Assembly: GCA_045597945.1 (NCBI GenBank) | Contig: JAZLLD010000055.1 | Span: forward strand, 1,985 to 65,984 | DNA from: Bacteroidales bacterium | Lineage (GTDB): Bacteria > Bacteroidota > Bacteroidia > Bacteroidales > P3 | Reading direction: 5' to 3' | DNA: 64,000 nucleotides | Shown here: positions 1 through 64,000 of the stretch, one piece after another | Layout: each line of letters begins with the position of its first letter | Numbering within the stretch: the stretch's first letter is position 1 | Position numbers and translations under genes: made by a program | Notes under the pieces: model-generated | Database searches by the model: none | What the model was told of the DNA's origin: nothing | What the model saw: only the letters and a program-made list of their open reading frames with translations

Positions 1-72
1 GGGCCTCTGCAATAAAATAATAAGGTATAATACTAAATAGAAAATCAAAACAACTAAACAAATAACACAACA

Positions 73-1296
73 ATGAAAAAAATCGCTTTAATGTTGACTC
101 TCGCAGTCATCGGTTACGCAGTAAGCGCACAGTCGTTGAACGTGTCTAGTGCTCGTGAAGCTCAGAATCGCGGTTACTACGACAAAGCCAAAAAACTCAT
201 TGACGCTGCTTGCGAACACGAGCAGACCAAGAACGATGCCAAAACCTGGTACTATGCAGGTCTTATCTACAGCCAGATTGGTGGCGAGCAGGAGAAACCC
301 AGATCCAAGTACAAAGACCTCGATCCCGAGTGGCTGACCAAATGTAAAGATGCAGCACTCCGTTGCAAAGAACTCGATACCGATAAAGAATACGCCGAAG
401 GTAACAATGCCATCCTCAACTACGTCGGTAACGGTTACTACAAAAAAGCCCTCGATTCCTTCCAGGCTCAAAACTGGGACGAATGCATGGCTCTTGGCGA
501 AGAAGCCATCAAGATCTTCAACCAGACCGGCAGCAAGGAATTCGCTTCTCAGAGCTACATCCTCGTTGGTAAAGCCGCTATGAACGCCCACAACACCGAG
601 GCTGTCAACAAATACTTCTCCACCCTCATCCGCTATCGCACCAAAGAAGAACTGGTCTACAACACCCTCTTCAGAAACTACAAAGCCGCTGGCGATACCA
701 ACGCAGCTATCGATGTTGCTCAGAAATATGCCAAGAACTGCCCCGAAGACTTCCACTCCAACATGATGCTGGCCGAAGCCTACATGCTGAAAGGCAACAT
801 GGAGCAGGGCAATGCCGAAATCCAGAAAGCTCTTGACAAGACCAAAGACCAACCCGAACTCCATGCTAACCTCTTGGCAGCTGCAGGTGCTACCTACGAG
901 AGTGTCAACGACTTCGCCAACGCAGAATCTCGCTACGTCGAGTCCCTCAACACTCTGCCCAACCAGTTCCTCGCAAACTTCGGTCTTGGCAAAATGCTCT
1001 ACAACCGCGCTGTTGACAAACTGACTGAAGCTAACAATGTTCCCCCAGACGATGAGACCGGCCTCTACGACAAATTCCTCGACGAGTCCAAAGACTTCTT
1101 CCGCCAGTCCATCCCTTACTTCACCAACGCAATTGCCTTCATCGACAACCTCAGTGCTGAAGGCCAGGGTGCACAGCGTCAGAACCTCTTCAACTGCCTC
1201 AACGCATTGAACACCGTTTACGCACGTCTTGAGATGTATGACGAACTCAAACCCATCAAGGCTCGCATCGAAGAGCTCACCAAGGCTGCTCACTAA
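73..1296 (+). CDS. secreted TPR-like helical repeat protein (hypothetical)
   Basis: 407-aa ORF with ATG at 73. N-terminal signal peptide MKKIALMLTLAVIGYAVSAQS. Helical repeat-like composition. A hairpin terminator follows. Family not recognised. Confidence 0.6.
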   Translation: MKKIALMLTLAVIGYAVSAQSLNVSSAREAQNRGYYDKAKKLIDAACEHEQTKNDAKTWYYAGLIYSQIGGEQEKPRSKYKDLDPEWLTKCKDAALRCKELDTDKEYAEGNNAILNYVGNGYYKKALDSFQAQNWDECMALGEEAIKIFNQTGSKEFASQSYILVGKAAMNAHNTEAVNKYFSTLIRYRTKEELVYNTLFRNYKAAGDTNAAIDVAQKYAKNCPEDFHSNMMLAEAYMLKGNMEQGNAEIQKALDKTKDQPELHANLLAAAGATYESVNDFANAESRYVESLNTLPNQFLANFGLGKMLYNRAVDKLTEANNVPPDDETGLYDKFLDESKDFFRQSIPYFTNAIAFIDNLSAEGQGAQRQNLFNCLNALNTVYARLEMYDELKPIKARIEELTKAAH

Positions 1297-1320
1297 TCGA
1301 CCTTTTTAAAATCTAATAAT

Positions 1321-1360
1321 AAGGCCGCCCATCATCGGGCGGCCTTATCATTTTCGTTTT
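1321..1360 (+). terminator. rho-independent terminator of the 73-1296 gene
   Basis: 10-bp GC-rich stem aaggccgccc (1321-1330) / gggcggcctt (1337-1346), 6-nt loop, T-rich tail. Confidence 0.6.
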
Positions 1361-1763
1361 AAGCCCATCAAAAGCGAATATAACAGAAACTAGACTCAAA
1401 ATATTCCATACAGAAAATACCACTACTTAACATAACGTAAATACTCGTAAACAAGAATCTGCGAAATAACAACCTCACGAGAATCGCTTAAACACTACAA
1501 GCCTGAGTCGTTGACTTGAATATCAAAAACTGGAGACAACTGAAATACTACACAAACAAGACGGCAAACCCGAGGTAATGCATGTTGAAGATAAGGAATT
1601 TTCTAGTTTGATTTAGAACTGTTTTTCAATGATTCAACAGCGGCAGCCCTAGATCATTTCACTCAAAATATTATTATGGCAATGTCGCCACCAAAAAACA
1701 CTCAAAAAATTCTCATCTAAAACTGTTAATAATGGCTCTAGTCCTTGGCGTGGTTCTAATTTT

Positions 1764-1962
1764 GGATTTTACATTTTACATTTATTGCTATCCGGCTTGT
1801 TTTCAGCATAATACGAATGAGAAAATGTAAAATTTACATTTTTGGATAACAAGACAAAATAAAGTTAAAATGTAAAATGTGTATTACATGTAAAATTTAC
1901 AAAATCAGCATGAAATCAATTGATAACTAGCTATTTGACGCAAAATGTAAAATGTAAAATCC
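1764..1962. repeat. inverted-repeat element built from TGTAAAAT words
   Basis: Perfect 20-bp inverted repeat ggattttacattttacattt (1764-1783) / aaatgtaaaatgtaaaatcc (1943-1962). Internal palindrome 1822-1842. Eight exact copies of TGTAAAAT/ATTTTACA between 1766 and 2016. Confidence 0.7.
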
Positions 1963-2059
1963 ATTTTTAAACATTACCTGACCCAATCCCACAGTTTTTA
2001 CTGAGGGCATTTTACATTTCCATGCAGTCCACAAATTCGACTTTTGCACCTCCACTTCA

Positions 2060-2134
2060 CCCTCGCTCTACCTTCGCTCTGCCTTCGCTCCTATGGACGG
2101 GTCTAGAACGGGTCTTCAACGGGCCTTCAACGGG
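2060..2134. repeat. two adjacent degenerate 11-bp tandem arrays
   Basis: First array: ccctcgctcta / ccttcgctctg / ccttcgctcct (2060-2092). Second array: tctagaacggg / tcttcaacggg / ccttcaacggg (2102-2134), preceded by atggacggg. Confidence 0.65.
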
Positions 2135-2165
2135 AGTGAAATGAAACCAAATTTTTCGGCAATCA

Positions 2166-2495
2166 CTAAATTTCCGTGTATTTCTTTGCCGATCCTTTGG
2201 CTTTATCCACTGGATATTTTTCGGCATTTCGAGCAATCTTGGCCAGACAAATGTCCTTGACATCCAGATTGTATTTCATGGCAATGTGGAACGCATAATT
2301 AAAAACATCGGCCAATTCCTCCTTCACCTTATCCAGGTCCACATCCTCGGCCGACTTCCACAAAAAAGCCTCATTCAGTTCGGCGGCCTCGATACTCAAG
2401 GCCAACGCCAAATTCTTGCCATCATGGAACTGTTCCCAATCTCGCTCATCCGTAAAACGGCGCAAAGCTGCCATAACCTCTTCAATCTCAGTCAT
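2166..2495 (-). CDS. MazG-like nucleotide pyrophosphohydrolase (all-alpha NTP-PPase)
   Basis: 109 aa. The pattern RRFTDERDWEQFH...NLALALSIEAAELNE...EELADVFNY is typical of small MazG/dCTP-pyrophosphatase-like proteins. ATG at 2495. Own TAnnTTTG box at 2553-2560. Confidence 0.75.
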   Translation of the reverse strand: MTEIEEVMAALRRFTDERDWEQFHDGKNLALALSIEAAELNEAFLWKSAEDVDLDKVKEELADVFNYAFHIAMKYNLDVKDICLAKIARNAEKYPVDKAKGSAKKYTEI

Positions 2496-2552
2496 AATAC
2501 TAAATACTAAATTTACGATTATCCTTAAATCCTGCTATTTAATTTGTTTCTG

Positions 2553-2560
2553 CAAAAATA
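2553..2560 (-). promoter_or_regulatory. Bacteroidetes -7 box (TAttTTTG) for the MazG-like gene
   Basis: Plus strand caaaaata equals minus strand tatttttg, about 58 nt upstream of the ATG at 2495. Confidence 0.4.
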
Positions 2561-2660
2561 CGAAAAGTAAATGAACTACCAAAATCAAAAAACATTTTTT
2601 AAGAAATTTTCTTCTTTATTATGAAACTGCTGAAAACAAATTTTATAGATTACCGATATA

Positions 2661-3893
2661 TTATTCCAAACCAATCGATTTCTTCTTATTCAAATGCTCC
2701 AGAACCTTTCCAAGATGATATTCAACTACTTTGTTTTCAGCATCATAAACAATATCTGTTATTTGGATTAGCGCGGTTTCTCTATCCGTTGCATATCCCA
2801 CCCCCAGGCGCAAAATATCGTATGGTCGCAAATATCGCTTGCCATCAGCCGGGTCTAAATATGTATATCTGCTAATTGTGGTTTGTTTCAATTCTCTGTA
2901 TTCCACCTTCTTCTCTCCGCTGATAATTGCATCAAAATACACCCTTTCAATCGGCAATGTTAAAACCTTGAATCCTGTCAAATCGAAAGACGACCTCTCC
3001 CCTATTACAACACGTTCCAAACACTGCAATTTGCTGTTATACATATAGTTCACTATACTCCTATCCACAATCTTCTTCACAATCAAGTTTATCACCTTCA
3101 GCGGCACCACATACCATTCCTTAGGTTCATGCTCCACACCTTTCGTGTCCTTAACTCTTACATGAAATCTAGCTTCCTCTAACACCTGATGTATCAGATT
3201 TTCAAGCGTATGCGAATTCATATTCACCACCTTATATGTAGCCACAACCTCCACACCAGCCATCAGATATGTAGGATCATTCTCAGCATTGGCAATCCTT
3301 TCCTCCACAGTATTGGTAGTAAATCCTATCTTATATAAATCTGCCTGACTAGCAATGGCCGCATCTTCCGACAGCGATTTCAGCACATATATGTACCCCG
3401 TAATCTCGTCACTTTTTGTCAATTCAGAATTCTTTGTAAGCGAATCGCTTTGCTCTTCTTCTGTCTGGGTAATAATATAGCCGTTCAGCGACACATTCTT
3501 TCTCAGTGTCGACAAATATTCATCTTGCTCTGTTCCATTCTCATAAATACACCGTGTCCTAGCATTTCGCATACCATTCGAACCTTTTGAATACTCGCCT
3601 ATTCGTTCCAAATAAACAATAGTTCCGTCAACCACATAGAAATTGCCCTCTGAGAAATTCTCCGATTTTCCCGACTTCAGCAAAATGCGCTTCCCATCCT
3701 TCAGCTCCTGCCTTACTTTGGCAAACAAAGGCTCATAATCCTCAAAGTTCTCACAACGAACTCTTTGTGCCACATGGTCAGCCTTCTTTTTTGCCGACTT
3801 AGCCTTCTGCATATCTTCCGGAACATCAAATAGGCTAGCCATAGTTTCGTCTATTTCCAATAGCGGATCGTTCAAAATGTCGTCTAGATTCAT
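2661..3893 (-). CDS. T5orf172/Mug113 (GIY-YIG superfamily) domain protein with C-terminal ASCH/PUA-like domain
   Basis: 410 aa. Central block GYIYVLKS...LYKIGFTTNTVEERIANAE...EWYVVPL matches the T5orf172 signature. The C-terminal VYFDAIISGEKKVEYRELK...YDILRLGVGY resembles ASCH/DUF3850-type PUA-like folds. ATG lies 2 nt after the upstream stop. Confidence 0.7.
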   Translation of the reverse strand: MNLDDILNDPLLEIDETMASLFDVPEDMQKAKSAKKKADHVAQRVRCENFEDYEPLFAKVRQELKDGKRILLKSGKSENFSEGNFYVVDGTIVYLERIGEYSKGSNGMRNARTRCIYENGTEQDEYLSTLRKNVSLNGYIITQTEEEQSDSLTKNSELTKSDEITGYIYVLKSLSEDAAIASQADLYKIGFTTNTVEERIANAENDPTYLMAGVEVVATYKVVNMNSHTLENLIHQVLEEARFHVRVKDTKGVEHEPKEWYVVPLKVINLIVKKIVDRSIVNYMYNSKLQCLERVVIGERSSFDLTGFKVLTLPIERVYFDAIISGEKKVEYRELKQTTISRYTYLDPADGKRYLRPYDILRLGVGYATDRETALIQITDIVYDAENKVVEYHLGKVLEHLNKKKSIGLE

Positions 3894-3895
3894 AT

Positions 3896-4150
3896 CTACA
3901 AAATATTACTCGTGTCGTAAGGTTCCAACAATTCTTTTTCTTTGCGCAAAGCCGCCAATGCTCTGCACAGCATCTTCTCAGCCAAGTCGCCGTTGGCTTG
4001 TGGCTCTCTTCCATGCGCTGCAATCCAGTCTGCCACCTCCTGCAACTTCTGCACCTTGCGGTCGTCAGCCGTCATCGGTTGCGGCTTCAACTTCACATCC
4101 GCCAGCAGCGGATCGTCAAATATTTCCAACAATTCTTTCGGCCAATCCAT
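3896..4150 (-). CDS. small hypothetical protein (84 aa) of the MTase-helicase operon
   Basis: Its ATG (4148-4150) overlaps the helicase stop (4150-4152) as TAATG. It shares an N-terminal (I/L)x(D/N)DPLL motif with the next protein. Family not recognised. Confidence 0.5.
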   Translation of the reverse strand: MDWPKELLEIFDDPLLADVKLKPQPMTADDRKVQKLQEVADWIAAHGREPQANGDLAEKMLCRALAALRKEKELLEPYDTSNIL

Positions 4151-6168
4151 TACAATTCATCATTATAGTCCAACCCCTTCAATCTTCTCAACTTCAAGTT
4201 TACAAGTTTCTGGAAGGCTGCCGCCAACTCCCTCACCTTGGGGTCGGGGTCGTCAGCCGATGGCTTTTGGCCATCATGCTCTTCCAAATATTTCTTATAA
4301 GGTCCTTGAAACAACATCACGGCCTGCTCCATCGTCATATCTATCTTCATCTCTGCCAAGGTGTCCTGAATCACTCTCAGCACCTCGGCATCCACATTCT
4401 TCGACACAATCTCGTATGCCCGCTGGAATGGATTGATAGACTCTATCAAGTTGATATGCAGCTTGCTCAAGTCAATCATTCGGTTCGTCAGTTTCAGGAA
4501 TCTGTTGCCTTCGCTTTCCGTGTCCTCGCCATTACCAAATTTGCTCACATCAATGGCATTGCCGTCCTTATCCACCACCTCATTGCTCTTGAACAGAATA
4601 TTCAGCATTGTCCTATGCGACACGGCTTCCACATCATCATCCGTCAGCTCAGGGTATGTCTCCCTCACAATCTTAGGAATCAACACCTTAGTTATCGTCT
4701 CTGCGGTAGTGTTCCCACTGATGGCCTTCTGTATATGCACATCCTGCAATATTGTAGCCGTCAGGTCATCCAGTTGCTCATCCACAATTTGCTTAGCCTT
4801 CACGCTTCCCAGCGGCTTCAATCCTTCAACCACTACCGTCCTTACCACGTCCATACCTTCCAGCACCTTAATACCTTCTAGCTTAGTATGGAAATGCCAC
4901 TGTGGTGCCATCACTTGCTCCATAAGCAGCGACGCTGTGATAGCTTTCAAAAAGTCGTTCACCGCCACCTTCACATCCGGCTGTTCGGCATCAGGCATGG
5001 CAATCATATTCACAAACCTTGCTGTGCTCTTGCCTTCGCAGTCGCGTGTGCACCTTCCGATAATCTGCACAATCTCTGTCAGCGAACCCCTCACGCCTAT
5101 GGTCAGACACATCTCACACCATGCCCAGTCGAAACCCTCTTTGGCAGTTCCTAGGGCAATAATGATGTCCATGTCCTCAGCCCGGGTCATGTTTTGCAGA
5201 TAGCCATACACATGATTCCTCACCTCTGGCGCATCTTCCACCAAGTCAGCCACTTTCAGCACCCTGCCGTCAGGTGTTCGCATCTCGTAAATACCATTAT
5301 CCCTCCTCACCTCCGTACCTATATAGGCCATAATGTCGGCCACCTCTTGATATTTCGACCCCGTGCTGGCTCGGCTATTCACACTCGGAATATGGATGAT
5401 AGTCTTCTTCGTAGTGTCAAGCACCTCGCCTATATGGTCCAAATACGAACCCGAATAGAAATGATAGCCCAAAACCAAGTTTTTCAAATATTTATAGCCG
5501 TTCAACTGCTGATAGTAGTTGTATGTCACCGGGGTAAATCTGGCCTCGTCCTCTGCCCGCAGCACAGGCACACCGTCGCCTCGGAAATACGAACCAGTCA
5601 TGGCCACGATATGCGCCGTCGAATTGTTCATCACCCTTCTCACAATCTCGCCCAATCCGCTTTCAGCATCGGCACTCGTGTGGTGGAACTCATCTATGGC
5701 CAATAAACAGTTGTCAAACCGATTATCGTCTATCATCTTCATACCGTTGCGCAGCGTGGCATGAGCGCATATCAAAATCCTCTCTTGGCAATCATCGCGC
5801 ATAAACTCGCAGAATCGGCCGGCCTTGTCGGTCTCATTCTCTACATCGCATAGATTAAAGTATGGCTTCACTTTCCAATCGTCAAAGAAGCCAAAATCTG
5901 TTAGTTGCGTATCTTTAAACGAGCGACCAATACTCTTTTCCGGCACAGCCACCACCACCTTTTTCAGCCCCTGATTTCTCAGCTTGTCCAAAGCTATAAA
6001 CATCAGTGCGCGACTCTTGCCGCTGGCGGGGGGCGCTTTGATTAGCAGAAAACGTTCGTTGCGCTGGGCGTAGGCCTTGGCCTGCATCTCGCGCATACCC
6101 AGTTCGTTGGTCAAACTGCTGCTCCCTTTTTGCGAATAGTTCACTTGTATAGTCAGATTATCTTTCAT
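4150..6168 (-). CDS. SF2 (DEAD/DEAH, Res-like) helicase/ATPase
   Basis: 672 aa. Walker A APPASGKS, motif II DEFHH, motif III MTGS, motif VI QIIGRCTRD. The about 230-aa C-terminal region is unassigned. No nuclease motif seen by eye. Confidence 0.85.
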   Translation of the reverse strand: MKDNLTIQVNYSQKGSSSLTNELGMREMQAKAYAQRNERFLLIKAPPASGKSRALMFIALDKLRNQGLKKVVVAVPEKSIGRSFKDTQLTDFGFFDDWKVKPYFNLCDVENETDKAGRFCEFMRDDCQERILICAHATLRNGMKMIDDNRFDNCLLAIDEFHHTSADAESGLGEIVRRVMNNSTAHIVAMTGSYFRGDGVPVLRAEDEARFTPVTYNYYQQLNGYKYLKNLVLGYHFYSGSYLDHIGEVLDTTKKTIIHIPSVNSRASTGSKYQEVADIMAYIGTEVRRDNGIYEMRTPDGRVLKVADLVEDAPEVRNHVYGYLQNMTRAEDMDIIIALGTAKEGFDWAWCEMCLTIGVRGSLTEIVQIIGRCTRDCEGKSTARFVNMIAMPDAEQPDVKVAVNDFLKAITASLLMEQVMAPQWHFHTKLEGIKVLEGMDVVRTVVVEGLKPLGSVKAKQIVDEQLDDLTATILQDVHIQKAISGNTTAETITKVLIPKIVRETYPELTDDDVEAVSHRTMLNILFKSNEVVDKDGNAIDVSKFGNGEDTESEGNRFLKLTNRMIDLSKLHINLIESINPFQRAYEIVSKNVDAEVLRVIQDTLAEMKIDMTMEQAVMLFQGPYKKYLEEHDGQKPSADDPDPKVRELAAAFQKLVNLKLRRLKGLDYNDEL

Positions 6169-6172
6169 AATA

Positions 6173-8926
6173 TCATTTCTTAGCTTTGGTCATTTTTTCA
6201 TATAGTTTGAAGAGGCACTCCAGTCTGGCCTCATCGTTGGCAAACGGATAGCCCGGATAGCAGCTCTCCACCACATCGTCCAACTTCTGGTGAGCCTCAC
6301 GCAATGGCTCGGGCATCTTGTCGGGGTCGTAAAGATCGGCAAGAGTTGCGCCAGGATAGTCCTCGCGTGTCAGCAACACCTCCTCAGCTGCCGCTTCAAT
6401 CTCTTTCTTCTTCGTTTCGGTCAGTTTGGGAAATGGGAAGGAGTTGTAACAGAGGCTAGTATATCGATAATCAGTCTTCAACTTTCCTCCAATTGTCTTC
6501 ATCCATACCATACTCATTAATGATGTACACACTCCGAACACCCAGATAGGACAAGATTGAATCATATACATGGCATTTGTAACAACCATCTGAGTATTAG
6601 CGTATCCCATTGGGATATACAATCTATTTTCAGATGAAGTAGACGGAATCACAAGCGTACAGTCATCACAAGAAATGAATTCTCTAAATTGATAAGGTTT
6701 CACCGCAAGGGCATTAGCTCCCTCATCAGAACTAGACAATCTCATTTTTTTTGTTTTTTCAACTCTTTCATAAATAAACGAATATTTTAATGCATCTTTT
6801 TCATCTTCATCTGAGATCCACAAACAATATCTTATATTTCCTTTTATATAATCCGCCGCACTATATAATTCTTTAATATACTTATCATTGCCTATCTCAT
6901 TTATAAGTTCGTCTTTTTCGCTCAATGACAATATTAAATTACCACCATCATAAGGCATACACCCTCTTATGATAATAGGCAAACTTGATATAGGTTTTGT
7001 TTGTTTAAACACTACAAGTTGCGCACCGTCTGTTAAATATGGCGATATTGAATTTGCATATCTTTTTTCATTACCCACAAACAAAACCTTTTGTTTATTG
7101 ACGCAAGAAAGCCCAACAATTACACATATAACAGCAGCATTTTTTCTTGCATTATTTCTCCATTTAAATGAAGTATATGCAAAATCAATATTTACACCAG
7201 ATTTATATATTGCCGTCCATAATGGTTCAACCATCTCCCCTTGACAAATTGAATTAGTACTCACAAAAGCACATTTTGATTTAGTCTTTTTGATATATTC
7301 AGCACCTTTAATAAACCAAACACCAATATAATCTATTTTTTTGTATCCTTTATATTTACCAATGGACACTTTCATGTCGTTTTTTTGTTCTGATGTTTGT
7401 AAGCTAACACCCAAATACGGCGGATTGCCAAACACAAACACTTCTTCATCTTTGGTATGGGGGCAGACTTCGTTCCAATCCATACGACACGCATTGCCAA
7501 GTCTGATTTGGGTGATGTTTTGCAGAGGCAGCGCATGGGTGTTGATGCCAAAGTCTTTCATCAACTTCCTATTCATCTGATGCTGTGCCAACCATAGCGA
7601 CAGCATGGTCATCTCATGCGGAAAGTCCTGCAACTCTATGCCATAGAACTGCTGCAATGTAATGACCGATGAATCCATCTGCGTCAGCAAACCATATTGG
7701 ATAGTGCATTCTTGCATCAGCTTCAAGATTTCCATCTCCAGCAATCTCAACCGCTTGTAGGTGATAATCAAGAAATTGCCACTGCCACATGCGGGGTCGA
7801 AGAATTTCATCTTGCTCATACGCTTCAGCAGTTTTTGGCAACTCTGCATCACGGGCTTACATTCTTGCTCATACTGATTGCCGCTACTGATGCCCAAATC
7901 TCTGCGCTCTTTGATGCCGCTATGTACATCTTTTATCTTTTTAAATTCTTCTTGCAACTCATCCATAAACAGCGGATTAATCACCTTCAGGATGTTAGGC
8001 ACACTGGTATAGTGCATTCCCTGGTTGGCTCTCACTTCGGGGTTGACTACGGCCTGTATCATGCTGCCAAAGATATCGGGGTTGATTTCTTTCCAGTCCA
8101 GGCTGCCGCAGTCCACCATAATCTTGCGAGCCCGGCGGCTAAGTTTCGGAATCTGAATAGGATGGCTGAACAGTCCGCCATTGACATAGGGGAAATGCTT
8201 TACCACAGCTTTGGTTTCTTTGGTGCGACTCTTCTCCGGGATGTCCATAATGGCAAAAGCCTCAGACAGATAATCACTCAGGTCGCTACCATCTTCCAGC
8301 GTATAGCTCTTGATACTGTTGGTGAAAAGGTTGTCGGGGAAGATGCCGGTATCTTCGGCAAAGTAGCAGAACAAAAGCCTGGAGATGAATATATTGAGGT
8401 CGTGGAGGTCGGTGTCGCTCGTAAACTCATTGAAGGCACGTATCTCATCGTGCAGCTTGGCAAGCTTTTCGGCTGCCTTCACATCGGCGGGACTTTCCTC
8501 CACATTATGCACCCGCTCCACATCGGCCAAGGGATAAAAGAAATTGAAATCGTAGCATAGGCCAGCCAGTCGATTCTCGTAGGTGTCGTTCTCGCGCAGG
8601 TCGTAGGCTAGCATGGTCTCGCCGTCGCTCACCATGGCTATCTTTGGTTTGGCGGCCAGCACCCTGGTGTCGGCTTTCATCTGCTCCAGTTCGGCAGTCA
8701 TATCCTTGGCCGTTGAGGTGCGGTAGGCGATTAAGTTTTTGATTAGCAGACCGTCGTAGCTTTTCACCACTCCTTTGCCCTCTCGCCAGCGGCGGATGTC
8801 GGCATCGGTCTTGCCAAAACTATAGAGCAGCCGAAATGGAACATCGTCGGCTGCCACAGTATTGTCTTTGAAACATTTGAGTCTTTGTTCTATCTCCTGA
8901 TAGCCAAGCTGTGTTTTCTTTGCCAT
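6173..8926 (-). CDS. MmeI-family (Type IIL/ISP-like) gamma-class N6-adenine DNA methyltransferase with TRD
   Basis: 917 aa. Motif I FFDPACGSGNFL, motif IV FGNPPYLG, upstream GMHYTS motif. C-terminal LADLYDPDKMPEPLREAHQKLD...EARLECLFKLYEKM tail is typical of MmeI-like enzymes. AT-rich central TRD. Confidence 0.85.
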   Translation of the reverse strand: MAKKTQLGYQEIEQRLKCFKDNTVAADDVPFRLLYSFGKTDADIRRWREGKGVVKSYDGLLIKNLIAYRTSTAKDMTAELEQMKADTRVLAAKPKIAMVSDGETMLAYDLRENDTYENRLAGLCYDFNFFYPLADVERVHNVEESPADVKAAEKLAKLHDEIRAFNEFTSDTDLHDLNIFISRLLFCYFAEDTGIFPDNLFTNSIKSYTLEDGSDLSDYLSEAFAIMDIPEKSRTKETKAVVKHFPYVNGGLFSHPIQIPKLSRRARKIMVDCGSLDWKEINPDIFGSMIQAVVNPEVRANQGMHYTSVPNILKVINPLFMDELQEEFKKIKDVHSGIKERRDLGISSGNQYEQECKPVMQSCQKLLKRMSKMKFFDPACGSGNFLIITYKRLRLLEMEILKLMQECTIQYGLLTQMDSSVITLQQFYGIELQDFPHEMTMLSLWLAQHQMNRKLMKDFGINTHALPLQNITQIRLGNACRMDWNEVCPHTKDEEVFVFGNPPYLGVSLQTSEQKNDMKVSIGKYKGYKKIDYIGVWFIKGAEYIKKTKSKCAFVSTNSICQGEMVEPLWTAIYKSGVNIDFAYTSFKWRNNARKNAAVICVIVGLSCVNKQKVLFVGNEKRYANSISPYLTDGAQLVVFKQTKPISSLPIIIRGCMPYDGGNLILSLSEKDELINEIGNDKYIKELYSAADYIKGNIRYCLWISDEDEKDALKYSFIYERVEKTKKMRLSSSDEGANALAVKPYQFREFISCDDCTLVIPSTSSENRLYIPMGYANTQMVVTNAMYMIQSCPIWVFGVCTSLMSMVWMKTIGGKLKTDYRYTSLCYNSFPFPKLTETKKKEIEAAAEEVLLTREDYPGATLADLYDPDKMPEPLREAHQKLDDVVESCYPGYPFANDEARLECLFKLYEKMTKAKK

Positions 8927-9023
8927 ACTTTCAGATATTTTCCAGCATCGGGTGTGGAACTATCTGATCAAATTATGTATGGCTTTCGCATCAGGGCAAC
9001 AAAAAAGGGTGCAAGCCCTCTTA

Positions 9024-9232
9024 CGGTCGTCTGAGGCGTAAGCGTAGGAATTCTCTGGCCTCTCCTTCAATAAGATTGATGCTTGACCCTATAAGGGTGC
9101 AAGTCATCGTTCTATCAACATTGAAGGATTGCTGGCTTTGATTATTCCACGCTATATGTGGTAAAGCCAACCATCATTGATGTGGTAAATATCAGAGAGA
9201 TTAAGTTTCCTACGCTTACTTTCGTGACGACC
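9024..9232. ncRNA. candidate structured RNA / long-range inverted-repeat element in the MTase operon leader
   Basis: Interrupted 26-bp closing stem: 9025-9031/9226-9232, 9038-9050/9207-9219 (13 bp perfect), 9052-9057/9193-9198. It encloses about 135 nt with at least three internal helices. Strand and class undetermined. Confidence 0.35.
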
Positions 9233-9341
9233 ACAATGATAGTCTGATGCTGCTATATGTTTATTTTTAAACTATTTGTACTTTACTTCTTCTTGTTTGT
9301 ATTCAATAATTAATAATGTTATTATATATATATTCCAATTG

Positions 9342-9349
9342 CAAAGATA
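9342..9349 (-). promoter_or_regulatory. -7 box (TAtcTTTG) of the MTase-helicase-T5orf172 operon
   Basis: Plus strand caaagata within ttgcaaagatacgaa, the same context as promoters of many genes in this window. About 415 nt upstream of the ATG at 8926. Confidence 0.45.
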
Positions 9350-9372
9350 CGAATTTTTTTCGTATTAGCGAA

Positions 9373-9380
9373 TATCTTTG
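9373..9380 (+). promoter_or_regulatory. divergent plus-strand -7 box (TAtcTTTG) with no downstream ORF
   Basis: tatctttg lies on the plus strand, 24 nt from the minus-strand box. The two flank the palindrome atacgaa-ttttt-ttcgtat. Confidence 0.35.
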
Positions 9381-10044
9381 TTGATTTTGTTGCAAATAAT
9401 TCTTTCTGCAAATTGTTTCAGCGGGAGTCCACCCCTACCCTTCTTGGCGGATGATGGGAATATAAAATGTAGAATGGCTGCCACTCCGGTTTTATGATCG
9501 ATTGGAGTATTTTTTTTATTCTTCAGCCACTAAACTACCAAGCAGTTATGCTCATTACCTATAAACGTGTTGGTACGCTGTAACTCCGTTGTAGCTCCGT
9601 TGATTCTACGGGGTGAAGAAGGCTGTCACAGGCAGCCTTCGATAGCGTAGCGGAGAAATCAACCACTCTGGGGAGCGGATCCTCAGGGGGTGGACAAAGA
9701 ATGTATGATACCCCTAAAATATAGAATCTAGAATGGATTTTTGCAACACTATGCACATTTGTGTGTAATCAATGTGTTATGCGATTCTATATTCTAGATT
9801 TATGGTCATATTGATGTGGCGGACAGCTATTGATAGTGCGAATACTAGTTTGTTACCATTTGAATAACAGGTATTAAATAGCCAATCTGTCACGAACATT
9901 CAATACCAGAGGTTTTGACGCAGATATAGAATCTTGGTTCTATATCTAGAATGCAAATCCGACACAATGAGTGATTCTGCCACTAAACAACTAAGCAAAC
10001 TCGTTGGCGGGTCGCACATTTGTCGCCGATATGCGGATAATCGC

Positions 10045-10082
10045 AAAAAAGGAAGCCCCGAAATCTCAGGGCTTCCTTTTTG
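10045..10082 (-). terminator. glyA terminator (bidirectional hairpin)
   Basis: Stem ggaagccc (10051-10058) / gggcttcc (10069-10076), flanked by an A-run and a T-run, 35 nt downstream of the glyA stop. Confidence 0.7.
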
Positions 10083-10116
10083 GATATGTTTTGGAGTCTG
10101 TTGACCCCAGAATCTA

Positions 10117-11394
10117 CTACCAAGCGAAGAGAGGACGGTTCTGCATCATCTCGTTGACGGTAGCGCGTACCTTTGCGATGGTGTCCTCGGTGGGGTTGCA
10201 GAGCACGGTGTCGATCAGGTTGACAACCTCGGGCATCTCGTTCTCTTTCAGGCCACGGGTGGTGATAGCGGGGGTACCAACGCGGAGACCGGAGGTCTTG
10301 AAGGCGCTGCGGCTGTCGAAGGGAACCATGTTCTTGTTGATGGTGATGTCGGCAGCAACGAGAGCATTCTCAGCTTCCTTACCGGTCATCTCGGGGAACT
10401 TGGTGCGGAGGTCAACCAGCATGAGGTGGTTGTCGGTACCGTTGGAGATAACTTTGTAGCCCTTCTCCATGAAGCACTCGCACATGACCTTGGCGTTCTT
10501 CATAACCTGCTGGATGTACTGGTCGTAGCTGTCGGTAAGAGCCTCGCCGAAAGCAACAGCCTTAGCAGCGATGACGTGCTCGAGGGGACCGCCCTGGGTG
10601 CCGGGGAACACTGCGCTGTCGAGGAGAGCAGACATCTTCTTGATTTCGCCCTTAGGAGTGGTCTTGCCCCAAGGATTGTCGAAATCCTGACCCATGAGGA
10701 TCATACCGCCACGAGGTCCGCGGAGGGTCTTGTGGGTGGTGGTGGTGACGATGTGGCAGTATTTAACTGCGTTGTTCAGATAGCCCTTAGCGATGAGGCC
10801 GGAGGGGTGGCTGATGTCGCCCATGAGGATAGCGCCGATCTTGTCAGCGATCTCACGCATCTTAGCCCAATCCCAGTCGCGGCTGTAAGCGGAACCGCCA
10901 CCGATGATCAGCTTGGGGTGATGCTCGAGAGCTTTCTTCTCCATGTCTTCGTAGTCGACCATACCGGTCTCTTCCTTCACCTGATAACCAACAACTTTGT
11001 AGTTGAGGCCGGAGAAGTTGACGGGGGAACCGTGGCTGAGGTGACCGCCGTGGTTGAGGTCCATGCCCATGAAGGTGTCGCCAGCGTTGAGGCAAGCCAG
11101 GAAGACTGCCATGTTAGCCTGTGCACCGCTGTGGGGCTGAACGTTTGCCCAGCAAGCGCCATAGAGCTGCTTAGCGCGCTCGATAGCGATGGTTTCGCTC
11201 TGGTCAACGATCTGGCAGCCGCCATAGTAACGCTTTCCGGAGTAGCCCTCGGCATATTTGTTGGTCATTACGGAACCCATAGCTTCCATGACCTGTTCAC
11301 TTACAAAGTTCTCAGAGGCAATGAGCTCGATGCCCTTGGTCTGACGTTCTCTTTCTTTCTGAATGAGATCGAAAATTTGAGTATCTCTTTGCAT
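10117..11394 (-). CDS. glyA: serine hydroxymethyltransferase
   Basis: 425 aa. [20 protein letters not shown] and [14 protein letters not shown] motifs. Confidence 0.97.
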
Positions 11395-11435
11395 ATCAAA
11401 TATATGTATTAAATTAGTATTATTTTTCTTTTGTG

Positions 11436-11443
11436 CAAATATA
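11436..11443 (-). promoter_or_regulatory. -7 box (TAtaTTTG) of glyA
   Basis: Plus strand caaatata within gtgcaaatatacgaaaaa, about 42 nt upstream of the ATG. Confidence 0.45.
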
Positions 11444-11521
11444 CGAAAAATATTTGGAACAATAGAATTTAATTAATATTTAAGAATTAATAATGCAAAA
11501 TTATAGGTGGTTTGGGGAGGA

Positions 11522-11575
11522 AAGTTGGAGGAGTTGATGGAATTGATGGAGTTAATGAAGTTGATGGAGTGAGGG
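11522..11575. repeat. 9-bp tandem repeat (about 5-6 units)
   Basis: Units gagttgatg / gaattgatg / gagttaatg / aagttgatg / gagtgaggg (11531-11575), preceded by aagttggag. Confidence 0.6.
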
Positions 11576-11809
11576 TGTTGGGATAGTTGTTTTTTGAGGG
11601 CGGTAGCTTGGGTGGATTGATGCAGAAATCTGCATTTTTTTTGAATTTAAAATGATTTTTTGCAAGTTATTTTTTCAGTTGTCTGCATTTTTTTTTACTT
11701 TTTTTTCTGATATCACAATCTATTTGTATTCAATTAAGTATGCATTGCTTCATGTGCTCTGCGAGGGCGGATGTTGAGAGTGGTGCAGTAAATATGCACA
11801 TGTAGGTTT

Positions 11810-11936
11810 TATCTTTGCAATCAGAAAAAAGATAGGAACATCCTACATATAGATTTTTCTTACTAGAGGCTATACAAGGTGCGTGTTTGAAAAAAATAGC
11901 CTAAACATCTCCGAGTTCTTCGGAGATGTTTTTTTA
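11810..11936 (+). ncRNA. candidate small RNA (promoter box plus intrinsic terminator, no ORF)
   Basis: TAtcTTTG box at 11810-11817. Terminator aacatctccga-gttc-ttcggagatgtt plus T-run at 11904-11936. Internal hairpin ggctat...atagcc. No ATG-initiated ORF in between. Confidence 0.4.
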
Positions 11937-11982
11937 TGTCGCACAACTTTGAAAGCATAGTTTGAGACCAAGTGATGATTTA

Positions 11983-13038
11983 TCAGCCGAGGCCATTGAG
12001 TTTCATTGCATTGACAATATGTGCTTTATGGCGTTCGATCAGGGTGTCGGGGCTGAGCACACGGCAGCAATCGCAGTAGTACAGGAGAGAGCCCTCAAGT
12101 TCCTGGTTGACTTTGACATTTAGTTTCACGTCAAGCACTCTCTCGCCATCCACTTCAATCCATTTGGCTTTCTGCGAACCATGCAGCGGACAGTTTTCAA
12201 CATATGGCGCAGCCCAACCAACAAATTGCAGATGAATATCTTCCGGAGGGTTGGGAGTGTTAATGACACCGATGAAATCCTCAAAATAAGACTCCGGGTC
12301 GAAATTGGCATTGATATAAGGGTCGGTGCAGGGCTTGATGGCCTGGATGCGGTCCATGGCAATGGTCTGGATTTCATTAGGTTTCTCGGTCGTGACACCG
12401 AAAGCATACCAGAAGCCGCGGAACTGCTTGAAATAGCACGGATGGAAGTGATATGTGCAATGTCCGCGCTTGAAACAGCCATATTCAATGGTCAGCGGCT
12501 GGTGGTCTTGGATGGCTGTGAAAATCTGCTCGAAATGCTTGTAGACCTCCATGGCACGGGGACCGCCTAAGTCGGGGTTGACATCCAGCTGGATGCGAGG
12601 CACATTGCTTTTGTGTTTGGAAATGGCGCTCATGCCGTTGAACGACTCCTGAATCCACGCAATCTGGGGCAGCCCCATGATAACGTCGAGACATTCCATG
12701 GCCGAGGTAATGCAGACCACCTGCTTGGTTGTCAGCGGCATGTGGTCGATACTGAAACTGGGGTCGTGGTAGCGGTAGGCCGTGTAGGGGCGGTTGTGGC
12801 CGTGCTCATCGGGGCGGATGATGCGGAAAGTGTCGATCTCGGCATCCAAACCATCTGGCGACCGCATATAGGCAATGTCCACATAGAGCTGGCGCTCGCC
12901 CACGGGCTTTGGATTGGCAGTCTCGCTAAGGCCGCGGTTAACCTCTTCCAAGAGGTCGGCAAGGGTATAATCACGCGAGATGTCGCGGAAACATTTGTCG
13001 AGCAAACGATAGCGCTGGATAGCTTTATTAGAGACCAT
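11983..13038 (-). CDS. WYL-domain transcriptional regulator (HTH-WYL)
   Basis: 351 aa. N-terminal HTH-like KAIQRYRLLDKCF...LADLLEEV. WYL-type motif FRGFWYAFG. Confidence 0.65.
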   Translation of the reverse strand: MVSNKAIQRYRLLDKCFRDISRDYTLADLLEEVNRGLSETANPKPVGERQLYVDIAYMRSPDGLDAEIDTFRIIRPDEHGHNRPYTAYRYHDPSFSIDHMPLTTKQVVCITSAMECLDVIMGLPQIAWIQESFNGMSAISKHKSNVPRIQLDVNPDLGGPRAMEVYKHFEQIFTAIQDHQPLTIEYGCFKRGHCTYHFHPCYFKQFRGFWYAFGVTTEKPNEIQTIAMDRIQAIKPCTDPYINANFDPESYFEDFIGVINTPNPPEDIHLQFVGWAAPYVENCPLHGSQKAKWIEVDGERVLDVKLNVKVNQELEGSLLYYCDCCRVLSPDTLIERHKAHIVNAMKLNGLG

Positions 13039-13092
13039 TGCTTATTAATTTTTTGGTTTAACTATAGTTATTTAAAATTGTAGTGTACAATA

Positions 13093-14115
13093 CTATAAAC
13101 GTTTCTTCAACGCAGCCACGAAGTTGTTGATATCGTCTTCCTGGGTGTCGAAGGAACACATCCAGCGGACCACATTGGCGGCCTCATCCCAGTCGTAGAA
13201 GAAATAGTCGTCAAGCAGGCTGGTCCACACCTCGCGAGGCAGCTGCACAAAGACGCTGTTGACCTGCACAGGGTACATGACCTTGGCCTGCGGCACATCC
13301 TGCAAGGCCTTGTAGAGCAGCTGCGCCATGCGGTTGCTGTGCTCGGCATTGCGACGCCAGAGGTCGGTGGTGAGGTAAGCCTCGAACTGGGCGGCAATGA
13401 AGCGCATTTTGCTGCAGAGCTGCGACATCTGCTTGCGGCGGTAGCGCATGTCAACATCCAGCGTGGGGTTGAGAATCACACAGCTTTCGCCCATGAGCAT
13501 ACCGTTCTTGGTGCCGCCAAATGAGAGGCAGTCGACACCGCAGTCGGTGGTCATCTCCTTGAAAGTGCAGCCCAAAGCCACGGCAGCATTGGCCAGGCGC
13601 GCACCATCCATGTGGAGGTACATGTTGTAGCTGTGTGCCAGATCGGCCAGGGCGCGAACCTCGTCAAGGGTGTAGAGGGTGCCCAACTCGGTAGACTGGG
13701 CAATGCTGATGGCGCGAGGCTGGGAGTGGTGCTCGAAGCCGAAGCCGTGAAGTTGGGTTTTGACCAACTCGGGGGTAAGCTTGCCATCGGGGGTGGGCAC
13801 GGTGAGCAGTTTGCAGCCCACAATGCGCTGAGGCGCACCGCATTCGTCGACATGGATATGGGCAGTGTCGGAGCAGACTACGGCATGGTGCGAGCGGCAC
13901 ATGGCATCGATGCAGAGCACATTGGCGCCGGTGCCGTTGAAAACAAAATACACCTTGGCCTGGGGGCCGAAAGTCTGACGGAAGAGTTCTTCTGTGCGCT
14001 GCGAATATTCGTCATCGCCGTATGCCACAGCGTGTTCTACATTTGCCGAGGCAATGGCCTCAAGTATTTCGGGGCTGATGCCCGAGTGATTGTCGCTACC
14101 AAATCCGCGCTTCAT
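13093..14115 (-). CDS. ltaE: low-specificity L-threonine aldolase
   Basis: 340 aa. FGSDNHSG, NGTGANV and GGTKNG motifs of the beta-eliminating lyase / threonine aldolase family. Confidence 0.85.
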   Translation of the reverse strand: MKRGFGSDNHSGISPEILEAIASANVEHAVAYGDDEYSQRTEELFRQTFGPQAKVYFVFNGTGANVLCIDAMCRSHHAVVCSDTAHIHVDECGAPQRIVGCKLLTVPTPDGKLTPELVKTQLHGFGFEHHSQPRAISIAQSTELGTLYTLDEVRALADLAHSYNMYLHMDGARLANAAVALGCTFKEMTTDCGVDCLSFGGTKNGMLMGESCVILNPTLDVDMRYRRKQMSQLCSKMRFIAAQFEAYLTTDLWRRNAEHSNRMAQLLYKALQDVPQAKVMYPVQVNSVFVQLPREVWTSLLDDYFFYDWDEAANVVRWMCSFDTQEDDINNFVAALKKRL

Positions 14116-14180
14116 TGTATCTGGGGTTTAAACAATGAGTGGACAAAGGCTTGCCCACTCATCATTATTATACATTAAAA

Positions 14181-16226
14181 TTATTTATCCATTGTAAAGA
14201 GGAATTCCTCGTTGGATCTTGTGTTGGCCATGTTCTTGAGTAAGAATTCCATCGACTCCACGGGGGTCATGTCGGTCAGCAAGTTGCGCAGGGCCAGGAT
14301 GCGCGAGAGCATGTTCTTGGGGACCAAGAGATCATCGCGGCGGGTGCTGGAAGCAGCCAGGTCGATGGCAGGATAGATGCGCTTGTTGGAGAGCTTTCTG
14401 TCCAGCTGGAGCTCCATATTACCTGTACCCTTAAATTCCTCAAAGATAACGTCATCCATCTTGCTGCCGGTCTCGGTGAGAGCGGTGGCGATGATGGTGA
14501 GGGAACCGCCGTCTTCAATATTACGTGCGGCACCAAAGAAGCGCTTGGGCTTCTGGAGGGCATTGGCCTCGACACCACCGGAGAGCACCTTGCCGGAGGC
14601 AGGCTGCACGGTGTTGTAGGCACGAGCCAGGCGGGTGATGGAGTCAAGCACGATGACAACGTCGTGGCCACACTCGGTCATGCGCTTGGCCTTCTCAAGC
14701 ACGATGTTGGCAATTCTCACATGGCGGTCGGCGGGCTCGTCGAAGGTGGAGGCGATAACCTCAGCCTTGACACTGCGCTGCATGTCGGTGACCTCCTCGG
14801 GGCGCTCATCAATCAGCAGCACCATGAGGTAGACCTCGGGATGGTTGTAGGCGATAGCGTTGGCAACCTCTTTGAGCAAGGTGGTCTTACCGGTCTTGGG
14901 CTGAGCCACGATGAGGCCGCGCTGACCCTTTCCGATGGGGGTAAACATGTCGATGATGCGGGTGGAGCGGGTCTCGCTGGGGTGGCCGGTCAGCTTGAAT
15001 TTCTCATCCGGGAAGAGCGGGGTGAGCGACTCAAAGGGGATGCGGTCGCGGATGCGGTCGGGCGACAAGCCATTGATATCAAGAATCTTGACCAAGACAA
15101 AGAAGCGGTCGTTCTCCTTTGGAGGACGCACACGGCCATGGACGGTGTCGCCGGAGCGCAGGCCATAGGAATGGACTATCTGGGCGGAAACATATACATC
15201 GTCGGGGGAGGCAAGATAGTTGTAGTCGGATGAGCGCAAGAAGCCGAAACCATCGGGTGCCAGCTCAAGCACACCTTCGCAGTCCACCACGCCCTCGGTA
15301 TCAAAAGGATACACGGGTTTGGGGCGAGCCTCTTCGGCCGACTGCTCGGCATTATTATCTTGATACTTATTAAATTTACGATTTTTGCGGTCGAACTTAT
15401 TGAAGCGTTCGCGGCGGTAGCCCTCGGCATTCTCCTTGGGGGCTTCGGCAGGCTGGGCTTCGCCTTCGCTGCTGGGGGCAGCGCTATCGTCGCCTTCGGC
15501 TTGCGCAGCGGCCACGGGTTCCTGATGGATATGCTCGCGATGTTTTTTTGTAGCTACCACAGCCTCAGCATTTTCTGCTGCGGGAGTTTCCACGGCGGGA
15601 GTCTCGGCCTTCACTTCCTCGGGCTTCTCGGCGTCGGTAGGAGCCTCGGGCTGTGCCTCGGCATCCTTGGCGGCGGTCTTCTTGGCGGGTTTGGCCTCAG
15701 CTGCATCAGCGGCAGCCTTCTTGGGGCGGCCACGGCGCTTCTTGGTCTCCTCAGTAGAAACATCTTCGGCAGCCGGGGCGGCAGGAGCTTCTTCCTCCTT
15801 CACGCGGATGAATTTGCCGGAAGGGCTGACTACATCGGGAATGGTGGGGATTTCCGGCACTTCGATATTGAAGCCCAGGGGGTCGCTGTCAGCAACCGAG
15901 AAAGAGTCTTTCTTCTCCTCAGCCGGGGTATTGTCGACCGGGGCTTTGCGGCCGCGCTTGTGCAATTCGGGGTTGTTTCTGGCCGACTCAGCGATAGGCA
16001 TAGGTTTGATGCGGGTGCGCTTGGGGCGTGCGGTCTCGGCGGCCTTGGCCTTTTTCTTTTCTTCCTGCTCTTTGGTTATCGCATTGGGATTCTCAGACTG
16101 CAGTCCGATGATTTTATAAATGAGATCCTGAGGTTCCAACCTTTCCGCATTGGCAATACTCAATTCTTTGGCAATATTGATGAGTTCAATATGAGCCTTG
16201 GCTTCTAATTCTGCTTTGCTATACAT
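14181..16226 (-). CDS. rho: transcription termination factor Rho with long N-terminal insertion
   Basis: 681 aa. C-terminal ATPase [15 protein letters not shown] with RNA-binding and Q/R loops. About 250 aa of A/E/K/P-rich low-complexity insert. Confidence 0.95.
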
Positions 16227-16410
16227 ATCGCTAGCGTGTGTGCTTAGTGTTTTTTGAAAAAAATAGGTTCAACAAAAAAATCTTGGAACGGACTGAGAAT
16301 AAGCAAATAATTTACAATTTTCAAACAATCTCAGCCGGTTTTTGATACCGCAAAATTACAAAAAAAAACTAACATTTGAAAAAAAATTTTGTTGTTTGAA
16401 TGAAAATGTG

Positions 16411-16418
16411 TAATTTTG
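16411..16418 (+). promoter_or_regulatory. -7 box (TAatTTTG) of gcvH
   Basis: taattttg lies about 48 nt upstream of the ATG at 16466. Confidence 0.4.
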
Positions 16419-16465
16419 CAAACAATTAAATAAACAATTTATAACACTTAATTAAGTAATACACA

Positions 16466-16843
16466 ATGAACATTCCTGAAAATCTGAAGTACACCCAGGA
16501 CGACGAATGGGTACGCATTGAAGGCGAATTTGCTTATGTAGGTATCACCGACTACGCTCAGCACGAGCTCGGCGACATCGTTTTTGTTGACGTTGATTGC
16601 GAAGGCGACACCATCGAAGGTGGCGAGGCTTTCGGTAGCGTTGAGGCTGTGAAGACCGTTGCTGATCTTCTCATGCCCGTAACCTCTGAGGTTGTTGAGT
16701 TCAACACCGCTCTCGAGGACGCTAGCGCTATCAACAACGATCCTTACGGCGCAGGCTGGATCATCAAGGTTAAGCCCGCTAACATGGCCGACATCGAGGG
16801 TCTCCTCGACGCTGCTGCTTATAAAGCAAAAATCGGTGCATAA
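16466..16843 (+). CDS. gcvH: glycine cleavage system protein H
   Basis: 125 aa. Lipoyl-lysine motif VEAVKTV and the typical YTQDDEWVR start. Confidence 0.95.
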
Positions 16844-16867
16844 TCGCCCATTATTTTGCCTTTACTC

Positions 16868-16902
16868 AAAGGCTGTCCGCAAGGGCAGCCTTTACTTTTT
16901 TG
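16868..16902 (+). terminator. gcvH terminator
   Basis: aaaggctgtcc-gcaa-gggcagccttt hairpin with a GNRA-like loop, followed by ttttttg. Confidence 0.7.
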
Positions 16903-17050
16903 CCTTCCCCCGCCCTTCCTCCGCCACTTATACCTTATTTATACTATAGTTATCCTATATTTATACTATTATATATAGGATAAATAAGGTATAAATATAG
17001 AATAAATATAGGATAAGGAACGGAGGTAGAGCGGAGGTAAGGTGGGGTGA
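16903..17050. repeat. 11-bp-module quasi-palindromic element, copy A (reverse orientation relative to B and C)
   Basis: Core at 16926-17024. The reverse complement reads ccgttccttat cctatatttat tctatatttat accttatttat cctatatataa tagtataa atataggataa ctatagtataa ataaggtataa. GG-ending 11-mers at 17024-17045. Confidence 0.8.
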
Positions 17051-17120
17051 CGCTTGGGCTGCTCCGGCAGAGGTTTGGCCGCAAAGTGAATTTTTTTTCG
17101 CAAATATCAATTTTTTTATG

Positions 17121-17128
17121 TATATTTG
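17121..17128 (+). promoter_or_regulatory. -7 box (TAtaTTTG) of the hydrogenase sensor operon
   Basis: tatatttg lies about 37 nt upstream of the ATG at 17165. Confidence 0.4.
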
Positions 17129-17164
17129 CATTTTATTAATTTGTACAAATAATAATATAATAAT

Positions 17165-17461
17165 ATGATTATCAAAGTATGCGTCGGCAGTTCATGCCAT
17201 TTGAAAGGTTCCTACGACGTGATCGAGGCCATGAAGAACATCCTGAAGAAGCACCAACTGGAGGACAAAGTAGAGCTGGAAGCCAGTTTCTGCCTGGGTC
17301 ATTGCGCCAAAGGCGTTTCGGTTGCCGCTGAAGAGTTGGGCGACGTCAAGGTGGTTGAAAACCCCAGCGTCTCCATCACCGAGGATGGCTTGATGCTCCA
17401 CAATGTTAACGGCCAGAACGTTGAGGCCCTTTTCGAAAAAGAAATCCTGCCCCTGCTGTAG
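17165..17461 (+). CDS. thioredoxin-like [2Fe-2S] ferredoxin (NuoE-like)
   Basis: 98 aa. Cys pattern C6-x4-C11 ... C43-x3-C47 (VCVGSSCHLKG ... CLGHCAKG). Confidence 0.7.
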   Translation: MIIKVCVGSSCHLKGSYDVIEAMKNILKKHQLEDKVELEASFCLGHCAKGVSVAAEELGDVKVVENPSVSITEDGLMLHNVNGQNVEALFEKEILPLL

Positions 17462-17539
17462 TCGGCCAATAACATCCGGCTGTTTTCACTGATTCCGGCG
17501 ATAACTCCAATCGCCGACAACAAACTTAAGCCCACAAAC

Positions 17540-19264
17540 ATGGCTATATCTCAGTTTCTAGATTTCAAGCGCGTGAAGTGCAAGGACTGCTTCCGCTGCT
17601 TGCGCGAATGCCCGGTGAAGGCCATCAGCTTCGCCAACCAATATGCCCAGATTATCGACGACCGCTGCATCCTCTGCGGCCGCTGTATGCATGTATGCCC
17701 GCAGAATGCAAAGATTGTACACGGCGATTTCGACCGCGTGCTCAATATGTTACGCAACGGACAGAAAGTGATTGCCAGTGTGGCACCTTCCTTTGTTTCG
17801 TGCCTGGGGCTGAAGAGTTTTGCCCCGCTGCGCGGAGCGCTGAAGCAGATGGGTTTCTACGATGCTGAGGAGACCGCCCGCGGCGCTGAATGGGTCACCC
17901 GGGAGTACGACCGCCTGCTGAAATCTGGTGAGTACAAGAACTTTATCACTTCGGCTTGCCCCTCGGCATGCCGCCTGATTCAGGAATATTTCCCCCAGGC
18001 CCTCCCCTACCTCGCCCCCGTGGTTTCGCCCATGGTGGCACATGCCAAACTGATTCACGCTGAGCACCCCGATGCCGAGGTGGTGTTCTTCGGCCCCTGC
18101 CTGGCCAAGAAACGCGAGGCCGCTGAGTCCGGCGAGATTTCCGCCGTGATTACTTTCAGCGAGATGATGGATGAGAAATGCCCGGTTGACTTGAAGACGG
18201 TGATTGCCAACAGTGCCGAGGATTCTTCTGCCCCCGCAGCCATCGACTACAAGGCCAAGGGGTATCCCGTGACCGAAGGTATCATACGCTCATTCACCAA
18301 ACTGCCTGAGGGCTACAGATATATGACCGTGGACGGCCCCAAGCGCTGCATGGAGGTGCTGGAGAATATTGAGAACTACGAGGGTGTGTTTATGGAGATT
18401 AACATCTGCCCTGATGGTTGCGTGAATGGCCCTTGCGCCGTGCTGCCCATAGGTGGCATCACCAAGGCCAAGGTGGAGCTGTTGGACTATGTTGACAATG
18501 AGAAGGAATTGTATCCCACTGCAACTCAGCCCGAAACAACGGATGTTGAATTCCAATGCGAGCACCCGAGAGTGACTAACCGCAGTCGCAAGGTGACTGA
18601 CAAAGAGATTGAAGAGGTGCTGCAACGCACCGGCAAGATGTCGCCAGCCGATGAGCTGAACTGCGGTGTGTGCGGTTATCGCAGTTGCCGCGGCAAGGCA
18701 TGGGCCGTGATTAACGGTTATGCCGATATCGAGATGTGCCTGCCTTATATGCGCAAGAAGGCCGAGTCGCTGGCCGTGGCCGTAGTGCACAAGAGCCCTG
18801 AGGGCATCATCATCGTGAACAGCGACATGGAGATTGTGGATGCCAACGCAACGGCTATGGACATGCTGGGCATGGGCGGCAATCCCGAAAGTCTCACCCC
18901 GCAGCCGCTGAACGACTTTTTCTCGCCCCTTGATTTCTATCTTGCCTATACACAAAAACATAATGTAGAGGTTCACAAGCAGTTTATCCGCTCCACGCAG
19001 CGTTATGTGGATATCACCATCTGCAACATGGAGGAGAACAAGCTGATTTTCGGCCAGATGAAGGATGTGACCGAGGAGGTGAACTACGAGAAGAAGTTGG
19101 AACACCTGCGCCATGAGACGCTGGAAACTACCGATAAGGTGATTATGAAGCAGATGCGTGTGGCTCAAGAGATTGCGTCGCTTCTGGGCGAGACAACCGC
19201 GGAAACCAAGGTGGCGCTGCTGAACTTGAAGAAGATGTTGCAACAAGAGACCGAAAAGGAGTAG
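17540..19264 (+). CDS. HydS-type putative sensory [FeFe] hydrogenase (4Fe-4S + H-cluster-like domain + PAS)
   Basis: 574 aa. Two N-terminal CxxCxxCxxxCP motifs. H-cluster motifs are diverged relative to HydA in this window (TSACPS, GPCLAKK, CPDGCVNG). Then CGVCGYRSC and a PAS-like C-terminus. Confidence 0.8.
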   Translation: MAISQFLDFKRVKCKDCFRCLRECPVKAISFANQYAQIIDDRCILCGRCMHVCPQNAKIVHGDFDRVLNMLRNGQKVIASVAPSFVSCLGLKSFAPLRGALKQMGFYDAEETARGAEWVTREYDRLLKSGEYKNFITSACPSACRLIQEYFPQALPYLAPVVSPMVAHAKLIHAEHPDAEVVFFGPCLAKKREAAESGEISAVITFSEMMDEKCPVDLKTVIANSAEDSSAPAAIDYKAKGYPVTEGIIRSFTKLPEGYRYMTVDGPKRCMEVLENIENYEGVFMEINICPDGCVNGPCAVLPIGGITKAKVELLDYVDNEKELYPTATQPETTDVEFQCEHPRVTNRSRKVTDKEIEEVLQRTGKMSPADELNCGVCGYRSCRGKAWAVINGYADIEMCLPYMRKKAESLAVAVVHKSPEGIIIVNSDMEIVDANATAMDMLGMGGNPESLTPQPLNDFFSPLDFYLAYTQKHNVEVHKQFIRSTQRYVDITICNMEENKLIFGQMKDVTEEVNYEKKLEHLRHETLETTDKVIMKQMRVAQEIASLLGETTAETKVALLNLKKMLQQETEKE

Positions 19265-19268
19265 CGCT

Positions 19269-20429
19269 ATGGAACTATGTCTTGAGACCGGCTATACCTC
19301 GCTGAACCATGTTGGCGAAGAGTTATGTGGCGACCATGTGGAGAGTTGCGTGAATGGCGAGTACACCACTTTGGTTCTTGCCGACGGACTTGGCAGCGGT
19401 GTGAAAGCCAGCATCTTATCTACACTTACGTCAAAGATTCTCTGCACCATGGTGGCGAACGAAATCGACATTACCGAGTGTGTGCAGACAATTATCGAGA
19501 CACTGCCCGTGTGCCATGAAAGAGGCGTGGCCTATTCCACTTTTTCAGTCATCCATGTCAACCGCCAAGGCAAGGGCTATCTGTTTGAATTTGACAATCC
19601 CGAGGCTATTTATTACCACAACGGCAAGGCTATTGATTTCGAAAGAGAGGAGCTGGATGTTTGCGGTAAGACGGTGTATAAGAGTGTGTTGTCCCTGACT
19701 GAGGGCGATATTGTGATGGTGATGAGCGACGGAACAGTGCATGCCGGCATCGGCCGAGTGCTTAATTTCGGCTGGCCCCGCGAGGTAATCAAGGAATATC
19801 TCAACCACCATTTGACGGATGATCTGACAGCCCGTGCGGCAGCCTGCGTGCTGGCCACGGCTTGCAACGAGATTTATGAAGGCGAACCTAGCGACGACAC
19901 TACGGTGGCAGCAGTTCGCATCCGTAAACGTATGGATGTGAGCGTGATGGTTGGTCCTCCGGTAAATAAAGAACAAGACGAAGAGCATGTGCGCCGCTTT
20001 ATGGAAGGCGACGGCTACAAAGTTGTGTGCGGGGGTACCAGTTCAAAGATTCTAGCTCGCCAGTTAGGCAAACGAGTGAAACCTTCGCTAGAATATAGCG
20101 ACCCCACCATTCCGCCTACCGGTATTATAGATGGTATCGACTTGGTGACCGAGGGCGTTATCACATTGCGCCGACTGTTGGAGATTTCTCGCAAGTATCT
20201 TTCCATTTCCGACTTGACACCCAAGTATTTTGAGAAGGACGATGGTGCGTCGCGCCTAGCAGACATGCTGTTTGAGCGTTCCACTCATGTGCATTTCTTT
20301 GTAGGCCAAAGTGTTAACGAAGCCCATCAAGGTTTGGAGATTGACATTACAATGAAACTTAAATTGGTAGAAAGTCTTGCCGCCAACCTCCGAGCTATGG
20401 GCAAAGAAGTCACCCTACTTTACGACTAA
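19269..20429 (+). CDS. SpoIIE/PP2C-family protein phosphatase
   Basis: 386 aa. CGDHVE...LADGLGSGVKA...MSDG motifs. Starts 4 nt after the HydS-like stop. Confidence 0.8.
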   Translation: MELCLETGYTSLNHVGEELCGDHVESCVNGEYTTLVLADGLGSGVKASILSTLTSKILCTMVANEIDITECVQTIIETLPVCHERGVAYSTFSVIHVNRQGKGYLFEFDNPEAIYYHNGKAIDFEREELDVCGKTVYKSVLSLTEGDIVMVMSDGTVHAGIGRVLNFGWPREVIKEYLNHHLTDDLTARAAACVLATACNEIYEGEPSDDTTVAAVRIRKRMDVSVMVGPPVNKEQDEEHVRRFMEGDGYKVVCGGTSSKILARQLGKRVKPSLEYSDPTIPPTGIIDGIDLVTEGVITLRRLLEISRKYLSISDLTPKYFEKDDGASRLADMLFERSTHVHFFVGQSVNEAHQGLEIDITMKLKLVESLAANLRAMGKEVTLLYD

Positions 20430-20434
20430 GAATT

Positions 20435-20836
20435 ATGGTAAAAAAACACTGGCTGATTTTGACGAATGGCCTTGTATGGACAGCCGCAGGCATAAACATT
20501 GCCCGCATCGGCATTATTTCGGCCATTGAAAACGGCACATGGGTCTGGCTCTATGGCCTGATAGTCTTTGCGCTATTCGGCACTATGTTTTTTCGCGTCA
20601 TCAGCAAAAACACCAAGCGCATCCGGGCTATGGAGCAAGAAAAAGCTCCTATTTATAAGTTCCTCACTCTCAAAGGATATCTCATTATCGCGTTTATGAT
20701 GACGCTGGGAATTGTCCTCCGCCATATAGGAAGTATCCCCAACAGCTTTTTTGCTTTCTTTTATTCTGGATTGGGATGTGCCTTAGCCTCGGCAGGACTG
20801 TATTCCATCTTCAAACTTGCCATCACGAAGAGATAA
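20435..20836 (+). CDS. multi-pass membrane protein (hypothetical)
   Basis: 133 aa with about four hydrophobic segments. Starts 5 nt after the phosphatase stop. Confidence 0.5.
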   Translation: MVKKHWLILTNGLVWTAAGINIARIGIISAIENGTWVWLYGLIVFALFGTMFFRVISKNTKRIRAMEQEKAPIYKFLTLKGYLIIAFMMTLGIVLRHIGSIPNSFFAFFYSGLGCALASAGLYSIFKLAITKR

Positions 20837-20854
20837 TAATTCCAATCATAAAAT

Positions 20855-20890
20855 AAAAAGAGGTCGCCCGAAAGCGACCTCTTTTATTTA
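20855..20890. terminator. bidirectional terminator between convergent operons
   Basis: aaaagaggtcgc (20856-20867) / gcgacctctttt (20874-20885) with loop ccgaaa. A/T runs on both sides. Confidence 0.7.
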
Positions 20891-20903
20891 TGCCAGATAA
20901 CTA

Positions 20904-21383
20904 TTATTCAGCATATTCGGCAATGATGCCGGACACCATGTTGGGGGTGAGTCGGCCGTAGACCTTCTCGCCAATCATGGCCACGGGAGCCAAGCTGCAA
21001 GCACCGACACAGCGGAGGGTGTTGAGAGAGAACTTGCCGTCGGCAGTGGTCTGACCTTCGCCGATGCCCAGCTGGCGCTTGAACTCCTCAAGGAGTTTGT
21101 CGCTACCGCGCACGTGGCAGGCAGTACCCAGGCAGATGTCGATAGGATATTTGCCCTTGGGGGTCATGGTGAAGAAGGAATAGAAGGATACGATGCCGAA
21201 AACCTTGGCCACAGGCATTCTGAGCTGTTTGGCCACGAACTCCTGTACCTCAGCGGGGAGGTAGCCGAGTTTGCCCTGCACACCATGGAGCACATGGATA
21301 ACATTTGAGGCGAGGTTGCCGTTTTCATTGCAGACGTCAATGATGACCTGCTTGTTTCTTTCGTTTAATTCAAACTTACACAT
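20904..21383 (-). CDS. hydC: [FeFe] hydrogenase NuoE-like [2Fe-2S] subunit
   Basis: 159 aa. Thioredoxin-like 2Fe-2S Cys pattern (CLGTACHVRG ... CVGACSLAP). Last gene of the hydB-hydA-hydC operon. Confidence 0.85.
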   Translation of the reverse strand: MCKFELNERNKQVIIDVCNENGNLASNVIHVLHGVQGKLGYLPAEVQEFVAKQLRMPVAKVFGIVSFYSFFTMTPKGKYPIDICLGTACHVRGSDKLLEEFKRQLGIGEGQTTADGKFSLNTLRCVGACSLAPVAMIGEKVYGRLTPNMVSGIIAEYAE

Positions 21384-21398
21384 AGCTTTCTCGGTTTA

Positions 21399-23171
21399 TT
21401 AGAGTCCAAAATTCTTTTCTGACTTATCAAAGTAGTGAGTGTGAAGCAGATGATGTGCCTTCTCGCCACAAGGTTCGCCCAAGTACTCTTTGTAGAGTTC
21501 CTGAATGTAGGGATTCTCGTGGGATTTGCGGATGGGCTTGGATGCATCTTCCTCGTACACAGCCTGCAGACGTTTCTCAACCTTGGAGAAGTCGCCGTGG
21601 TGGTAGGGCTGGCCAGCGCCACCTACGCAACCGCCGGGGCAAGCCATGACCTCGATGGCATGGAACTGAGCTTCGCCACTGCGAACTTTGTCGAGCAGTT
21701 TGCGAGCATTACCCAGACCGTGAGCAATACCAATGTGGATGGGAGTGCCATCAAAATCAACGGTTGCTTCGCGAACGCCAGAGAGGCCGCGGAGCTCCTT
21801 GAAATCGACTTTGCCGAGGGATTTCTTGGTGTAAAGTTCATAAGCAGTGCGAGTTGCAGCTTCGATAACACCGCCAGTTGCGCCAAAAATAACAGCGGCA
21901 CCGGTGCTCTCGCCGAGAGGACGGTCGAAGTCGCTTTCAACCAACTCATCAAAACGGATACCAAGAAGTTTGATCATGTCGGCAAGCTCACGAGTGGTGA
22001 GGCTGTAGTCAACATCGGGATTACCGTCAACCTTGAACTCATCGCGCTGACACTCATATTTCTTAGCAACGCAAGGCATGATAGCTACGACAACGAGGTC
22101 TTCGCGTTTGATGCCAAGTTTCTCAGCCCAGTAGTTCTTAGCGATAGCGCCAAACATCTGCATGGGGCTCTTTGCGGTCGAGGGAACATCCAGCATATCA
22201 GGATAGTAGGTCTCGAAGAAGTTAACCCAACCGGGGCAGCAGCTGGTCATGATGGGGAGGCGGACGCTCTTGTCGCCATTCATGAAGCGAGAAATACGGT
22301 CAAGCATCTCGGTACCTTCTTCCATGATGGTGAGGTCGGCAGCAAAGTCGGTGTCAAACACATAGTTGAAACCGAGCTGACGCAGAGCGGTAACCATCTT
22401 ACCAGTTACACGACTACCGGGTTCCATGCCAAATTCTTCACCGAGGGCAACGCGGACGGCGGGAGCGGTCTGGACGATAACGGTTTTCTTAGGATTGTTG
22501 AGGGCGTTCATCACATCGCGGGTGTTGTTGACCTCAGAGAGGGCTCCAACGGGGCATGCCTGGACGCACTGACCGCACATAACACAAGGTGTATCAACGA
22601 GTTTCTTCTCAAAAGCGGTGCCAACTACAGCTTCAAAACCACGGTTAATACCGGAAAGAACGCCTACGGTCTGCATCTCATTGCAGACGGTTTCGCAACG
22701 GCGGCACATGATGCACTTGTCCATGTCACGGATGATGGCGGGAGAAATATCTTTCTTATAATGAGACTGTTCACCTGAATAAGTGATCTCACGCAGACCC
22801 AGGTCGATGGCCAGTTTCTGCAGTTCGCACTTGCCAGCCTGAGGGCAGACGAGGCAGTCAGCAGGATGGTCGGAAAGGATGAGGTCGACCACGGTGCGGC
22901 GAGCCATGATGACACGCAGAGAGTGGGTATGGACAACCATGCCTTCGGACACCTGGGTGTAGCAGGAAGGAACGAGATTCTTGTTGCCTTCAACCTCAAC
23001 AACACAAACACGGCACGAACCGGGTTTGTTTTCAATGCCCTGACCTTTCAGTTCGTAATGGCAGAGGGTGGGAATTTCAATACCGACGCTTTTTGCAGCC
23101 TGAAGGATTGTGGTACCTTTGGGGACCTGCAAATAATGATCATCGATAGTTAATGCTATCATATTTTCCAT
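21399..23171 (-). CDS. hydA: [FeFe] hydrogenase catalytic subunit
   Basis: 590 aa. N-terminal 2Fe-2S and 4Fe-4S motifs. H-cluster motifs MTSCCPGW, MPCVAKK and MACPGGCVGGAGQP. Confidence 0.9.
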   Translation of the reverse strand: MENMIALTIDDHYLQVPKGTTILQAAKSVGIEIPTLCHYELKGQGIENKPGSCRVCVVEVEGNKNLVPSCYTQVSEGMVVHTHSLRVIMARRTVVDLILSDHPADCLVCPQAGKCELQKLAIDLGLREITYSGEQSHYKKDISPAIIRDMDKCIMCRRCETVCNEMQTVGVLSGINRGFEAVVGTAFEKKLVDTPCVMCGQCVQACPVGALSEVNNTRDVMNALNNPKKTVIVQTAPAVRVALGEEFGMEPGSRVTGKMVTALRQLGFNYVFDTDFAADLTIMEEGTEMLDRISRFMNGDKSVRLPIMTSCCPGWVNFFETYYPDMLDVPSTAKSPMQMFGAIAKNYWAEKLGIKREDLVVVAIMPCVAKKYECQRDEFKVDGNPDVDYSLTTRELADMIKLLGIRFDELVESDFDRPLGESTGAAVIFGATGGVIEAATRTAYELYTKKSLGKVDFKELRGLSGVREATVDFDGTPIHIGIAHGLGNARKLLDKVRSGEAQFHAIEVMACPGGCVGGAGQPYHHGDFSKVEKRLQAVYEEDASKPIRKSHENPYIQELYKEYLGEPCGEKAHHLLHTHYFDKSEKNFGL

Positions 23172-23173
23172 GA

Positions 23174-25051
23174 TTACTTAACTTGAATAGCGTTAAACTT
23201 ACATTTGTTGATGCAGGTGCCGCACTTGATGCAGGCTTCCTGGTCGATCTGGTGAGGCTGTTTACGGTCGCCGTGGATGGCTTCGGCAGGACAGTTGCGT
23301 GCGCAAGCGGTACAGCCAACGCAGATGGACTGATTGATTTCGTAGCGGATAAGGTCTTTGCAGACACCGGCACGGCATTTCTTGTCAACCACATGTTCCA
23401 CATACTCATCCCAGAAGTTGTCGAGGGTAGAGAGGATGGGGTTGGGAGAAGACTGGCCGAGGCCGCAGAGAGCGGTATCTTTAATATTGATAGAGAGGTT
23501 GCGCAGTTTCTCCAGGTCTTCCATGGTACCCTTGCCCTTGGTGATTTTGTCGAGCATCTCAGCAAGACGCTTGTTACCGATACGGCAGGGATTGCACTTA
23601 CCACAGCTCTCAGGCACGGTGAAGTCCATATAGAACTTGGCAATAGAAACCATACAGCTGGTCTCATCCATGATGACCATACCGCCAGAACCCATCATTG
23701 AGCCTGCAGCGGCCAAAGACTTGAAGTCGATAGGCACATCGAGATATTTCTCTGTCAGGCAGCCACCAGAAGGACCACCAGTCTGGACAGCTTTGAACTT
23801 CTTGCCACCCTTGATACCGCCACCAATCTCGTAGATAATCTCGCGCAGTGTGGTGCCCATGGGAACCTCGATAAGACCAACGTTATTCACCTGGCCAGCC
23901 AGAGCGAACACCTTGGTACCCTTGGAGTTCTCAGTTCCGATGCTGCTGAACCACTCAGCACCCTTGCGGATGATGATAGGCACATTGGCATAAGTCTCAA
24001 CGTTATTCACATTGGTGGGGAGCATGTTGTAACCCTTCTCAGAGGTTCGTGGAGGTTTGAAGGTGGGTTCGCCACGCTTACCTTCCATGGAGTGGATAAG
24101 AGCGGTTGCCTCACCGCAAACGAATGCGCCAGCACCATAGCGGAGCTCGATGTCGAAATTGAAACCTGTACCGAGGATGTTCTCACCCAGGAGGCCATAT
24201 TCTTTAGCCTGAGCGATAGCAACATGCAGACGGTGAACAGCCATGGGATATTCGGCACGGATGTAAATCAGACCCTTGTTAGCACCGATAGCGTAGCCAC
24301 CGATTGCCATAGCTTCCAGCACACTGTGAGGGTCGCCCTCAAGGATAGAACGGTCCATAAATGCGCCGGGGTCGCCCTCGTCGGCATTGCAGACCATATA
24401 CTTCTGATCAGCTTTTGCGCGAGCAGCAGAAGCCCATTTCTTGCCGGTGGGGAAACCAGCACCGCCACGGCCGCTGAGGCCAGACTCGGTGACGATGTCG
24501 ATAACCTGCTGCTGGCTGTACTCGGTCAAGCACTTAGCCAGGGCAAGATAACCTTCACAAGCGATATATTCCTCAATTTTCTCAGCATCAATCACGCCGC
24601 AGTTGCGCAGTGCGATACGGAGCTGCTTCTTGTAGAAAGGAATATCCTCGGGTTTCTCAATAGCCTCAGAATTCTCATCGTCGCGATAGAGCAGACGTTC
24701 CACGCGGCCACCATTCACAATGTGGGTTTCGATGATTTCTTCTACATCATCAGCATCAACCTGAGTGTAGAAAGTGTTGTCGGGCATAATCTTAACGATG
24801 GGACCCTTTACGCAGAAGCCGAAGCATCCGCAGCGAACAACCTTGATCTTGCCGTCCAGTCCGCGCTCAGCGATAGACTTGCGGAAGTTCTCAATGATGG
24901 GAACGCTGCCCGATGCGGCACAACCCGTATCGCCACAAACCAAAATGGTCTTGGTGTCGCTGTTGGGTTTCGATGACTTTCTGTCGGCCACAATGGGCTG
25001 GAGGGACTCATAGAGTGCCTGCAATTCGGCCAACGAATTTACCTTTGCCAT
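23174..25051 (-). CDS. hydB: [FeFe] hydrogenase NuoF-like flavoprotein subunit (NAD(P)-binding)
   Basis: 625 aa. GRGGAGFPTGKKW FMN/NADH-binding block, SCGKCNPCR 4Fe-4S motif, two C-terminal ferredoxin motifs. Confidence 0.9.
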   Translation of the reverse strand: MAKVNSLAELQALYESLQPIVADRKSSKPNSDTKTILVCGDTGCAASGSVPIIENFRKSIAERGLDGKIKVVRCGCFGFCVKGPIVKIMPDNTFYTQVDADDVEEIIETHIVNGGRVERLLYRDDENSEAIEKPEDIPFYKKQLRIALRNCGVIDAEKIEEYIACEGYLALAKCLTEYSQQQVIDIVTESGLSGRGGAGFPTGKKWASAARAKADQKYMVCNADEGDPGAFMDRSILEGDPHSVLEAMAIGGYAIGANKGLIYIRAEYPMAVHRLHVAIAQAKEYGLLGENILGTGFNFDIELRYGAGAFVCGEATALIHSMEGKRGEPTFKPPRTSEKGYNMLPTNVNNVETYANVPIIIRKGAEWFSSIGTENSKGTKVFALAGQVNNVGLIEVPMGTTLREIIYEIGGGIKGGKKFKAVQTGGPSGGCLTEKYLDVPIDFKSLAAAGSMMGSGGMVIMDETSCMVSIAKFYMDFTVPESCGKCNPCRIGNKRLAEMLDKITKGKGTMEDLEKLRNLSINIKDTALCGLGQSSPNPILSTLDNFWDEYVEHVVDKKCRAGVCKDLIRYEINQSICVGCTACARNCPAEAIHGDRKQPHQIDQEACIKCGTCINKCKFNAIQVK

Positions 25052-25151
25052 AATTTTACTATATTTTATTTAGAATTAATAATTATCGTCATAAGCACAT
25101 TTGTCTAATACACAATTATATAGAACAAACGCACGTACGCTCGTCATTTAG

Positions 25152-25159
25152 CAAAGTTA
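25152..25159 (-). promoter_or_regulatory. -7 box (TAacTTTG) of hydBAC
   Basis: Plus strand caaagtta within agcaaagttacgaaaaaa, about 100 nt upstream of the hydB ATG. Confidence 0.4.
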
Positions 25160-25253
25160 CGAAAAAATAATCAATTACAACTTCTTTTATAAAAAAATAT
25201 TCAAAATATTTATTAACAATGGTTTTCCTATCTCCTCATCAGCGCATAACAAA

Positions 25254-25289
25254 CCCTAGGTCTCATCAAAAAATTGACGACACCTAGGG
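25254..25289 (-). terminator. possible ribH terminator hairpin
   Basis: 8-bp stem ccctaggt (25254-25261) / acctaggg (25282-25289). The loop is large and the T tail weak. Confidence 0.3.
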
Positions 25290-25313
25290 CTTAAATTGAT
25301 ATGATTCTACCGT

Positions 25314-25775
25314 TTAGAGCTGCTTGATCAGGTCCACCATCTCGATAGCGGTGGTGACTGCCTCAAAGCCCTTGTTGCCAGCCTTGGAACCGGCACGCTC
25401 AACAGCCTGCTCGATGTTATCGGTGGTCAGCACACCAAAGATGATAGGCACACCAGTCTGCAGACCAGCCTGTGCGATACCCTTAGTGGCCTCGCCGGCA
25501 ACCATGTCGAAATGTGCGGTAGCGCCACGGATAACAGCACCCAGGCACACAACTGCGTCATATTTGCCGCTTTCGGCCATCTTCTTGGCCACCAGGGGAA
25601 TCTCGAATGCGCCGGGCACCCATGCGAGGGTGATGTCGGCCTCATCGCCACCATGACGTTTGAAAGCGTCGATAGCGCCACCCAGAAGTTTGTTGGTGAT
25701 AATCTCGTTGAAACGGCCTGCCACGATGGCAATCTTCTGGCCCTGAGCCAAAAGTTTTCCTTCAATAGTATTCAT
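25314..25775 (-). CDS. ribH: 6,7-dimethyl-8-ribityllumazine synthase
   Basis: 153 aa. [15 protein letters not shown] and VCLGAVIRG motifs. Confidence 0.95.
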
Positions 25776-25903
25776 TTATATAATATTAAATATTTAACAA
25801 TTTTATTGTTCAGTTGATGAGGATGGAAATAACCGCAAACAAGCGCTAGGCCATTTGGAGCCACCTTGCCCAGCCTCACCAACACTGAAACTACATTATC
25901 CAA

Positions 25904-27112
25904 TTATTTCTTAACAGGTTCTTTCACATGCAGGAGGTGACCCATCTTTTTGTACTTGGTGTAAAGATAGAAAGCATCTTTCTCATTGCAGGTCATCTCA
26001 ATAGGCTCGCGGTCGACGATGGTGATATCATAGCCTGCCAGACCTGAAATCTTGGTAGGATTGTTGGTCATGACCACAATCTTGCGAATGCCCAGGTCGG
26101 AAAGAATGGCAGCACCGGTACCGTAATCACGCAAGTCGGCAGCAAAACCGAGAGCAAGATTTGCCTCTACGGTGTCCATACCCTGGTCCTGCAACTTATA
26201 GGCTTTCAATTTGTTGATGAGACCGATACCACGGCCTTCCTGGCGGAGATACAGAATCACGCCACGGCCCTTGGCCTCGATACGGCGCATAGCCTCATGA
26301 AGCTGATCGCCACAATCGCAACGCAGCGAGCCGAAAGCATCGCCCGTAAGACATTCAGAATGAACGCGGCAGAGCACAGGTTCATCACCAGAGAGGTCGC
26401 CCTTCACCAAGGCAATATGGTGCTCATTGGTAATCTTGTCAACAAAACCTACAGCATGGAATGTGCCATACTTGGTGGGCAGCTCGCTCTCGCTGACACG
26501 CTCCACAAGATGCTCATTACGACGGCGATACTTAATCAAGTCGGCAATAGAAGTAATCACCAGGTTGTGCTCTTTTGCAAACTCGACCAACTCGGTCGTG
26601 CGCATCATGGTGCCGTCCTCGCGCATAATCTCGCAGCAGAGACCGCAAGGCTTCAAACCAGCCAGGCGCATGAGGTCTACAGTAGCCTCGGTGTGGCCGT
26701 CGCGTTTCAGCACACCACCTTCGCGAGCCTCCAAGGGAAACATGTGGCCGGGGCGGCGGAAATCCTCGGGGCGGGCGCCATCCTCAACCACCTTCATGGC
26801 GGTAATAGAGCGCTCCTGGGCCGAAATACCCGTAGTAGTGTCAACATGGTCGATCGAGACAGTGAAAGCAGTGCAGTGATTATCCGTATTTTCAGTAACC
26901 ATCTGATTCAGGCGCAACTTCTTAGCCAACTCTTTGGTCATGGGCATGCAAATCAAACCCTTACCATAGCAAGCCATAAAGTTCACATTAGCCTGTGTGG
27001 CAAACTCGGCGGCACAAATCAGATCGCCCTCATTCTCACGGTCAGGATCATCAATAACAATAATGTTCTTACCTTCGCGCAGTGCTTGTAAAGCTTCTTC
27101 TATAGTATTCAT
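25904..27112 (-). CDS. ribBA: bifunctional 3,4-dihydroxy-2-butanone-4-phosphate synthase / GTP cyclohydrolase II
   Basis: 402 aa. [12 protein letters not shown] (RibB) and [19 protein letters not shown] (RibA) motifs. Confidence 0.95.
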
Positions 27113-27129
27113 TTATATGATGTATTTGT

Positions 27130-27759
27130 TTATTTCAATAAATCCAGCAGGTCCTCGTCACTCATTTTTGAGCTGTGTCCCAGCATCTTCTGCACATATT
27201 TGGCAATAATGTCGTTCTCCAGATTCACCTTCTCTCCCACCCCTTTGGAGGTCAGCGTAGTGTGGCTCTGAGTATGGTTCACAATCGAGACACCAAAAGA
27301 GCGCTCATCCACATCAGTCACTGTGAGCGAAATGCCGTCAATCGTAATTGAACCCTTCTTCACAATGAGGTCAAGAATTGAAGTATCGGCTGAAATACGA
27401 ATAATTATAGCATTCTGTTCCTGATACTTACGGATAATCACACCCGTACCGTCAACGTGCCCCGACACAATGTGTCCACCCAGGCGGCCACCCATCTGCA
27501 TGGCGCGCTCCAAGTTCACTTTGTCCAGGGGGCGCAGGTCTGCCAAATTAGTCATACGCAACGTCTCGGGCATCACATCGGCACTATAGCTATTGCTGTC
27601 GAAGGAGGTGACAGTAAGGCAGATACCATTTGTGGCAATACTGTCGCCCAACTGCACACCCTCCAATACCTTCTTTGCCTCAATGGTCAGCCGCACAGTG
27701 TCGCTCAGCCGCTGAACCGAACGCAGGGTTCCAATCTCTTCAATTATTCCTGTAAACAT
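27130..27759 (-). CDS. ribE: riboflavin synthase alpha chain
   Basis: Canonical MFTGIIEEIGT start at 27759. The ORF-track start at 27810 would overlap ribD. Duplicated lumazine-binding repeats. Confidence 0.9.
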   Translation of the reverse strand: MFTGIIEEIGTLRSVQRLSDTVRLTIEAKKVLEGVQLGDSIATNGICLTVTSFDSNSYSADVMPETLRMTNLADLRPLDKVNLERAMQMGGRLGGHIVSGHVDGTGVIIRKYQEQNAIIIRISADTSILDLIVKKGSITIDGISLTVTDVDERSFGVSIVNHTQSHTTLTSKGVGEKVNLENDIIAKYVQKMLGHSSKMSDEDLLDLLK

Positions 27760-27766
27760 AAGTATA

Positions 27767-28924
27767 TCAGTTTTGGAGTTGATGAAGTTTCGTAGAATTT
27801 GTTTTCGCAATTTTCATTACCAACAAAAGGTCTCTGCCAATTGTTTGATACTCTATATCTTGCATAACGACAGCATCCGCCATCTTCTCAATGCCGAGGT
27901 CGCCCACAAAGCCGGGCGCAGCATTTCCGCCTACTAGCTTGGGAGCCAAGAAAAGGTTTATCTCATCCACAGCTCCGGCTTTCAAAAACGAAGCATTCAG
28001 TGTTGCCCCGCCTTCAAGCAGCACCGAGCTGATTGAGGGCATGCTCTTATCGGTAGGATTGGCCAGATGAAACAGCATATCGTCGATATCTACTTGGCAT
28101 TCAGCTGTCTTGCAAAGCAAAGTTCTCACACCAAGCTGCCGCAGCTGCTCTAGCTTTTCAGGCTCAGCCAGGTCGGTATGGGCCACAATAACCGGAATCT
28201 CACGAGCGGTCTGCACCAGCTTGCATTCCAAAGAAATCCTTGCCTTGCTGTCAACCACAATGCGGATAGGTTGGCACACCTCGCCTTCCAGCCTGCAATT
28301 GAGCATCGGGTCGTCCATCTCCACGGTGCGGATGCCCACCATGATGGCCATCATTTGATGACGCAGGCGGTGCACATACTGCCTGGACTCCTCGCAAGAA
28401 ACCCAGCGAGAATCGCCAGTCTCGGTAGCAATCTTGCCATCCAACGTGGCGGCAGATTTCATCAGCACATAGGGGCGGCGAGTGGTGAAAAGTTTCAAAA
28501 AATGCTTGTCCAACTCGCGAATTTTGTCTTCTTCAAAGCCAACTTCCACCTCAATTCCGGCATCGCGAAGCTGCTGAATTCCGTGTCCGGCAACAAGCGG
28601 ATTGGGGTCTTCTATGCCCACATAAACTTTGGCAATCCCCTGCTCGATCAGCAGTTCGGAACATGGAGGCTGCTTACCATGATGGCAGCAAGGCTCGAGG
28701 GTCACGTAGGCCTCCGCGCCCCGCACATCCACACCCGCAGCCAGGCATTTCATCACAGCGTCGCGCTCGGCATGATAAGCGCCATAGCGGGCATGCCACC
28801 CCTCGCCTATCACCTCGCCATCTCGCACCAACACACAGCCCACCAAGGGATTAGGGTCGGCAAACCCCTCTCCTTTCCTGGCCAGCTCAATGGCGCGCAG
28901 CATGTATTTTTCGTTATATGACAT
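27767..28924 (-). CDS. ribD: bifunctional diaminohydroxyphosphoribosylaminopyrimidine deaminase / 5-amino-6-(5-phosphoribosylamino)uracil reductase
   Basis: 385 aa. HAERDA and TLEPCCHHGKQPPC deaminase motifs plus a C-terminal reductase domain. Confidence 0.95.
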   Translation of the reverse strand: MSYNEKYMLRAIELARKGEGFADPNPLVGCVLVRDGEVIGEGWHARYGAYHAERDAVMKCLAAGVDVRGAEAYVTLEPCCHHGKQPPCSELLIEQGIAKVYVGIEDPNPLVAGHGIQQLRDAGIEVEVGFEEDKIRELDKHFLKLFTTRRPYVLMKSAATLDGKIATETGDSRWVSCEESRQYVHRLRHQMMAIMVGIRTVEMDDPMLNCRLEGEVCQPIRIVVDSKARISLECKLVQTAREIPVIVAHTDLAEPEKLEQLRQLGVRTLLCKTAECQVDIDDMLFHLANPTDKSMPSISSVLLEGGATLNASFLKAGAVDEINLFLAPKLVGGNAAPGFVGDLGIEKMADAVVMQDIEYQTIGRDLLLVMKIAKTNSTKLHQLQN

Positions 28925-28997
28925 AAAAAAACTACCCTATCAATTATATTAATAATAATCGCCAGGGCAGACTCAGACACGCTCAAAAAAAGCGTCT

Positions 28998-29125
28998 ATG
29001 ACCTTCTTCTTCCATCCGGACTTTCACCGTCGGTCTCGGAATTTCGCCGAGTCAGTTCCCCTGGGGGAAGTAGCGGACTATCACCGCCGGAAAGGACTTT
29101 CACCTTACCCTGAAGACTGTTCCAA
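28998..29125 (-). promoter_or_regulatory. FMN riboswitch (RFN element) in the ribD leader
   Basis: The minus strand reads ...gtcttcagggtaaggtgaaagtcctttccggcggtgatagtccgc...ggcgaaattccgagaccgacggtgaaagtccggatggaagaagaagg. This matches conserved RFN blocks including the P1 closing tcttc/gaaga. Confidence 0.85.
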
Positions 29126-29166
29126 ACCGCCAAAACAAACCTCTCTGCTCGGCTGGTTTGAGAATG

Positions 29167-29174
29167 CAAAGATA
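29167..29174 (-). promoter_or_regulatory. -7 box (TAtcTTTG) of the rib operon
   Basis: Plus strand caaagata within atgcaaagatacat, about 45 nt upstream of the riboswitch 5' end. Confidence 0.45.
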
Positions 29175-29293
29175 CATATTTTTTTTCAATTAATAAAAAA
29201 AAGTTCATCTCGGTGATAAAAAAGGTTCATTCCGCCAAAACTTTTTTGATTTCCGACCCCACCCAAAAAACTATACTCAGCCCCGTCCTTCCC

Positions 29294-29390
29294 CCGTTCC
29301 TTATCCTATATTTATACTATAGTTATACCTTATTTATCCTATTATATATAGTATAAATATAGAATAAATAAGGTATAAATAAGGTAAAAC
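29294..29390. repeat. 11-bp-module quasi-palindromic element, copy B
   Basis: Reads ccgttccttat cctatatttat actatagttat accttatttat cctattatata tagtataa atatagaataa ataaggtataa ataaggtaaaa. Confidence 0.8.
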
Positions 29391-29457
29391 AAGCGGGTTT
29401 ACTACGGTGCCAAGGTTCGTTTGCTGTTGTTCAACAACTATTTGGCTGGACTCAAAG

Positions 29458-31749
29458 CTACTTTATGAGTGCGTACATTTGAACCAAATCATCGCAGTGC
29501 GACACAAAGTCTGGCTGGCCTGCACGATTATACAAATCCGACTTGAATTTCAACAAAATAGGATAGTATTTCGACTCGGCGTTCAACACAAAATTGTAAG
29601 CCGAGTAGTCGTCATTCCAGGCCCCGTAATACAAGTTGTCGTGCCCCTGATGCAGCAAGAGATAGTAGGCCTTGTATCGGAGATCGGCACGCTGGCTGGC
29701 AAGCGATCCCAGGAGCAGATTGCGCGACTGACCGAGGAAGTCAAATTGGTCTTCAACCGCTGAGTCATAAATAGTTTTGTCGTGAACAGTCGAAACAGCG
29801 TAGCGCGCAAGCCACCAACAACTGCCTATCTCTGAAGCCTGATGATAGAGTGCACCCAAATTGTACTGGCCCTCATAGAGGTCTTCGCCCCGGGCAATCT
29901 TGATGTGTTTCTGCAAGGCCAACACCTCTTGGCAGAACTCCACTTTGGCATTCTTGCTGAGTTTAACGTTACCGCTCAGTTCAGCCTCGTCCACGAGCGT
30001 TTTCTCCCAGGGAAGATCCTGAATGCTCCGCATAGCGGCATAAGGCGCAATGGGTTGGCGTTCAATAAAATCAAGCGGCACCTGCTTAAGATATTTGATA
30101 GCCTCGGCAAAACGACCGTTGAGGATAAGCATGGTACCCATCACATCCAGATAGTCGTTTCGCACAAAAGGCAGACGCCCACACAGATAGCGCACCAACG
30201 CTCCCTGTTTGGAGGTTGCGCCCATGAGGTCCAGCAGCTGCTGCTGCTTGCCAAGACTGAGTGCGCAGAACATGGAGTAGTGTTCTGAGTGACTAGAGGG
30301 CAGATACGAGTATGTGTCGCCGTATTGCTGGCACAGCAGACTCCATGCCATGGTAGCCATAACCGAGTCTCCCTCACGCAGATAGCGGTCCACAATGCCG
30401 TTCTTCACCAAATAGTTCAGCCGGTCCTCGTCGCTTACCCGCGGGGTCTCATAATCGTAGTAGGTATAGCTGCCGTCTGCCGAGGTGCTCACCCAGATGT
30501 CCTCATCCGAGATGCGCAGACTGGGCAGCCATTTTGCCAGGGTGCTTTCCATCACCTTGAGGCTGTGCTGGCGCGTAGAGAGCAGCATACATAAATAGCA
30601 TGCGTTGCTGATTGATGCGGGGCTGCCGAGCATCTTCATAGCCTGCTGGATCTCTTCCCAGGCCTTATCGTAGTCGGCCTTGAGATAATGCAGATAAGCC
30701 TTGGCGCTCATCCACATACAACGGTCCTTGACCTTTTTGTCGGCCAGCTGGCGCTCAATCACTTCGTTGACGACTTTATACTCTTCCTGGGTCACTTTAT
30801 AGATGGACACCAAGGAGAACCATTCCTCCATGCTGGGTAGGCTTGCCAGAGCCCATTGGCCGTCGGGGCAAGTTCTATAATCCAAATTCATATAGGGCAC
30901 CTTCAGCTCCTCTGCTTTCTCCCAAGTGATACACTGCCCCAGATAGTTGCGCATGAGCGCCACGCGAGTATAATATTCGTAGCTCTCGCGACTGCCGTTC
31001 ACGATTTCTTCAAGCATATAAGGCAACACGGGCGAGTTTGGATCTTGCTGGACTACACGGCTAAGGCATTGTGCGCCATGCATATTGCGCATACATTGAT
31101 GGGCATCGTAGAGGTTGCCGCTCAACGCATACTGAACTGCGGCATCTTCTTGGCGGCCAAGATGATAGAGCGCACCAGCATAGTAGTCGCGAGCCATGTC
31201 GACAAACACACTGCTGCCCTGCAACGGCTGCTTCTCCCACAAAGCAACGATGGCGTTGTAGTTGTTCTGGCGGAAAAGGATGCGGAGGCGAAGCAGATAA
31301 TATCTGTCGCTCAGCAACTTGCCGCTATAGCCGGCTGCCTGGTTGAGCATTTTTTGCAAGTTCTTGTTATACTGCGAAATCTCCTCAGCGCTGGGGTAGT
31401 TCCACGAATTGTAGGAGAAATTGGCATTGTTGAGATATGACACCAAAAGTCGCACATAGCTGCCAACTTCTTGATTTTTGAGGGCATAGCGAGCGATGGG
31501 GTTGTTTAGGGTGTCCAGCTCGGCGAGGGTGATTTCGGCCAATTGGCGGCTCTGCGCCACAGTGACTTTCTGGCCAATCAAGGCGCTCCACGCATCGGCC
31601 AAACGCTGGTCGTTGTTCTGAGAATAACTCATCGGCGAGGGACACAGGCTGAATACATAGGCGTTATAATTTGCCCCGTAGGGTCCGCAGGCCACCACTT
31701 TTGCCATGCCTAAAATCACGGCTATTACTATCAATAATATCTTTTTCAA
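29458..31749 (-). CDS. large hypothetical lipoprotein/secreted helical protein (TTG start)
   Basis: 763 aa. The first codon at 31749 is TTG. The signal/lipobox-like (M)KKILLIVIAVILGMAKVVAC would be lost if the next ATG were used. No family recognised. Confidence 0.55.
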   Translation of the reverse strand: MKKILLIVIAVILGMAKVVACGPYGANYNAYVFSLCPSPMSYSQNNDQRLADAWSALIGQKVTVAQSRQLAEITLAELDTLNNPIARYALKNQEVGSYVRLLVSYLNNANFSYNSWNYPSAEEISQYNKNLQKMLNQAAGYSGKLLSDRYYLLRLRILFRQNNYNAIVALWEKQPLQGSSVFVDMARDYYAGALYHLGRQEDAAVQYALSGNLYDAHQCMRNMHGAQCLSRVVQQDPNSPVLPYMLEEIVNGSRESYEYYTRVALMRNYLGQCITWEKAEELKVPYMNLDYRTCPDGQWALASLPSMEEWFSLVSIYKVTQEEYKVVNEVIERQLADKKVKDRCMWMSAKAYLHYLKADYDKAWEEIQQAMKMLGSPASISNACYLCMLLSTRQHSLKVMESTLAKWLPSLRISDEDIWVSTSADGSYTYYDYETPRVSDEDRLNYLVKNGIVDRYLREGDSVMATMAWSLLCQQYGDTYSYLPSSHSEHYSMFCALSLGKQQQLLDLMGATSKQGALVRYLCGRLPFVRNDYLDVMGTMLILNGRFAEAIKYLKQVPLDFIERQPIAPYAAMRSIQDLPWEKTLVDEAELSGNVKLSKNAKVEFCQEVLALQKHIKIARGEDLYEGQYNLGALYHQASEIGSCWWLARYAVSTVHDKTIYDSAVEDQFDFLGQSRNLLLGSLASQRADLRYKAYYLLLHQGHDNLYYGAWNDDYSAYNFVLNAESKYYPILLKFKSDLYNRAGQPDFVSHCDDLVQMYALIK

Positions 31750-31845
31750 TTTGTTGAATGGTTTAAAATATTCCTATAATGTTGTTTGGCGAAATCGCTA
31801 TCCGGCAAGGGTGAAGGCGAAATTGAGAGCGAACAGGGTTCACCC

Positions 31846-33402
31846 CTACTCTACTACATACCGCTCAATGTTGCGGTGTTCTTTAGAGAAGTTAAGGCCT
31901 ATACGGATAATCTGCTGACCGTCGAGCTCAAAGGGGAGAGTATAGTTGCGGTCATTAATCTGTGCCAAGGCCTCCTCGGCTGTGCCGTCCAGCTTGAACT
32001 CCATCACATAGCAGTAGTTTGGGGCTTTCAGCACCAAGTCTATGCGGCCTCGGCTAGTGTGATACTCGGCCTGGACATAGAACCCCATCAGTTTGGCCAC
32101 AATCCATATAACATTCTGATAATGATTCTCCAAGTCCTTGACCAGCTCGTAGGGTGTGTCGGCAAAGAGGCTGCGCAGACGCTCGAGGAACAGCTCGGTG
32201 CGCCCGGCTCGCACATCCTGCACAAAGTTTTTGACGTCAAAACTAGTGCTTCCCTGCCTACATGAGGTATAGAATGGCAAGAGATATTTGGCAAATCCTT
32301 CGGCAACCTCATCGTTGGGAAATCCCAATCGATAGGTGCCAAATTCTGCGTCGCAGCCCTTGATGGTGAGGTATCCGCTTTGGAAAATGACAGGGATTGG
32401 GTTCTGCGAAGTGATATCGATGGAGTTGAGCGTGTCGGCATCCGTCTCATAACTGGCCATCTGCTCAAGGTTGGTATCGTGTTCCTGAAGTAATTGTACA
32501 AGATACGATGGCGTTCCGGTTTCAAACCAATAACTGCCAAACTTCAGCTTTTTGAAGGTGTTCAACACACTGAAAGGGTTGTAAACTCCCGGTGCGGTTT
32601 CTTCAAAGTGGTAGCCGTCATAGCGTTTGCGCAAACGTGCTATACATTCGTCGCGAGTCAGCTTGTTGGCCTCGGCCAGCCGGTCAATCTGGGAGGGAAA
32701 GTTTGCCAAGAGTTCCTCCTCAGTGATGCCGCAGATGTCGTAGTATTCGGCATCCATCGATATGTCCATGAGGTTGTTCAAGTCGCTGAAAACGCTCACC
32801 TTGCCGAACTTGGTCACGCCCGTGAGCATAGCAAACTGAATGTGCTCGTCCATCGATTTCAGCGCACCATAGAAGCCCTTCAATGTGGCGCGGTAGGCAT
32901 CCTGGAGCTCGGCGTTGCCGATAGCCTGCAGCATGGGCTTGTCGTATTCGTCCACCAAAATCACGGTGCGGAGGCCGGTCTTTTCGTGGGCACGGCGGAT
33001 AAGTCCTTCAAAACGAGTTGCTAAAGTCTGCTCTGAGGGGTCGGCACCCCATACCGACTCATGCTGACATAGGATGGTATTGAGTTTTTTGACCAGGGCC
33101 TCGGGAGTGTCGTATTGCTCGGTGTTGAGGTCGATATAGATGACCGGGAACTTCTTCCACTCCTTCTCTACAGTGCTGATATACAGCCCCTCAAACAGCT
33201 CGCGCTTGCCCTCATAGTAGCATTTGATGGTGGAGAGCAGCAGACTCTTACCGAATCTTCTTGGGCGGGAAAGAAAGTAGTAGCGATTAGTATGCGTAAG
33301 TTCATAGACTTGCCGAGTTTTGTCGACATATAGGTATTCGTCGTTGCGAAGCCCCTCAAACCCTTGTATTCCAATCGGAAGTCGCTGCAAAGTGATACTC
33401 AT
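31846..33402 (-). CDS. AAA-ATPase-like protein with C-terminal PD-(D/E)xK (DUF1703/PDDEXK_9-type) domain
   Basis: 518 aa. N-terminus GIQGFEGLRNDEYLYVDKT...YFLSRPRRFGKSLLLST is typical of the Bacteroidales predicted AAA-ATPase family. C-terminal ...GRIDLVL...YVMEFKL fits PD-ExK. Confidence 0.8.
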   Translation of the reverse strand: MSITLQRLPIGIQGFEGLRNDEYLYVDKTRQVYELTHTNRYYFLSRPRRFGKSLLLSTIKCYYEGKRELFEGLYISTVEKEWKKFPVIYIDLNTEQYDTPEALVKKLNTILCQHESVWGADPSEQTLATRFEGLIRRAHEKTGLRTVILVDEYDKPMLQAIGNAELQDAYRATLKGFYGALKSMDEHIQFAMLTGVTKFGKVSVFSDLNNLMDISMDAEYYDICGITEEELLANFPSQIDRLAEANKLTRDECIARLRKRYDGYHFEETAPGVYNPFSVLNTFKKLKFGSYWFETGTPSYLVQLLQEHDTNLEQMASYETDADTLNSIDITSQNPIPVIFQSGYLTIKGCDAEFGTYRLGFPNDEVAEGFAKYLLPFYTSCRQGSTSFDVKNFVQDVRAGRTELFLERLRSLFADTPYELVKDLENHYQNVIWIVAKLMGFYVQAEYHTSRGRIDLVLKAPNYCYVMEFKLDGTAEEALAQINDRNYTLPFELDGQQIIRIGLNFSKEHRNIERYVVE

Positions 33403-33453
33403 AACTTATATATTAATAATGTTGAATAACGCAAACTCGCGAAAATTATTGTA

Positions 33454-34428
33454 TCAATATTTGTTTATTGCCGACAAATGAAAATGGATTGTCTGCCGAT
33501 TGATTTCAGGACGCTGAGCCTCAACCATTTTCCGCACAACGGAAACCTCCTCGCCCGCACACCAATATCGCACCACATCGCCGGGCGAGAGCGATATATC
33601 CGGCACCCCGGGCAACACCGGGACATCATGGGGAATCAACACACGAAATGTATGGGAATCAACATATTGATACAACGTATTGCTGTCCAGATCAACATCG
33701 TAAAGGATGCCGCGAAACTCGCTATCGTGGTACAGCAGTTTCCATTCAAAGCAAGGATAAGCTGCGCAGAGGGGCAAACGATAGTGTTTCAAATACTTGA
33801 GGTAAGGCTCAACATCTCGTGGGTCAAGTATGGGATTGCGGTCGGAAGCAAAGTTGCGAAAATCGCCGGTGTTGTACAGCATCAGCGCTCCGTAGTCGGC
33901 AGGCGGAGGAGTTGAAGACAGCTGATGAAGTCGGATAGTGCTGGAAATCAGCAGACTGCTTCGGTAGGAACGCACAGCCTGGAGGAATGCGAAGTAGCCC
34001 TTCTCGGTGGTAGCGGTCCAATCGCAGTCGAACTGGATTTCGTTGTATTCAAATCCGTGTGTTTCAGCAATCTGCGCCACCCTATCGACTGTGCGACGAG
34101 CCAAATCTTCGGCATCAATCGGCGAGCGAAAGAGGGTGTAATCAATAAAAATCGTGGGCACAACGGCCAGCCCAGCGGGCAGTGAGTCCTCGAAGCTGAT
34201 CGTAGCATTCGGCTGCGGACCCTGCGAGGTGGGCACCACGTCGAACAAGCGAAGATACAACTTGCCCGCTTCACGCAGAGCATGTTGTTGAGAATCATTA
34301 AGTTTAAACGTAGTCTTCCAATAATAATACGACACGGCAGGGCCGGACACCTGCCCCACTCTATGGCACGAGGCCATAACGCACAATAGCATAAAAGCCA
34401 GCAATATGAACTGAATCTGAGTCCTCAT
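33454..34428 (-). CDS. hypothetical lipoprotein
   Basis: 324 aa. Signal/lipobox LLCVMASC. The ATG overlaps the upstream stop (ATGA at 34425-34428). Confidence 0.55.
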   Translation of the reverse strand: MRTQIQFILLAFMLLCVMASCHRVGQVSGPAVSYYYWKTTFKLNDSQQHALREAGKLYLRLFDVVPTSQGPQPNATISFEDSLPAGLAVVPTIFIDYTLFRSPIDAEDLARRTVDRVAQIAETHGFEYNEIQFDCDWTATTEKGYFAFLQAVRSYRSSLLISSTIRLHQLSSTPPPADYGALMLYNTGDFRNFASDRNPILDPRDVEPYLKYLKHYRLPLCAAYPCFEWKLLYHDSEFRGILYDVDLDSNTLYQYVDSHTFRVLIPHDVPVLPGVPDISLSPGDVVRYWCAGEEVSVVRKMVEAQRPEINRQTIHFHLSAINKY

Positions 34429-35144
34429 AGCTTGCCGCAGATTAGAAAATCTTTCATCAAATCCAAGTACCAGTCTGAGCGGGTTCTGTCAAGATTGCGC
34501 ATGCAGCATACTTGTTCATCCACTACTTCAACATTGCCTTTCTTATACACTAGCACATAACGTTTTGCGCCTTTCTCGGGAATGGTTTTGATAATAAAAT
34601 TCTGATACAGACTGAATCCTGCTGACCGACACTGCGAGTCGAAGTCTTTCAGCACCTCGGGCGGAATGCAGACCGAGAACAAGCCCTCGGAGGCAAGCAA
34701 ATCGTAGGCGCCCCCGATAAGCACCGGGAAGGGCAGACTGGAGGTGTGGCGGGCACGGGAGCGGCCCTGATCTGGACACTCAAGACTGCGGTCGAAATAG
34801 GGCGGATTGCACACAACGGCATCGAACTGAGGCAGAGGGTTTTGCTGGAGATAATCCTGCAACGATGAATGCACGAGCGCAAGGCGGTCGGCCCACTTAG
34901 ACTGCTCGAAATTATAGGCTGCGTCCAACACAGCATTCTCGTCGATCTCAATGGCGGTTATCCGGGCCTCGGGAAAGCGCTGGGCCAGCATCAGTGAGAG
35001 CACCCCGGTGCCCGTGCCGATATCCAGCACTGCGCGCCCTCCGGCGCAGAGAGCACCCAGCAAATCGCTATCGGTGCCCACCTTCATGGCGGCATGTGTT
35101 TGACGAATGGTGAATTGTTGGAAATTAAAGAAATCGCAAGCCAT
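34425..35144 (-). CDS. trmN6: tRNA1(Val) (adenine(37)-N6)-methyltransferase-like SAM-dependent MTase
   Basis: 239 aa. VLDIGTGTGVLSLMLAQR (motif I), CNPPYF (motif IV), N-terminal FxIxQ...MKVGTD pattern of the YfiC family. Confidence 0.75.
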   Translation of the reverse strand: MACDFFNFQQFTIRQTHAAMKVGTDSDLLGALCAGGRAVLDIGTGTGVLSLMLAQRFPEARITAIEIDENAVLDAAYNFEQSKWADRLALVHSSLQDYLQQNPLPQFDAVVCNPPYFDRSLECPDQGRSRARHTSSLPFPVLIGGAYDLLASEGLFSVCIPPEVLKDFDSQCRSAGFSLYQNFIIKTIPEKGAKRYVLVYKKGNVEVVDEQVCCMRNLDRTRSDWYLDLMKDFLICGKL

Positions 35145-35159
35145 GAATGAAGTGATAGT

Positions 35160-35801
35160 TTAATGAATATTCTGTAGTAATTCGGCCATCGAATCAACGA
35201 CAAAAGTGGGGTTGGCGGTGAGGAGTTTCTGCCGGGAATGGTTGCCGTAGGTTACCGCCACGGTGCGGCATCCGGCACGGTTGCCCATCTCGATATCGAA
35301 GGTGGTGTCGCCCACAACCAGCGCATCTTCAGCCTCCAGCCCCATGCGGCTGAGCAATGCAAAAACCATGTCGGGTGCGGGCTTGGGAGGCAGATTGTCG
35401 TTGCACGACACCTTGGTCTCAAAATAATGGTTGATGCCGAAACGCTCCACCATCAGGTCGAGGGTGATCCCGGTGCGGCTGGTGCAGATGGCCATCCTTA
35501 TACCTCGGCGGCTCAACTGTTCCAATGTTTCGCTAACTTGCGGGAATACAGATACATGCCCTACCTCGTAGACCGGGAATAGCTGGCGATAGACCGCCGT
35601 GCCGTGCTCGGCTTCATCGGGTGTGAGTCCGCCCAGCTGGCGCACGGCCTCAACTAGCGGAAGCCCAATTGTTTGGCGCACCTGCTCGGCGGAAGGTACG
35701 GCAAGCCCCATCTGCTCGAAAGTCTTCTGCATGGTGAGCACGATGCCGGGTGCCGTATCGGCCAGGGTGCCGTCGAAATCAAAGAATACTGCTTTTATCA
35801 A
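35160..35801 (-). CDS. HAD-IA family phosphatase (phosphoglycolate phosphatase-like), TTG start
   Basis: 213 aa. FFDFDGTLADT motif I and VGDTTFDIEMG motif IV. The only in-frame start after the upstream stop is TTG at 35801. Confidence 0.8.
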   Translation of the reverse strand: MIKAVFFDFDGTLADTAPGIVLTMQKTFEQMGLAVPSAEQVRQTIGLPLVEAVRQLGGLTPDEAEHGTAVYRQLFPVYEVGHVSVFPQVSETLEQLSRRGIRMAICTSRTGITLDLMVERFGINHYFETKVSCNDNLPPKPAPDMVFALLSRMGLEAEDALVVGDTTFDIEMGNRAGCRTVAVTYGNHSRQKLLTANPTFVVDSMAELLQNIH

Positions 35802-35807
35802 GGCTTG

Positions 35808-35960
35808 CTAGTTTTTGTTCAATATAATAAGCGCGGCAATCGTTCCGGGCACCCATCCGCAAAGCGTGAGGATGAAGGTGATGAGGACAGACCCGCACCC
35901 CTTGTCCAATACGGCCAAGGGAGGGCAAAAGATAGCTAGAATCGCACGAATCAGACTCAT
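35808..35960 (-). CDS. YqaE/Pmp3-family small membrane proteolipid (50 aa; below the ORF-track cutoff)
   Basis: Hand translation gives MSLIRAILAIFCPPLAVLDKGCGSVLITFILTLCGWVPGTIAALIILNKN. The PPLAV...LT..GW.PG...A pattern is typical of Pmp3/YqaE. ATG at 35958-35960, TAG at 35808-35810. Confidence 0.7.
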   Translation of the reverse strand: MSLIRAILAIFCPPLAVLDKGCGSVLITFILTLCGWVPGTIAALIILNKN

Positions 35961-35981
35961 AACTACAAGAATTGTTGCGGA

Positions 35982-36686
35982 TTAATAAGCAAACAAGCTG
36001 GGAGCGAGCGACACGCCCTCCATAACGTCCTCAGCCTTGCCCTTCTTGGCAGAGAGGAACTTGGTGTACATCTTGGCCGATTTGTCGAACTGCTTGGCCA
36101 GCATCTTGTCGGCAAACAGCTGCACGCATTCCAGCACTTCCTCGCCTATAGTCACCGACTTAGGGGCAAATTCCACTTTGGCGTGATAGGTCTTCACGGC
36201 ACCCTTGCGCCCGTCGGCCACCTCGAAATATTCCACATCGGCCTCGGTAGGCAGCGAGAGGTCGAGCTTGGGGGCGCTCCATTTAAGCAGGAAGTAGCGC
36301 TCGGCCAAATAGTTGCCATCTTTGTCGCGGGTGCAGAACGTGATGGGGATGCAGTAATGCCAATCACCTGCGCCCTCATACGAAAAGAGGAACAAATTAT
36401 TGTAGACCAACGTGGTACTGTTGCGCTTGTACTTATTGATGCCGATGAGGGTGCGCAGCGCCACCACATTGCCGCTCATGCTGACCGACATGGAGCTGGA
36501 GGGGTCGAGGAACACGGTGGTGGGCTTCTGGAAGACGAAGTGGCTGATGGTGTTTGCGCTGGCCGCAGCACCGCCCACCGATTCAAAATAATCGCGTTGG
36601 CCCACCACATTTTGGGCACAGATGCCGGAAGCCGAAGCAACGAGAATACATACTAAAGCAATGATAGATAGCGAGATATGTTTCAT
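35982..36686 (-). CDS. hypothetical secreted protein
   Basis: 234 aa. Signal peptide MKHISLSIIALVCILVASASGICAQ. TAtcTTTG box at 36720-36727. Confidence 0.55.
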   Translation of the reverse strand: MKHISLSIIALVCILVASASGICAQNVVGQRDYFESVGGAAASANTISHFVFQKPTTVFLDPSSSMSVSMSGNVVALRTLIGINKYKRNSTTLVYNNLFLFSYEGAGDWHYCIPITFCTRDKDGNYLAERYFLLKWSAPKLDLSLPTEADVEYFEVADGRKGAVKTYHAKVEFAPKSVTIGEEVLECVQLFADKMLAKQFDKSAKMYTKFLSAKKGKAEDVMEGVSLAPSLFAY

Positions 36687-36914
36687 AATAGGGGGTTGTT
36701 AAGGATTTCTTTTCTTTTGCAAAGATACGAAAAAATATCCGTATAGCCAAATTAGCGATGAAGAAATTGCGATTTTTTTAGCAAAGCAATTAATTATCAA
36801 CATTTTGAATGCCGGCAAAAAGCGGTGCGGAAACGAACCGGACAACTGTCTCGAGACCGTCCTGGGAGCTGGGTGCGGAGCGGGTCTGCTGCGGCTCTTC
36901 TGCGGAGGTTGGCC

Positions 36915-37136
36915 GGGGGAGATGCACTTTGAGATGCACCAAAATCACAAAATCACTATTTCACACAACATTTGTTTTGCATGACAAGTGAGAAAAGAAT
37001 GTAAAATTTAATTTTACAAATAAGGTATATTATATACTATGTATATATTATTTCTCTTCTACCTCTACATTGCTTGCACATGAAATGTGAATTGTGGATT
37101 TTGTGATTTTGCGCATGTTTTGGCGTATGTCCCCCC
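36915..37136. repeat. large imperfect palindrome (about 60-bp arms, about 100-bp AT-rich centre)
   Basis: Left arm 36915-36974 versus right arm 37077-37136. A 15-bp perfect core caaaatcacaaaatc (36940-36954) pairs with gattttgtgattttg (37097-37111). Central palindrome tgtaaaatt-t-aattttaca at 37000-37018. Confidence 0.7.
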
Positions 37137-37253
37137 GCTCCCGAGAGCGAAAGTTTTTTTTGGGAAACAGTGCAAGAGATTCCGCCTGAGAGGTACTAAA
37201 GAGAAAGTTGAAAACTTTTTGACATAAATATATATTATATCAAAAAAAAGTTG

Positions 37254-37261
37254 TATCTTTG
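37254..37261 (+). promoter_or_regulatory. -7 box (TAtcTTTG) of the WG-repeat gene
   Basis: tatctttg lies 21 nt upstream of the ATG at 37282. Confidence 0.5.
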
Positions 37262-37281
37262 CAAAACGAAAAAATTGAATT

Positions 37282-38658
37282 ATGAAAAAATACATCTTTA
37301 TCCTAACGACCCTTTGCATGCTGACAGGCAGCGCTTTAGCACAGACACTGGCCTTCGACGACATCAGCATGAAGTATGGCTACAAGAACGCAAACGGCAT
37401 TTGGCAGATTCAACCCAAGTACCAAGTGGCCTTCGCTTTCCAACATTTGAACAGAAAATTCGCCGTGGTGAAGTACGACGGCCGCTGGGGCTGCATTGAT
37501 GAGGCCGGCAACATGATTGTCCGCAACATCTTCCGCACCCAGGAAGAGGCCCAGGAGGCCGGCAATCAGTGGTACACCGCCGAGGAGCCCGGCAAATGGA
37601 TCTACCCCGCCGAGAACCCCGCCGACCACAAATGGGGCTTTGTGAACTACTACGGACAATGGAAATACGAGCCCGCCTACGAGGGCGCCGGCGAATACTT
37701 CGGCACCGACCCCATGAGCTTCGCACCCGTCAAACAGGACGGCCGCTGGGGCTGCATCGACGCTAAGGGCATCCTGATTATCAACAACATCTTTGAAAGC
37801 ATGGAAGACGCGCAAGAGGCTGGCCGCCAATGGATTGTTGGCCGTCATTACGATACCTGGCGCATCGCCGTGACCAACCCAAACAACACCAATCAGTGGG
37901 GTATCGTCAACTACCTCGGCCGCTGGGTCGTACAGCCCCAGTACGCCATGATCCGCCAGTTCGCAGGCGAGCATAACTACATCTACACCCAGGCACTGAA
38001 GGGCGGCCGTTGGGGCAATATCGACCGCAATGGCAACGTTATCAGCGACTTCATCTTCCAGCATGAGAGCGACTGCGTCTACGCACTCTCCCAAATCGAG
38101 CACGGCCGCGACATGGACGCCTGGCGCCTGCCCGAGATGCGCACCGACACCAACCTCTGGGGCTGGGTGAAGCCCGACGGCAGCTGGGCCATCCCCCCAA
38201 TCTATCTCGAAGTGTCCAACTTCCCCAACGACACAGGCCTCTTCGCCACCGCTAAATGCGAGAACGGCTTCTGGGCCAGCATCCACGAAGACGGCCGCCT
38301 GCTGAGCAAACCCGTGTTCATCCTCAGCAGCGACGCCACCAAGGCCGGCAAGGAATGGGACGACAACGAAAAAGGCATTGAGGAAGCCGAACTCGGACAT
38401 TGGCTCTTCCCCATCCAGGAACCCACCACGGGGCACTGGGGCTATGTCGACTTCGAAGGCGAATGGGTGATCCTGCCCCGCCTCGAGGATGCCAAACCCT
38501 TCATCAACACCTGGAACAACCGCGTGGCTCCCGCCAAGCAGGAAGGCCGCTGGGGATGCGTGGACCACACCGGCCAGTTTGTGGTGAAACCCATCTACAA
38601 CAACTCGGCCGACGCCTATGTAGCCGCCCGCGCATGGGGTGGCAAGAAGAAGTTCTAA
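37282..38658 (+). CDS. WG-repeat (KWG-type) secreted protein
   Basis: 458 aa with a signal peptide. Recurring RWGCID / WGFVNY / WGIVNY / WGYVDF blocks alternate with EAQEAG(N/R)QW-type segments. Confidence 0.8.
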   Translation: MKKYIFILTTLCMLTGSALAQTLAFDDISMKYGYKNANGIWQIQPKYQVAFAFQHLNRKFAVVKYDGRWGCIDEAGNMIVRNIFRTQEEAQEAGNQWYTAEEPGKWIYPAENPADHKWGFVNYYGQWKYEPAYEGAGEYFGTDPMSFAPVKQDGRWGCIDAKGILIINNIFESMEDAQEAGRQWIVGRHYDTWRIAVTNPNNTNQWGIVNYLGRWVVQPQYAMIRQFAGEHNYIYTQALKGGRWGNIDRNGNVISDFIFQHESDCVYALSQIEHGRDMDAWRLPEMRTDTNLWGWVKPDGSWAIPPIYLEVSNFPNDTGLFATAKCENGFWASIHEDGRLLSKPVFILSSDATKAGKEWDDNEKGIEEAELGHWLFPIQEPTTGHWGYVDFEGEWVILPRLEDAKPFINTWNNRVAPAKQEGRWGCVDHTGQFVVKPIYNNSADAYVAARAWGGKKKF

Positions 38659-38754
38659 CCCACAGACCATCAATCACCTATTTCCAATAAAAAGTGGCTT
38701 GGTTCGCCCCGAAGGCGGCTGAGCCACTTCACAAATAACCTCAAGCGACACAAG

Positions 38755-40095
38755 ATGAACTACATAATCAAGAACGGCACCGTGGTGAACGAGGGACGCA
38801 TGGAAAAACGCGACCTCTATATCAAGATGGGCAGAATCGTCGAAGACGGCTCCGCGCTGGCCGACGCGCAAGTGTTCGACGCAGCAGGATGCTATGTGAT
38901 GCCCGGCGTGATCGACACACATGTGCATTTCCGCGCCCCCGGTTTCCCCGACAAGGCCGACTTCGCCACCGAAAGCCGTGCCGCCCTGGCAGGAGGCGTG
39001 ACCTCGGTTATCGACATGCCCAACACCAACCCCCAGACCACTTCTATCGCCGAACTTGAGGCAAAAGAACAAATCGCCGCCCAGAAAAGCGCAGTGAACT
39101 ACGGCTTTATGCTCGGCGCAACTAACGACAATATCCGCCAACTCCTTGAAATCCCCGTCGAACGCTACGCCGCCATCAAACTGTTCCTCGGCAGCAGCAC
39201 CGGCAACATGCTGGTGAACAAGCCCGACGCCCTGGAAACCCTCTTCAAGGAAAGCAAGAAACTGATCGTGGCCCATTGCGAAAGCGAGGACATCATCACG
39301 GCCAACATGCGCAACTACAAGATGCAGTATGCCGGCACCGCCGAGGAAACGGCCGCCCTGCACCCCAAGATTCGCAGCACCGAGGCCTGCTTCGTCTCAA
39401 CCTACAAGGCCATCGAGCGCGCCCGCAAATACGGCACCCGCTTCCACGTGGCCCATATCAGCACCGCCACCGAGCTTTCGCTCCTGAGCAACCAGGCGCT
39501 GGGCGAGAAGAACATCACCGCCGAGGTCACACCCAACCATCTGTGGTTCGACGACCGCGACTATGCCGAGCTGGGCAACATGATCAAGTGCAACCCCGCC
39601 ATCAAGACAAACGACGACCGACTGGGCCTTTGGGGCGGACTGGTAGACGGCCTTATCGACACGATAGCCACGGACCATGCCCCACACACCTTGGCACAAA
39701 AGCAGCAGCGCTATTTCGACGCCCCGGGCGGCATACCCAGCATCCAGCACTCGCTGCAGATGATGCTGGAAGGCTTCTTCAGCCCCACAGCTTTGGAGAA
39801 TGCCGACCACGAAGAGCTCCTGCGAGAATGGTTCCCTCTGATCGTTTCCAAGATGTGCCACAATCCGGCCACCATCTTCGGCATTGAAGACCGCGGATTC
39901 CTCAACCCCGGATGCTTCGCCGACGTGGTAGTTGTGGAACCCGGCGAGGTTTCTGTCGACAATAATATTATAATGTATAAGTGCGGATGGAGCCCCTTAG
40001 TGGGTCAGACCTTCCACACCCGCATCAAGCAAGTGTTCCTCAACGGCATGCCCGCGGGGCAGTCGAAGGCCGAAGCGCTCAAATTCAACAAATAG
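38755..40095 (+). CDS. pyrC: dihydroorotase (amidohydrolase superfamily)
   Basis: 446 aa. PGVIDTHVHFR metal-binding HxH, VAHCE, TDHAPH. Confidence 0.8.
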   Translation: MNYIIKNGTVVNEGRMEKRDLYIKMGRIVEDGSALADAQVFDAAGCYVMPGVIDTHVHFRAPGFPDKADFATESRAALAGGVTSVIDMPNTNPQTTSIAELEAKEQIAAQKSAVNYGFMLGATNDNIRQLLEIPVERYAAIKLFLGSSTGNMLVNKPDALETLFKESKKLIVAHCESEDIITANMRNYKMQYAGTAEETAALHPKIRSTEACFVSTYKAIERARKYGTRFHVAHISTATELSLLSNQALGEKNITAEVTPNHLWFDDRDYAELGNMIKCNPAIKTNDDRLGLWGGLVDGLIDTIATDHAPHTLAQKQQRYFDAPGGIPSIQHSLQMMLEGFFSPTALENADHEELLREWFPLIVSKMCHNPATIFGIEDRGFLNPGCFADVVVVEPGEVSVDNNIIMYKCGWSPLVGQTFHTRIKQVFLNGMPAGQSKAEALKFNK

Positions 40096-40098
40096 CCT

Positions 40099-40875
40099 AT
40101 GCGAAAGATAGCTAAATACACATTCCTCCTCCTCGTCGCACTGAGCCTTACGGCCTGCTACAACGAGAAACAGCGCACCCTGCGCCAATATGTGAAGGCC
40201 ATCAACAGCGACTGCCCTATCCCGATGGGCGACGTGGCCAAGATGACGGAGGCTCGGTATCACGGCAACAGCGTAGAATTCAGCTACTTGTTCTCCGACA
40301 TGTTTGACCTCAGGGCATGGAGAACAGACGATTTCTACCAACTGATGCTCAGAAGTTTCGAGAGCAACTCGGAAGAAAGTTTCTGCAAACTCATCGACGC
40401 TATTATCGACGCCCAGGCCGACCTGAAGGTCACGATGAAACCCGAGAATCCGAAAAACGATTTCTACGGAATGACGATTCTCTTCGTTACAGACTCACTC
40501 AAAGCACACCGTCCGACTCCGCTGTCGCAAAATACAGAAGGGCAGCTACTTTCGATAATGAATATGTACCGCATGCAGCTGCCCATGCATATCTCTAACG
40601 GGATTGAGTGCACTCGCATTGAGCTTGAAAAAGATTATTACACATATTACTACGACTGCGACGAAACGGTATGCAATCTTGACGATATGCAGAGCTCGCT
40701 CAGCGAGAACCGCACCCAAATGGTGAACATGATCCTGGGAACCAACGACCCTTCGTTCGTGAAGTTGCAGACGCTCCTAGCTGCCAGCCATCGTGGAATC
40801 CGCTACGTTTATCAAGGCAGAGTTAGCGGCAAGACAGCCGAGTTCGCTATCAGAAATGATGAATTGAAACAATAA
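40099..40875 (+). CDS. hypothetical lipoprotein
   Basis: 258 aa. Lipobox LSLTAC. Confidence 0.5.
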   Translation: MRKIAKYTFLLLVALSLTACYNEKQRTLRQYVKAINSDCPIPMGDVAKMTEARYHGNSVEFSYLFSDMFDLRAWRTDDFYQLMLRSFESNSEESFCKLIDAIIDAQADLKVTMKPENPKNDFYGMTILFVTDSLKAHRPTPLSQNTEGQLLSIMNMYRMQLPMHISNGIECTRIELEKDYYTYYYDCDETVCNLDDMQSSLSENRTQMVNMILGTNDPSFVKLQTLLAASHRGIRYVYQGRVSGKTAEFAIRNDELKQ

Positions 40876-40890
40876 ATTAATAATTAGAAT

Positions 40891-41316
40891 ATGAAAAAAG
40901 TAATTTTAGCCCTTTTCACTATTGTTCTCCTGGCCGGAGCCGCCAACGCTCAGAGCAAAAAACGCACTATCGACCCCGAAAACATGCCCAAGCAGGCCAT
41001 CCTCACCATCGAGAAACACTGGCCCAGCTGCGCCATCGTGAATACCTACGTTAAGGGTAAGGAATACGAAGCCCTCCTCACCGACGGAACCATCATCGAA
41101 TTCGACAACAAGGGTGTGTGGAAAGAAATGAAATGCACCGACGGCCTGCCCGTAACCCTGGTGCCCGTGTACATCACCCGCTATATCGTGAACCGCTACC
41201 CCAAACAGCTCATCATCGACTGCGAGAAGATGAAGGGAGGCTACGAAGTCACCCTCACCAACGGCCTTGAAATCCAATTCGACCTCAAAGGCAACGTGAC
41301 CCACGTAGACGACTAA
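40891..41316 (+). CDS. PepSY-like (DUF2874-type) periplasmic protein
   Basis: 141 aa with a signal peptide. Duplicated ...YEALLTDGTIIEFDNKGVWKE / YEVTLTNGLEIQFDLKGNV modules. Confidence 0.6.
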   Translation: MKKVILALFTIVLLAGAANAQSKKRTIDPENMPKQAILTIEKHWPSCAIVNTYVKGKEYEALLTDGTIIEFDNKGVWKEMKCTDGLPVTLVPVYITRYIVNRYPKQLIIDCEKMKGGYEVTLTNGLEIQFDLKGNVTHVDD

Positions 41317-41330
41317 TCGGACATAATAAT

Positions 41331-42407
41331 ATGGTACTATATTATTATTATAGAATGCGCTTCGCATATTGGCGCCGTCACAAGGACTGGAAAGAATCGG
41401 AACCTTATAAGTGTGGCGAAATGTACACCAACTACAAAGGCGAAGACAAGAAAAGCAAAATTCAGGTCTTTCGAGAACTGGTCGCACTGAGTAGATTCTG
41501 GAAATGCTATCCTGAATCCTACTTTATTTACTCCATGTTCAAGACCGACTTCACCTCGATGGAGCGAATGAAATCATTCGTACCCTCCGGAGCATATGCA
41601 AGATATTGCCGTAATTCAGAACCCAAATACCAGATTCTCATCGATGATAAGATTTTATTCCACGATGTGATGAAAAAATACAATCTGCCCGTTACTGAGA
41701 GATTCTTTTCTTACAGATTTGGCAATTTCAAACGTGACGGACAATTCATTACAGACGCAGAAGTTGACAATATCTTGGCTGGTATTACCGACAATAGAAT
41801 CTTCATCAAACGCAATATGTGCGGCGAAGGTAGCGGAATTTCTGTGGCCGACAAAAAAGAAGACGGCTTCTATACCGAAGACGGCATCAAACTCACTGCC
41901 CACAACATTCGCACCAATTTCAAAGATGACCAATATCTCTTTGAAAAGATGGTAGTTCAGGACCAGGCAACTGCGCAATTCAATCCAAGTTCACTGAACA
42001 CTTGCAGAATTATTACCTACAACAACAAAGCGGTTGCTTGCGGACTAAGAATTGGCCGAGCTGGCTCTTATATAGATAATGCGGCTAAGGGTGGTATCGT
42101 GGTTAGTGTGGATATGGAAACTGGCCGTCTAGGCGAATTTGCTCAGCGTAGATTTGACACCAACAAATATTACGAACATCCTGACACTCACGTCAAATTC
42201 AAAGATGTCGTGATTCCTCATTGGAAAGAAATTATCGACGCAGTGAACACAACCTGCAAACACTTTCCCTACTATAGCAGTGTTGGATTCGATGTTGCCT
42301 GCACACCAGATGGCCCCGTCATCATTGAGGTGAACACCGGAACCGGATCCTCCGCACCTCAGCTAGGTAAGGAATTCGGCACCGCAGATTGTTTCCTAAA
42401 AGCATAA
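41331..42407 (+). CDS. ATP-grasp fold protein (sugar-transfer-associated type)
   Basis: 358 aa. C-terminal GFDVACTPDGPVIIEVNTGTG is typical of ATP-grasp catalytic cores. The exact start is uncertain. Confidence 0.55.
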   Translation: MVLYYYYRMRFAYWRRHKDWKESEPYKCGEMYTNYKGEDKKSKIQVFRELVALSRFWKCYPESYFIYSMFKTDFTSMERMKSFVPSGAYARYCRNSEPKYQILIDDKILFHDVMKKYNLPVTERFFSYRFGNFKRDGQFITDAEVDNILAGITDNRIFIKRNMCGEGSGISVADKKEDGFYTEDGIKLTAHNIRTNFKDDQYLFEKMVVQDQATAQFNPSSLNTCRIITYNNKAVACGLRIGRAGSYIDNAAKGGIVVSVDMETGRLGEFAQRRFDTNKYYEHPDTHVKFKDVVIPHWKEIIDAVNTTCKHFPYYSSVGFDVACTPDGPVIIEVNTGTGSSAPQLGKEFGTADCFLKA

Positions 42408-42424
42408 GAATCTTCAAAATAAAA

Positions 42425-42452
42425 GAAGCCGCCTACATGGGCGGCTTTTTTA
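42425..42452 (+). terminator. terminator of the ATP-grasp gene
   Basis: aagccgcc (42426-42433) / ggcggctt (42440-42447), followed by a T-run. Confidence 0.65.
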
Positions 42453-42526
42453 TGCAAATTCCGAAATTCTTTTTCAATGCATTTTTAGTTTCAGAATTAG
42501 CCAAGAATCGGAAAAAACAATTCCAT

Positions 42527-42556
42527 AAAAAAAGGGCCACCCCAAAGAGTGACCCT
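42527..42556 (-). terminator. terminator of the acetyl-CoA synthetase gene
   Basis: On the minus strand, an agggtcac...gtggccct hairpin (one mismatch) is followed by ttttttt. Confidence 0.5.
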
Positions 42557-42575
42557 ATTTTTATTTGGTGGAAAA

Positions 42576-44648
42576 TTATTTCTCCAGACGGATGCGTGCG
42601 TCGACTGCGGTGACGTAGCGAGGATTGCCGAGGAGAGGATTGAGATCCATCTCAGCAATTTCGGGAGCAGCCTGAACGAGGGCGCTCACGCGGGCAATCT
42701 GGTCGGCATACATGTCGATATTGACAGCTTCCTGACCACGAACACCTTCAAGAATCTTATAACCACGCAGTTTGGTGAGCATCTCCTTAGCTTCGGCAGC
42801 AGTGATGGGAGCCAGAGCGCTCTGGACATCCTTCAGCACCTCGATGAAGATACCGCCAAGACCGAAGAAGATCTGATGACCGAACTTCTCGTCCTTGATA
42901 GCACCGATGTAGACATCAGTACCGTCAAGCATGGGATACATCTCAACAGCATAGGTCTCGGGGATGACAATCAGGCGGTCGAATTCCTTGGCAACAGTAT
43001 CAAGGTCTTTAACGCCGAGGGTTACACCACCCACATCGCTCTTGTGAAGAGGACCGACAACTTTCATAACCAGGGGCACATCCTTGGAGCAGCCAACTTC
43101 CTTAGCGAAAGCGAGAGCGTCTTCCTTCTTGGAAACCTCCACGGATTTCTTACGGCTGATACCTGCAGCATCAAGGAGCTCGTTGTAGTCGGCAATCTCC
43201 ATGTAGCCGCTCTTGCAGCGGTCGACAGTAGCGCGGATGCGAGCAACATCGATAGCGGGCTGCTCAACATTCTCGGGCTGAGGCTTGGGAGTGTTGTAAA
43301 CCTTGCAGATAGCGTTACCCAGCACGCACTCCTCGGGGAAGTTGATGCGGCCGCCAGCAATAAACTCTTCGATTTCATCCTTCACATTGATGATGGAGGG
43401 AAGCACGGGGAAGATAGGTTTCTTGCAAGTCTTCATCTTCTCGTCGAGAAGCTTGTAGACCTCGCGGTTGGAGAACAGTCCGGGAGAACCGAAGATAACG
43501 ACGGAGAAGTCAATCTCATCGTATTCATTCTCAACAGTATCAATGATATAACCAAGCTGCTCGGCAGTACCGGTAGCGAGGAAGTCGATGGGGTTACCCA
43601 CAGAGGAACCGCCAAAAAGCTTGCTCAGCAGAGCGGGGCTGGCAGGATGGTCTTTCAGGCTGGGAACTTCCATGCCACCATTTGAGAGAACGTCGGTCAG
43701 CATAACGGCGGGACCACCAGCGTGGGTGATGACGGCGCAACGCTTGCCCTTCAGCTCGGGGTGCATGAAAACGGAACATACGGTGGTGAGTTCCTGACGG
43801 TTCTGGCAGCGAACGATACCAGCTTTACGGAACAATGCGTCAACAGCTGCATCATTGGTGGCCAAAGCACCAGTGTGGCTGGAAGCGGCGCGGCTACCTG
43901 CTGCGGAACCGCCCGACTTGATAGCAGCGATGTGGCAACCCTTGTTGATGAGGCTGCGGCTGTGCTTGAGCAGACGCTGAGGATCGCCAATCTTTTCCAT
44001 GTAAAGCATGATAACATGGCTTGAAGTCTCAGGATTGAAAGTAACATCGAGGTGTTCGAGCACATCTTCAATACCCAGCTGAGCGCTATTACCGACAGCC
44101 CAAACGCTGTTGAATTTCAAACCGTTGCTCATGCCGTACTCCTTGATGAACACGGCGGTAGCACCAGAACCGGTGATAAAATCAACACCCTTAGGATCCA
44201 GAGAAGGAATGGGAGTGTCGAAGCAACCGGCATAGTTGGTGTTGAGGAAGCCGGTGCAGTTGGGGCCGATCAGAGAGCCGCCCACAGCGTTGATAGCCTC
44301 TACGATATGCTTCTCGATAGCAGCACCTTCGGCATTCTCCTCGGAGAAACCGGCGCTGACAATGATGAAGCCCTTAGTGCCCTTCTGCTGGGTGAGAACG
44401 TCAACAGTCTGAGCGCAGAATTTAGCTGCGATGCAAAGGATAGCGCAGTCAACCTGAGGAAGTTCCTCAACTTTGGCATAGCATTTCACGCCCTGAACCT
44501 CAGACTCTTTGGGGTTCACAGCATAGACCTGGCCCTTGAAGTTGCTCTCAAGCAAATTCTTCAAAGCCTTTCCGCCAGGCTTATGGATATCGGAAGAAGC
44601 ACCGCAGATGACAATGCTTTTAGGATTCAAAAGTTCGTTACAAATCAT
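42576..44648 (-). CDS. ADP-forming acetyl-CoA synthetase family protein (CoA-binding + ATP-grasp fusion)
   Basis: 690 aa. N-terminal CoA-binding/succinyl-CoA-synthetase-like GPNCTG and SHTGALA motifs. C-terminal ATP-grasp. Confidence 0.85.
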   Translation of the reverse strand: MICNELLNPKSIVICGASSDIHKPGGKALKNLLESNFKGQVYAVNPKESEVQGVKCYAKVEELPQVDCAILCIAAKFCAQTVDVLTQQKGTKGFIIVSAGFSEENAEGAAIEKHIVEAINAVGGSLIGPNCTGFLNTNYAGCFDTPIPSLDPKGVDFITGSGATAVFIKEYGMSNGLKFNSVWAVGNSAQLGIEDVLEHLDVTFNPETSSHVIMLYMEKIGDPQRLLKHSRSLINKGCHIAAIKSGGSAAGSRAASSHTGALATNDAAVDALFRKAGIVRCQNRQELTTVCSVFMHPELKGKRCAVITHAGGPAVMLTDVLSNGGMEVPSLKDHPASPALLSKLFGGSSVGNPIDFLATGTAEQLGYIIDTVENEYDEIDFSVVIFGSPGLFSNREVYKLLDEKMKTCKKPIFPVLPSIINVKDEIEEFIAGGRINFPEECVLGNAICKVYNTPKPQPENVEQPAIDVARIRATVDRCKSGYMEIADYNELLDAAGISRKKSVEVSKKEDALAFAKEVGCSKDVPLVMKVVGPLHKSDVGGVTLGVKDLDTVAKEFDRLIVIPETYAVEMYPMLDGTDVYIGAIKDEKFGHQIFFGLGGIFIEVLKDVQSALAPITAAEAKEMLTKLRGYKILEGVRGQEAVNIDMYADQIARVSALVQAAPEIAEMDLNPLLGNPRYVTAVDARIRLEK

Positions 44649-44720
44649 GATAGCTTATGTTTAGTAATTGAAGGAGTTGATGTGACTAGAAATTAGCCAC
44701 ATCAACTTCAAAATAGTTTA

Positions 44721-46175
44721 TTATTTCATTTCAGGCATAGCGGCCAGGGCAGCAACAAGATACTCGAAGAATTTCTCGCAGCTTGCAATGTTGGCACGCT
44801 CATCGGGGCTGTGAGGGCTGTTCAGGGTGGGACCGAAAGAAATCATCTCCATCTCGGGATATTTGCCACCGAGCGGACCGCACTCAAGACCGGCATGGAT
44901 AGCCATGACCTGAGGATCTTTGCCATAAAGTTTCTGATATGTCTCGCGCATGCTCTTCAGCAGGCCACTCTGCATGTTGGGCTTCCAGCCGGGATAAGCA
45001 CCGCTGAGGAAGCACTTGCCGCCGCACATCTCGGCCAGGCAGACCAAACGCTCAGCCAGGGCATCCTTGGCGGAATCCACGCTGGAACGCAGAAGAGCCT
45101 TGACGGTGAAGGACTTAGGAGTGGTCTTGCAGATAGCCAGGTTGAGAGAAGTCTCAACAAGACCTTCCATATCGTTGCTCATGCGCTGAACGCCGTTAGG
45201 AGCAACCATCATCATATTGATAATCTTCTTGGTGTCGGCCTCGCACATCACATTGCGGGTAATGCGAACGTTCTCAACACTGTAGCGGAAATCTGGTTCA
45301 ACAGTAGCGATTTCTTTCTTCTCCCAATTGTAGACCTTCTCCAACAGCTTCAGCACGCGATCTTTCTTGGCCTTAGGCATAGCGATAACGGCCTCGGCGT
45401 CGCGGGGAATAGCGTTGCGCATATTGCCACCCTCGATGCTGATGATGCGGATACCGCAGTCAACAACCCAACGCAGCATGCGGAACATCAGCTTGTTAGC
45501 ATTAGTGCGGCCGGTGTTGATCTCCGTACCGCTGTGACCACCCTTCAAGCCGCCAATAGTCAGCTTAACAGCGCAATAGTCCTTGGGAGTGGGCTCGGTG
45601 GTGTAAGGAATCTGCATGGTAGCGTCGATACCACCAGCGCAGCCAACATAAAGCTCGCCCTCAGTCTCGCTGTCGAGGTTGAGGAGATATTTGCCTTTAA
45701 GTTCGTTGGGTTTCAGACCGAAAGCACCAGTCATGCCGGTTTCCTCGTCGGTGGTGATGAGAACCTCCAGAGGACCGTGCTTGATGGTCTTGCTCTCCAA
45801 AACAGCCATTGCGGCAGCAACGCCAAGGCCGTTATCGGCACCCAGGGTAGTATCGCAAGCATACACCCAACCATCAACAATCTTAGTCTCGATAGGCATG
45901 GTTTGGAAATCGAATTCCTTGCCGGCGCGAGCCTGGGGCACCATATCCATGTGAGCCTGCAGCACTACGGGGCAGAGCTTTTCCATACCCTTGGTGGCGG
46001 GTTTGGACATAATCACATTGCCAACACCATCGACTCGGCAGTCAATTTTATGTTCGGCAGCCCACTTCACGAGAAACTCGCGAACAACCTCTTCATGCTT
46101 GGAAGGACGAGGGCACTGAGTGAGAGAATAGAAGTTTCCCCACAGTTCTTTTGGTTCTAAATCTTTAATAGTCAT
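44721..46175 (-). CDS. pepD: aminoacyl-histidine (Xaa-His) dipeptidase
   Basis: 484 aa. LQAHMDMV, DNGLGVA and TDEETGMTGA motifs of M20C PepD. Confidence 0.9.
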   Translation of the reverse strand: MTIKDLEPKELWGNFYSLTQCPRPSKHEEVVREFLVKWAAEHKIDCRVDGVGNVIMSKPATKGMEKLCPVVLQAHMDMVPQARAGKEFDFQTMPIETKIVDGWVYACDTTLGADNGLGVAAAMAVLESKTIKHGPLEVLITTDEETGMTGAFGLKPNELKGKYLLNLDSETEGELYVGCAGGIDATMQIPYTTEPTPKDYCAVKLTIGGLKGGHSGTEINTGRTNANKLMFRMLRWVVDCGIRIISIEGGNMRNAIPRDAEAVIAMPKAKKDRVLKLLEKVYNWEKKEIATVEPDFRYSVENVRITRNVMCEADTKKIINMMMVAPNGVQRMSNDMEGLVETSLNLAICKTTPKSFTVKALLRSSVDSAKDALAERLVCLAEMCGGKCFLSGAYPGWKPNMQSGLLKSMRETYQKLYGKDPQVMAIHAGLECGPLGGKYPEMEMISFGPTLNSPHSPDERANIASCEKFFEYLVAALAAMPEMK

Positions 46176-46410
46176 AGTGATATTATATTTTATGATTTAT
46201 TTTCCTTTCTGCGAAGATACGAATTTTTTTTGAATTAATAAAAATAAATATTGAATTTATTATAAATTGCAAATTTTCGGCCTTCTCCCCCACTCCTATT
46301 TCCGACCTCAAGCACCGGCCAAAAAGCCAATTCTCAAGCCAAAATTCAAGGCACCGAAAAACCGCCCAACACCCCGTGAAACATCGCCCGACGGCCGTTC
46401 CTCAGAGCGA

Positions 46411-46454
46411 AGCCACAGCGGAGCTACTACGGCGTTACAGCGGAGCCACTGTTT
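46411..46454. repeat. degenerate 11-bp tandem units
   Basis: Units agccacagcgg / agctactacgg / cgttacagcgg / agccactgttt. Confidence 0.5.
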
Positions 46455-46634
46455 TCTCTCCCAACATCCACTTTAGCCTTCCGGCTCAGAAGCCTTGCCT
46501 CGCCCAGAATTCCATTCCCTCCATTCATCTCTTTCCCCCAAAATCACCCCCTCTCCTCCCCTATTTTAAACAACCTTCCACATGCACCCTGTTCTCAAAA
46601 CAGAAGGCATGTGGAAAGATTTGTAGTAGGCCAA

Positions 46635-48302
46635 CTAGTTAAGAATAACCGTGTTGCCTTTGGGATAGCGAACCGTGTAGGAGAACGTCACCACGCGCTC
46701 CTCGCGGGGCTCGAGCTTCAGATTCCAGCGAATGATGCCTGTGTTGGAATCCAGATCACCATTTGCAGTTTGGATGTTCAGCACGCGGATGTCCACATTC
46801 TTGGACACCGGCACCTGGTCTTTCATCGAAATATCTATAGCCTCGGACTTAGTGTTCTTGATGGTCAGCTTCACGTTAACCACCTCTTCCACCTCCTTGC
46901 CAAACAGTCCGTTACGGTCGGGGGTGGTGCGAGTTACGCGGCGCGACACCTTCACATTGGGATCTTCGCCCACGGCAAAGCGCATCGTGTCACCCATGCC
47001 TGCAGTGCGGATGGCCGACTGCGACACATATTTGTCATTCAAGTACACATTGCAGCCCACTTCCAGCAGCCCCAGGTCCTCCCAGTTGGGCAGCATGGCG
47101 GTGTAGTGCACCTTCTCCTCATTCTTGGGAGTAGCAAAACGTGCGAAGGTAGCATTCGTGGTGTCGGACAAAAGCATCATCATCTGTGCTGGATTGCCGG
47201 ACGCAATGGTTTGGCGGGTGTTAAGTACAAAGTCGCGACTCAGGGTGAGATTCTGCGAGGACGAAGGCATAGCCACATCAGCCATGATGTATCCAATCTC
47301 GCTATTCATGGAACGATCTTCCTCGGCCACTTCTTTGCGTGAGGCCTCATAAGCGTTGGTCATATATTTGGCTCTCGTATTGACTGGAACTGCCGGCGTA
47401 TTGCTAACAAAATCAAGGTAGTAGGTCGGCAGCACACGGTCGTAGCCCGCATGTCCGGCCTCAGAGGTGGCAAACACAATCTCGCAGTCGCGCCAATGCT
47501 CGCCAGTGTTCTGAGCCACATTGCTTTTCAAGCAGAAAACGGCACGGTGGGCAGCCTCGTCCAACTGCACATCGTAGAAGTAGTTGCTAGACGAGTTAGA
47601 GACATGATAGGAATATTTGATCTTGGCCGAGTTGACATTTTCTTTTGACCAGATACTCACCTCGATTTCCTGCTGGTTGGGATAGAATGTGCGTCCGCCA
47701 GTGTACTGGCTTACAATCTTGTCAATCTCTTCCTGCGTCGACTGCAGCTGATATCTGTATTCCTCATTTTCCTTTCTTGCCTTGGCCAGCGCGGCATTGA
47801 TGCTCTTGGCCTCCTTGCACTGGAAATCAAACTGCATCTTAATGCGTTCCACGGTGTCGTACGACACCGTGTTGCGCACAGCCTTCAACTCATAGAGAGC
47901 CGCATGCTGCTGCGTGAGGTAAGAAATCACATCATCATTATTGGTAATCTTCAAGTTCAGCTCGCCAATCTTGTTCTCCAACGCCTGATACTGCGTATAT
48001 GCAGCCGCGGGCAGCAGTCTACCCATAGCCACACTTGCCGGCAGGTTGCACTGCTTCATATTTGAGGAACTGATGAACCACTTGGGCGACGACGAGAACT
48101 GCAGCGTTCCGCCATCAATCCACACAGCGTTGCCGGTGATAACGAATTTGTTCTCACCTTTCTGCAGATGAACCGTCACGCACTTCTCCACCAACGCGCC
48201 GTTGGGGAAAATAGTCACGCGCTCAATCTTACCATTCACCGTGGTCTGGCCCATGGCACTCACAGCCCACAATGCCAGCAACGTAGCAAAAACCTTTTTC
48301 AT
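46635..48302 (-). CDS. DUF4139/DUF4140 (MuiA-like) secreted protein
   Basis: 555 aa with a signal peptide. N-terminal ...IERVTIFPNGALVEKCVTVHLQKGENKFVITG pattern typical of DUF4140. Confidence 0.6.
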   Translation of the reverse strand: MKKVFATLLALWAVSAMGQTTVNGKIERVTIFPNGALVEKCVTVHLQKGENKFVITGNAVWIDGGTLQFSSSPKWFISSSNMKQCNLPASVAMGRLLPAAAYTQYQALENKIGELNLKITNNDDVISYLTQQHAALYELKAVRNTVSYDTVERIKMQFDFQCKEAKSINAALAKARKENEEYRYQLQSTQEEIDKIVSQYTGGRTFYPNQQEIEVSIWSKENVNSAKIKYSYHVSNSSSNYFYDVQLDEAAHRAVFCLKSNVAQNTGEHWRDCEIVFATSEAGHAGYDRVLPTYYLDFVSNTPAVPVNTRAKYMTNAYEASRKEVAEEDRSMNSEIGYIMADVAMPSSSQNLTLSRDFVLNTRQTIASGNPAQMMMLLSDTTNATFARFATPKNEEKVHYTAMLPNWEDLGLLEVGCNVYLNDKYVSQSAIRTAGMGDTMRFAVGEDPNVKVSRRVTRTTPDRNGLFGKEVEEVVNVKLTIKNTKSEAIDISMKDQVPVSKNVDIRVLNIQTANGDLDSNTGIIRWNLKLEPREERVVTFSYTVRYPKGNTVILN

Positions 48303-48307
48303 ACTTA

Positions 48308-49432
48308 TCAGATTTTAATCAATTCATATTCGCGAGTGCCGAGGCCAAGCTTCACCGCGTGGTCCAGTCCGGCAGCCCAGTCGGTGTCGGGGTGCACCAT
48401 GTGGAACACATCGTGCCCCTCATGTTCATGGCAATGGCAGTGCTCATGACCCTTGTCGGCAGCGCTGCCCGGCACAATAGGCTGGGCGTTGCAAGCATCC
48501 ACGCAAGCCTGGTCCATGGCCACGGGGTCGAAAGAGGCGAACATGCCAACATTCGGAATCACAGGCACATCGTTGTGGCCTTCGCAGTCGCATTCGGGCG
48601 ACACATCCACCACCATGCTCACATGGAAATTGGGCTTGCCCTGCAGCACAGCCTTCGTATACTCGGCCACCTTGCGGTTCATCACCGGCTTGGCCTCGTC
48701 CCACTTAGTCATGATAGCACCCTTGGGGCAATAAGCAATGCAGTAGCCGCAACCCACGCAATGGTCTTCATCAATCACAGCTTTTTTGTCAACAATATGA
48801 ACGCCGTTGTTGTTGCAGTTCTTCACGCACATGCCGCAACCCACGCACTTGCTGGCGCTGATATGGGGCGTTCCGCTAGAGTGCATCTCCATCTTGCCAG
48901 CCTTCGAGCCGCAACCCATGCCGATGTTCTTCAGCGCACCGCCGAAACCTGCCACCACATGACCCTTGAAATGCGACAACGAGATGATAATGTCGGCCTC
49001 GGCAATAGCCGCGCCAATCTTAGGTGCGGGGCAATATTCGGCATCTTCCACCGGGATGGCGCGCTCGTCGGTGCCACGCAGACCATCAGCAATAATCGTA
49101 TGCACACCCGTTGCAAGAGGGTTATAACCATTGATATAGGCCGCATCCAGGTGATTGAGCGCATTGTTGCGATAACCAACATACAGTGTGTTGCAGTCGG
49201 TCAGGAAAGGCTTGCCACCACGCTGCTTGATGTGGTCGCACAGCACCTTGGCATACTGCTGGCGGAGGAAAGCCATGTTGCCAACCTCGCCGAAATGGAT
49301 CTTCACGGCCACAAACTTATCAGTAAAATCAATCTCATCAATACCAGCCTTGGTAATCAGACGGTCAAACTTGGACAACAGACTCTCGCCAGTTCTCACA
49401 TGCATATCAGTAAAATAAACCTTGCTACTCAT
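48308..49432 (-). CDS. DUF362-family iron-sulfur protein
   Basis: Start trimmed to the ATG at 49432 (MSSKVYFTD) because the listed start overlaps the TAtcTTTG box at 49457-49464. Two CxxCxxCxxxC ferredoxin motifs. His/Cys-rich segment HEHCHCHEHEGH. Confidence 0.75.
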   Translation of the reverse strand: MSSKVYFTDMHVRTGESLLSKFDRLITKAGIDEIDFTDKFVAVKIHFGEVGNMAFLRQQYAKVLCDHIKQRGGKPFLTDCNTLYVGYRNNALNHLDAAYINGYNPLATGVHTIIADGLRGTDERAIPVEDAEYCPAPKIGAAIAEADIIISLSHFKGHVVAGFGGALKNIGMGCGSKAGKMEMHSSGTPHISASKCVGCGMCVKNCNNNGVHIVDKKAVIDEDHCVGCGYCIAYCPKGAIMTKWDEAKPVMNRKVAEYTKAVLQGKPNFHVSMVVDVSPECDCEGHNDVPVIPNVGMFASFDPVAMDQACVDACNAQPIVPGSAADKGHEHCHCHEHEGHDVFHMVHPDTDWAAGLDHAVKLGLGTREYELIKI

Positions 49433-49542
49433 AATATATATTATATTTTGAAAATGCAAAGATACGAAAATTGAATGATATATAAAAAAATATTTTCACA
49501 ACCCACCATCCTCAGCCACCACATCAGCAACACAAACAAATA

Positions 49543-50472
49543 TCAATCATACATTTGCGCAGCATTTATCAAACCGTTTTTCACCTCGTTCGCAAGCGAT
49601 TGCGGCTTCACCACCTTCAAGAATCGCCCACAACTCAGGATATAAGCCACCAAGTCGCGCGTAGGTCTCATGCGGTATTCAAAATCCACCCAGTCCTCGC
49701 CCTCGCCGCACACACGTTGGCTATGATGGATTGGCAAATCTCGCAGGTAGAAACGTTGCGACTCATAGGCTCGCAACACAATGCGCTGCGGCTTCAAATC
49801 AGTGTTCACCACCACGCCGTAGCTGTCGGCAAAGAATGCCTCGGCATCAAACCCCTCATCCACACTAAACTTCTCATCCGTAAGCCTATACGCCATTATT
49901 CTGTCAAACGAAAACAACGTCAGCCAATCTTTCTCTCCCCGCCGCTCGGTAGCATCGCGGTGCAGCAAGCCAAGCACATACCATCGATGTTTGAAGAGCT
50001 TGAGACAATAAGGCGCAATCACAAACTCGCGACTCTCCTTAGAGCCGTATTTCCGGTGCGAAATGGCCATCTTCACCCCTTGCCGCATGGCCTCAATCAC
50101 AGTCTTCAGCAAGTCGCCCTCCACCGGAGCCGACTCCATCAAGATGCGGTCTTGCAGACTCAGACTATCCGCCACCACATTGTTCACACTAATTGTAGAG
50201 AGCATCCAGTTCTGCACCGAGTCGTCGCGCAACACCTCGGGATTGGCAATATAATAAACATAACCGTCCCTCACATCGCACTCAATCACAATGCCAAAAA
50301 TCTCCTCAATGGCAGCCTTGTGGCGGTTGAAAGTGATGCGCGAAAGCTCCACGCCCTCGCTCAACTCGCAATCCAGCCACTTAGCATTGATATCAGCCAG
50401 CGAAATCCGCCCCGCCCGCCGAATCACATCCACCAACCAAATAAACTCCCTAAACTTAGCGTAATACTTCAT
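49543..50472 (-). CDS. WYL-domain protein (wHTH-WYL regulator)
   Basis: 309 aa. N-terminal wHTH-like region. KHRWYVLG WYL-type motif. ATG lies 3 nt after the upstream stop. Confidence 0.65.
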   Translation of the reverse strand: MKYYAKFREFIWLVDVIRRAGRISLADINAKWLDCELSEGVELSRITFNRHKAAIEEIFGIVIECDVRDGYVYYIANPEVLRDDSVQNWMLSTISVNNVVADSLSLQDRILMESAPVEGDLLKTVIEAMRQGVKMAISHRKYGSKESREFVIAPYCLKLFKHRWYVLGLLHRDATERRGEKDWLTLFSFDRIMAYRLTDEKFSVDEGFDAEAFFADSYGVVVNTDLKPQRIVLRAYESQRFYLRDLPIHHSQRVCGEGEDWVDFEYRMRPTRDLVAYILSCGRFLKVVKPQSLANEVKNGLINAAQMYD

Positions 50473-50475
50473 ATA

Positions 50476-52452
50476 CTATTTCTTGTCTGTTGCTAAAGAC
50501 TTCAAAGCACTTCCCGAACCATCATAAGTTGCTTCAATAAAAGCCTTTGTAAATACATCATGTTCATTGATATTATCAATTGACCATGTTTCATATTTTG
50601 AATACACATATAGCATTTTCAAACTCTCCACATGTCCTTTGTCTACACCAGACGAATATCGCTCCATAACCGCCCGCTTAACCTCAAAACAAGAATTTGT
50701 CAGTGTGCTGTTTTGTCCGGAAGAAATCATAACCATATTTCCAAGACAATCTCTTTTCTCCTTGTTTTCAGGATGTTCTTCGTCATCCCAGTAGAAACGA
50801 TTTTTGTCGCCAAACTCATCTCTAGGGTGCTGGGGAGCGATATGTTCTATTGATCGATTTCTGCGGAAAATATAATTCTTTACCACGGTAGTTTGCTTAC
50901 CCGAGTAAAACAAATCCCTATTTTCCCACAAATAATAGTCCATTCTCCAGAACCAATATCTGTCAATAGTTTGATACTCCAACTTCCCATCCACCAATTT
51001 CTCTTTAGGATGCCAATTATTATCCAATTCTTTCAATTTGGCAAGATACTCATCAGCAGGCAAATACAACGACTTAGTGGTCTTAACGTGGTCTTCTAAG
51101 TACAAAAACAAGGCAGGCATCCACTCATAATACGTCATGGCCGAAGATGCCGAATACAACATGCTTAAATACATTTTCACACGTTTCTTATTAAACTCTT
51201 CACCTTCATACAATTCAAAAGGATAAGGTTCTTCATCCTCATCATCAATTCGGATAATAAAATAATCCATCAACAACCTGTACAATGCCAAGTCCTTGAC
51301 GAATTGCCCTGCATTCAGATTTCTTTTCTCAAATGCCCATTTGAAAGTGTCTCCCAATTTCCTTACATCAAAAAAATCGGTGACATGCATTTCGTCGGCT
51401 TTTAGAATGTCCAAGATATTATTGCCAATACTATCATCACACAAACACCCATAACTCTTCAAGATGCTTATATACAACACTTGCAACAAAAATTCTGAAA
51501 AGAACAAGGGCGAATGCTCCTCGGTTCTTCTCTTTACTAATTTGAACGGATTGTTTGGATTCGATCCAATCTCACCTATAGACATTGATGTGGTCTGATC
51601 ACTAGTCTCGGCATCATCGGCAACATCTTCATCAACATCAAACTTTGCTTTCCCTCGCTCAAAAGTATTACTAATATCCCCTTTTTCAATAATATCCAAG
51701 ATAGCATTCCTATATCGATTTCGCAACTGAGCCTCCTGCTCACCCTTATGCCTGCGCAACATCATCTTTTCCATTATGCTGACAGAATTCCAAACCTGAG
51801 CGCTTAGTTCTTTTTCCGACTCTATCTTCCGCAAAATCTCAACTTTAAGAATCTCATAATTTTCCAACGATTTTCCCGAGGTGTTCATACGCTCAAAGTA
51901 TGTGTTTAATTCCTGGGCATTATACTCATTAGGCAATTCAGAAAGGAAAAATGTCAGATTGTTAAAGATATAGTCTCCAAAATCTTTCTTAGCATTTTCG
52001 TCGTTCCCCAACTTGCATAGATATGAATCAATGGCATTCAACCCAGCCTCCATTTTATTATTCTTTTCCGCAGGCACTTTCCCATCTATCTTATCCATAA
52101 GATATTTCTCGTCCGCATCACGAGCAATGAAACGCAAACGAGGCCGGTCTCCTACCATCAAAAATCTCTCACCCCATCCAAAATATATTCCCAACAAAAC
52201 CATGGCGGTAAAACGCTGCTGTCCATCAACAAGCTCCACTTCACTGCCTCCATTGCGAATATGAGATGTCAACATTCCGATGTAATATGCCGACTCTCGG
52301 TTGCGAAGATAAGAAGCATGCAGGTCATCCAAAAGTTGTTCTATCTGGTCTTTCCCCCATTCAAACAAACGCTGATATAAAGGAATACTAAAAGTTAGAT
52401 TATCTAACTCACTGATTGACTTTGGTGTGTATTTCTTATTGTTTTTCGACAT
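50476..52452 (-). CDS. GmrSD-like DUF262 + DUF1524 (His-Me finger) protein
   Basis: N-terminal IPLYQRLFEWGKDQIEQLLDDL and LVDGQQRFTAM (DUF262). C-terminal RSIEHIAPQHP ... GNMVMISSGQNSTLTN (DUF1524). Start set at ATG 52452 (MSKNNKK) because the listed start at 52476 is TTG. Confidence 0.85.
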   Translation of the reverse strand: MSKNNKKYTPKSISELDNLTFSIPLYQRLFEWGKDQIEQLLDDLHASYLRNRESAYYIGMLTSHIRNGGSEVELVDGQQRFTAMVLLGIYFGWGERFLMVGDRPRLRFIARDADEKYLMDKIDGKVPAEKNNKMEAGLNAIDSYLCKLGNDENAKKDFGDYIFNNLTFFLSELPNEYNAQELNTYFERMNTSGKSLENYEILKVEILRKIESEKELSAQVWNSVSIMEKMMLRRHKGEQEAQLRNRYRNAILDIIEKGDISNTFERGKAKFDVDEDVADDAETSDQTTSMSIGEIGSNPNNPFKLVKRRTEEHSPLFFSEFLLQVLYISILKSYGCLCDDSIGNNILDILKADEMHVTDFFDVRKLGDTFKWAFEKRNLNAGQFVKDLALYRLLMDYFIIRIDDEDEEPYPFELYEGEEFNKKRVKMYLSMLYSASSAMTYYEWMPALFLYLEDHVKTTKSLYLPADEYLAKLKELDNNWHPKEKLVDGKLEYQTIDRYWFWRMDYYLWENRDLFYSGKQTTVVKNYIFRRNRSIEHIAPQHPRDEFGDKNRFYWDDEEHPENKEKRDCLGNMVMISSGQNSTLTNSCFEVKRAVMERYSSGVDKGHVESLKMLYVYSKYETWSIDNINEHDVFTKAFIEATYDGSGSALKSLATDKK

Positions 52453-53770
52453 TGTGACAACTTTTAAATTCTTCAATTAGCAAATAGAGCTTCTCGTTCT
52501 TCTCATACAGTGCCTTTTCCCTTTCAAAAAAATCTCTCCGAATTCCGTCTAAAGTTGAATCATAGAATGGCAACCTTTTGATTATATTTTTAGCTTCGGC
52601 TAAAAAGAATGTTGGCGAAGTAGCCTGGTTAATCATCAGAACGATACCCATTTCCGAGGCATTGTCCATCAACGACTGCTTGTTGGCCTTGCTCTTCTCA
52701 TATCTGAGTTGCGAAACCATGCGAGTAATGCAAGTTAGTGCCTCAGACAAATACTGGTTTCCAAATTTTAAATAGTAAGCAAACAAAAAGGTTGATATTA
52801 CATCGCCATACCACCAATGTGTCCGCACCTTATGCTCTATATTCTCACCCGCTATATCCCTCTTGCCTGAACACGAAATTGTTTCCCATAATATGGCAAA
52901 TTGTTCAGTTTGAATATACTGCCCATATCGCTGAATAAAAGTGTCCACAAAAAAGAAAAAATGCGTGCCCCCTTGGATTGGATCCATGAATTCAAACTTT
53001 TCTCCAAAAGGGGGAATTGCGGTAATAATTGGGGCGGCTTCAAACTCAGTCTTTACTCGGTTAATTTCTTTTACATACCAGTATTGGCGGCGTGTCCATT
53101 TTCTCAAACAATATAAATAGATGCCCAATGTAGTCGACACGCTGCCATCGCCCCCTTCACGCTCACTCCGAACCAACAAATCATCCCACTTCTTAGCCAA
53201 ATGCCGCTGCTGCTGTTCATAGTTCTCTGGAATATACCGCAGATGGTGCGACTTCAGCAATTCATAGTCTGTCAACGACTTCCCTCGAGAATTTTGTGTT
53301 GAGAAAAAGGTGTAGGCCAAATCTATTGACGAATCTTGCAGCGTCAGCACATCAAAACTGACATACTCTTTAATCTGCTGGGATGCTTCTCGCTTTTTGT
53401 CTTGATTAGGAAAGTATCTTTCAATATAATTTTCAACCAAATACCTATTATATCCGATATAATTCTGAGCTTCAACAGAATCAAATTTCTCATTAAGTAA
53501 AGGAATTTCAGTGTCGCCCAATGCACGCAGTATTATGGCCAAAGTTACCAACCTCTGCTGACCATCAATAATATCAAACGCACCATCCTTGAATTGAAAA
53601 ATAACGGTTCCCAAGTGGTATTTGTGCCCTCTCGGCACAAATATATCATCTAGCAATAACTCAACATTCTTCTGTGGCCAACAATAAATACGCTGATACG
53701 AAGGAATACGCAAATTGCGCTCCATGAGTTCACCCAATAGCAGATTTTCCAGAATAACCTGTTCTTGCAT
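52436..53770 (-). CDS. DUF262-domain protein (no recognisable nuclease domain)
   Basis: RIPSYQRIYCWPQKNVELLLDDI and IIDGQQRLVTL motifs. Start trimmed to ATG 53770 (MQEQVILE) because the listed start overlaps the promoter box. Its 3' end overlaps the next gene by 17 nt. Confidence 0.8.
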   Translation of the reverse strand: MQEQVILENLLLGELMERNLRIPSYQRIYCWPQKNVELLLDDIFVPRGHKYHLGTVIFQFKDGAFDIIDGQQRLVTLAIILRALGDTEIPLLNEKFDSVEAQNYIGYNRYLVENYIERYFPNQDKKREASQQIKEYVSFDVLTLQDSSIDLAYTFFSTQNSRGKSLTDYELLKSHHLRYIPENYEQQQRHLAKKWDDLLVRSEREGGDGSVSTTLGIYLYCLRKWTRRQYWYVKEINRVKTEFEAAPIITAIPPFGEKFEFMDPIQGGTHFFFFVDTFIQRYGQYIQTEQFAILWETISCSGKRDIAGENIEHKVRTHWWYGDVISTFLFAYYLKFGNQYLSEALTCITRMVSQLRYEKSKANKQSLMDNASEMGIVLMINQATSPTFFLAEAKNIIKRLPFYDSTLDGIRRDFFEREKALYEKNEKLYLLIEEFKSCHNVEKQ

Positions 53771-53800
53771 AACAATTACATGTATTGTGTAAATTTTTTG

Positions 53801-53808
53801 CAAAGATA
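53801..53808 (-). promoter_or_regulatory. -7 box (TAtcTTTG) of the DUF262 operon
   Basis: Plus strand caaagata within ttgcaaagatacaac, 31 nt upstream of ATG 53770. Confidence 0.5.
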
Positions 53809-53826
53809 CAACTTTTTACTCAATTC

Positions 53827-54228
53827 CTAGGACTTTTTTTTCAATTGCTTTGCCTTATGGGGGTTGGATTGGTCTTCTTCGTTCTTCAGAATGTTGATTT
53901 TCAGGTGGATTTGGCCTTCGTAGTGGGCTTCGGGACAGATGCGGCCAATTGTGCAGCGGAAGATTCTTCCCCAGCCCATATCAAGCATGGCGGCCAAGGT
54001 GGAATTCTCGTTGCGAGGTATGTAGCCGAGATGCACCAGCTCGCCCTCGCCTTCCTCAAACTCACGGCGATACATGACCGCCACGGCATCGTTGTCATAA
54101 CGGTTGTCCAAGTCGCGCTGAAGTTCCAAACGAGTGCCCACTTTCAACTCCGAGAACACTTCATCGAGGTCGTAATACATTGCTCCAGCCAAATGGCATT
54201 CCTTGTAAAACAATTTGTTAGATTCCAT
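53827..54228 (-). CDS. HIRAN-domain protein
   Basis: 133 aa from ATG 54228; the listed start at 54264 is TTG inside the promoter region. LAGAMYYDLD...GTRLELQRDLDNRYDNDAVAVMY...LGYIPRNENSTLAAMLD matches the HIRAN signature. Confidence 0.8.
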   Translation of the reverse strand: MESNKLFYKECHLAGAMYYDLDEVFSELKVGTRLELQRDLDNRYDNDAVAVMYRREFEEGEGELVHLGYIPRNENSTLAAMLDMGWGRIFRCTIGRICPEAHYEGQIHLKINILKNEEDQSNPHKAKQLKKKS

Positions 54229-54432
54229 AATTGCAAGTTTTTTGTTGTTATTTTCAGATTGCAAAATTACAGGCCGCCTGTTTCAAATCGTGATACACCC
54301 CGGAAAATAAAATCATAAAAAATGTTAACAGCAAACAAGCCCAACCATTTTTTCAACTCAAAAAACAAAATGGCAGACTAGAAAATCACACATTCCACAT
54401 CTGCACAAACCCACCGCACTCCCGCTGTAAGC

Positions 54433-54568
54433 CCGTTCCTTATCCTATATTTATACCTTATTTATTCTATAGTTATCCTATATATAATAGTATAACTAAG
54501 GTATAAATATAGTATAACTATAGGATAAGTGGTGGAGGTACGGCGGAGTTGTGGGCGATTTGATGGTG
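54433..54568. repeat. 11-bp-module quasi-palindromic element, copy C
   Basis: Reads ccgttccttat cctatatttat accttatttat tctatagttat cctatatataa tagtataa ctaaggtataa atatagtataa ctataggataa, then aggtacggcgg agttgtgggcg atttgatggtg. Confidence 0.8.
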
Positions 54569-54818
54569 ACGGGGAGTTGGATTCTGGGCTGGAGATTGTG
54601 GTCTTGAAGAGTTTTCCGCGGAGAGGAAAAGGCTTTGTGGAAGGGCGATTGCGATGGGTTTCTAGCGATTAGAAAAATGCTGTTGCCGGCTGGCCGCGTG
54701 GACCAAAAATAGAGGCAGAATTCGTGTTATTGATGCTAAAAATAAATAATATTGATTATATTTTTATTTATGTCATTTTTTTTTCGTATTTTTGCATATT
54801 TGAAATAACGACTGAAAA

Positions 54819-55244
54819 ATGGGAAGAATACTCGCAATCGACTATGGCATAAAGCGTACTGGCATTGCCGTCACCGACCCTAACCGCATAATTGCGACTG
54901 GATTGACCACGGTAAACACCCCTACTCTGCTGCAATTCCTCCAGGACTACTGCCGCCAGGAGGCTGTGGACACGTTTTTGGTTGGTGAGGCCAAACACTT
55001 GGACAACACGCCTTCGGAATCGATGAAATACATCGAGCCTTTTGTGCAGAAACTGGCCCAGGCGTTCCCCGACAAGGAGATTGCACGGATAGATGAGCGC
55101 TTCACCTCCAAGATGGCTTTCCAGGCCATGATTGATGGCGGACTGAAGAAGAAGCAGCGCCAGAACAAGGGCATGATAGACCAGGTGAGCGCCACCATCA
55201 TGCTGCAGAACTATATGGACAGTATGGCTTTCAAAACTAGATAA
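54819..55244 (+). CDS. ruvX: Holliday junction resolvase-like protein YqgF/RuvX
   Basis: 141 aa. ILAIDYGIKRTGIAVTD start typical of RuvX. Confidence 0.9.
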   Translation: MGRILAIDYGIKRTGIAVTDPNRIIATGLTTVNTPTLLQFLQDYCRQEAVDTFLVGEAKHLDNTPSESMKYIEPFVQKLAQAFPDKEIARIDERFTSKMAFQAMIDGGLKKKQRQNKGMIDQVSATIMLQNYMDSMAFKTR

Positions 55245-55271
55245 CACAACGAATTAATAATAAGATTTACA

Positions 55272-55835
55272 ATGATATATCCAATTATCGGCCTCGGCCA
55301 CCCCACCCTGCGCAAGGTTGCGCAACCCATTGATAAAGACTACCCTGAACTGGAGAAACTTATCGCCGACATGTATGAGACCATGTATGCCGCCGATGGT
55401 GTTGGCCTGGCCGCACCTCAGATCGACTTGAACATCCGCCTCGTGGTTATCGGTTTCCGCCCCTATGACGAGAAGACCGACACCTACGGTCCTGTTAGCG
55501 AAGAACATACGCTCATCAATCCTGAGATTCTGGAGTTTGTGGGCGAGAAGGAGTATTTCAACGAGGGCTGCCTGAGTGTGCCCGGCATCCATGAGGATGT
55601 GCTCCGCACCGAGGGCGTCCGCGTGCGCTGGTACGATGAAAAATGGCAGCTCCACGAGGAGGAACTGCACGGCATGTTCGCCCGCGTGGCACAGCACGAA
55701 ATCGACCACCTGGAGGGCAAGGTGTTCACCGACCGCCTGAGCACTCTGCGCAAGACCATGATTAAGCGCAAGATAGCCGACGTCGTGGCCGGGCGCTACC
55801 GCACCACCTACCGCATGAAAGCAAATAAAAAATAA
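55272..55835 (+). CDS. def: peptide deformylase
   Basis: 187 aa. GVGLAAPQI, EGCLSVPG and QHEIDHLEG motifs. Confidence 0.95.
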   Translation: MIYPIIGLGHPTLRKVAQPIDKDYPELEKLIADMYETMYAADGVGLAAPQIDLNIRLVVIGFRPYDEKTDTYGPVSEEHTLINPEILEFVGEKEYFNEGCLSVPGIHEDVLRTEGVRVRWYDEKWQLHEEELHGMFARVAQHEIDHLEGKVFTDRLSTLRKTMIKRKIADVVAGRYRTTYRMKANKK

Positions 55836-55864
55836 CATCACAACTACCTATTTATCTTTTTAAG

Positions 55865-56392
55865 ATGAAGAAAATCTTTTTTACTCTTATCATCGCCTCC
55901 GCAATGCTCGTGGCTTGCGGTCCCAACCGTGAGGAAAGAATCAATCAGATTGAAGACTTTGAGGACTCGGTCTTTGAGGCCGCTATAGGTGCCGACCCCG
56001 CTGTGGCCGACCAACTGACTAAGATGTATGTCGATTTTGCCGACAAATATTCAACCGACACCCTCGCCCCCGAATTTCTGATGAAAGCCGGTGAGGTTCA
56101 GAGCAATGTGCTGCACACCGAGCGCGCTATCGAACTCCTCGACCGCGTTATCAACAACTATCCCGACTTTGAGGATGTGCCCATGTGCTACTTCTTGAAA
56201 GGCAACGCCTACGACCTGAACTGCCAATACGACAAGGCCAAAGTTGCCTACCAAGAGTTTGTTGACAAGTATCCCGACCATTTTATGGCTGAGCAGACCC
56301 GCAAGATGCTGCCCCGCATCGGCATGACTCCCGAGCAGATGCTGGAAGATATCTTGGCATCCGCCAGCGACTCAATTATCGCAACTAACTAA
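55865..56392 (+). CDS. TPR-like lipoprotein
   Basis: 175 aa. Lipobox LVAC. YbgF-like TPR segment (GNAYDLNCQYDKAKVAYQEFVDKYPDH). Confidence 0.55.
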   Translation: MKKIFFTLIIASAMLVACGPNREERINQIEDFEDSVFEAAIGADPAVADQLTKMYVDFADKYSTDTLAPEFLMKAGEVQSNVLHTERAIELLDRVINNYPDFEDVPMCYFLKGNAYDLNCQYDKAKVAYQEFVDKYPDHFMAEQTRKMLPRIGMTPEQMLEDILASASDSIIATN

Positions 56393-56407
56393 TTTCCAAC
56401 CTACAAT

Positions 56408-58231
56408 ATGGACATTATCAACATACTCCCCGATAGCGTTGCCAACCAGATTGCTGCTGGCGAGGTAGTGGACCGCCCTGCATCGGCAGTCAAGGAGTTG
56501 TTGGAAAATGCCCTGGACGCCGGGGCATCAAAGATACAGTTGATCATCAAGGATGCCGGACGCACTCTGATACAAGTGATTGACAATGGATGCGGCATGA
56601 GCGACAGCGACGCAAGGCTTTGCTTTGAGCGCCATGCCACTTCCAAAATCCATAAGGCCGACGATCTTTTTGCCATCCACACTATGGGCTTCCGCGGCGA
56701 GGCACTGGCCTCTATTGCCGCCATCGCCCAGGTGGAACTGAAGACCCGCCAGCACGACAAGGAGCTGGGCACGCAGGTGCTGATTGAGGCCTGCGACATC
56801 AAGGAACAGAATTCTTGCAGCTGCGCCGTGGGCACTTCGCTGAGCATTAAGAATCTTTTCTACAATGTTCCGGCAAGACGTAACTTCCTGAAAAAAGATA
56901 GTGTTGAGCTGAGTCATATCGAGGAAATCTTTAAGCGCGTGGCGCTGATTAACTACAATATCGATTACACTTTCCACAACAACGGCAAGGTGCTCTACGA
57001 CTTGCACTCAGGCAATTTTGCCGAGCGCATCAGCCAAATCTTTGGCCATAGCTATCGCGAGCGACTCTACCATGTGGAAGAAGACACCGATATCGTGAAG
57101 ATTCACGGATATGTCTCGAAGCCCGAGTTTGCCCGCAAGTCGCGCGGAGAGCAATACTTGTTTGTAAACCACCGTTTTATCAAGCATCCTGCCCTCAGCG
57201 CCGCAGTTGAAAAGGCCTACAGCGATGTGATTCCGGACCGCTACTATCCCAGCTATTTCCTCCATCTGGAAGTCGACCCCTCGCGCATCGACATCAACAT
57301 CCACCCCACCAAGACCGAGGTGAAGTTTATCGATGAGCATTCGCTGTTTGCCATCCTCAGGGCTGCAACAAAGAAAGCTTTAGGTCAATTCAGCCTGGCT
57401 GCCGAGCTGGAATTCAATCCGATAGAGGAAGTGAACTTCCCGCCCATTCCCACGGGATATGTGCCAAAAGCTCCGGAGGTAAAGTACGACCCCGACTACA
57501 ATCCGTTCAAGTCTACTGCGCCAAAATCAAAGGGTTACAGCTATCCGTCCGGCGACAGCAAGCCTAAGTCATCGCAATGGACGTCATTCTTCGACTTAAA
57601 GTCGGAACCCGACCCTGAAGTCCAGATGACCGCAGAACCCGAGCAACTCACAATGGAGCAAATGTCCATGCCACAGCCCGCCCGCGAGAATCCGTGCATG
57701 CAGGTGCAGAACCACTACATTATCAGCACTATGCCTTCCGGTCTGTTGATTGTAGACCAGCAGGCCGCGCACGAAAGAGTGCTCTTTGAGCGACTCAGCA
57801 AGCGTAAACTCAGCGCCAATGCCCAGCAACTGCTGTTTCCGGTCAACTGCCAATTCTCTCCTGCCGACTCGGAGATTTTCAACGAAATAATGCCCGAGCT
57901 GAAAGAATATGGCTTTGAAATAGGGTCAATTGGCCAGACCACTTTTGTGGTGTCAGCCACCCCTCCCGATGTGAAAGAAGGCGAACTCCAGCAGATATTC
58001 GACCAAATGATTGTGGAGTACAAAGGCTCTATGATTCAGAAGTTTGCCGACCGCAATCAATGCCTCTGCCGCTCGCTGGCTCGCCATACTGCGGTGAAAG
58101 TTGGCACCGTGCTGCAGCAAGCCGAAATGCAACAGCTGATTGCCGACTTGTTCTGCTGCCAGATGCCCAGCATGAGCCCTTCTGGAAAGAAAACAATGGT
58201 CATTGTTCAGCCCGAAACCCTACTACAGTAA
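56408..58231 (+). CDS. mutL: DNA mismatch repair protein MutL
   Basis: 607 aa. IAAGEVVDRPASAVKELLENALDAG, DNGCGM and GFRGEAL motifs. Confidence 0.95.
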   Translation: MDIINILPDSVANQIAAGEVVDRPASAVKELLENALDAGASKIQLIIKDAGRTLIQVIDNGCGMSDSDARLCFERHATSKIHKADDLFAIHTMGFRGEALASIAAIAQVELKTRQHDKELGTQVLIEACDIKEQNSCSCAVGTSLSIKNLFYNVPARRNFLKKDSVELSHIEEIFKRVALINYNIDYTFHNNGKVLYDLHSGNFAERISQIFGHSYRERLYHVEEDTDIVKIHGYVSKPEFARKSRGEQYLFVNHRFIKHPALSAAVEKAYSDVIPDRYYPSYFLHLEVDPSRIDINIHPTKTEVKFIDEHSLFAILRAATKKALGQFSLAAELEFNPIEEVNFPPIPTGYVPKAPEVKYDPDYNPFKSTAPKSKGYSYPSGDSKPKSSQWTSFFDLKSEPDPEVQMTAEPEQLTMEQMSMPQPARENPCMQVQNHYIISTMPSGLLIVDQQAAHERVLFERLSKRKLSANAQQLLFPVNCQFSPADSEIFNEIMPELKEYGFEIGSIGQTTFVVSATPPDVKEGELQQIFDQMIVEYKGSMIQKFADRNQCLCRSLARHTAVKVGTVLQQAEMQQLIADLFCCQMPSMSPSGKKTMVIVQPETLLQ

Positions 58232-58256
58232 TTATCAGTCAAATAATTAAACAACT

Positions 58257-58865
58257 ATGTCCGATTATTCACCTCAGAGCTTCAAGATGCTGCCTCCAGT
58301 CATCAAGAATTTGCTCATCATCAATCTAATCTTTTTCCTGGCCACGATGGTCCTGGAACGCAACGGTCTGTACGTCATCACCAACGCACTGGCTTTGAAT
58401 CCTATTGGCTCAGGTCGATTCCAACTTTGGCAGCCCCTCACCTACATGTTCATGCATGCCGGTTGGTCACATCTGCTGTTCAATATGTTTGCGCTCTGGA
58501 TGTTTGGCTATGTGCTTGAGAATTTTTGGGGTAGCCGCCGCTTCTTATTCTATTATATCGTCTGCGGACTCGGTGCGGCCATCTGCAAGCTGCTCGTTTC
58601 TGGCTGGGGTATCACCGTGGGTGCTTCCGGCGCAGTGTATGGCATTTTGCTTGCATTCGGAATGATGTTCCCCAACGAGCGTATCTATCTGTATCTCATT
58701 ATGCCCATCAAAGCCAAATGGTTTGTGATTGGTTATGCCGCCCTCGAACTCATCGAAGGTCTGCTTTACAACGATGGCATCGCCCATTTCGCTCACCTAG
58801 GCGGCATGCTCTTCGGTCTGCTGCTTATCCTTTACTGGCGCAAACATCCATTCTCAAGATTCTAG
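58257..58865 (+). CDS. rhomboid-family intramembrane serine protease
   Basis: 202 aa. GASGAVYG catalytic Ser motif and AHLGG His motif, multiple TM segments. Confidence 0.85.
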   Translation: MSDYSPQSFKMLPPVIKNLLIINLIFFLATMVLERNGLYVITNALALNPIGSGRFQLWQPLTYMFMHAGWSHLLFNMFALWMFGYVLENFWGSRRFLFYYIVCGLGAAICKLLVSGWGITVGASGAVYGILLAFGMMFPNERIYLYLIMPIKAKWFVIGYAALELIEGLLYNDGIAHFAHLGGMLFGLLLILYWRKHPFSRF

Positions 58866-58868
58866 ATT

Positions 58869-59444
58869 ATGAAGGTGCTTATCCTCAACGCCAGCCCCCG
58901 CACAGGAGGCAACATCCATCAGATGTTGGACACTATCCAAGGTCAACTATCACTTCAAGGTTGCGACATCAAAAGAGTGGATACCAACCAACTAAACATT
59001 CATCCATGTATGGCATGTATGAAGTGCCGATCCACTCATCAGTGTGTATTGCCAGAAGATGACGCACAACGGATGCTGGAACTTTTCCGCTGGTGCGATG
59101 CCGTGGTGATTGGCGCCCCCTGCTACTGGGGCAATATGCCCGGAACACTCAAACTGATGTTCGACCGCATAGTATATGGTATGATGGGCGAGAACAAGAT
59201 GGCCGTGCCTATCGGACTGCACAAAGGCAAGAAATGCATACTCGTGTCCTCATCCAGCACTTTCTGGCCAGCCAACATTTTGTTCCACCAAACTCGCGGT
59301 GTTGTGAATGCGCTGAAAGAGATATTGGGATGGAGTGGCTTTAAAATAGTGGCAACCATTGAGAAAGGCGGCACATTCAATCATCCCGAATTCACAGAAC
59401 GCAACAGAAGACGGTGCATCAGAGCCGCGAAGAAACTGCACTAA
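58869..59444 (+). CDS. flavodoxin-like fold NAD(P)H-dependent oxidoreductase / iron-sulfur flavoprotein-like
   Basis: 191 aa. MKVLILNASPR start, CMACMKC Cys motif, GAPCYWGNMPG. Confidence 0.7.
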   Translation: MKVLILNASPRTGGNIHQMLDTIQGQLSLQGCDIKRVDTNQLNIHPCMACMKCRSTHQCVLPEDDAQRMLELFRWCDAVVIGAPCYWGNMPGTLKLMFDRIVYGMMGENKMAVPIGLHKGKKCILVSSSSTFWPANILFHQTRGVVNALKEILGWSGFKIVATIEKGGTFNHPEFTERNRRRCIRAAKKLH

Positions 59445-59487
59445 GTGATAACCTAAAGGGCTGCCGAATGGTAGCCCTTCATTATTT

Positions 59488-60072
59488 CTATCGTATATGC
59501 GTAATCTTGTGAGTCTGAAGTGATAATCTCCATTGCGGGTGCGATTTGCAATATTCAATGGCCTGCACCACATTTCGTTGAGTTGCTTCCGCATTTCCAA
59601 AAACGTCAATTGGTTGCAGACAGAACACCTCAGCATCAAAAGAGGCCCATCGTTGAGGATCATCACTTCCCTCACCAAACAGCAGCTTGATTTCCTGACA
59701 CTTATCCACCACCACTTGTGCCACTTTAGGAGAAATAGTAACCCAGTCTACCCCTTGAGGGATTGGCCGAGAGCCATTCGTCTCCATGTGAACTCTATAA
59801 CCTTGGAAAGCACAGCTAATCAGATCCTCAGTCACTTGCAAAGTAGGTTCGCCGCCAGTGAGGCAGACTCTTTGGCATGGATACTGACTGATTTCGTTGC
59901 GGATATCCTGAGACGTCATCAACCGAAAATCCTCATGCTGCGTGTCGCAAAAAGGACACTGCAGATTGCACCCTGAAAAACGCACAAACACCATCGGCAC
60001 TCCTGCCCATGCGCCCTCACCCTGCAATGAATAAAAGATTTCGTTGATGCGGTATTGCTTGACTTCCATCAT
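59488..60072 (-). CDS. queE: 7-carboxy-7-deazaguanine synthase (radical SAM)
   Basis: EIFYSLQGEG and CNLQCPFCDT motifs. Start trimmed to ATG 60072, directly after the queD stop (60074-60076). Confidence 0.9.
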   Translation of the reverse strand: MMEVKQYRINEIFYSLQGEGAWAGVPMVFVRFSGCNLQCPFCDTQHEDFRLMTSQDIRNEISQYPCQRVCLTGGEPTLQVTEDLISCAFQGYRVHMETNGSRPIPQGVDWVTISPKVAQVVVDKCQEIKLLFGEGSDDPQRWASFDAEVFCLQPIDVFGNAEATQRNVVQAIEYCKSHPQWRLSLQTHKITHIR

Positions 60073-60073
60073 T

Positions 60074-60400
60074 TTATTTTTCGTAAATTGCAGTATTACC
60101 TGATGATTCTTGAACACTTACCTTATAGCAATTCGGCACACGCTGACAAATCCAATAAGCGATGTTTTCTGCCGTAGGATTACAATCCATCAAGTCGTTC
60201 AAATTAGTGTGGTCCAGTTGCTTCACCACTTCGGAAATATGAGAAAAATCCACAACCATTCCATTCTTATCCAACTGCTCCGACTTGCAGAAGACCTCAA
60301 TCACCCAGTTGTGGCCATGAAGATTTGCACACTTGCTATCATAGTCGAGATTCAGGTGGTGAGCCCCTGAAATCTCTATCTTTTTGCTAATATAATACAT
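60074..60400 (-). CDS. queD: 6-carboxytetrahydropterin synthase
   Basis: Start at ATG 60400 (MYYISKKIEISGAHHL); the listed longer ORF would overlap queC by 80 nt. HGHNW motif. Confidence 0.9.
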   Translation of the reverse strand: MYYISKKIEISGAHHLNLDYDSKCANLHGHNWVIEVFCKSEQLDKNGMVVDFSHISEVVKQLDHTNLNDLMDCNPTAENIAYWICQRVPNCYKVSVQESSGNTAIYEK

Positions 60401-60404
60401 CTTG

Positions 60405-61058
60405 TTATGCTTGATAAACCGTATTGTCTTGAATTCCAGCGTCAGCCATTGCCTGCTTACGCTCGCGGCAGGTGGCGCAGACACCGCAATGGGTCTCTTG
60501 GCCTTTGTAGCAACTCCATGTTAGAGAATAATCTAGGCCCAACTCAGCACCAATCTTGGCAATATCCGACTTGGAAAGTCCGGTATAGGGTGCAAAAACA
60601 CAGACTTCAGCATCGGTTCCGGCACTGATGGCGGCATCCATGGCCGAGATAAATCCCGGACGGCAATCGGGATAAGTGGCGTGATCGCCTCCATGATTGG
60701 CAATCATCACTCCTTTCAACCCACGGCTATTGGCCAGTCCGGCGGCAATAGACAGCATGATGCCATTGCGGAAAGGCACGACAGTCGATTTGATATTCTC
60801 CTCGGCATAGTCGGCTTCGGGAATAGCTTCCGCGCCCTCTAGCAGCGATGACTTAAAGTGCTGAGCCATAAACCCTAGGTCAATGACCACATGCGCTATG
60901 CCCAACTGTTGGCAATGCAAGGCGGCAAAAGCAAGTTCTTTGGCATTGTGGTTAGCCCCGTAGTTAAAAGAGAGGGCCAACGCAATCTCATTTTGATAGT
61001 GGTAAAGCATGGTTACTGAGTCCATGCCACCCGACAGGATAAGCAGTTTATCTTTCAT
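60405..61058 (-). CDS. queC: 7-cyano-7-deazaguanine synthase
   Basis: 217 aa. LSGGMDS PP-loop. C-terminal CGVCATCRERK zinc motif. Confidence 0.95.
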   Translation of the reverse strand: MKDKLLILSGGMDSVTMLYHYQNEIALALSFNYGANHNAKELAFAALHCQQLGIAHVVIDLGFMAQHFKSSLLEGAEAIPEADYAEENIKSTVVPFRNGIMLSIAAGLANSRGLKGVMIANHGGDHATYPDCRPGFISAMDAAISAGTDAEVCVFAPYTGLSKSDIAKIGAELGLDYSLTWSCYKGQETHCGVCATCRERKQAMADAGIQDNTVYQA

Positions 61059-61123
61059 TAATTCTTGTTTTTAAAGTGGTTAGCAAGCACACTCGGGATA
61101 CTCTCCCCTTACTTTTCAGTTTG

Positions 61124-61131
61124 CAAAGATA
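61124..61131 (-). promoter_or_regulatory. -7 box (TAtcTTTG) of queCDE
   Basis: Plus strand caaagata within ttgcaaagatacaac, about 66 nt upstream of the queC ATG. Confidence 0.45.
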
Positions 61132-61154
61132 CAACTTTTTTCGGAATTACAAAC

Positions 61155-61190
61155 AAAAAAGTGGCCGACAGCTCTCGGCCACTTTTTATT
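61155..61190 (-). terminator. terminator of the 61237-61746 gene
   Basis: aagtggccga...tcggccactt hairpin with flanking A/T runs. Confidence 0.65.
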
Positions 61191-61236
61191 TATGATTTAT
61201 GCCTAATGGGAGAAATCATTGATATTCATATTGCTA

Positions 61237-61746
61237 CTATTCTTTTTTCAACAAATCCGACATGTCGGAAGTGGATTTCACCTCTACTTGTTGCCCTTCG
61301 CCATTGGCTGGGGTATCCCAAGACGAGTTGTAGAGCGACTGGTCTTTCGGCACTACCACTACAGACCCATCGGGTGTAGATAGTGCTTGCCACTCAGGTT
61401 CAACTTCAGGCTCAGATTCAGGCACAGGCTCTCCTAACATTACGTATCCTTCATATTCACCATGTTCCTCATAACTAGAATCGGCATCGGTTGCCAAATC
61501 AGTCCTATTGCAACTGACATTGGCTAGGGCCAATGCGGCAACACCCGCAACTACTACTTTGCGGCCAAGCGAACGTCTGAGGTTCAACGCATCTTCAAGT
61601 TGGCGAACTTCAGATTCGCACCGAGGGCAAGTCCCGCGACATGGCCCTTGGTGCGTACATTCGGACACCTGGAGGTCAATGCCATTAGCCTCAGCCACCT
61701 GGCGCCGCACATCCTTCAGTATGCGGCATTTATCCTTACCTTTCAT
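61237..61746 (-). CDS. hypothetical Cys-rich single-pass membrane protein
   Basis: 169 aa. N-terminal CRILKD...C-x5-C-x3-C-x2-C (SECTHQGPCRGTCPRC), one TM segment (VVVAGVAALALA), acidic C-terminal tail. Confidence 0.5.
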   Translation of the reverse strand: MKGKDKCRILKDVRRQVAEANGIDLQVSECTHQGPCRGTCPRCESEVRQLEDALNLRRSLGRKVVVAGVAALALANVSCNRTDLATDADSSYEEHGEYEGYVMLGEPVPESEPEVEPEWQALSTPDGSVVVVPKDQSLYNSSWDTPANGEGQQVEVKSTSDMSDLLKKE

Positions 61747-61781
61747 GAGATTAGACGCAAAGGAAATAATTCCACATCAAG

Positions 61782-62156
61782 TTATTTATAATCTTCAGCT
61801 AATGCAATATATTCCTTATTTTGAATGAGAAACAGCAGATACTCCTTATATCGAGCCAGCGCAGGAATGATATTGCCAGGCTTTATATGCGAATTGTCAA
61901 TCAGATTTGTTGAATTATTCTTTCTTCGCTCAATACGCACAGACAACTCTGAAACAAGTGTAATTGCAACTTGCGGAATATCAATCTTAAAGAATAGATT
62001 TACTAAATCTAAATAGTTGGGGCTCATCTCAGGGAACACCTCCAGAACTTGCCTCATGTAAGTGCAATACTGATTTCTTGAATTTTCAGAATTAACGTTC
62101 GAATATCTTTCTAGATATTTTTTATATCCCTTTAGTGGGTAATCTAAGTTTGCCAT
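61782..62156 (-). CDS. hypothetical protein
   Basis: 124-aa AT-rich ORF with an ATG start. No recognisable motifs. Confidence 0.4.
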   Translation of the reverse strand: MANLDYPLKGYKKYLERYSNVNSENSRNQYCTYMRQVLEVFPEMSPNYLDLVNLFFKIDIPQVAITLVSELSVRIERRKNNSTNLIDNSHIKPGNIIPALARYKEYLLFLIQNKEYIALAEDYK

Positions 62157-62255
62157 ATTTAATTCATTTTTTCCAAAATAAAAACCTTATTGTATATTTT
62201 TTGAACCTATAATGACCAACAAGTTGAGTTCATTTAAACCACAGGTAAACTCACT

Positions 62256-63674
62256 CTAGAAATAGAGGTCGCGCTCACCCTCGCCAATCTTGCAGAGGTT
62301 GCCCTCAACTCGTTTTTTGAGATCTTCTTTGGCGAAAGTTTCGGTAAGTTGTTTCAGCAGAGCCATACCTTTGGCCTTGGTGGCGGGGCTGGCATAGTCT
62401 TCCAGATACTCACGGAAGGTGAACATGGCGTTGGGCTTGCAGAACTCCTTGATAAGACCAGGCTTAGCCAAATCCATAAAGTCGGCTCCTACCCTGCCCT
62501 TGCGGTAGCAACCGGTGCAGAAACTGGGGATGTAGCCGCCGTCAATCATAGCACTGATGACTTCGTCGAGCGAACGATGGTCACCCAGAGAGAACTGAGC
62601 GCCAGTCTTTTGATGGGCATTCTCATCAATGCTGCGCTCGCCCTCTTCATAGCCACCAGGATTGGTCTCGCTGGCTGCGGAAATCTGGCTGGCACCATAG
62701 CGCACCAGCTCATCGCGCATCTCTGGACGCTCGCGGGTGCTGATAATGATGCCGGTATAAGGCATAGCTATGCGAATGATGGCCACAATCTTACGGAAGT
62801 CCTTGTCACTCACCGGATGAGGCAGATTCTCGGGCAGACTGAAGGGCGTACCCTCTGCGGGCTCAATACGGGGGAAACTGACGGTGTGAGGGCCGCAACC
62901 ATAGTCTTCCTCCAAGTGGCGGGCATGCTCCATAATGGCAAGAATTTCAAAACGATAGTCGGTCAGGCCGAAAAGAACACCCAGACCCACATCGTTGATG
63001 CCGCCTTCCTGTGCGCGATCCATGCAAGTCAGTCGGTAGAGATAGTCGGACTTGGGACCCGATGGGTGGAATTTCTTGTATTCCACGGGGTCGTAAGTCT
63101 CTTGGAAACAGACGTATGTGCCAATCTTCTCGGCATGCAGCTTAGCGAAATCTTCCACGCTCATGGGCGCCAGCTCCACATTGATGCGGCGGATGGTGCT
63201 ACCCTTCTCATCCTTAGCGGCATAGGTGCGGCGGATGGCCTCCACCATATAGTCGGCATTGTTGCGGGGACTCTCACCACAAATCAGCAAGGCGCGCTTG
63301 TGGCCCATGCGCAACAGCTGCAGCGTCTCCTGCTCTATCTCATCCATGGTCAGCACCTTGCGCAACAGACCGTGATTGTCGCGGCGGAAACCGCAGTAGA
63401 CGCAGTTGTTCACACAGGCGTTGCCCGTATAAATGGGGGCAAACAGCACCAGGCGCTTGCCGTAAATCTCATCTTTGCAGTATTTTGCGGTGTCTAAAAT
63501 CTTCTCAATTTCGGCCTCGTCCTCCACGCAGAGAAGTTTAGCCACATCTTCCAAGTTCAGGCCCTTCAGTTTGCGAGCCTTGTTAAGAATATCGTTCAGT
63601 TCCGACTCGGTGGGAACATTATTGTCAAGCAGACCATACAGTTTGTCGCGGTCGATAAAGTTTTGATGACGCAT
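62256..63674 (-). CDS. hydG: [FeFe] hydrogenase H-cluster radical SAM maturase
   Basis: 472 aa. CVNNCVYCGF radical SAM motif. C-terminal CTGC-x22-C auxiliary cluster motif (FCTGCYRKGR...EFCKPN). Confidence 0.85.
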   Translation of the reverse strand: MRHQNFIDRDKLYGLLDNNVPTESELNDILNKARKLKGLNLEDVAKLLCVEDEAEIEKILDTAKYCKDEIYGKRLVLFAPIYTGNACVNNCVYCGFRRDNHGLLRKVLTMDEIEQETLQLLRMGHKRALLICGESPRNNADYMVEAIRRTYAAKDEKGSTIRRINVELAPMSVEDFAKLHAEKIGTYVCFQETYDPVEYKKFHPSGPKSDYLYRLTCMDRAQEGGINDVGLGVLFGLTDYRFEILAIMEHARHLEEDYGCGPHTVSFPRIEPAEGTPFSLPENLPHPVSDKDFRKIVAIIRIAMPYTGIIISTRERPEMRDELVRYGASQISAASETNPGGYEEGERSIDENAHQKTGAQFSLGDHRSLDEVISAMIDGGYIPSFCTGCYRKGRVGADFMDLAKPGLIKEFCKPNAMFTFREYLEDYASPATKAKGMALLKQLTETFAKEDLKKRVEGNLCKIGEGERDLYF

Positions 63675-63743
63675 ATATTTGATTTTTTGTTTCGAAGTTA
63701 ATGAAGTTTGAAATTCTATAAATCCTTATTTATCCGGCAAATA

Positions 63744-63995
63744 CTACACTTTGCTCTTGGTCACAACCGCCTTGGATTCCACGCCCTCAATTCGCCCCAG
63801 TTTGCCAGTCAAGGCATTGATGCGGTCGGTGGGACCTTCCACAATAAGCGATATCACGGCAATATCTCTGTCGTGAAACGGAAGGCCTTGTCGGCAAAGG
63901 ATGATATCAGCAAAATCCGAAACCACGGCATTGATTTCGGCCGACCTTGTACGGTCTTGAATCAGTATAGTAATTGTTCCTATCCTCTTCTCCAT
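63744..63995 (-). CDS. TM1266-family iron-only hydrogenase system regulator (ACT-like)
   Basis: 83 aa. Small ACT-like protein (IGTITILIQDR...ISLIVEGPTDRINALTGKLGRI) immediately upstream of hydG, as in the TM1266 family. Confidence 0.7.
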   Translation of the reverse strand: MEKRIGTITILIQDRTRSAEINAVVSDFADIILCRQGLPFHDRDIAVISLIVEGPTDRINALTGKLGRIEGVESKAVVTKSKV

Positions 63996-64000
63996 CAGGT

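Follow-up and report, generated by a model that had tools for sequence, protein, structure and literature searches.

Dispersed palindromic repeats of bacterial chromosomes, such as REP, REPIN, and MITE sequences, are to our knowledge best understood in Proteobacteria, and we know of almost nothing comparable beyond BrickBuilt in the Bacteroidales, the dominant order of the gut. REPs are located mostly in transcribed 3' regions, and REP/BIME elements are sites for gyrase and IHF. Ribbon-helix-helix proteins bind iteron or heptad arrays, as ParR does at the 11-bp iterons of R1 parC and omega at the heptads of pSM19035; each plasmid has one such array, next to the gene that encodes its binding protein. 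In Porphyromonas gingivalis, the BrickBuilt MITE comprises 23-nt direct tandem repeats between leader and tail segments and has small terminal inverted repeats; its tens of copies are always intergenic, 49-591 nt from neighboring genes, and are thought to affect transcription on both sides (PMC4596501). Bacteroidetes also have a TnpA_REP/RAYT subclass of their own (2.6, RAYT group 5), which is bordered by "atypical secondary structures" also present at other places in the genome (PMC6006769).

This study analyzed a 64,000-nucleotide stretch of a Bacteroidales genome (hereafter the window) and the loci related to it in other genomes. The window carries three copies of a lineage-restricted, dispersed, non-coding DNA repeat family of approximately 150-270 bp, which we call modular palindromic elements. 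Like REPs and REPINs, these are short, non-coding, extragenic palindromes present in many copies per genome; they are lineage-restricted and vertically inherited at orthologous sites, exist as genome-specific sequence types, and have the potential to form long hairpins of approximately 100 nt. They differ in comprising phased 11-bp modules, whereas a REPIN consists of two REP hairpins and a spacer, in that no RAYT or other HUH gene was found near any copy, and in being enriched between divergent genes rather than in the 3' regions typical of REPs.

The family shares with BrickBuilt its occurrence in Bacteroidales, its intergenic location, its tens of copies, and a body with a variable number of short repeats. 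However, its period is 11 bp instead of 23 nt, its modules form two inverted arrays that grade from AT-rich to GC-rich, and neither a leader and tail nor small terminal inverted repeats were found; the literature contained nothing tying the element to BrickBuilt. Classical MITEs (such as Correia/NEMIS, RUP, and ERIC/IRU) are likewise imperfect, non-coding, intergenic palindromes of 100-300 bp whose presence varies between related genomes, but the element has no defined terminal inverted repeats around a unique interior, no target-site duplication at the mapped insertion, and no related IS or transposase in the loci examined, and the flanks of its paralogues are alike in composition and not in sequence. 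With parC and omega arrays it has in common several contiguous short sites per array, a strict phase (11 bp in parC), direct or inverted orientation, and a position beside promoters; it differs in its dozens of chromosomal copies beside unrelated housekeeping genes.

Structure of the three copies in the window

A repeat search of the window identified copies A, B, and C, which match one another pairwise over 121-137 nt (80-82% alike) in inverted orientation. The first-pass annotation had claimed three copies of one element at these places, and all three were recovered, at 16902-17049 (A), 29278-29407 (B), and 54407-54561 (C); their parts are listed in Table 1. The two-module pattern TTATNCYWTANTTATNCYWTA, with at most one mismatch, had 18 matches, every one of them within the three loci (0.00 expected from shuffles), and a profile HMM built only from the arms of other genomes recovered both arms of A, B, and C and nothing else in the 64 kb.

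Each copy consists of four forward modules, a 1-nt center, and four reverse modules, all facing inward and following TTATNCYWTAN, and two or three GC-richer modules extend the 11-bp phase on either side. The inverted 11-bp units described in the annotation were correct, and its 19-bp center proved to be the two innermost modules, the true center being 1 nt. The order of modules varies among copies as had been stated; the units swapped between C and the reverse complement of A are 2 and 3. The proposed continuation of the phase into the GC-richer flanks was also evident, for example in GGAACGGAGGT AGAGCGGAGGT and TCCCCCGCCCT TCCTCCGCCAC. Mirrored modules of the window copies had a complementarity of 0.76, compared with 0.81 +/- 0.04 for random module pairs. 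Because mirrored modules are no more complementary than randomly paired ones, the description of a quasi-palindrome of shuffled modules is accurate, and the window lineage does show module shuffling.

Table 1. Parts of copies A, B, and C, in positions of the window
Feature	Position	Strand	Remarks
Copy A, left outer GC-rich modules (..TCCCCCGCCCT TCCTCCGCCAC)	16902..16927	.	C-rich on + strand, in the 11-nt register of the core
Copy A, left arm, four forward modules TTATACCTTAT TTATACTATAG TTATCCTATAT TTATACTATTA	16928..16971	+	Pattern and arm HMM
Copy A, 1-nt center	16972..16972	.	Forms CTAT-TATAT-ATAG with the innermost modules
Copy A, right arm, four reverse modules ATATAGGATAA ATAAGGTATAA ATATAGAATAA ATATAGGATAA	16973..17016	-	Pattern and arm HMM
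Copy A, right outer G-rich modules GGAACGGAGGT AGAGCGGAGGT AAGGTGGGGTG	17017..17049	.	
Copy B, left outer C-rich modules (AGCCCCGTCCT TCCCCCGTTCC)	29278..29300	.	
Copy B, core	29301..29389	.	Forward modules 29301-29344, center T 29345, reverse modules 29346-29389; four modules per arm
Copy B, weak right flank (CAAGCGGGTTT ACTACGG..)	29390..29407	.	Likeness to the other copies stops here
Copy C, left outer C-rich modules (AAACCCACCGC ACTCCCGCTGT AAGCCCGTTCC)	54407..54439	.	
Copy C, core	54440..54528	.	Forward modules 54440-54483, center A 54484, reverse modules 54485-54528; four modules per arm
Copy C, right outer G-rich modules (GTGGTGGAGGT ACGGCGGAGTT GTGGGCGATTT)	54529..54561	.	

Distribution in other genomes and module organization

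Five MAGs of uncultured Bacteroidales, from rumen, horse, and chicken gut, yielded at least 44 further copies in a pattern scan, each arm having three to six modules. Convergent module arrays numbered at least 47 in the Bacteroidales MAG loci and the window, compared with 0 such pairs among the non-Bacteroidales and viral matches listed. These many copies in related genomes, together with a difference in presence at an orthologous site (described in the next section), support the suggestion in the annotation that the three copies belong to a MITE/REP-like dispersed family. Its remark that it knew of no described Bacteroidales element with this design agrees with our searches of Rfam, of plasmid and phage collections, and of the literature, none of which yielded one, and the element is apparently undescribed. 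A plasmid or phage origin was rejected because BLAST found no match to the element in the plasmid and phage collections and the viral matches to the pattern are simple 11-bp tandem repeats, all in one direction, from AT-rich viruses; linkage to tRNA genes was rejected because none was found in the window. Array orientation is inverted in some lineages and mixed in others, and the related arrays of Aphodosoma and Paludibacteraceae are not palindromic.

Across approximately 300 modules, which were themselves selected by consensus so that the statistics are partly circular, positions 1-4, 6, 9, and 10 are near-invariant and the variable positions show few states. The module can be described as a conserved 7-bp block (TA-N-TTAT) and a lone C in strict 11-bp phase. 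Inner modules, three to six per arm, are AT-rich (TTAT-N-C-Y-W-TA-N), and the outer two or three are GC-rich with the register unbroken; a C on the 5' arm and a G on the 3' arm are conserved at each 11-bp step. The arrays meet at a center of 1-2 nt rich in alternating TA; the gap between them is quantised (1-2 nt or 12-13 nt), and arms differ in length by whole modules.

Family-wide, the flanks exhibited a lag-11 autocorrelation of 0.330 versus approximately 0.295, a GC skew of +0.4 to +0.6 in the outward direction, and a G at register position 6 in 0.65-0.78 of flanks in frames 1-2 and 0.58 in frame 3. Their purine/pyrimidine register lasts three frames and is unlike that of the inner modules (register position 9, for example, is a purine), so the flanks represent a distinct outer-module type and not inner modules decayed by transitions. 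G-quadruplex formation by the flanks was also rejected, the canonical G3 motif being present in only 8 of 91.

In CAMZFW and JAFWQP, the elements are perfect or near-perfect AT-rich palindromes of 100-130 bp with an alternating-TA center, and L025 folds as a 63-bp stem (-63 kcal/mol, z = -22.7). In some copies the palindrome is perfect over 130 bp, and many bacteria do not tolerate such palindromes. Arm complementarity in the window, JAKSMO, and CAZTVH lineages was 0.76-0.83, versus a chance level of 0.81 for modules. Because the module consensus of the window is intact and its mirrored pairing is at chance, the array of modules, and not the hairpin, is what is conserved.

Insertion, vertical inheritance, and concerted evolution

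The spacer between groES and NIF3 provided a comparison of occupied and empty orthologous sites. In the occupied loci (L036, L041, L058, and L123), the anchors on either side are 220-270 nt apart, and the extra DNA is the core together with its C-rich and G-rich flanks. The site is empty in L127/128, L130/131, L135, and L156, with anchors approximately 3-10 nt apart in L127, L130, and L135 and approximately 50 nt apart in L156; L124/125 have no core. The NIF3 tree groups the occupied loci in a single clade and places the empty sites outside it. One gain event, bringing in the skewed flanks as part of a 220-270-bp unit, would account for this pattern. The element therefore arrives as a unit, where sister lineages have an empty site. 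We rejected the idea that the C-rich and G-rich tracts are a pre-existing platform and the target of insertion, because the empty sites of sister lineages have no platform and L124 is nested within the occupied clade; at groES, L124 and L125 have lost the core, and no compensation for this is visible. At this one mapped insertion, the only gain event mapped, neither a target-site duplication nor a sharp terminal inverted repeat was found, and the ends of the element are compositional and not sharp. Relatives of the window lineage yielded no empty counterparts of the window's own loci among those compared; its sister species is rearranged after gcvH, and CAMZFW has another gene upstream of ruvX than the window has.

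Two sets of orthologous occupied loci were identified, in species whose flanking proteins are approximately 85-94% identical in best-matching frames. Identity between the orthologues was 0.77-0.88 in the core, 0.42-0.63 in the flanks, and 0.66-0.68 in the remaining spacer. Paralogous copies exhibited no flank homology beyond approximately 15 nt, and a recent copy-paste of the whole unit was therefore not demonstrated.

Core identity within a genome was 0.80-0.89, higher than most values between genomes (0.66-0.84), and for 35 of the 47 cores the nearest core was in the same genome. Because likeness is higher within a genome than between orthologues, the cores evolve in concert. In L022, which contains a 96%-identical duplication, the two copies differ by the identical base change in three adjacent modules, and in CAMZFW and JAFWQP changes in one arm are exactly mirrored in the other. 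From these sequence patterns we infer gene conversion as the probable cause of core uniformity.

Gene context and partner genes

Using genes called with our own codon-usage caller, we found that 17 of 34 classifiable elements lie in spacers between divergent genes, compared with 11 of 210 other spacers (Fisher p = 3.6e-10; length-weighted chi-square p = 9e-4), with a further 15 between co-directional genes and only 2 between convergent genes. A gene start was faced by 60 of the 81 element sides (p = 3e-6), and copies A and B lie downstream of the 3' end of a gene. The enrichment between divergent genes could stem from a host function rather than from tolerance or targeting. The neighbors are unrelated housekeeping genes (groES, NIF3, ribF, gcvH, ruvX, and the rib operon) with no apparent regulon logic. 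Outward TAnnTTTG boxes are located 33-491 nt from the elements, and because this distance varies they belong to the neighboring genes; a promoter carried by the element was rejected on the same ground.

Clustering of the neighborhoods of the loci revealed no gene that recurs beside the elements. A search of 3463 ORFs from all loci and the window for the HUH/Y1 motif ([ND]H[LIVYF]H followed by Y[IV]..NP) identified only a gammaproteobacterial gene in L013 that is unrelated to the elements; the window and the element-bearing loci contained no such ORF. Of the approximately 51 predicted window genes, the 28 scanned against Pfam included no transposase, and arrays bracketing a transposase gene were not seen in the loci examined; the one gene bracketed by two copies, in L022, was considered as a candidate and rejected, as it encodes a FISUMP-like lipoprotein. 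The conserved GT[AG]G foot of REPs was absent, the first four bases outside the core being variable (GTAG, GTGA, GTGC, GTAA, CTAC, CTGT, GGAA, CAAG, and others), and the repeats of RAYT subclass 2.6 likewise have no such foot (PMC6006769).

Possible origin and function

The best explanation of these results as a whole, to which we assign a probability of approximately 0.5, is an inserted, REPIN- or MITE-like repeat acting at the DNA level, whose modules are iterated protein sites subject to copy correction. The unit, including its C-rich and G-rich flanks, would have entered its sites by insertion and then been inherited vertically across species, and copy correction between copies, between modules, and between both arms would keep the inner modules uniform within each genome. 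The element would act as DNA, in non-transcribed spacer upstream of promoters, with its phased modules serving as iterated recognition sites, roughly on one helix face, for a protein that acts in trans and whose gene lies elsewhere in the genome. This putative protein may itself copy the element, in the way that RAYT copies REPINs, or may be a domesticated derivative of such an enzyme. The sequence of the modules is consistent with protein binding, and we infer the existence of a copying mechanism.

We consider it unlikely that the element is a host cis-element whose AT-rich palindrome extrudes as a cruciform under negative supercoiling between divergent genes, absorbing or signaling supercoils or insulating promoters, with the GC-rich outer modules clamping its base. 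Such a role would accord with the marked preference for spacers between divergent genes and for sites upstream of promoters, the long palindromes of CAMZFW and JAFWQP and the stem of L025, the exact mirroring of arm changes, retention at orthologous sites with a core better conserved than the adjoining spacer, and the known gyrase and IHF sites of REP/BIME elements. However, arms at chance complementarity, as in the window, JAKSMO, and CAZTVH lineages, would extrude poorly, yet their module consensus is intact; the arrays of Aphodosoma and Paludibacteraceae are not palindromes; the core was lost in L124/L125 with no visible compensation; and 15 of 34 elements are between co-directional genes. 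An immobile, iteron-type platform for a chromosome-organizing or regulatory protein, amplified and remodeled in situ as in parC/ParR or omega-heptad arrays, appears quite doubtful: an insertion of 220-270 bp at a site empty in sisters, housekeeping neighbors without regulon logic, and variable promoter distances all argue against it, although the strict phase of the 7-bp block and lone C, the inverted and mixed array orientations across lineages, the location upstream of promoters, and the survival of the consensus where palindromy is lost are as would be expected of such a platform.

A role in RNA is improbable, whether as a bidirectional terminator or stabilizing hairpin, with a C-rich Rho-loading stretch followed by an AU hairpin, or as a structured small RNA. 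Half of the classifiable elements are upstream of both neighboring genes, where no transcript is expected, and only 2 of 34 are between convergent genes; this enrichment between divergent genes disfavors a terminator or mRNA hairpin. The AT-rich hairpin runs into a G/A-rich tract instead of a T-tract, mirrored pairing is not kept in the window lineage, and the terminator scan flagged only the separate, canonical terminator of gcvH at 16868-16903, just ahead of copy A, whose left outer part abuts it. On gene context, the missing T-tract, and this separate terminator, we rejected an intrinsic terminator or mRNA hairpin as a candidate. A known RNA family was rejected as well: at the gathering level, Rfam matched only an FMN riboswitch in the window and no family in the element, and at E <= 10 the element matched only miRNA-precursor models, at 14-48 bits versus thresholds of 45-230, which is what generic hairpins far below threshold yield. 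What speaks for RNA is that a transcript from either side would be C-rich and G-poor (rut-like) for approximately 80 nt before a long hairpin, that RNA folds of the element reach z = -5.6 to -11.4, and that A and B follow the 3' end of a gene. Intrinsic curvature from A/T tracts phased at 11 bp, which the first-pass annotation had entertained on account of the exact periodicity of AT-rich modules, is highly improbable and was rejected. The modules contain TA steps (TTAT/ATAA) and no A4-6 tracts, and the end-to-end/contour ratios predicted by a Bolshoy-Trifonov wedge model, 0.95-0.99 in the window cores and 1.00 in tandem JAFWQP modules, did not differ from those of shuffles, compared with 0.64-0.76 for A-tract controls.

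We also consider it unlikely that the elements are more than selfish relics and form a domesticated chromosomal system new to bacteria, in which dozens of phased 11-bp iteron palindromes in non-transcribed spacers are bound by a protein and act as topological or transcriptional insulators of divergent promoters, or that they are copied by a mobilization that reads phased modules instead of terminal repeats. If the former were true, cruciform or nucleoprotein plugs would absorb transcription-driven supercoiling, and a bound Bacteroidales protein would keep the elements uniform. The inserted, copy-corrected repeat that we prefer is itself unusual in its modular grammar, its gradient from AT inside to GC outside, its 130-bp palindromes, its persistence at orthologous sites, its concerted evolution, and its preference for divergent promoters. 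The family offers a tractable case for asking how repeat populations persist and stay uniform in bacterial genomes, which protein reads phased short modules, and whether such elements affect promoter insulation or local supercoiling.

At locus C, every sampled strain carries the element, and no within-species polymorphism was therefore seen, with unitigs ending within the element. Short-read unitigs from other samples stop inside the core of copy C. Short-read assemblies break exactly at the element core, and the MAGs of these gut lineages are consequently fragmented.

Anatomy of the three modular elements

Re-reading of the sequence confirmed the three copies of an intergenic element built from 11-bp modules that the first-pass annotation had described, and a repeat search of the window linked copies A, B, and C to one another as 121-137-nt matches with 80-82% complementarity. 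The two-module pattern TTATNCYWTANTTATNCYWTA, with at most one mismatch, matched 18 times, always inside the three loci (0.00 matches expected from shuffles), on the plus strand in the left halves and on the minus strand in the right halves of all copies. A profile HMM trained on arms (the inward-facing module arrays) from other genomes only recovered both arms of each copy and no other match in the window.

The earlier parse was altered slightly: in each copy, a single central base separates four forward from four reverse modules. The 11-bp phase does continue into the GC-rich flanks, for two to three modules per side, such as TCCCCCGCCCT and TCCTCCGCCAC to the left of the copy A core and GGAACGGAGGT, AGAGCGGAGGT, and AAGGTGGGGTG to its right, and the order of the modules differs among the copies as proposed. 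Because mirrored modules were no more complementary (0.76) than random module pairs (0.81 ± 0.04), the description of a quasi-palindrome of shuffled modules is apt. As single strands, the copies out-folded shuffles with both DNA parameters (z = -4.4 to -6.2) and RNA parameters (z = -5.6 to -11.4).

Positions of the modular elements and of other features in the window
Feature	Position	Strand	Description
Copy A	16902-17049		Forward modules 16928-16971, centre 16972, reverse modules 16973-17016; neighbours gcvH and a ferredoxin/hydrogenase-like gene
Copy B	29278-29407		Forward modules 29301-29344, centre 29345, reverse modules 29346-29389; neighbours a 763-aa protein gene and the riboswitch-controlled rib operon, immediately upstream of whose promoter it lies
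Copy C	54407-54561		Forward modules 54440-54483, centre 54484, reverse modules 54485-54528; neighbours a HIRAN-domain gene and ruvX (divergent pair)
gcvH terminator	16868-16903		Directly ahead of copy A
Defence-type cluster	2166-8926	-	MazG-like, T5orf172-domain, DEAD/ResIII helicase, and 917-aa MmeI-family type IIL restriction-modification enzyme; lower GC content (0.38-0.42 in places)
Hydrogenase region	17165-25051		[FeFe]-hydrogenase-like sensory-type protein with PAS domain (17540-19264); SpoIIE-family phosphatase (19269-20429), adjoining HydABC-type hydrogenase operon (20904-25051)
Riboflavin operon	25314-28924	-	ribD, lumazine-binding riboflavin synthase, ribBA, ribH
FMN riboswitch	29000-29121	-	96.8 bits; ahead of the riboflavin operon
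458-aa ORF	37282-38658	+	Internal repeats
Nuclease region	50476-54228	-	GmrSD-family nuclease gene and small HIRAN-domain gene, adjoining copy C
TTTGCAAAGATAC(G/A)A motif	9338, 25148, 29163, 46208, 53797, 61120		Recurrent

A repeat family in uncultured Bacteroidales

A wider family, as the first-pass annotation had suggested, was found. A three-module pattern, scanned against a collection of species-representative genomes, yielded at least 77 loci (retrieved loci carry L-numbers here), and a forward array followed by a reverse array at a spacing of 1-13 nt occurred at no fewer than 44 sites. Among the matches listed, these pairs came exclusively from uncultured Bacteroidales MAGs, namely RGIG5981 (JAFWQP; sheep omasum), SRR10912534_bin.42 (CAMZFW), a chicken 'Bacteroidaceae' bin (CAZTVH), Horse_feces127 (JAKSMO), and a goat MAG (JAFRRK); the listed matches in other phyla and all viral ones (27/27) were simple tandem repeats running in one direction only. 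The plasmid and phage collections contained no similar sequence, Rfam returned just generic long-hairpin matches far under threshold, and no description was found in the literature. The element represents a real, lineage-restricted repeat family that was not found described; it belongs with the dispersed extragenic palindromic repeats, among which its modular grammar and genomic placement are unusual.

Each arm comprises 3-6 modules, and the arrays are separated by 1-2 nt, or by 12-13 nt where one module is degenerate. The modules follow the logo T T A T [A>C,T] C [C/T] [T/A] T A [G/T], with seven positions near-invariant over approximately 300 modules, partly by construction because the same pattern was used to find them. 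The JAFWQP and CAMZFW elements are near-perfect palindromes; L025 folds into an unbroken 63-bp stem (-63 kcal/mol, z = -22.7).

Related but non-palindromic arrays occur in Aphodosoma and Paludibacteraceae MAGs (L007, L008, L023, L031, and L055), where as many as 10 units, a mixture of ATATAGGATAA and ATATAC(C/T)ATAA modules, share a single 11-bp phase with a C-rich flank, immediately upstream of promoter boxes. A different repeat lies near modular elements in the sheep-omasum MAG (L029 1560-1730; L033 ~2720-2760), its tandem CTACAGTG units and inverted copies CTGTAGCA enclosing an AT-rich segment of ~90 nt.

Genomic placement and flanks

Genes were called with a self-trained codon-usage caller, whose calls in the window agreed with the Pfam domains found. 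The 34 classifiable element spacers were divergent in 17 cases, co-directional in 15, and convergent in 2, compared with 11, 179, and 20 among the remaining spacers of these loci, an enrichment of divergent spacers that was significant by Fisher's test (p = 3.6e-10) and by a length-weighted chi-square test (p = 9e-4). Gene starts were faced by 60 of 81 element sides (p = 3e-6). Bacteroidetes -7 boxes (TAnnTTTG) were located outward of the elements at distances varying from 33 to 491 nt, which marks them as promoters of the neighbours and not as element parts. The neighbours, which outside the window include groES, NIF3, and ribF, are overall housekeeping genes without relation to each other.

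Read outward on both sides, the 100 nt next to the core are G-rich and C-poor, with a GC skew of +0.5 to +0.6 within the initial 40 nt, approximately +0.3 at 70-90 nt, and baseline values by ~190 nt. Since the element is symmetric, its plus strand runs from a C-rich flank through the AT core to a G-rich flank. Periodicity of 11 nt is weak in the flanks (0.330 versus ~0.295); the purine/pyrimidine register is retained in the first three flank frames, and a G at register position 6 extends the G/C that is invariant in the inner modules. Flanks of copies in the same genome are unalignable past ~15 nt. The C-rich and G-rich flanks are part of the element. A G-quadruplex character of the flanks was rejected, as just 8 of the 91 contain the motif.

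Gain, persistence, and probable copy correction

ORF clustering revealed two orthologous loci occupied across species, between groES and NIF3 (L036, L041, and L058) and upstream of ribF (L006 and L025), the flanking proteins being roughly 85-94% identical in the best-matching frames. A metagenome scan with the NIF3 protein provided comparison sites for the former. The divergent spacer is empty in L127/128, L130/131, L135, and L156, where the anchors GTGACAAAATG[T/G]CAG and ACAATAAA are ~3-10 nt apart (~50 nt in L156); in the occupied L036, L058, L041, and L123 they are separated by 220-270 nt, and the extra DNA consists of C-rich flank, core, and G-rich flank. No target duplication was visible at the junctions when occupied and empty sites were compared. 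In the NIF3 tree, the occupied loci group in a single clade that excludes the empty loci, consistent with one gain and vertical inheritance thereafter. L124/125, nested within the occupied clade, keep the skewed flanks (~1215-1440), but ~90 nt of unrelated sequence take the place of the modules; these loci have therefore lost their core or had it replaced.

The element was inserted immediately beside a conserved non-coding block upstream of groES (L036 606-669, L058, L124, and L127), which contains GTGCCAA and the palindrome-like TGACAAAATG(T/G)CAG. The block shows 89% identity between species and probably serves as an operator or leader. Different inserts of the same layout (pyrimidine-rich, small AT palindrome, purine-rich) occupy the groES-NIF3 site in L133/L134 (~1300-1360).

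For the three loci of the window itself, no empty counterpart was found; at the copy A locus, the sister species is rearranged after gcvH. At the copy C locus, short-read unitigs from other samples (L116-L122, from at least seven sequencing runs, matching window 54228-54819) all terminate within the core, indicating that the element is present in those samples and breaks assemblies. It is a systematic breakpoint in short-read assemblies of these organisms.

Identity between orthologues was 0.77-0.88 in the core, 0.42-0.63 in the flanks, and 0.66-0.68 in the rest of the spacer. Cores were closer to paralogues than to orthologues, with a within-genome identity of 0.80-0.89 and the nearest core in the same genome for 35 of 47 cores. 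At module position 11, JAFWQP has G and CAMZFW mostly T, consistently in all modules and with mirroring across both arms. L022 contains a 274-bp direct duplication (570-860 and 3240-3545; 96% identical) that spans an element and 180 nt of right flank, and at three neighbouring modules its two cores differ by this same position 11 change. Such coordination across modules, arms, and the L022 copies bears the mark of copy correction, by gene conversion or templated replacement, and not of independent mutation. The L022 duplication encloses a gene for a 524-aa FISUMP-like lipoprotein.

Possible roles of the element

An intrinsic terminator was ruled out because the AT-rich stem lacks a following T-tract and gcvH has a terminator of its own. 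The composition would fit a Rho-dependent or mRNA-stabilizing role, but the placement upstream of both neighbours does not. The intrinsic curvature considered in the first-pass annotation was not predicted, the wedge-model ratio being 0.95-0.99 for the cores versus 0.64-0.76 for A-tract controls, which behaved as expected.

All lineages keep the fixed centre, the inward array orientation, the module consensus, and its strict 11-bp phase, whereas exact arm complementarity is kept in two genomes only, a pattern that suggests that what is recognized on double-stranded DNA is the modules themselves. A 7-bp block (TA-N-TTAT) and a lone C are presented by each module once per helical turn, a layout that would suit cooperative protein binding. 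We propose, at roughly even odds (about 0.5), that the element is a dispersed repeat of REPIN/MITE-like type acting at the DNA level, and that its phased modules may be binding sites for a putative trans-acting protein. As in REPIN-RAYT systems, the element arrives as a unit, persists vertically for long periods, has homogenized, genome-specific cores, and lacks coding capacity; a RAYT subclass specific to Bacteroidetes is associated with atypical structures (PMC6006769). The main rival, held to be rather unlikely, is a host topological or insulator element extruding as a cruciform between divergent promoters; it is favoured by the location bias and the perfect palindromes, and the shuffled copies of the window type argue against it. 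For the dispersed-repeat reading, membership of the REP, MITE, or BrickBuilt (PMC4596501) families is not established, because no HUH/Y1 or other recurrent gene was found near the elements, no GTAG foot at them, and neither TIR nor TSD at the mapped groES-NIF3 insertion.

Other features of the window

The TTTGCAAAGATAC(G/A)A motif is the reverse complement of the -7 box and marks promoters of minus-strand genes. Other genes (WYL/WCX, DUF7834) flank the HIRAN gene in related strains, so the nuclease region is a variable island. Repeats in the 458-aa ORF recur at multiples of ~87-90 nt (177, 261, 264, 366, and 540 nt apart), each bearing a GRWG-type motif (..GACGGCCGCTGGGG..). The hydrogenase-like PAS protein and the SpoIIE-family phosphatase are likely a regulatory pair for the HydABC-type hydrogenase.

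Follow-up and report, generated by a model that had tools for sequence, protein, structure and literature searches.

ORF prediction and Pfam analysis of the window, the 64-kb stretch of Bacteroidales DNA analyzed here, identified four adjacent genes on the minus strand. These encode, in this order, a standalone HIRAN protein of 133 aa (53827..54228; Pfam HIRAN 4e-12); a 444-aa TgvA-like protein, denoted A (52436..53770; GmrSD_N 4e-29, DUF7834 8e-27); a 658-aa TgvB-like protein, denoted B (50476..52452; GmrSD_N 1e-26, GmrSD_C 2e-11); and a 309-aa putative wHTH-WYL-WCX transcription factor (49543..50472; WYL 1e-8, WCX 5e-9). A gap of 56 nt separates the HIRAN gene from A, the reading frames of A and B share 17 nt, and only 3 nt lie between the end of B and the WYL gene. 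GC content is 0.38-0.44 over 50-54 kb, compared with ~0.5 in the flanking DNA, and the neighbors of the A/B pair in the window are the HIRAN gene, the WYL gene and housekeeping genes. The four same-strand genes, with their domains, motifs, spacings and promoter boxes, were all as described in the original prediction. The same four-gene synteny is kept in strains at 99% identity and in a relative at ~80% DNA identity, so the arrangement is not the random juxtaposition that the prediction had proposed to check for.

The DUF262 domains of both A and B contain the QR, DGQQR and FxxxN motifs (YQR at residue 25, DGQQR at 69 and FSTQN at 156 in A; YQR at residue 26 and DGQQR at 76 in B). A consists of a DUF262 NTPase/sensor domain and DUF7834, and Pfam detected no nuclease domain in it; B combines DUF262 with a DUF1524 nuclease domain of the His-Me finger (H...N...N) type, with EHIAPQ at residue 536 and Asn residues downstream. 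The same domain architecture, the same A-then-B gene order and an overlap of the two ORFs (8 bp in V. cholerae) are found in TgvAB (VC1767/VC1766) of V. cholerae VPI-2, where TgvA comprises DUF262 and DUF7834 without a nuclease and TgvB comprises DUF262 and DUF1524, with DGQQR in both proteins and the His-Me finger motif in TgvB (PMC11411939; bioRxiv 10.1101/2024.04.05.588314). Alignment to the first 399 residues of the two V. cholerae proteins gave 30% identity between A and TgvA over 190 aa (E 3e-19) and 29% identity between B and TgvB over 307 aa (E 2e-27); VC1767 matches GmrSD_N (6e-29) and DUF7834 (3e-38).

The A-then-B pair is kept in 55 of 65 related loci from several phyla, and pairs of this type span Bacteroidales, Flavobacterium, Brachyspira, Streptococcus, Treponema and Proteobacteria. 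Homologs in Bacteroidales are also mentioned in the TgvAB report (PMC11411939; bioRxiv 10.1101/2024.04.05.588314). Judged by sequence similarity and domain architecture, A and B belong to the two-protein restriction family already known as TgvAB and do not constitute a new system. The pairing of a nuclease-less DUF262 protein with a GmrSD-like nuclease, which the prediction had taken as a sign of a multi-component system, is not new but corresponds to the architecture of TgvAB; the core pair maps to an already named system, an outcome that the prediction itself had listed as counting against it. Its broader claim, that of a multi-component, GmrSD-related candidate for modification-dependent restriction, is supported.

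In experiments in E. coli, V. cholerae TgvAB is reported to function as two genes and to target glucosylated 5hmC DNA; defense requires both genes, TgvB alone being inactive (PMC11411939; bioRxiv 10.1101/2024.04.05.588314). By analogy, A and B are predicted to recognize and cut hypermodified phage DNA together; the specificity of the V. cholerae pair is not transferable to them because the identity is only ~30%, measured over the first 399 residues. TgvAB is named for its embedding in Type I RM systems, whereas the window pair lies outside any Type I RM operon, between HIRAN and WYL genes, neither of which is named in the TgvAB passages of the report. The same source counts 1,341 tgvAB pairs and 79 embedded in Type I RM, so that, on these figures, embedding is not required for TgvAB. 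Close Bacteroidales homologs of A contain an extra N-terminal domain that is absent from A of the window. The full DUF262-linker-DUF1524 architecture of B is also that of the single-chain enzymes GmrSD, BrxU and SspE and of the PADLOC entries HEC-05 and HEC-06; the single-chain enzymes are one protein each, whereas B is always paired with an A gene. No solved structure was detectable by sequence for comparison with this architecture. The PADLOC search proposed in the original prediction was productive for A and B, both of which match the HEC-06 models (~1e-22, over the first ~70-80 residues only), and for the HIRAN protein it yielded a match to just half of the PDC-M03B model.

The homologs of the HIRAN protein begin at the ATG that yields 133 aa; the alternative TTG start at 54264 would yield 145 aa. 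The Pfam score is 46.2 bits, against a gathering cutoff of 24.7, the LQRD..N.YD.NA motif is kept across the homologs, and all 56 of 56 homologs are standalone proteins of 93-137 aa. The AlphaFold model (pLDDT 75) resembles lp_0118 (3K2Y, TM 0.81) and the HLTF HIRAN-DNA structures (Foldseek, probability 1.0), and the window protein has the fold and the NxYDxNA motif in common with both lp_0118 and the HLTF HIRAN domain. The residue aligned with HLTF Y93, which forms the edge of the ssDNA pocket, sits in this motif; the second tyrosine was aligned by eye. The window protein carries neither a motor nor an enzyme domain besides HIRAN. Prokaryotic HIRAN proteins are listed as functionally uncharacterized in a 2024 census. 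Membership in the PADLOC candidate system PDC-M03 was considered and rejected, as it calls for a full-length PDC-M03B match and partner genes, and only the C-terminal half of the model (positions 125-239 of 250) was matched.

In HipA operons, HIRAN proteins have been predicted to act as antitoxins (Gerdes et al.), and a role as an antitoxin-like brake or inhibitor that shields host DNA ends from the nuclease cassette, comparable to the antitoxins of HipA-like kinases, would fit both the partial PDC-M03B match and the location of the window HIRAN gene upstream of the nuclease genes. Such a role is nevertheless highly improbable, given that a HipA-like toxin is absent at the window locus, that in other loci HIRAN is often downstream of, or convergent to, the cassette, and that it also occurs with no nuclease nearby.

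In the WYL protein, the N-terminal 70 residues, in which the wHTH is predicted, are conserved and precede the WYL and WCX domains. Among solved structures, the best matches to its profile over the WYL and WCX region are PafBC (5e-19) and DriD-type proteins (~1e-16). PafBC of mycobacteria and DriD of Caulobacter are ssDNA-triggered WYL proteins that activate the DNA-damage response, and PafBC sites lie directly upstream of the core promoter element. The partners of PafBC and DriD are repair genes, whereas those of the window WYL protein are HIRAN and restriction cassettes. CapW and BrxR, in which WYL and WCX likewise follow a conserved N-terminal region resembling a DNA-binding domain, match the profile more weakly (3e-5 and 5e-4, respectively). 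Regulators of the BrxR/CapW type are encoded upstream of their systems and have inverted repeats in their own promoters, in contrast to the window, where the WYL gene is last in the operon and the sole conserved palindrome is located at the HIRAN promoter rather than at a WYL promoter; the survey of BrxR covered Proteobacteria only. In the loci sampled, a biased set collected with HIRAN or TgvA queries and not with WYL, all 33 of 33 HIRAN-linked WYL proteins fall into one clade, apart from those encoded in TgvAB loci without HIRAN. A WYL gene is present near about half of the TgvAB-like loci, 4 downstream and 20 upstream. The terminal position of the WYL gene, which the prediction had taken as telling, is thus a minority arrangement across TgvAB-like loci; within the HIRAN-linked clade, however, a cargo with a WYL gene behind it on the same strand is found repeatedly.

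Inspection of the sequence upstream of the HIRAN gene identified a Bacteroidetes-type -7 box, TAATTTTG (P1; 54262..54269, minus strand), and a TAnnTTTG box is conserved at this position in HIRAN loci. The operator-like motif TGTATCACGATTTGAAACA (54279..54297, minus strand), a 19-nt palindrome with the family consensus TGTmCCAC-GAWTT-GRNACA, lies 9 nt upstream of P1, a spacing that nearly all HIRAN loci share (29 distinct instances). It is the sole high-scoring copy in the window, and a scan of 1.03 Mb from TgvAB/WYL loci lacking HIRAN detected no high-scoring copy; nor do the WYL genes of such loci have a comparable palindrome nearby, although their wHTH regions look similar. The palindrome is also present in HIRAN loci with no WYL gene within ~8 kb (p720/UvrD type). 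It matches neither of the Bacteroidetes SOS boxes. Placed directly upstream of a core promoter element, this candidate operator can be likened to the PafBC sites. A second -7 box, TATCTTTG (P2; 53801..53808, minus strand), precedes A, and no terminator-like site was found between the HIRAN gene and A. The ruvX-HIRAN intergenic region additionally contains an AT-rich imperfect palindrome (54406..54562) with 76-nt arms and 11-nt-spaced repeats, which occurs once in the window and whose membership in the locus is uncertain; five contigs of related strains stop 220-320 nt upstream of ruvX, in or beside this region.

Comparison with strain L177 showed 98% identity on both sides of a 3314-nt segment that holds A and B (50480..53793, minus strand), and no similarity inside it. 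At this position, L177 contains 1804 nt encoding one 579-aa GmrSD protein instead of A and B. The identity runs through ...GTATCTTTGCAAAAAA and then ends, and the two breakpoints are located just past the P2 box and at the ATG start codon of the WYL gene. Because the identity extends through P2, this box belongs to the conserved frame rather than to the exchangeable cassette. HIRAN-linked loci together contain at least five mutually remote GmrSD-family cassettes, plus McrBC. The HIRAN and WYL genes travel together in gut and rumen Bacteroidales, and in many lineages WYL is directly followed by HIRAN, the cargo upstream of WYL being variable. From these observed boundaries and co-occurrences, we take HIRAN and WYL to be conserved partners in Bacteroidales, with Type IV cassettes being exchanged by recombination between them or next to them, and the window contains a known TgvAB-type effector inside a previously undescribed HIRAN/WYL frame. 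Interchangeable restriction genes between conserved flanks are also a feature of other embedded defense cassettes, namely, tgvAB in Type I RM and HEC genes in Hma clusters; there, however, the frame is a second restriction system, whereas here it consists of the HIRAN and WYL genes, and the junctions in the window coincide with a common promoter and a start codon.

The original prediction envisaged a four-protein machine, with HIRAN as an integral DNA-end-sensing subunit and WYL as a ligand sensor. The tight spacing of the four genes on one strand, the synteny kept at 80% DNA identity and the recurrence of HIRAN beside GmrSD-family genes are in line with this proposal, which we nonetheless find unlikely: HIRAN and WYL proteins 98% identical to those of the window flank a wholly different, one-gene GmrSD in L177; in human-gut loci, the A/B pair and the HIRAN and WYL genes are encoded on different strands; HIRAN is found with only 1 of 55 TgvAB-like pairs; and the WYL protein, with its predicted wHTH, resembles transcription factors. 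The first and third of these observations make a dedicated enzyme subunit an improbable role for HIRAN. HIRAN is not a general companion of the A/B pair. As predicted, HIRAN and WYL do not keep company by chance: several independent arrangements were found in which they again accompany GmrSD-family genes.

We interpret the locus as probably consisting of two layers, an effector cassette of the TgvAB family and a conserved HIRAN/WYL frame with an inferred regulatory working. In the manner of PafBC and DriD, the WYL protein would sense single-stranded DNA, or a ligand related to it, and would control the HIRAN promoter via the 19-nt palindrome; through read-through and the internal promoter P2, this control could reach the cassette and the WYL gene itself. 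The small HIRAN protein may bind 3' single-stranded DNA ends, which would arise when restricted or damaged DNA is processed, and would therefore be a generic accessory to restriction rather than a TgvAB-specific subunit.

Alternatively, HIRAN and WYL could form an independent two-gene module, for instance, a DNA-damage response pair, that marks a recombination hotspot in which defense cassettes insert and has no functional coupling to the enzyme. The same frame takes unrelated cassettes, HIRAN has its own promoter and candidate operator and almost never accompanies TgvAB-like pairs, and TgvAB is reported to be functional as two genes in E. coli. Moreover, four WYL-HIRAN pairs were found without any recognizable restriction cassette, so the pair may have its own function, unrelated to restriction. 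However, the cargo is repeatedly of Type IV (five GmrSD lineages and McrBC), the WYL start 3 nt after B and the use of the frame promoter by the cassette amount to operon-tight linkage, and a distant HIRAN gene independently occurs directly upstream of a TgvAB-like pair (L009). In addition, HIRAN is immediately followed in many loci by the gene for a small protein X, and human-gut loci encode TgvA-like proteins with X as an N-terminal fusion. Taking both sets of observations into account, we regard an uncoupled module as rather unlikely. Within the two-layer interpretation, it is possible, and we suggest it tentatively, that HIRAN and its dedicated WYL clade serve as a portable sensing and regulatory dock for Bacteroidales Type IV cassettes, which reads ssDNA or DNA ends from restriction or infection and feeds back via the 19-nt operator onto the expression or action of the resident cassette.

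For annotation, these results imply that the window pair and many similar Bacteroidales pairs can be assigned to TgvAB-family Type IV restriction rather than to a new system, and that DUF7834 can be read as a TgvA-specific domain. The exchange of cassettes between strains at 98% identity amounts to a natural experiment which, if the frame is functional, shows how gut and rumen Bacteroidales diversify their modification-dependent restriction while keeping it at one fixed and regulated position on the chromosome. On the same condition, the finding that the WYL protein resembles PafBC and DriD more than BrxR suggests that some defense loci may be wired to a DNA-damage-type signal, and the standalone bacterial HIRAN proteins gain three testable handles: the regulator that partners them, the conserved operator and the type of neighbor that recurs. 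If HIRAN and WYL indeed form a sensing and regulatory dock, prokaryotic HIRAN proteins would for the first time be placed in a functional context.

All four minus-strand genes of the original prediction were found again in the sequence and by Pfam search, with the coordinates, domains, motifs, spacings and boxes ascribed to them. The first, at 53827-54228(-), encodes a HIRAN protein of 133 aa counted from an ATG (Pfam HIRAN, 4e-12), and the start of its homologues coincides with this ATG. It is followed by the genes for protein A (52436-53770(-), 444 aa), which contains GmrSD_N (DUF262; 4e-29) and DUF7834 (8e-27) domains; protein B (50476-52452(-), 658 aa), with GmrSD_N (1e-26) and GmrSD_C (DUF1524; 2e-11); and a WYL protein (49543-50472(-), 309 aa), with WYL (1e-8) and WCX (5e-9). 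The motifs YQR, DGQQR and FxxxN are present in A as well as in B, and EHIAPQ in B. The HIRAN gene and gene A are 56 nt apart, an interval in which a terminator-like site was sought and none was found; A and B overlap by 17 nt, and 3 nt separate B from the WYL gene. A TAnnTTTG-type promoter box, P1 (TAATTTTG, 54269-54262(-)), precedes the HIRAN gene, and a box of the same type, P2 (TATCTTTG, 53808-53801(-)), precedes gene A. The GC content drops to 0.38-0.44 across 50-54 kb of the window, and housekeeping genes flank the locus: ruvX, def and mutL at one end and a gene encoding a DUF362 Fe-S protein at the opposite end. None of the four proteins was matched in NCBIfam, a PDB sequence search with protein B returned no match, and an exact-sequence look-up of protein A retrieved no contig.

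Some 5 kb away from the locus (59488-60117(-) and further downstream) are genes for the synthesis of 7-deazaguanine, the queuosine precursor; by the annotation of a syntenic contig (L171), they encode a QueE-like radical SAM protein, PTPS (QueD) and QueC. Such genes elsewhere also serve DNA modification; those near the locus are most likely housekeeping genes of tRNA modification.

The original prediction was to be given up if the cluster mapped to an already named system, which is the case for the A-B pair: by architecture and homology, it matches TgvAB. In two 2024 papers (including PMC11411939), TgvAB of V. cholerae is described as a DUF262-only protein, TgvA, and a DUF262-DUF1524 protein, TgvB, encoded by overlapping ORFs; neither protein is dispensable, nor is either DGQQR motif, and T-even phages are restricted via glucosylated 5hmC. 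The TgvAB authors themselves name Bacteroidales among the hosts. The Pfam domains of TgvA are those of protein A, GmrSD_N and DUF7834 (3e-38 in TgvA). Compared with the first 399 residues each of VC1767 and VC1766 (Table S5 of PMC11411939), A is 30% identical to TgvA over 190 aa (E 3e-19), and B is 29% identical to TgvB over 307 aa (E 2e-27). When an alignment of A homologues was scanned against one genome per species, 80 loci were returned, 65 of which contain a TgvA-like gene, with a TgvB-like gene directly downstream in 55 of these 65. These loci span Bacteroidales, Flavobacterium, Brachyspira, Streptococcus, Treponema, Fibrobacter, Lentisphaerae and Proteobacteria. The shared domains, the similarity to TgvA and TgvB, and the widespread pairing argue that the core pair very probably belongs to this known, widespread family.

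Most of the Bacteroidales homologues of A with 65-72% identity (e.g., P0040) are ~611-625 aa long and carry an extra N-terminal domain (residues 1-170) with the motif WH..RY...HYEY.NG.LELHLE...WYGM.QGRLRYE, which is missing from the window protein A (start 53770) and from its 88% identical relative. A fused HIRAN domain was ruled out, as this region of ~170 aa has no Pfam match; it is also unrelated to protein X, described below.

The co-occurrence proposed around this GmrSD clade was borne out for the DUF262-only partner, in part for WYL and not for HIRAN. Of the 55 TgvAB-like pairs, 24 have a WYL homologue at a distance of 8 kb or less (13 of the 25 with full flanks), upstream in 20 cases vs downstream in 4; WYL regulators beside Type IV enzymes are an already known theme. 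A HIRAN gene, even with a profile search included, was detected at a single pair out of 55, in L009, where the gene for a distant homolog (Pfam 2e-11) immediately precedes the A-B genes and no WYL gene is present. That HIRAN generally accompanies TgvAB-like pairs is thus ruled out. Two other TgvAB-like loci (L027:1674-7514 and L048:4146-11358) combine WYL, then genes for small DEDDh (RNase_T) exonucleases, then the A-B pair, with a metallophosphatase gene after the pair in L027 and a gene for a RhuM-Fic protein before it in L048.

Seen from the HIRAN side, the homologues of the window HIRAN protein are standalone in 56 of 56 cases (93-137 aa), and their neighborhoods comprise 93 loci in 23 clusters at 90% identity. 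In one arrangement, WYL precedes HIRAN by ~90-100 nt, and the cargo upstream of WYL is variable: McrB-McrC (L087-L090), a small HNH protein (L184), radical-SAM genes, or none recognizable. In the human-gut cluster of 29 loci, the order is HIRAN(+), B(-), A(-), WYL(+), that is, the same four families with A-B on the opposite strand; HIRAN and WYL are 53% and 45% identical to those of the window, respectively, and A and B only ~30%, over the DUF262 core. A third arrangement, in L126, consists of WYL, HIRAN and the gene for a small protein X, and after these a gene for a 580-aa single-chain GmrSD; L112 is related to this locus. In the fourth, genes for a UvrD/PD-(D/E)XK helicase-nuclease and an uncharacterized protein of 714-720 aa precede HIRAN, and no WYL gene was detected.

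The McrBC loci (L087-L090, 1092-7517), in which an McrB-like AAA+ protein, McrC, WYL, HIRAN and an ADP-ribosylglycohydrolase are encoded in this order, show these HIRAN and WYL families beside a further type of Type IV restriction enzyme. Two further contigs (L184:188-2116 and L185:287-2124) have a common WYL-HIRAN pair and differ just upstream of WYL, one encoding a 67-aa protein and an HNH protein of 94 aa and the other a 122-aa protein, which suggests cargo exchange upstream of WYL, too. The fourth arrangement occurs in rumen Prevotella-type loci (L091:5745-7907, L083:3319-5463, L083:6679-8073, L100:2130-5339), with a 464-aa paralog of the 714-720-aa protein encoded downstream of HIRAN and, often in between, a small HD-like protein (168 aa) with a weak RelA/SpoT match. 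Neither the 714-720-aa protein nor its paralog has a match in Pfam, PADLOC, NCBIfam or PDB; these genes may be an undescribed defense module. Protein X (~95-108 aa, CQWTFAKTMPWAPHEYIVRGKCPL...YKYWTMG), which the window lacks, is encoded directly after HIRAN in numerous loci from rumen and gut (L120:8362-8688, L126:8366-8671, L083:8099-8386) and, in human-gut loci, is fused to the TgvA-like N-terminus with 57-66% identity (e.g., residues 1-95 of L132:5662-7497(-)). Its homologues number 392, and it belongs to no Pfam family; its AlphaFold model is confident (pLDDT 90), yet a fold search returned no PDB match.

Altogether, five GmrSD-family lineages are found beside HIRAN and WYL: the window A-B, GmrSD1 of L177, A2-B2, G126 and G112. 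Four of the five are related to one another solely via the DUF262 core, and G126 and G112 are 42% identical over the whole length. In a neighbor-joining tree of 59 WYL proteins, drawn from loci gathered by HIRAN or TgvA similarity and not by WYL, all 33 HIRAN-linked proteins fall in one clade, the 34th member of which likewise comes from a HIRAN locus, apart from the WYL proteins encoded at TgvAB loci that lack HIRAN.

Cargo exchange can be traced directly at the site between ruvX and the DUF362 gene. A contig encoding an identical RuvX protein (L177, the same contig as L171; also L178) carries HIRAN, a 579-aa GmrSD, WYL and the DUF362 gene, and its HIRAN is 98% identical to that of the window. 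Window positions 58000-53794 and 50479-46000 align to L177 with 98.4% and 98.0% identity, respectively; between these flanks, nothing aligns (3314 nt in the window vs 1804 nt in L177). The upstream identity extends through ...GTATCTTTGCAAAAAA, which comprises the P2 box and a few bases, and the downstream identity restarts at ATATG, the WYL start, so that the frame includes the promoter before the cassette as well as the WYL gene after it. As the same frame holds another GmrSD in L177, the restriction genes are exchangeable cargo with precise junctions, and this swap between near-identical flanks argues against HIRAN and WYL as co-adapted TgvAB subunits. No empty site was found in which ruvX adjoins the DUF362 gene; the related contigs break upstream of ruvX.

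Between ruvX and the HIRAN gene lies an AT-rich imperfect palindrome (54406-54562) with 76-nt arms, built of 11-nt-spaced repeats (TTATCCTATAT / ATAGTATAAC). It occurs once in the 64-kb window, and a repeated mobile element was dismissed as its explanation. In related strains, five metagenomic contigs stop within this region or beside it, 220-320 nt upstream of ruvX. The palindrome could mark the boundary of an island, be a structure that breaks assemblies or provide an array of protein-binding sites.

Compared with PDB chains, the WYL family profile matches PafBC (5e-19), CapW (3e-5), BrxR (5e-4) and, at ~1e-16, WYL-domain chains and a DeoR-family regulator (7U02, 7TZV, 8TP8), which we take to be DriD, the ssDNA-activated regulator of Caulobacter. 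The HIRAN model (pLDDT 75) can be superposed on lp_0118, a standalone HIRAN protein from bacteria (TM 0.81), and also on HLTF HIRAN-DNA complexes, and the NxYDxNA motif of the family aligns with HLTF, whose single-strand pocket has Y72 and Y93 at its border. Prokaryotic HIRAN domains were called uncharacterized in a 2024 census. The sole proposed bacterial role is that of an antitoxin to HipA-like kinases.

Almost every HIRAN locus contains a 19-nt palindrome that precedes the TAnnTTTG box by exactly 9 nt (29 distinct instances; consensus TGTmCCAC-GAWTT-GRNACA, ideal TGTCCCA-N5-TGGGACA). The window copy, at 54297-54279(-), is the sole high-scoring one in 64 kb, and 1.03 Mb of HIRAN-less TgvAB/WYL loci contains none. 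A Bacteroidetes SOS box was ruled out, as the palindrome differs from both known boxes, GGA-N5-TCC and CTAA-N5-TTAG. The adjacent WYL protein, the N-terminal region of which is highly conserved, is the obvious candidate for a binder of this putative operator; against this, the palindrome is present also where no WYL gene is nearby, and no comparable site was found at the WYL genes of HIRAN-less loci. With the palindrome not found there or elsewhere in the window, WYL stays a candidate binder. The operator and the WYL recognition region are both too conserved for co-variation to show.

Both the HIRAN/WYL frame and the operator are conserved, and the effector, of the TgvAB type, is already known. 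Literature searches returned no report of a standalone HIRAN family with a dedicated WYL clade and exchangeable Type IV cassettes, none of the 19-nt operator, no paper on DUF262 with HIRAN or on DUF7834, and only noise for HIRAN with WYL. HIRAN and WYL are likely a conserved functional pair framing exchangeable cargo. A and B together would form an NTP-dependent, modification-dependent nuclease. The WYL factor may sense ssDNA or a related signal and control P1 and, via read-through and P2, also the cassette and its own gene; such a specific regulatory circuit is tentative, somewhat more doubtful than probable. HIRAN would bind 3' ssDNA ends arising after restriction or damage and would serve whichever Type IV enzyme is plugged in, where it might restrain the rescue of cut phage DNA by recombination, or shield host ends.
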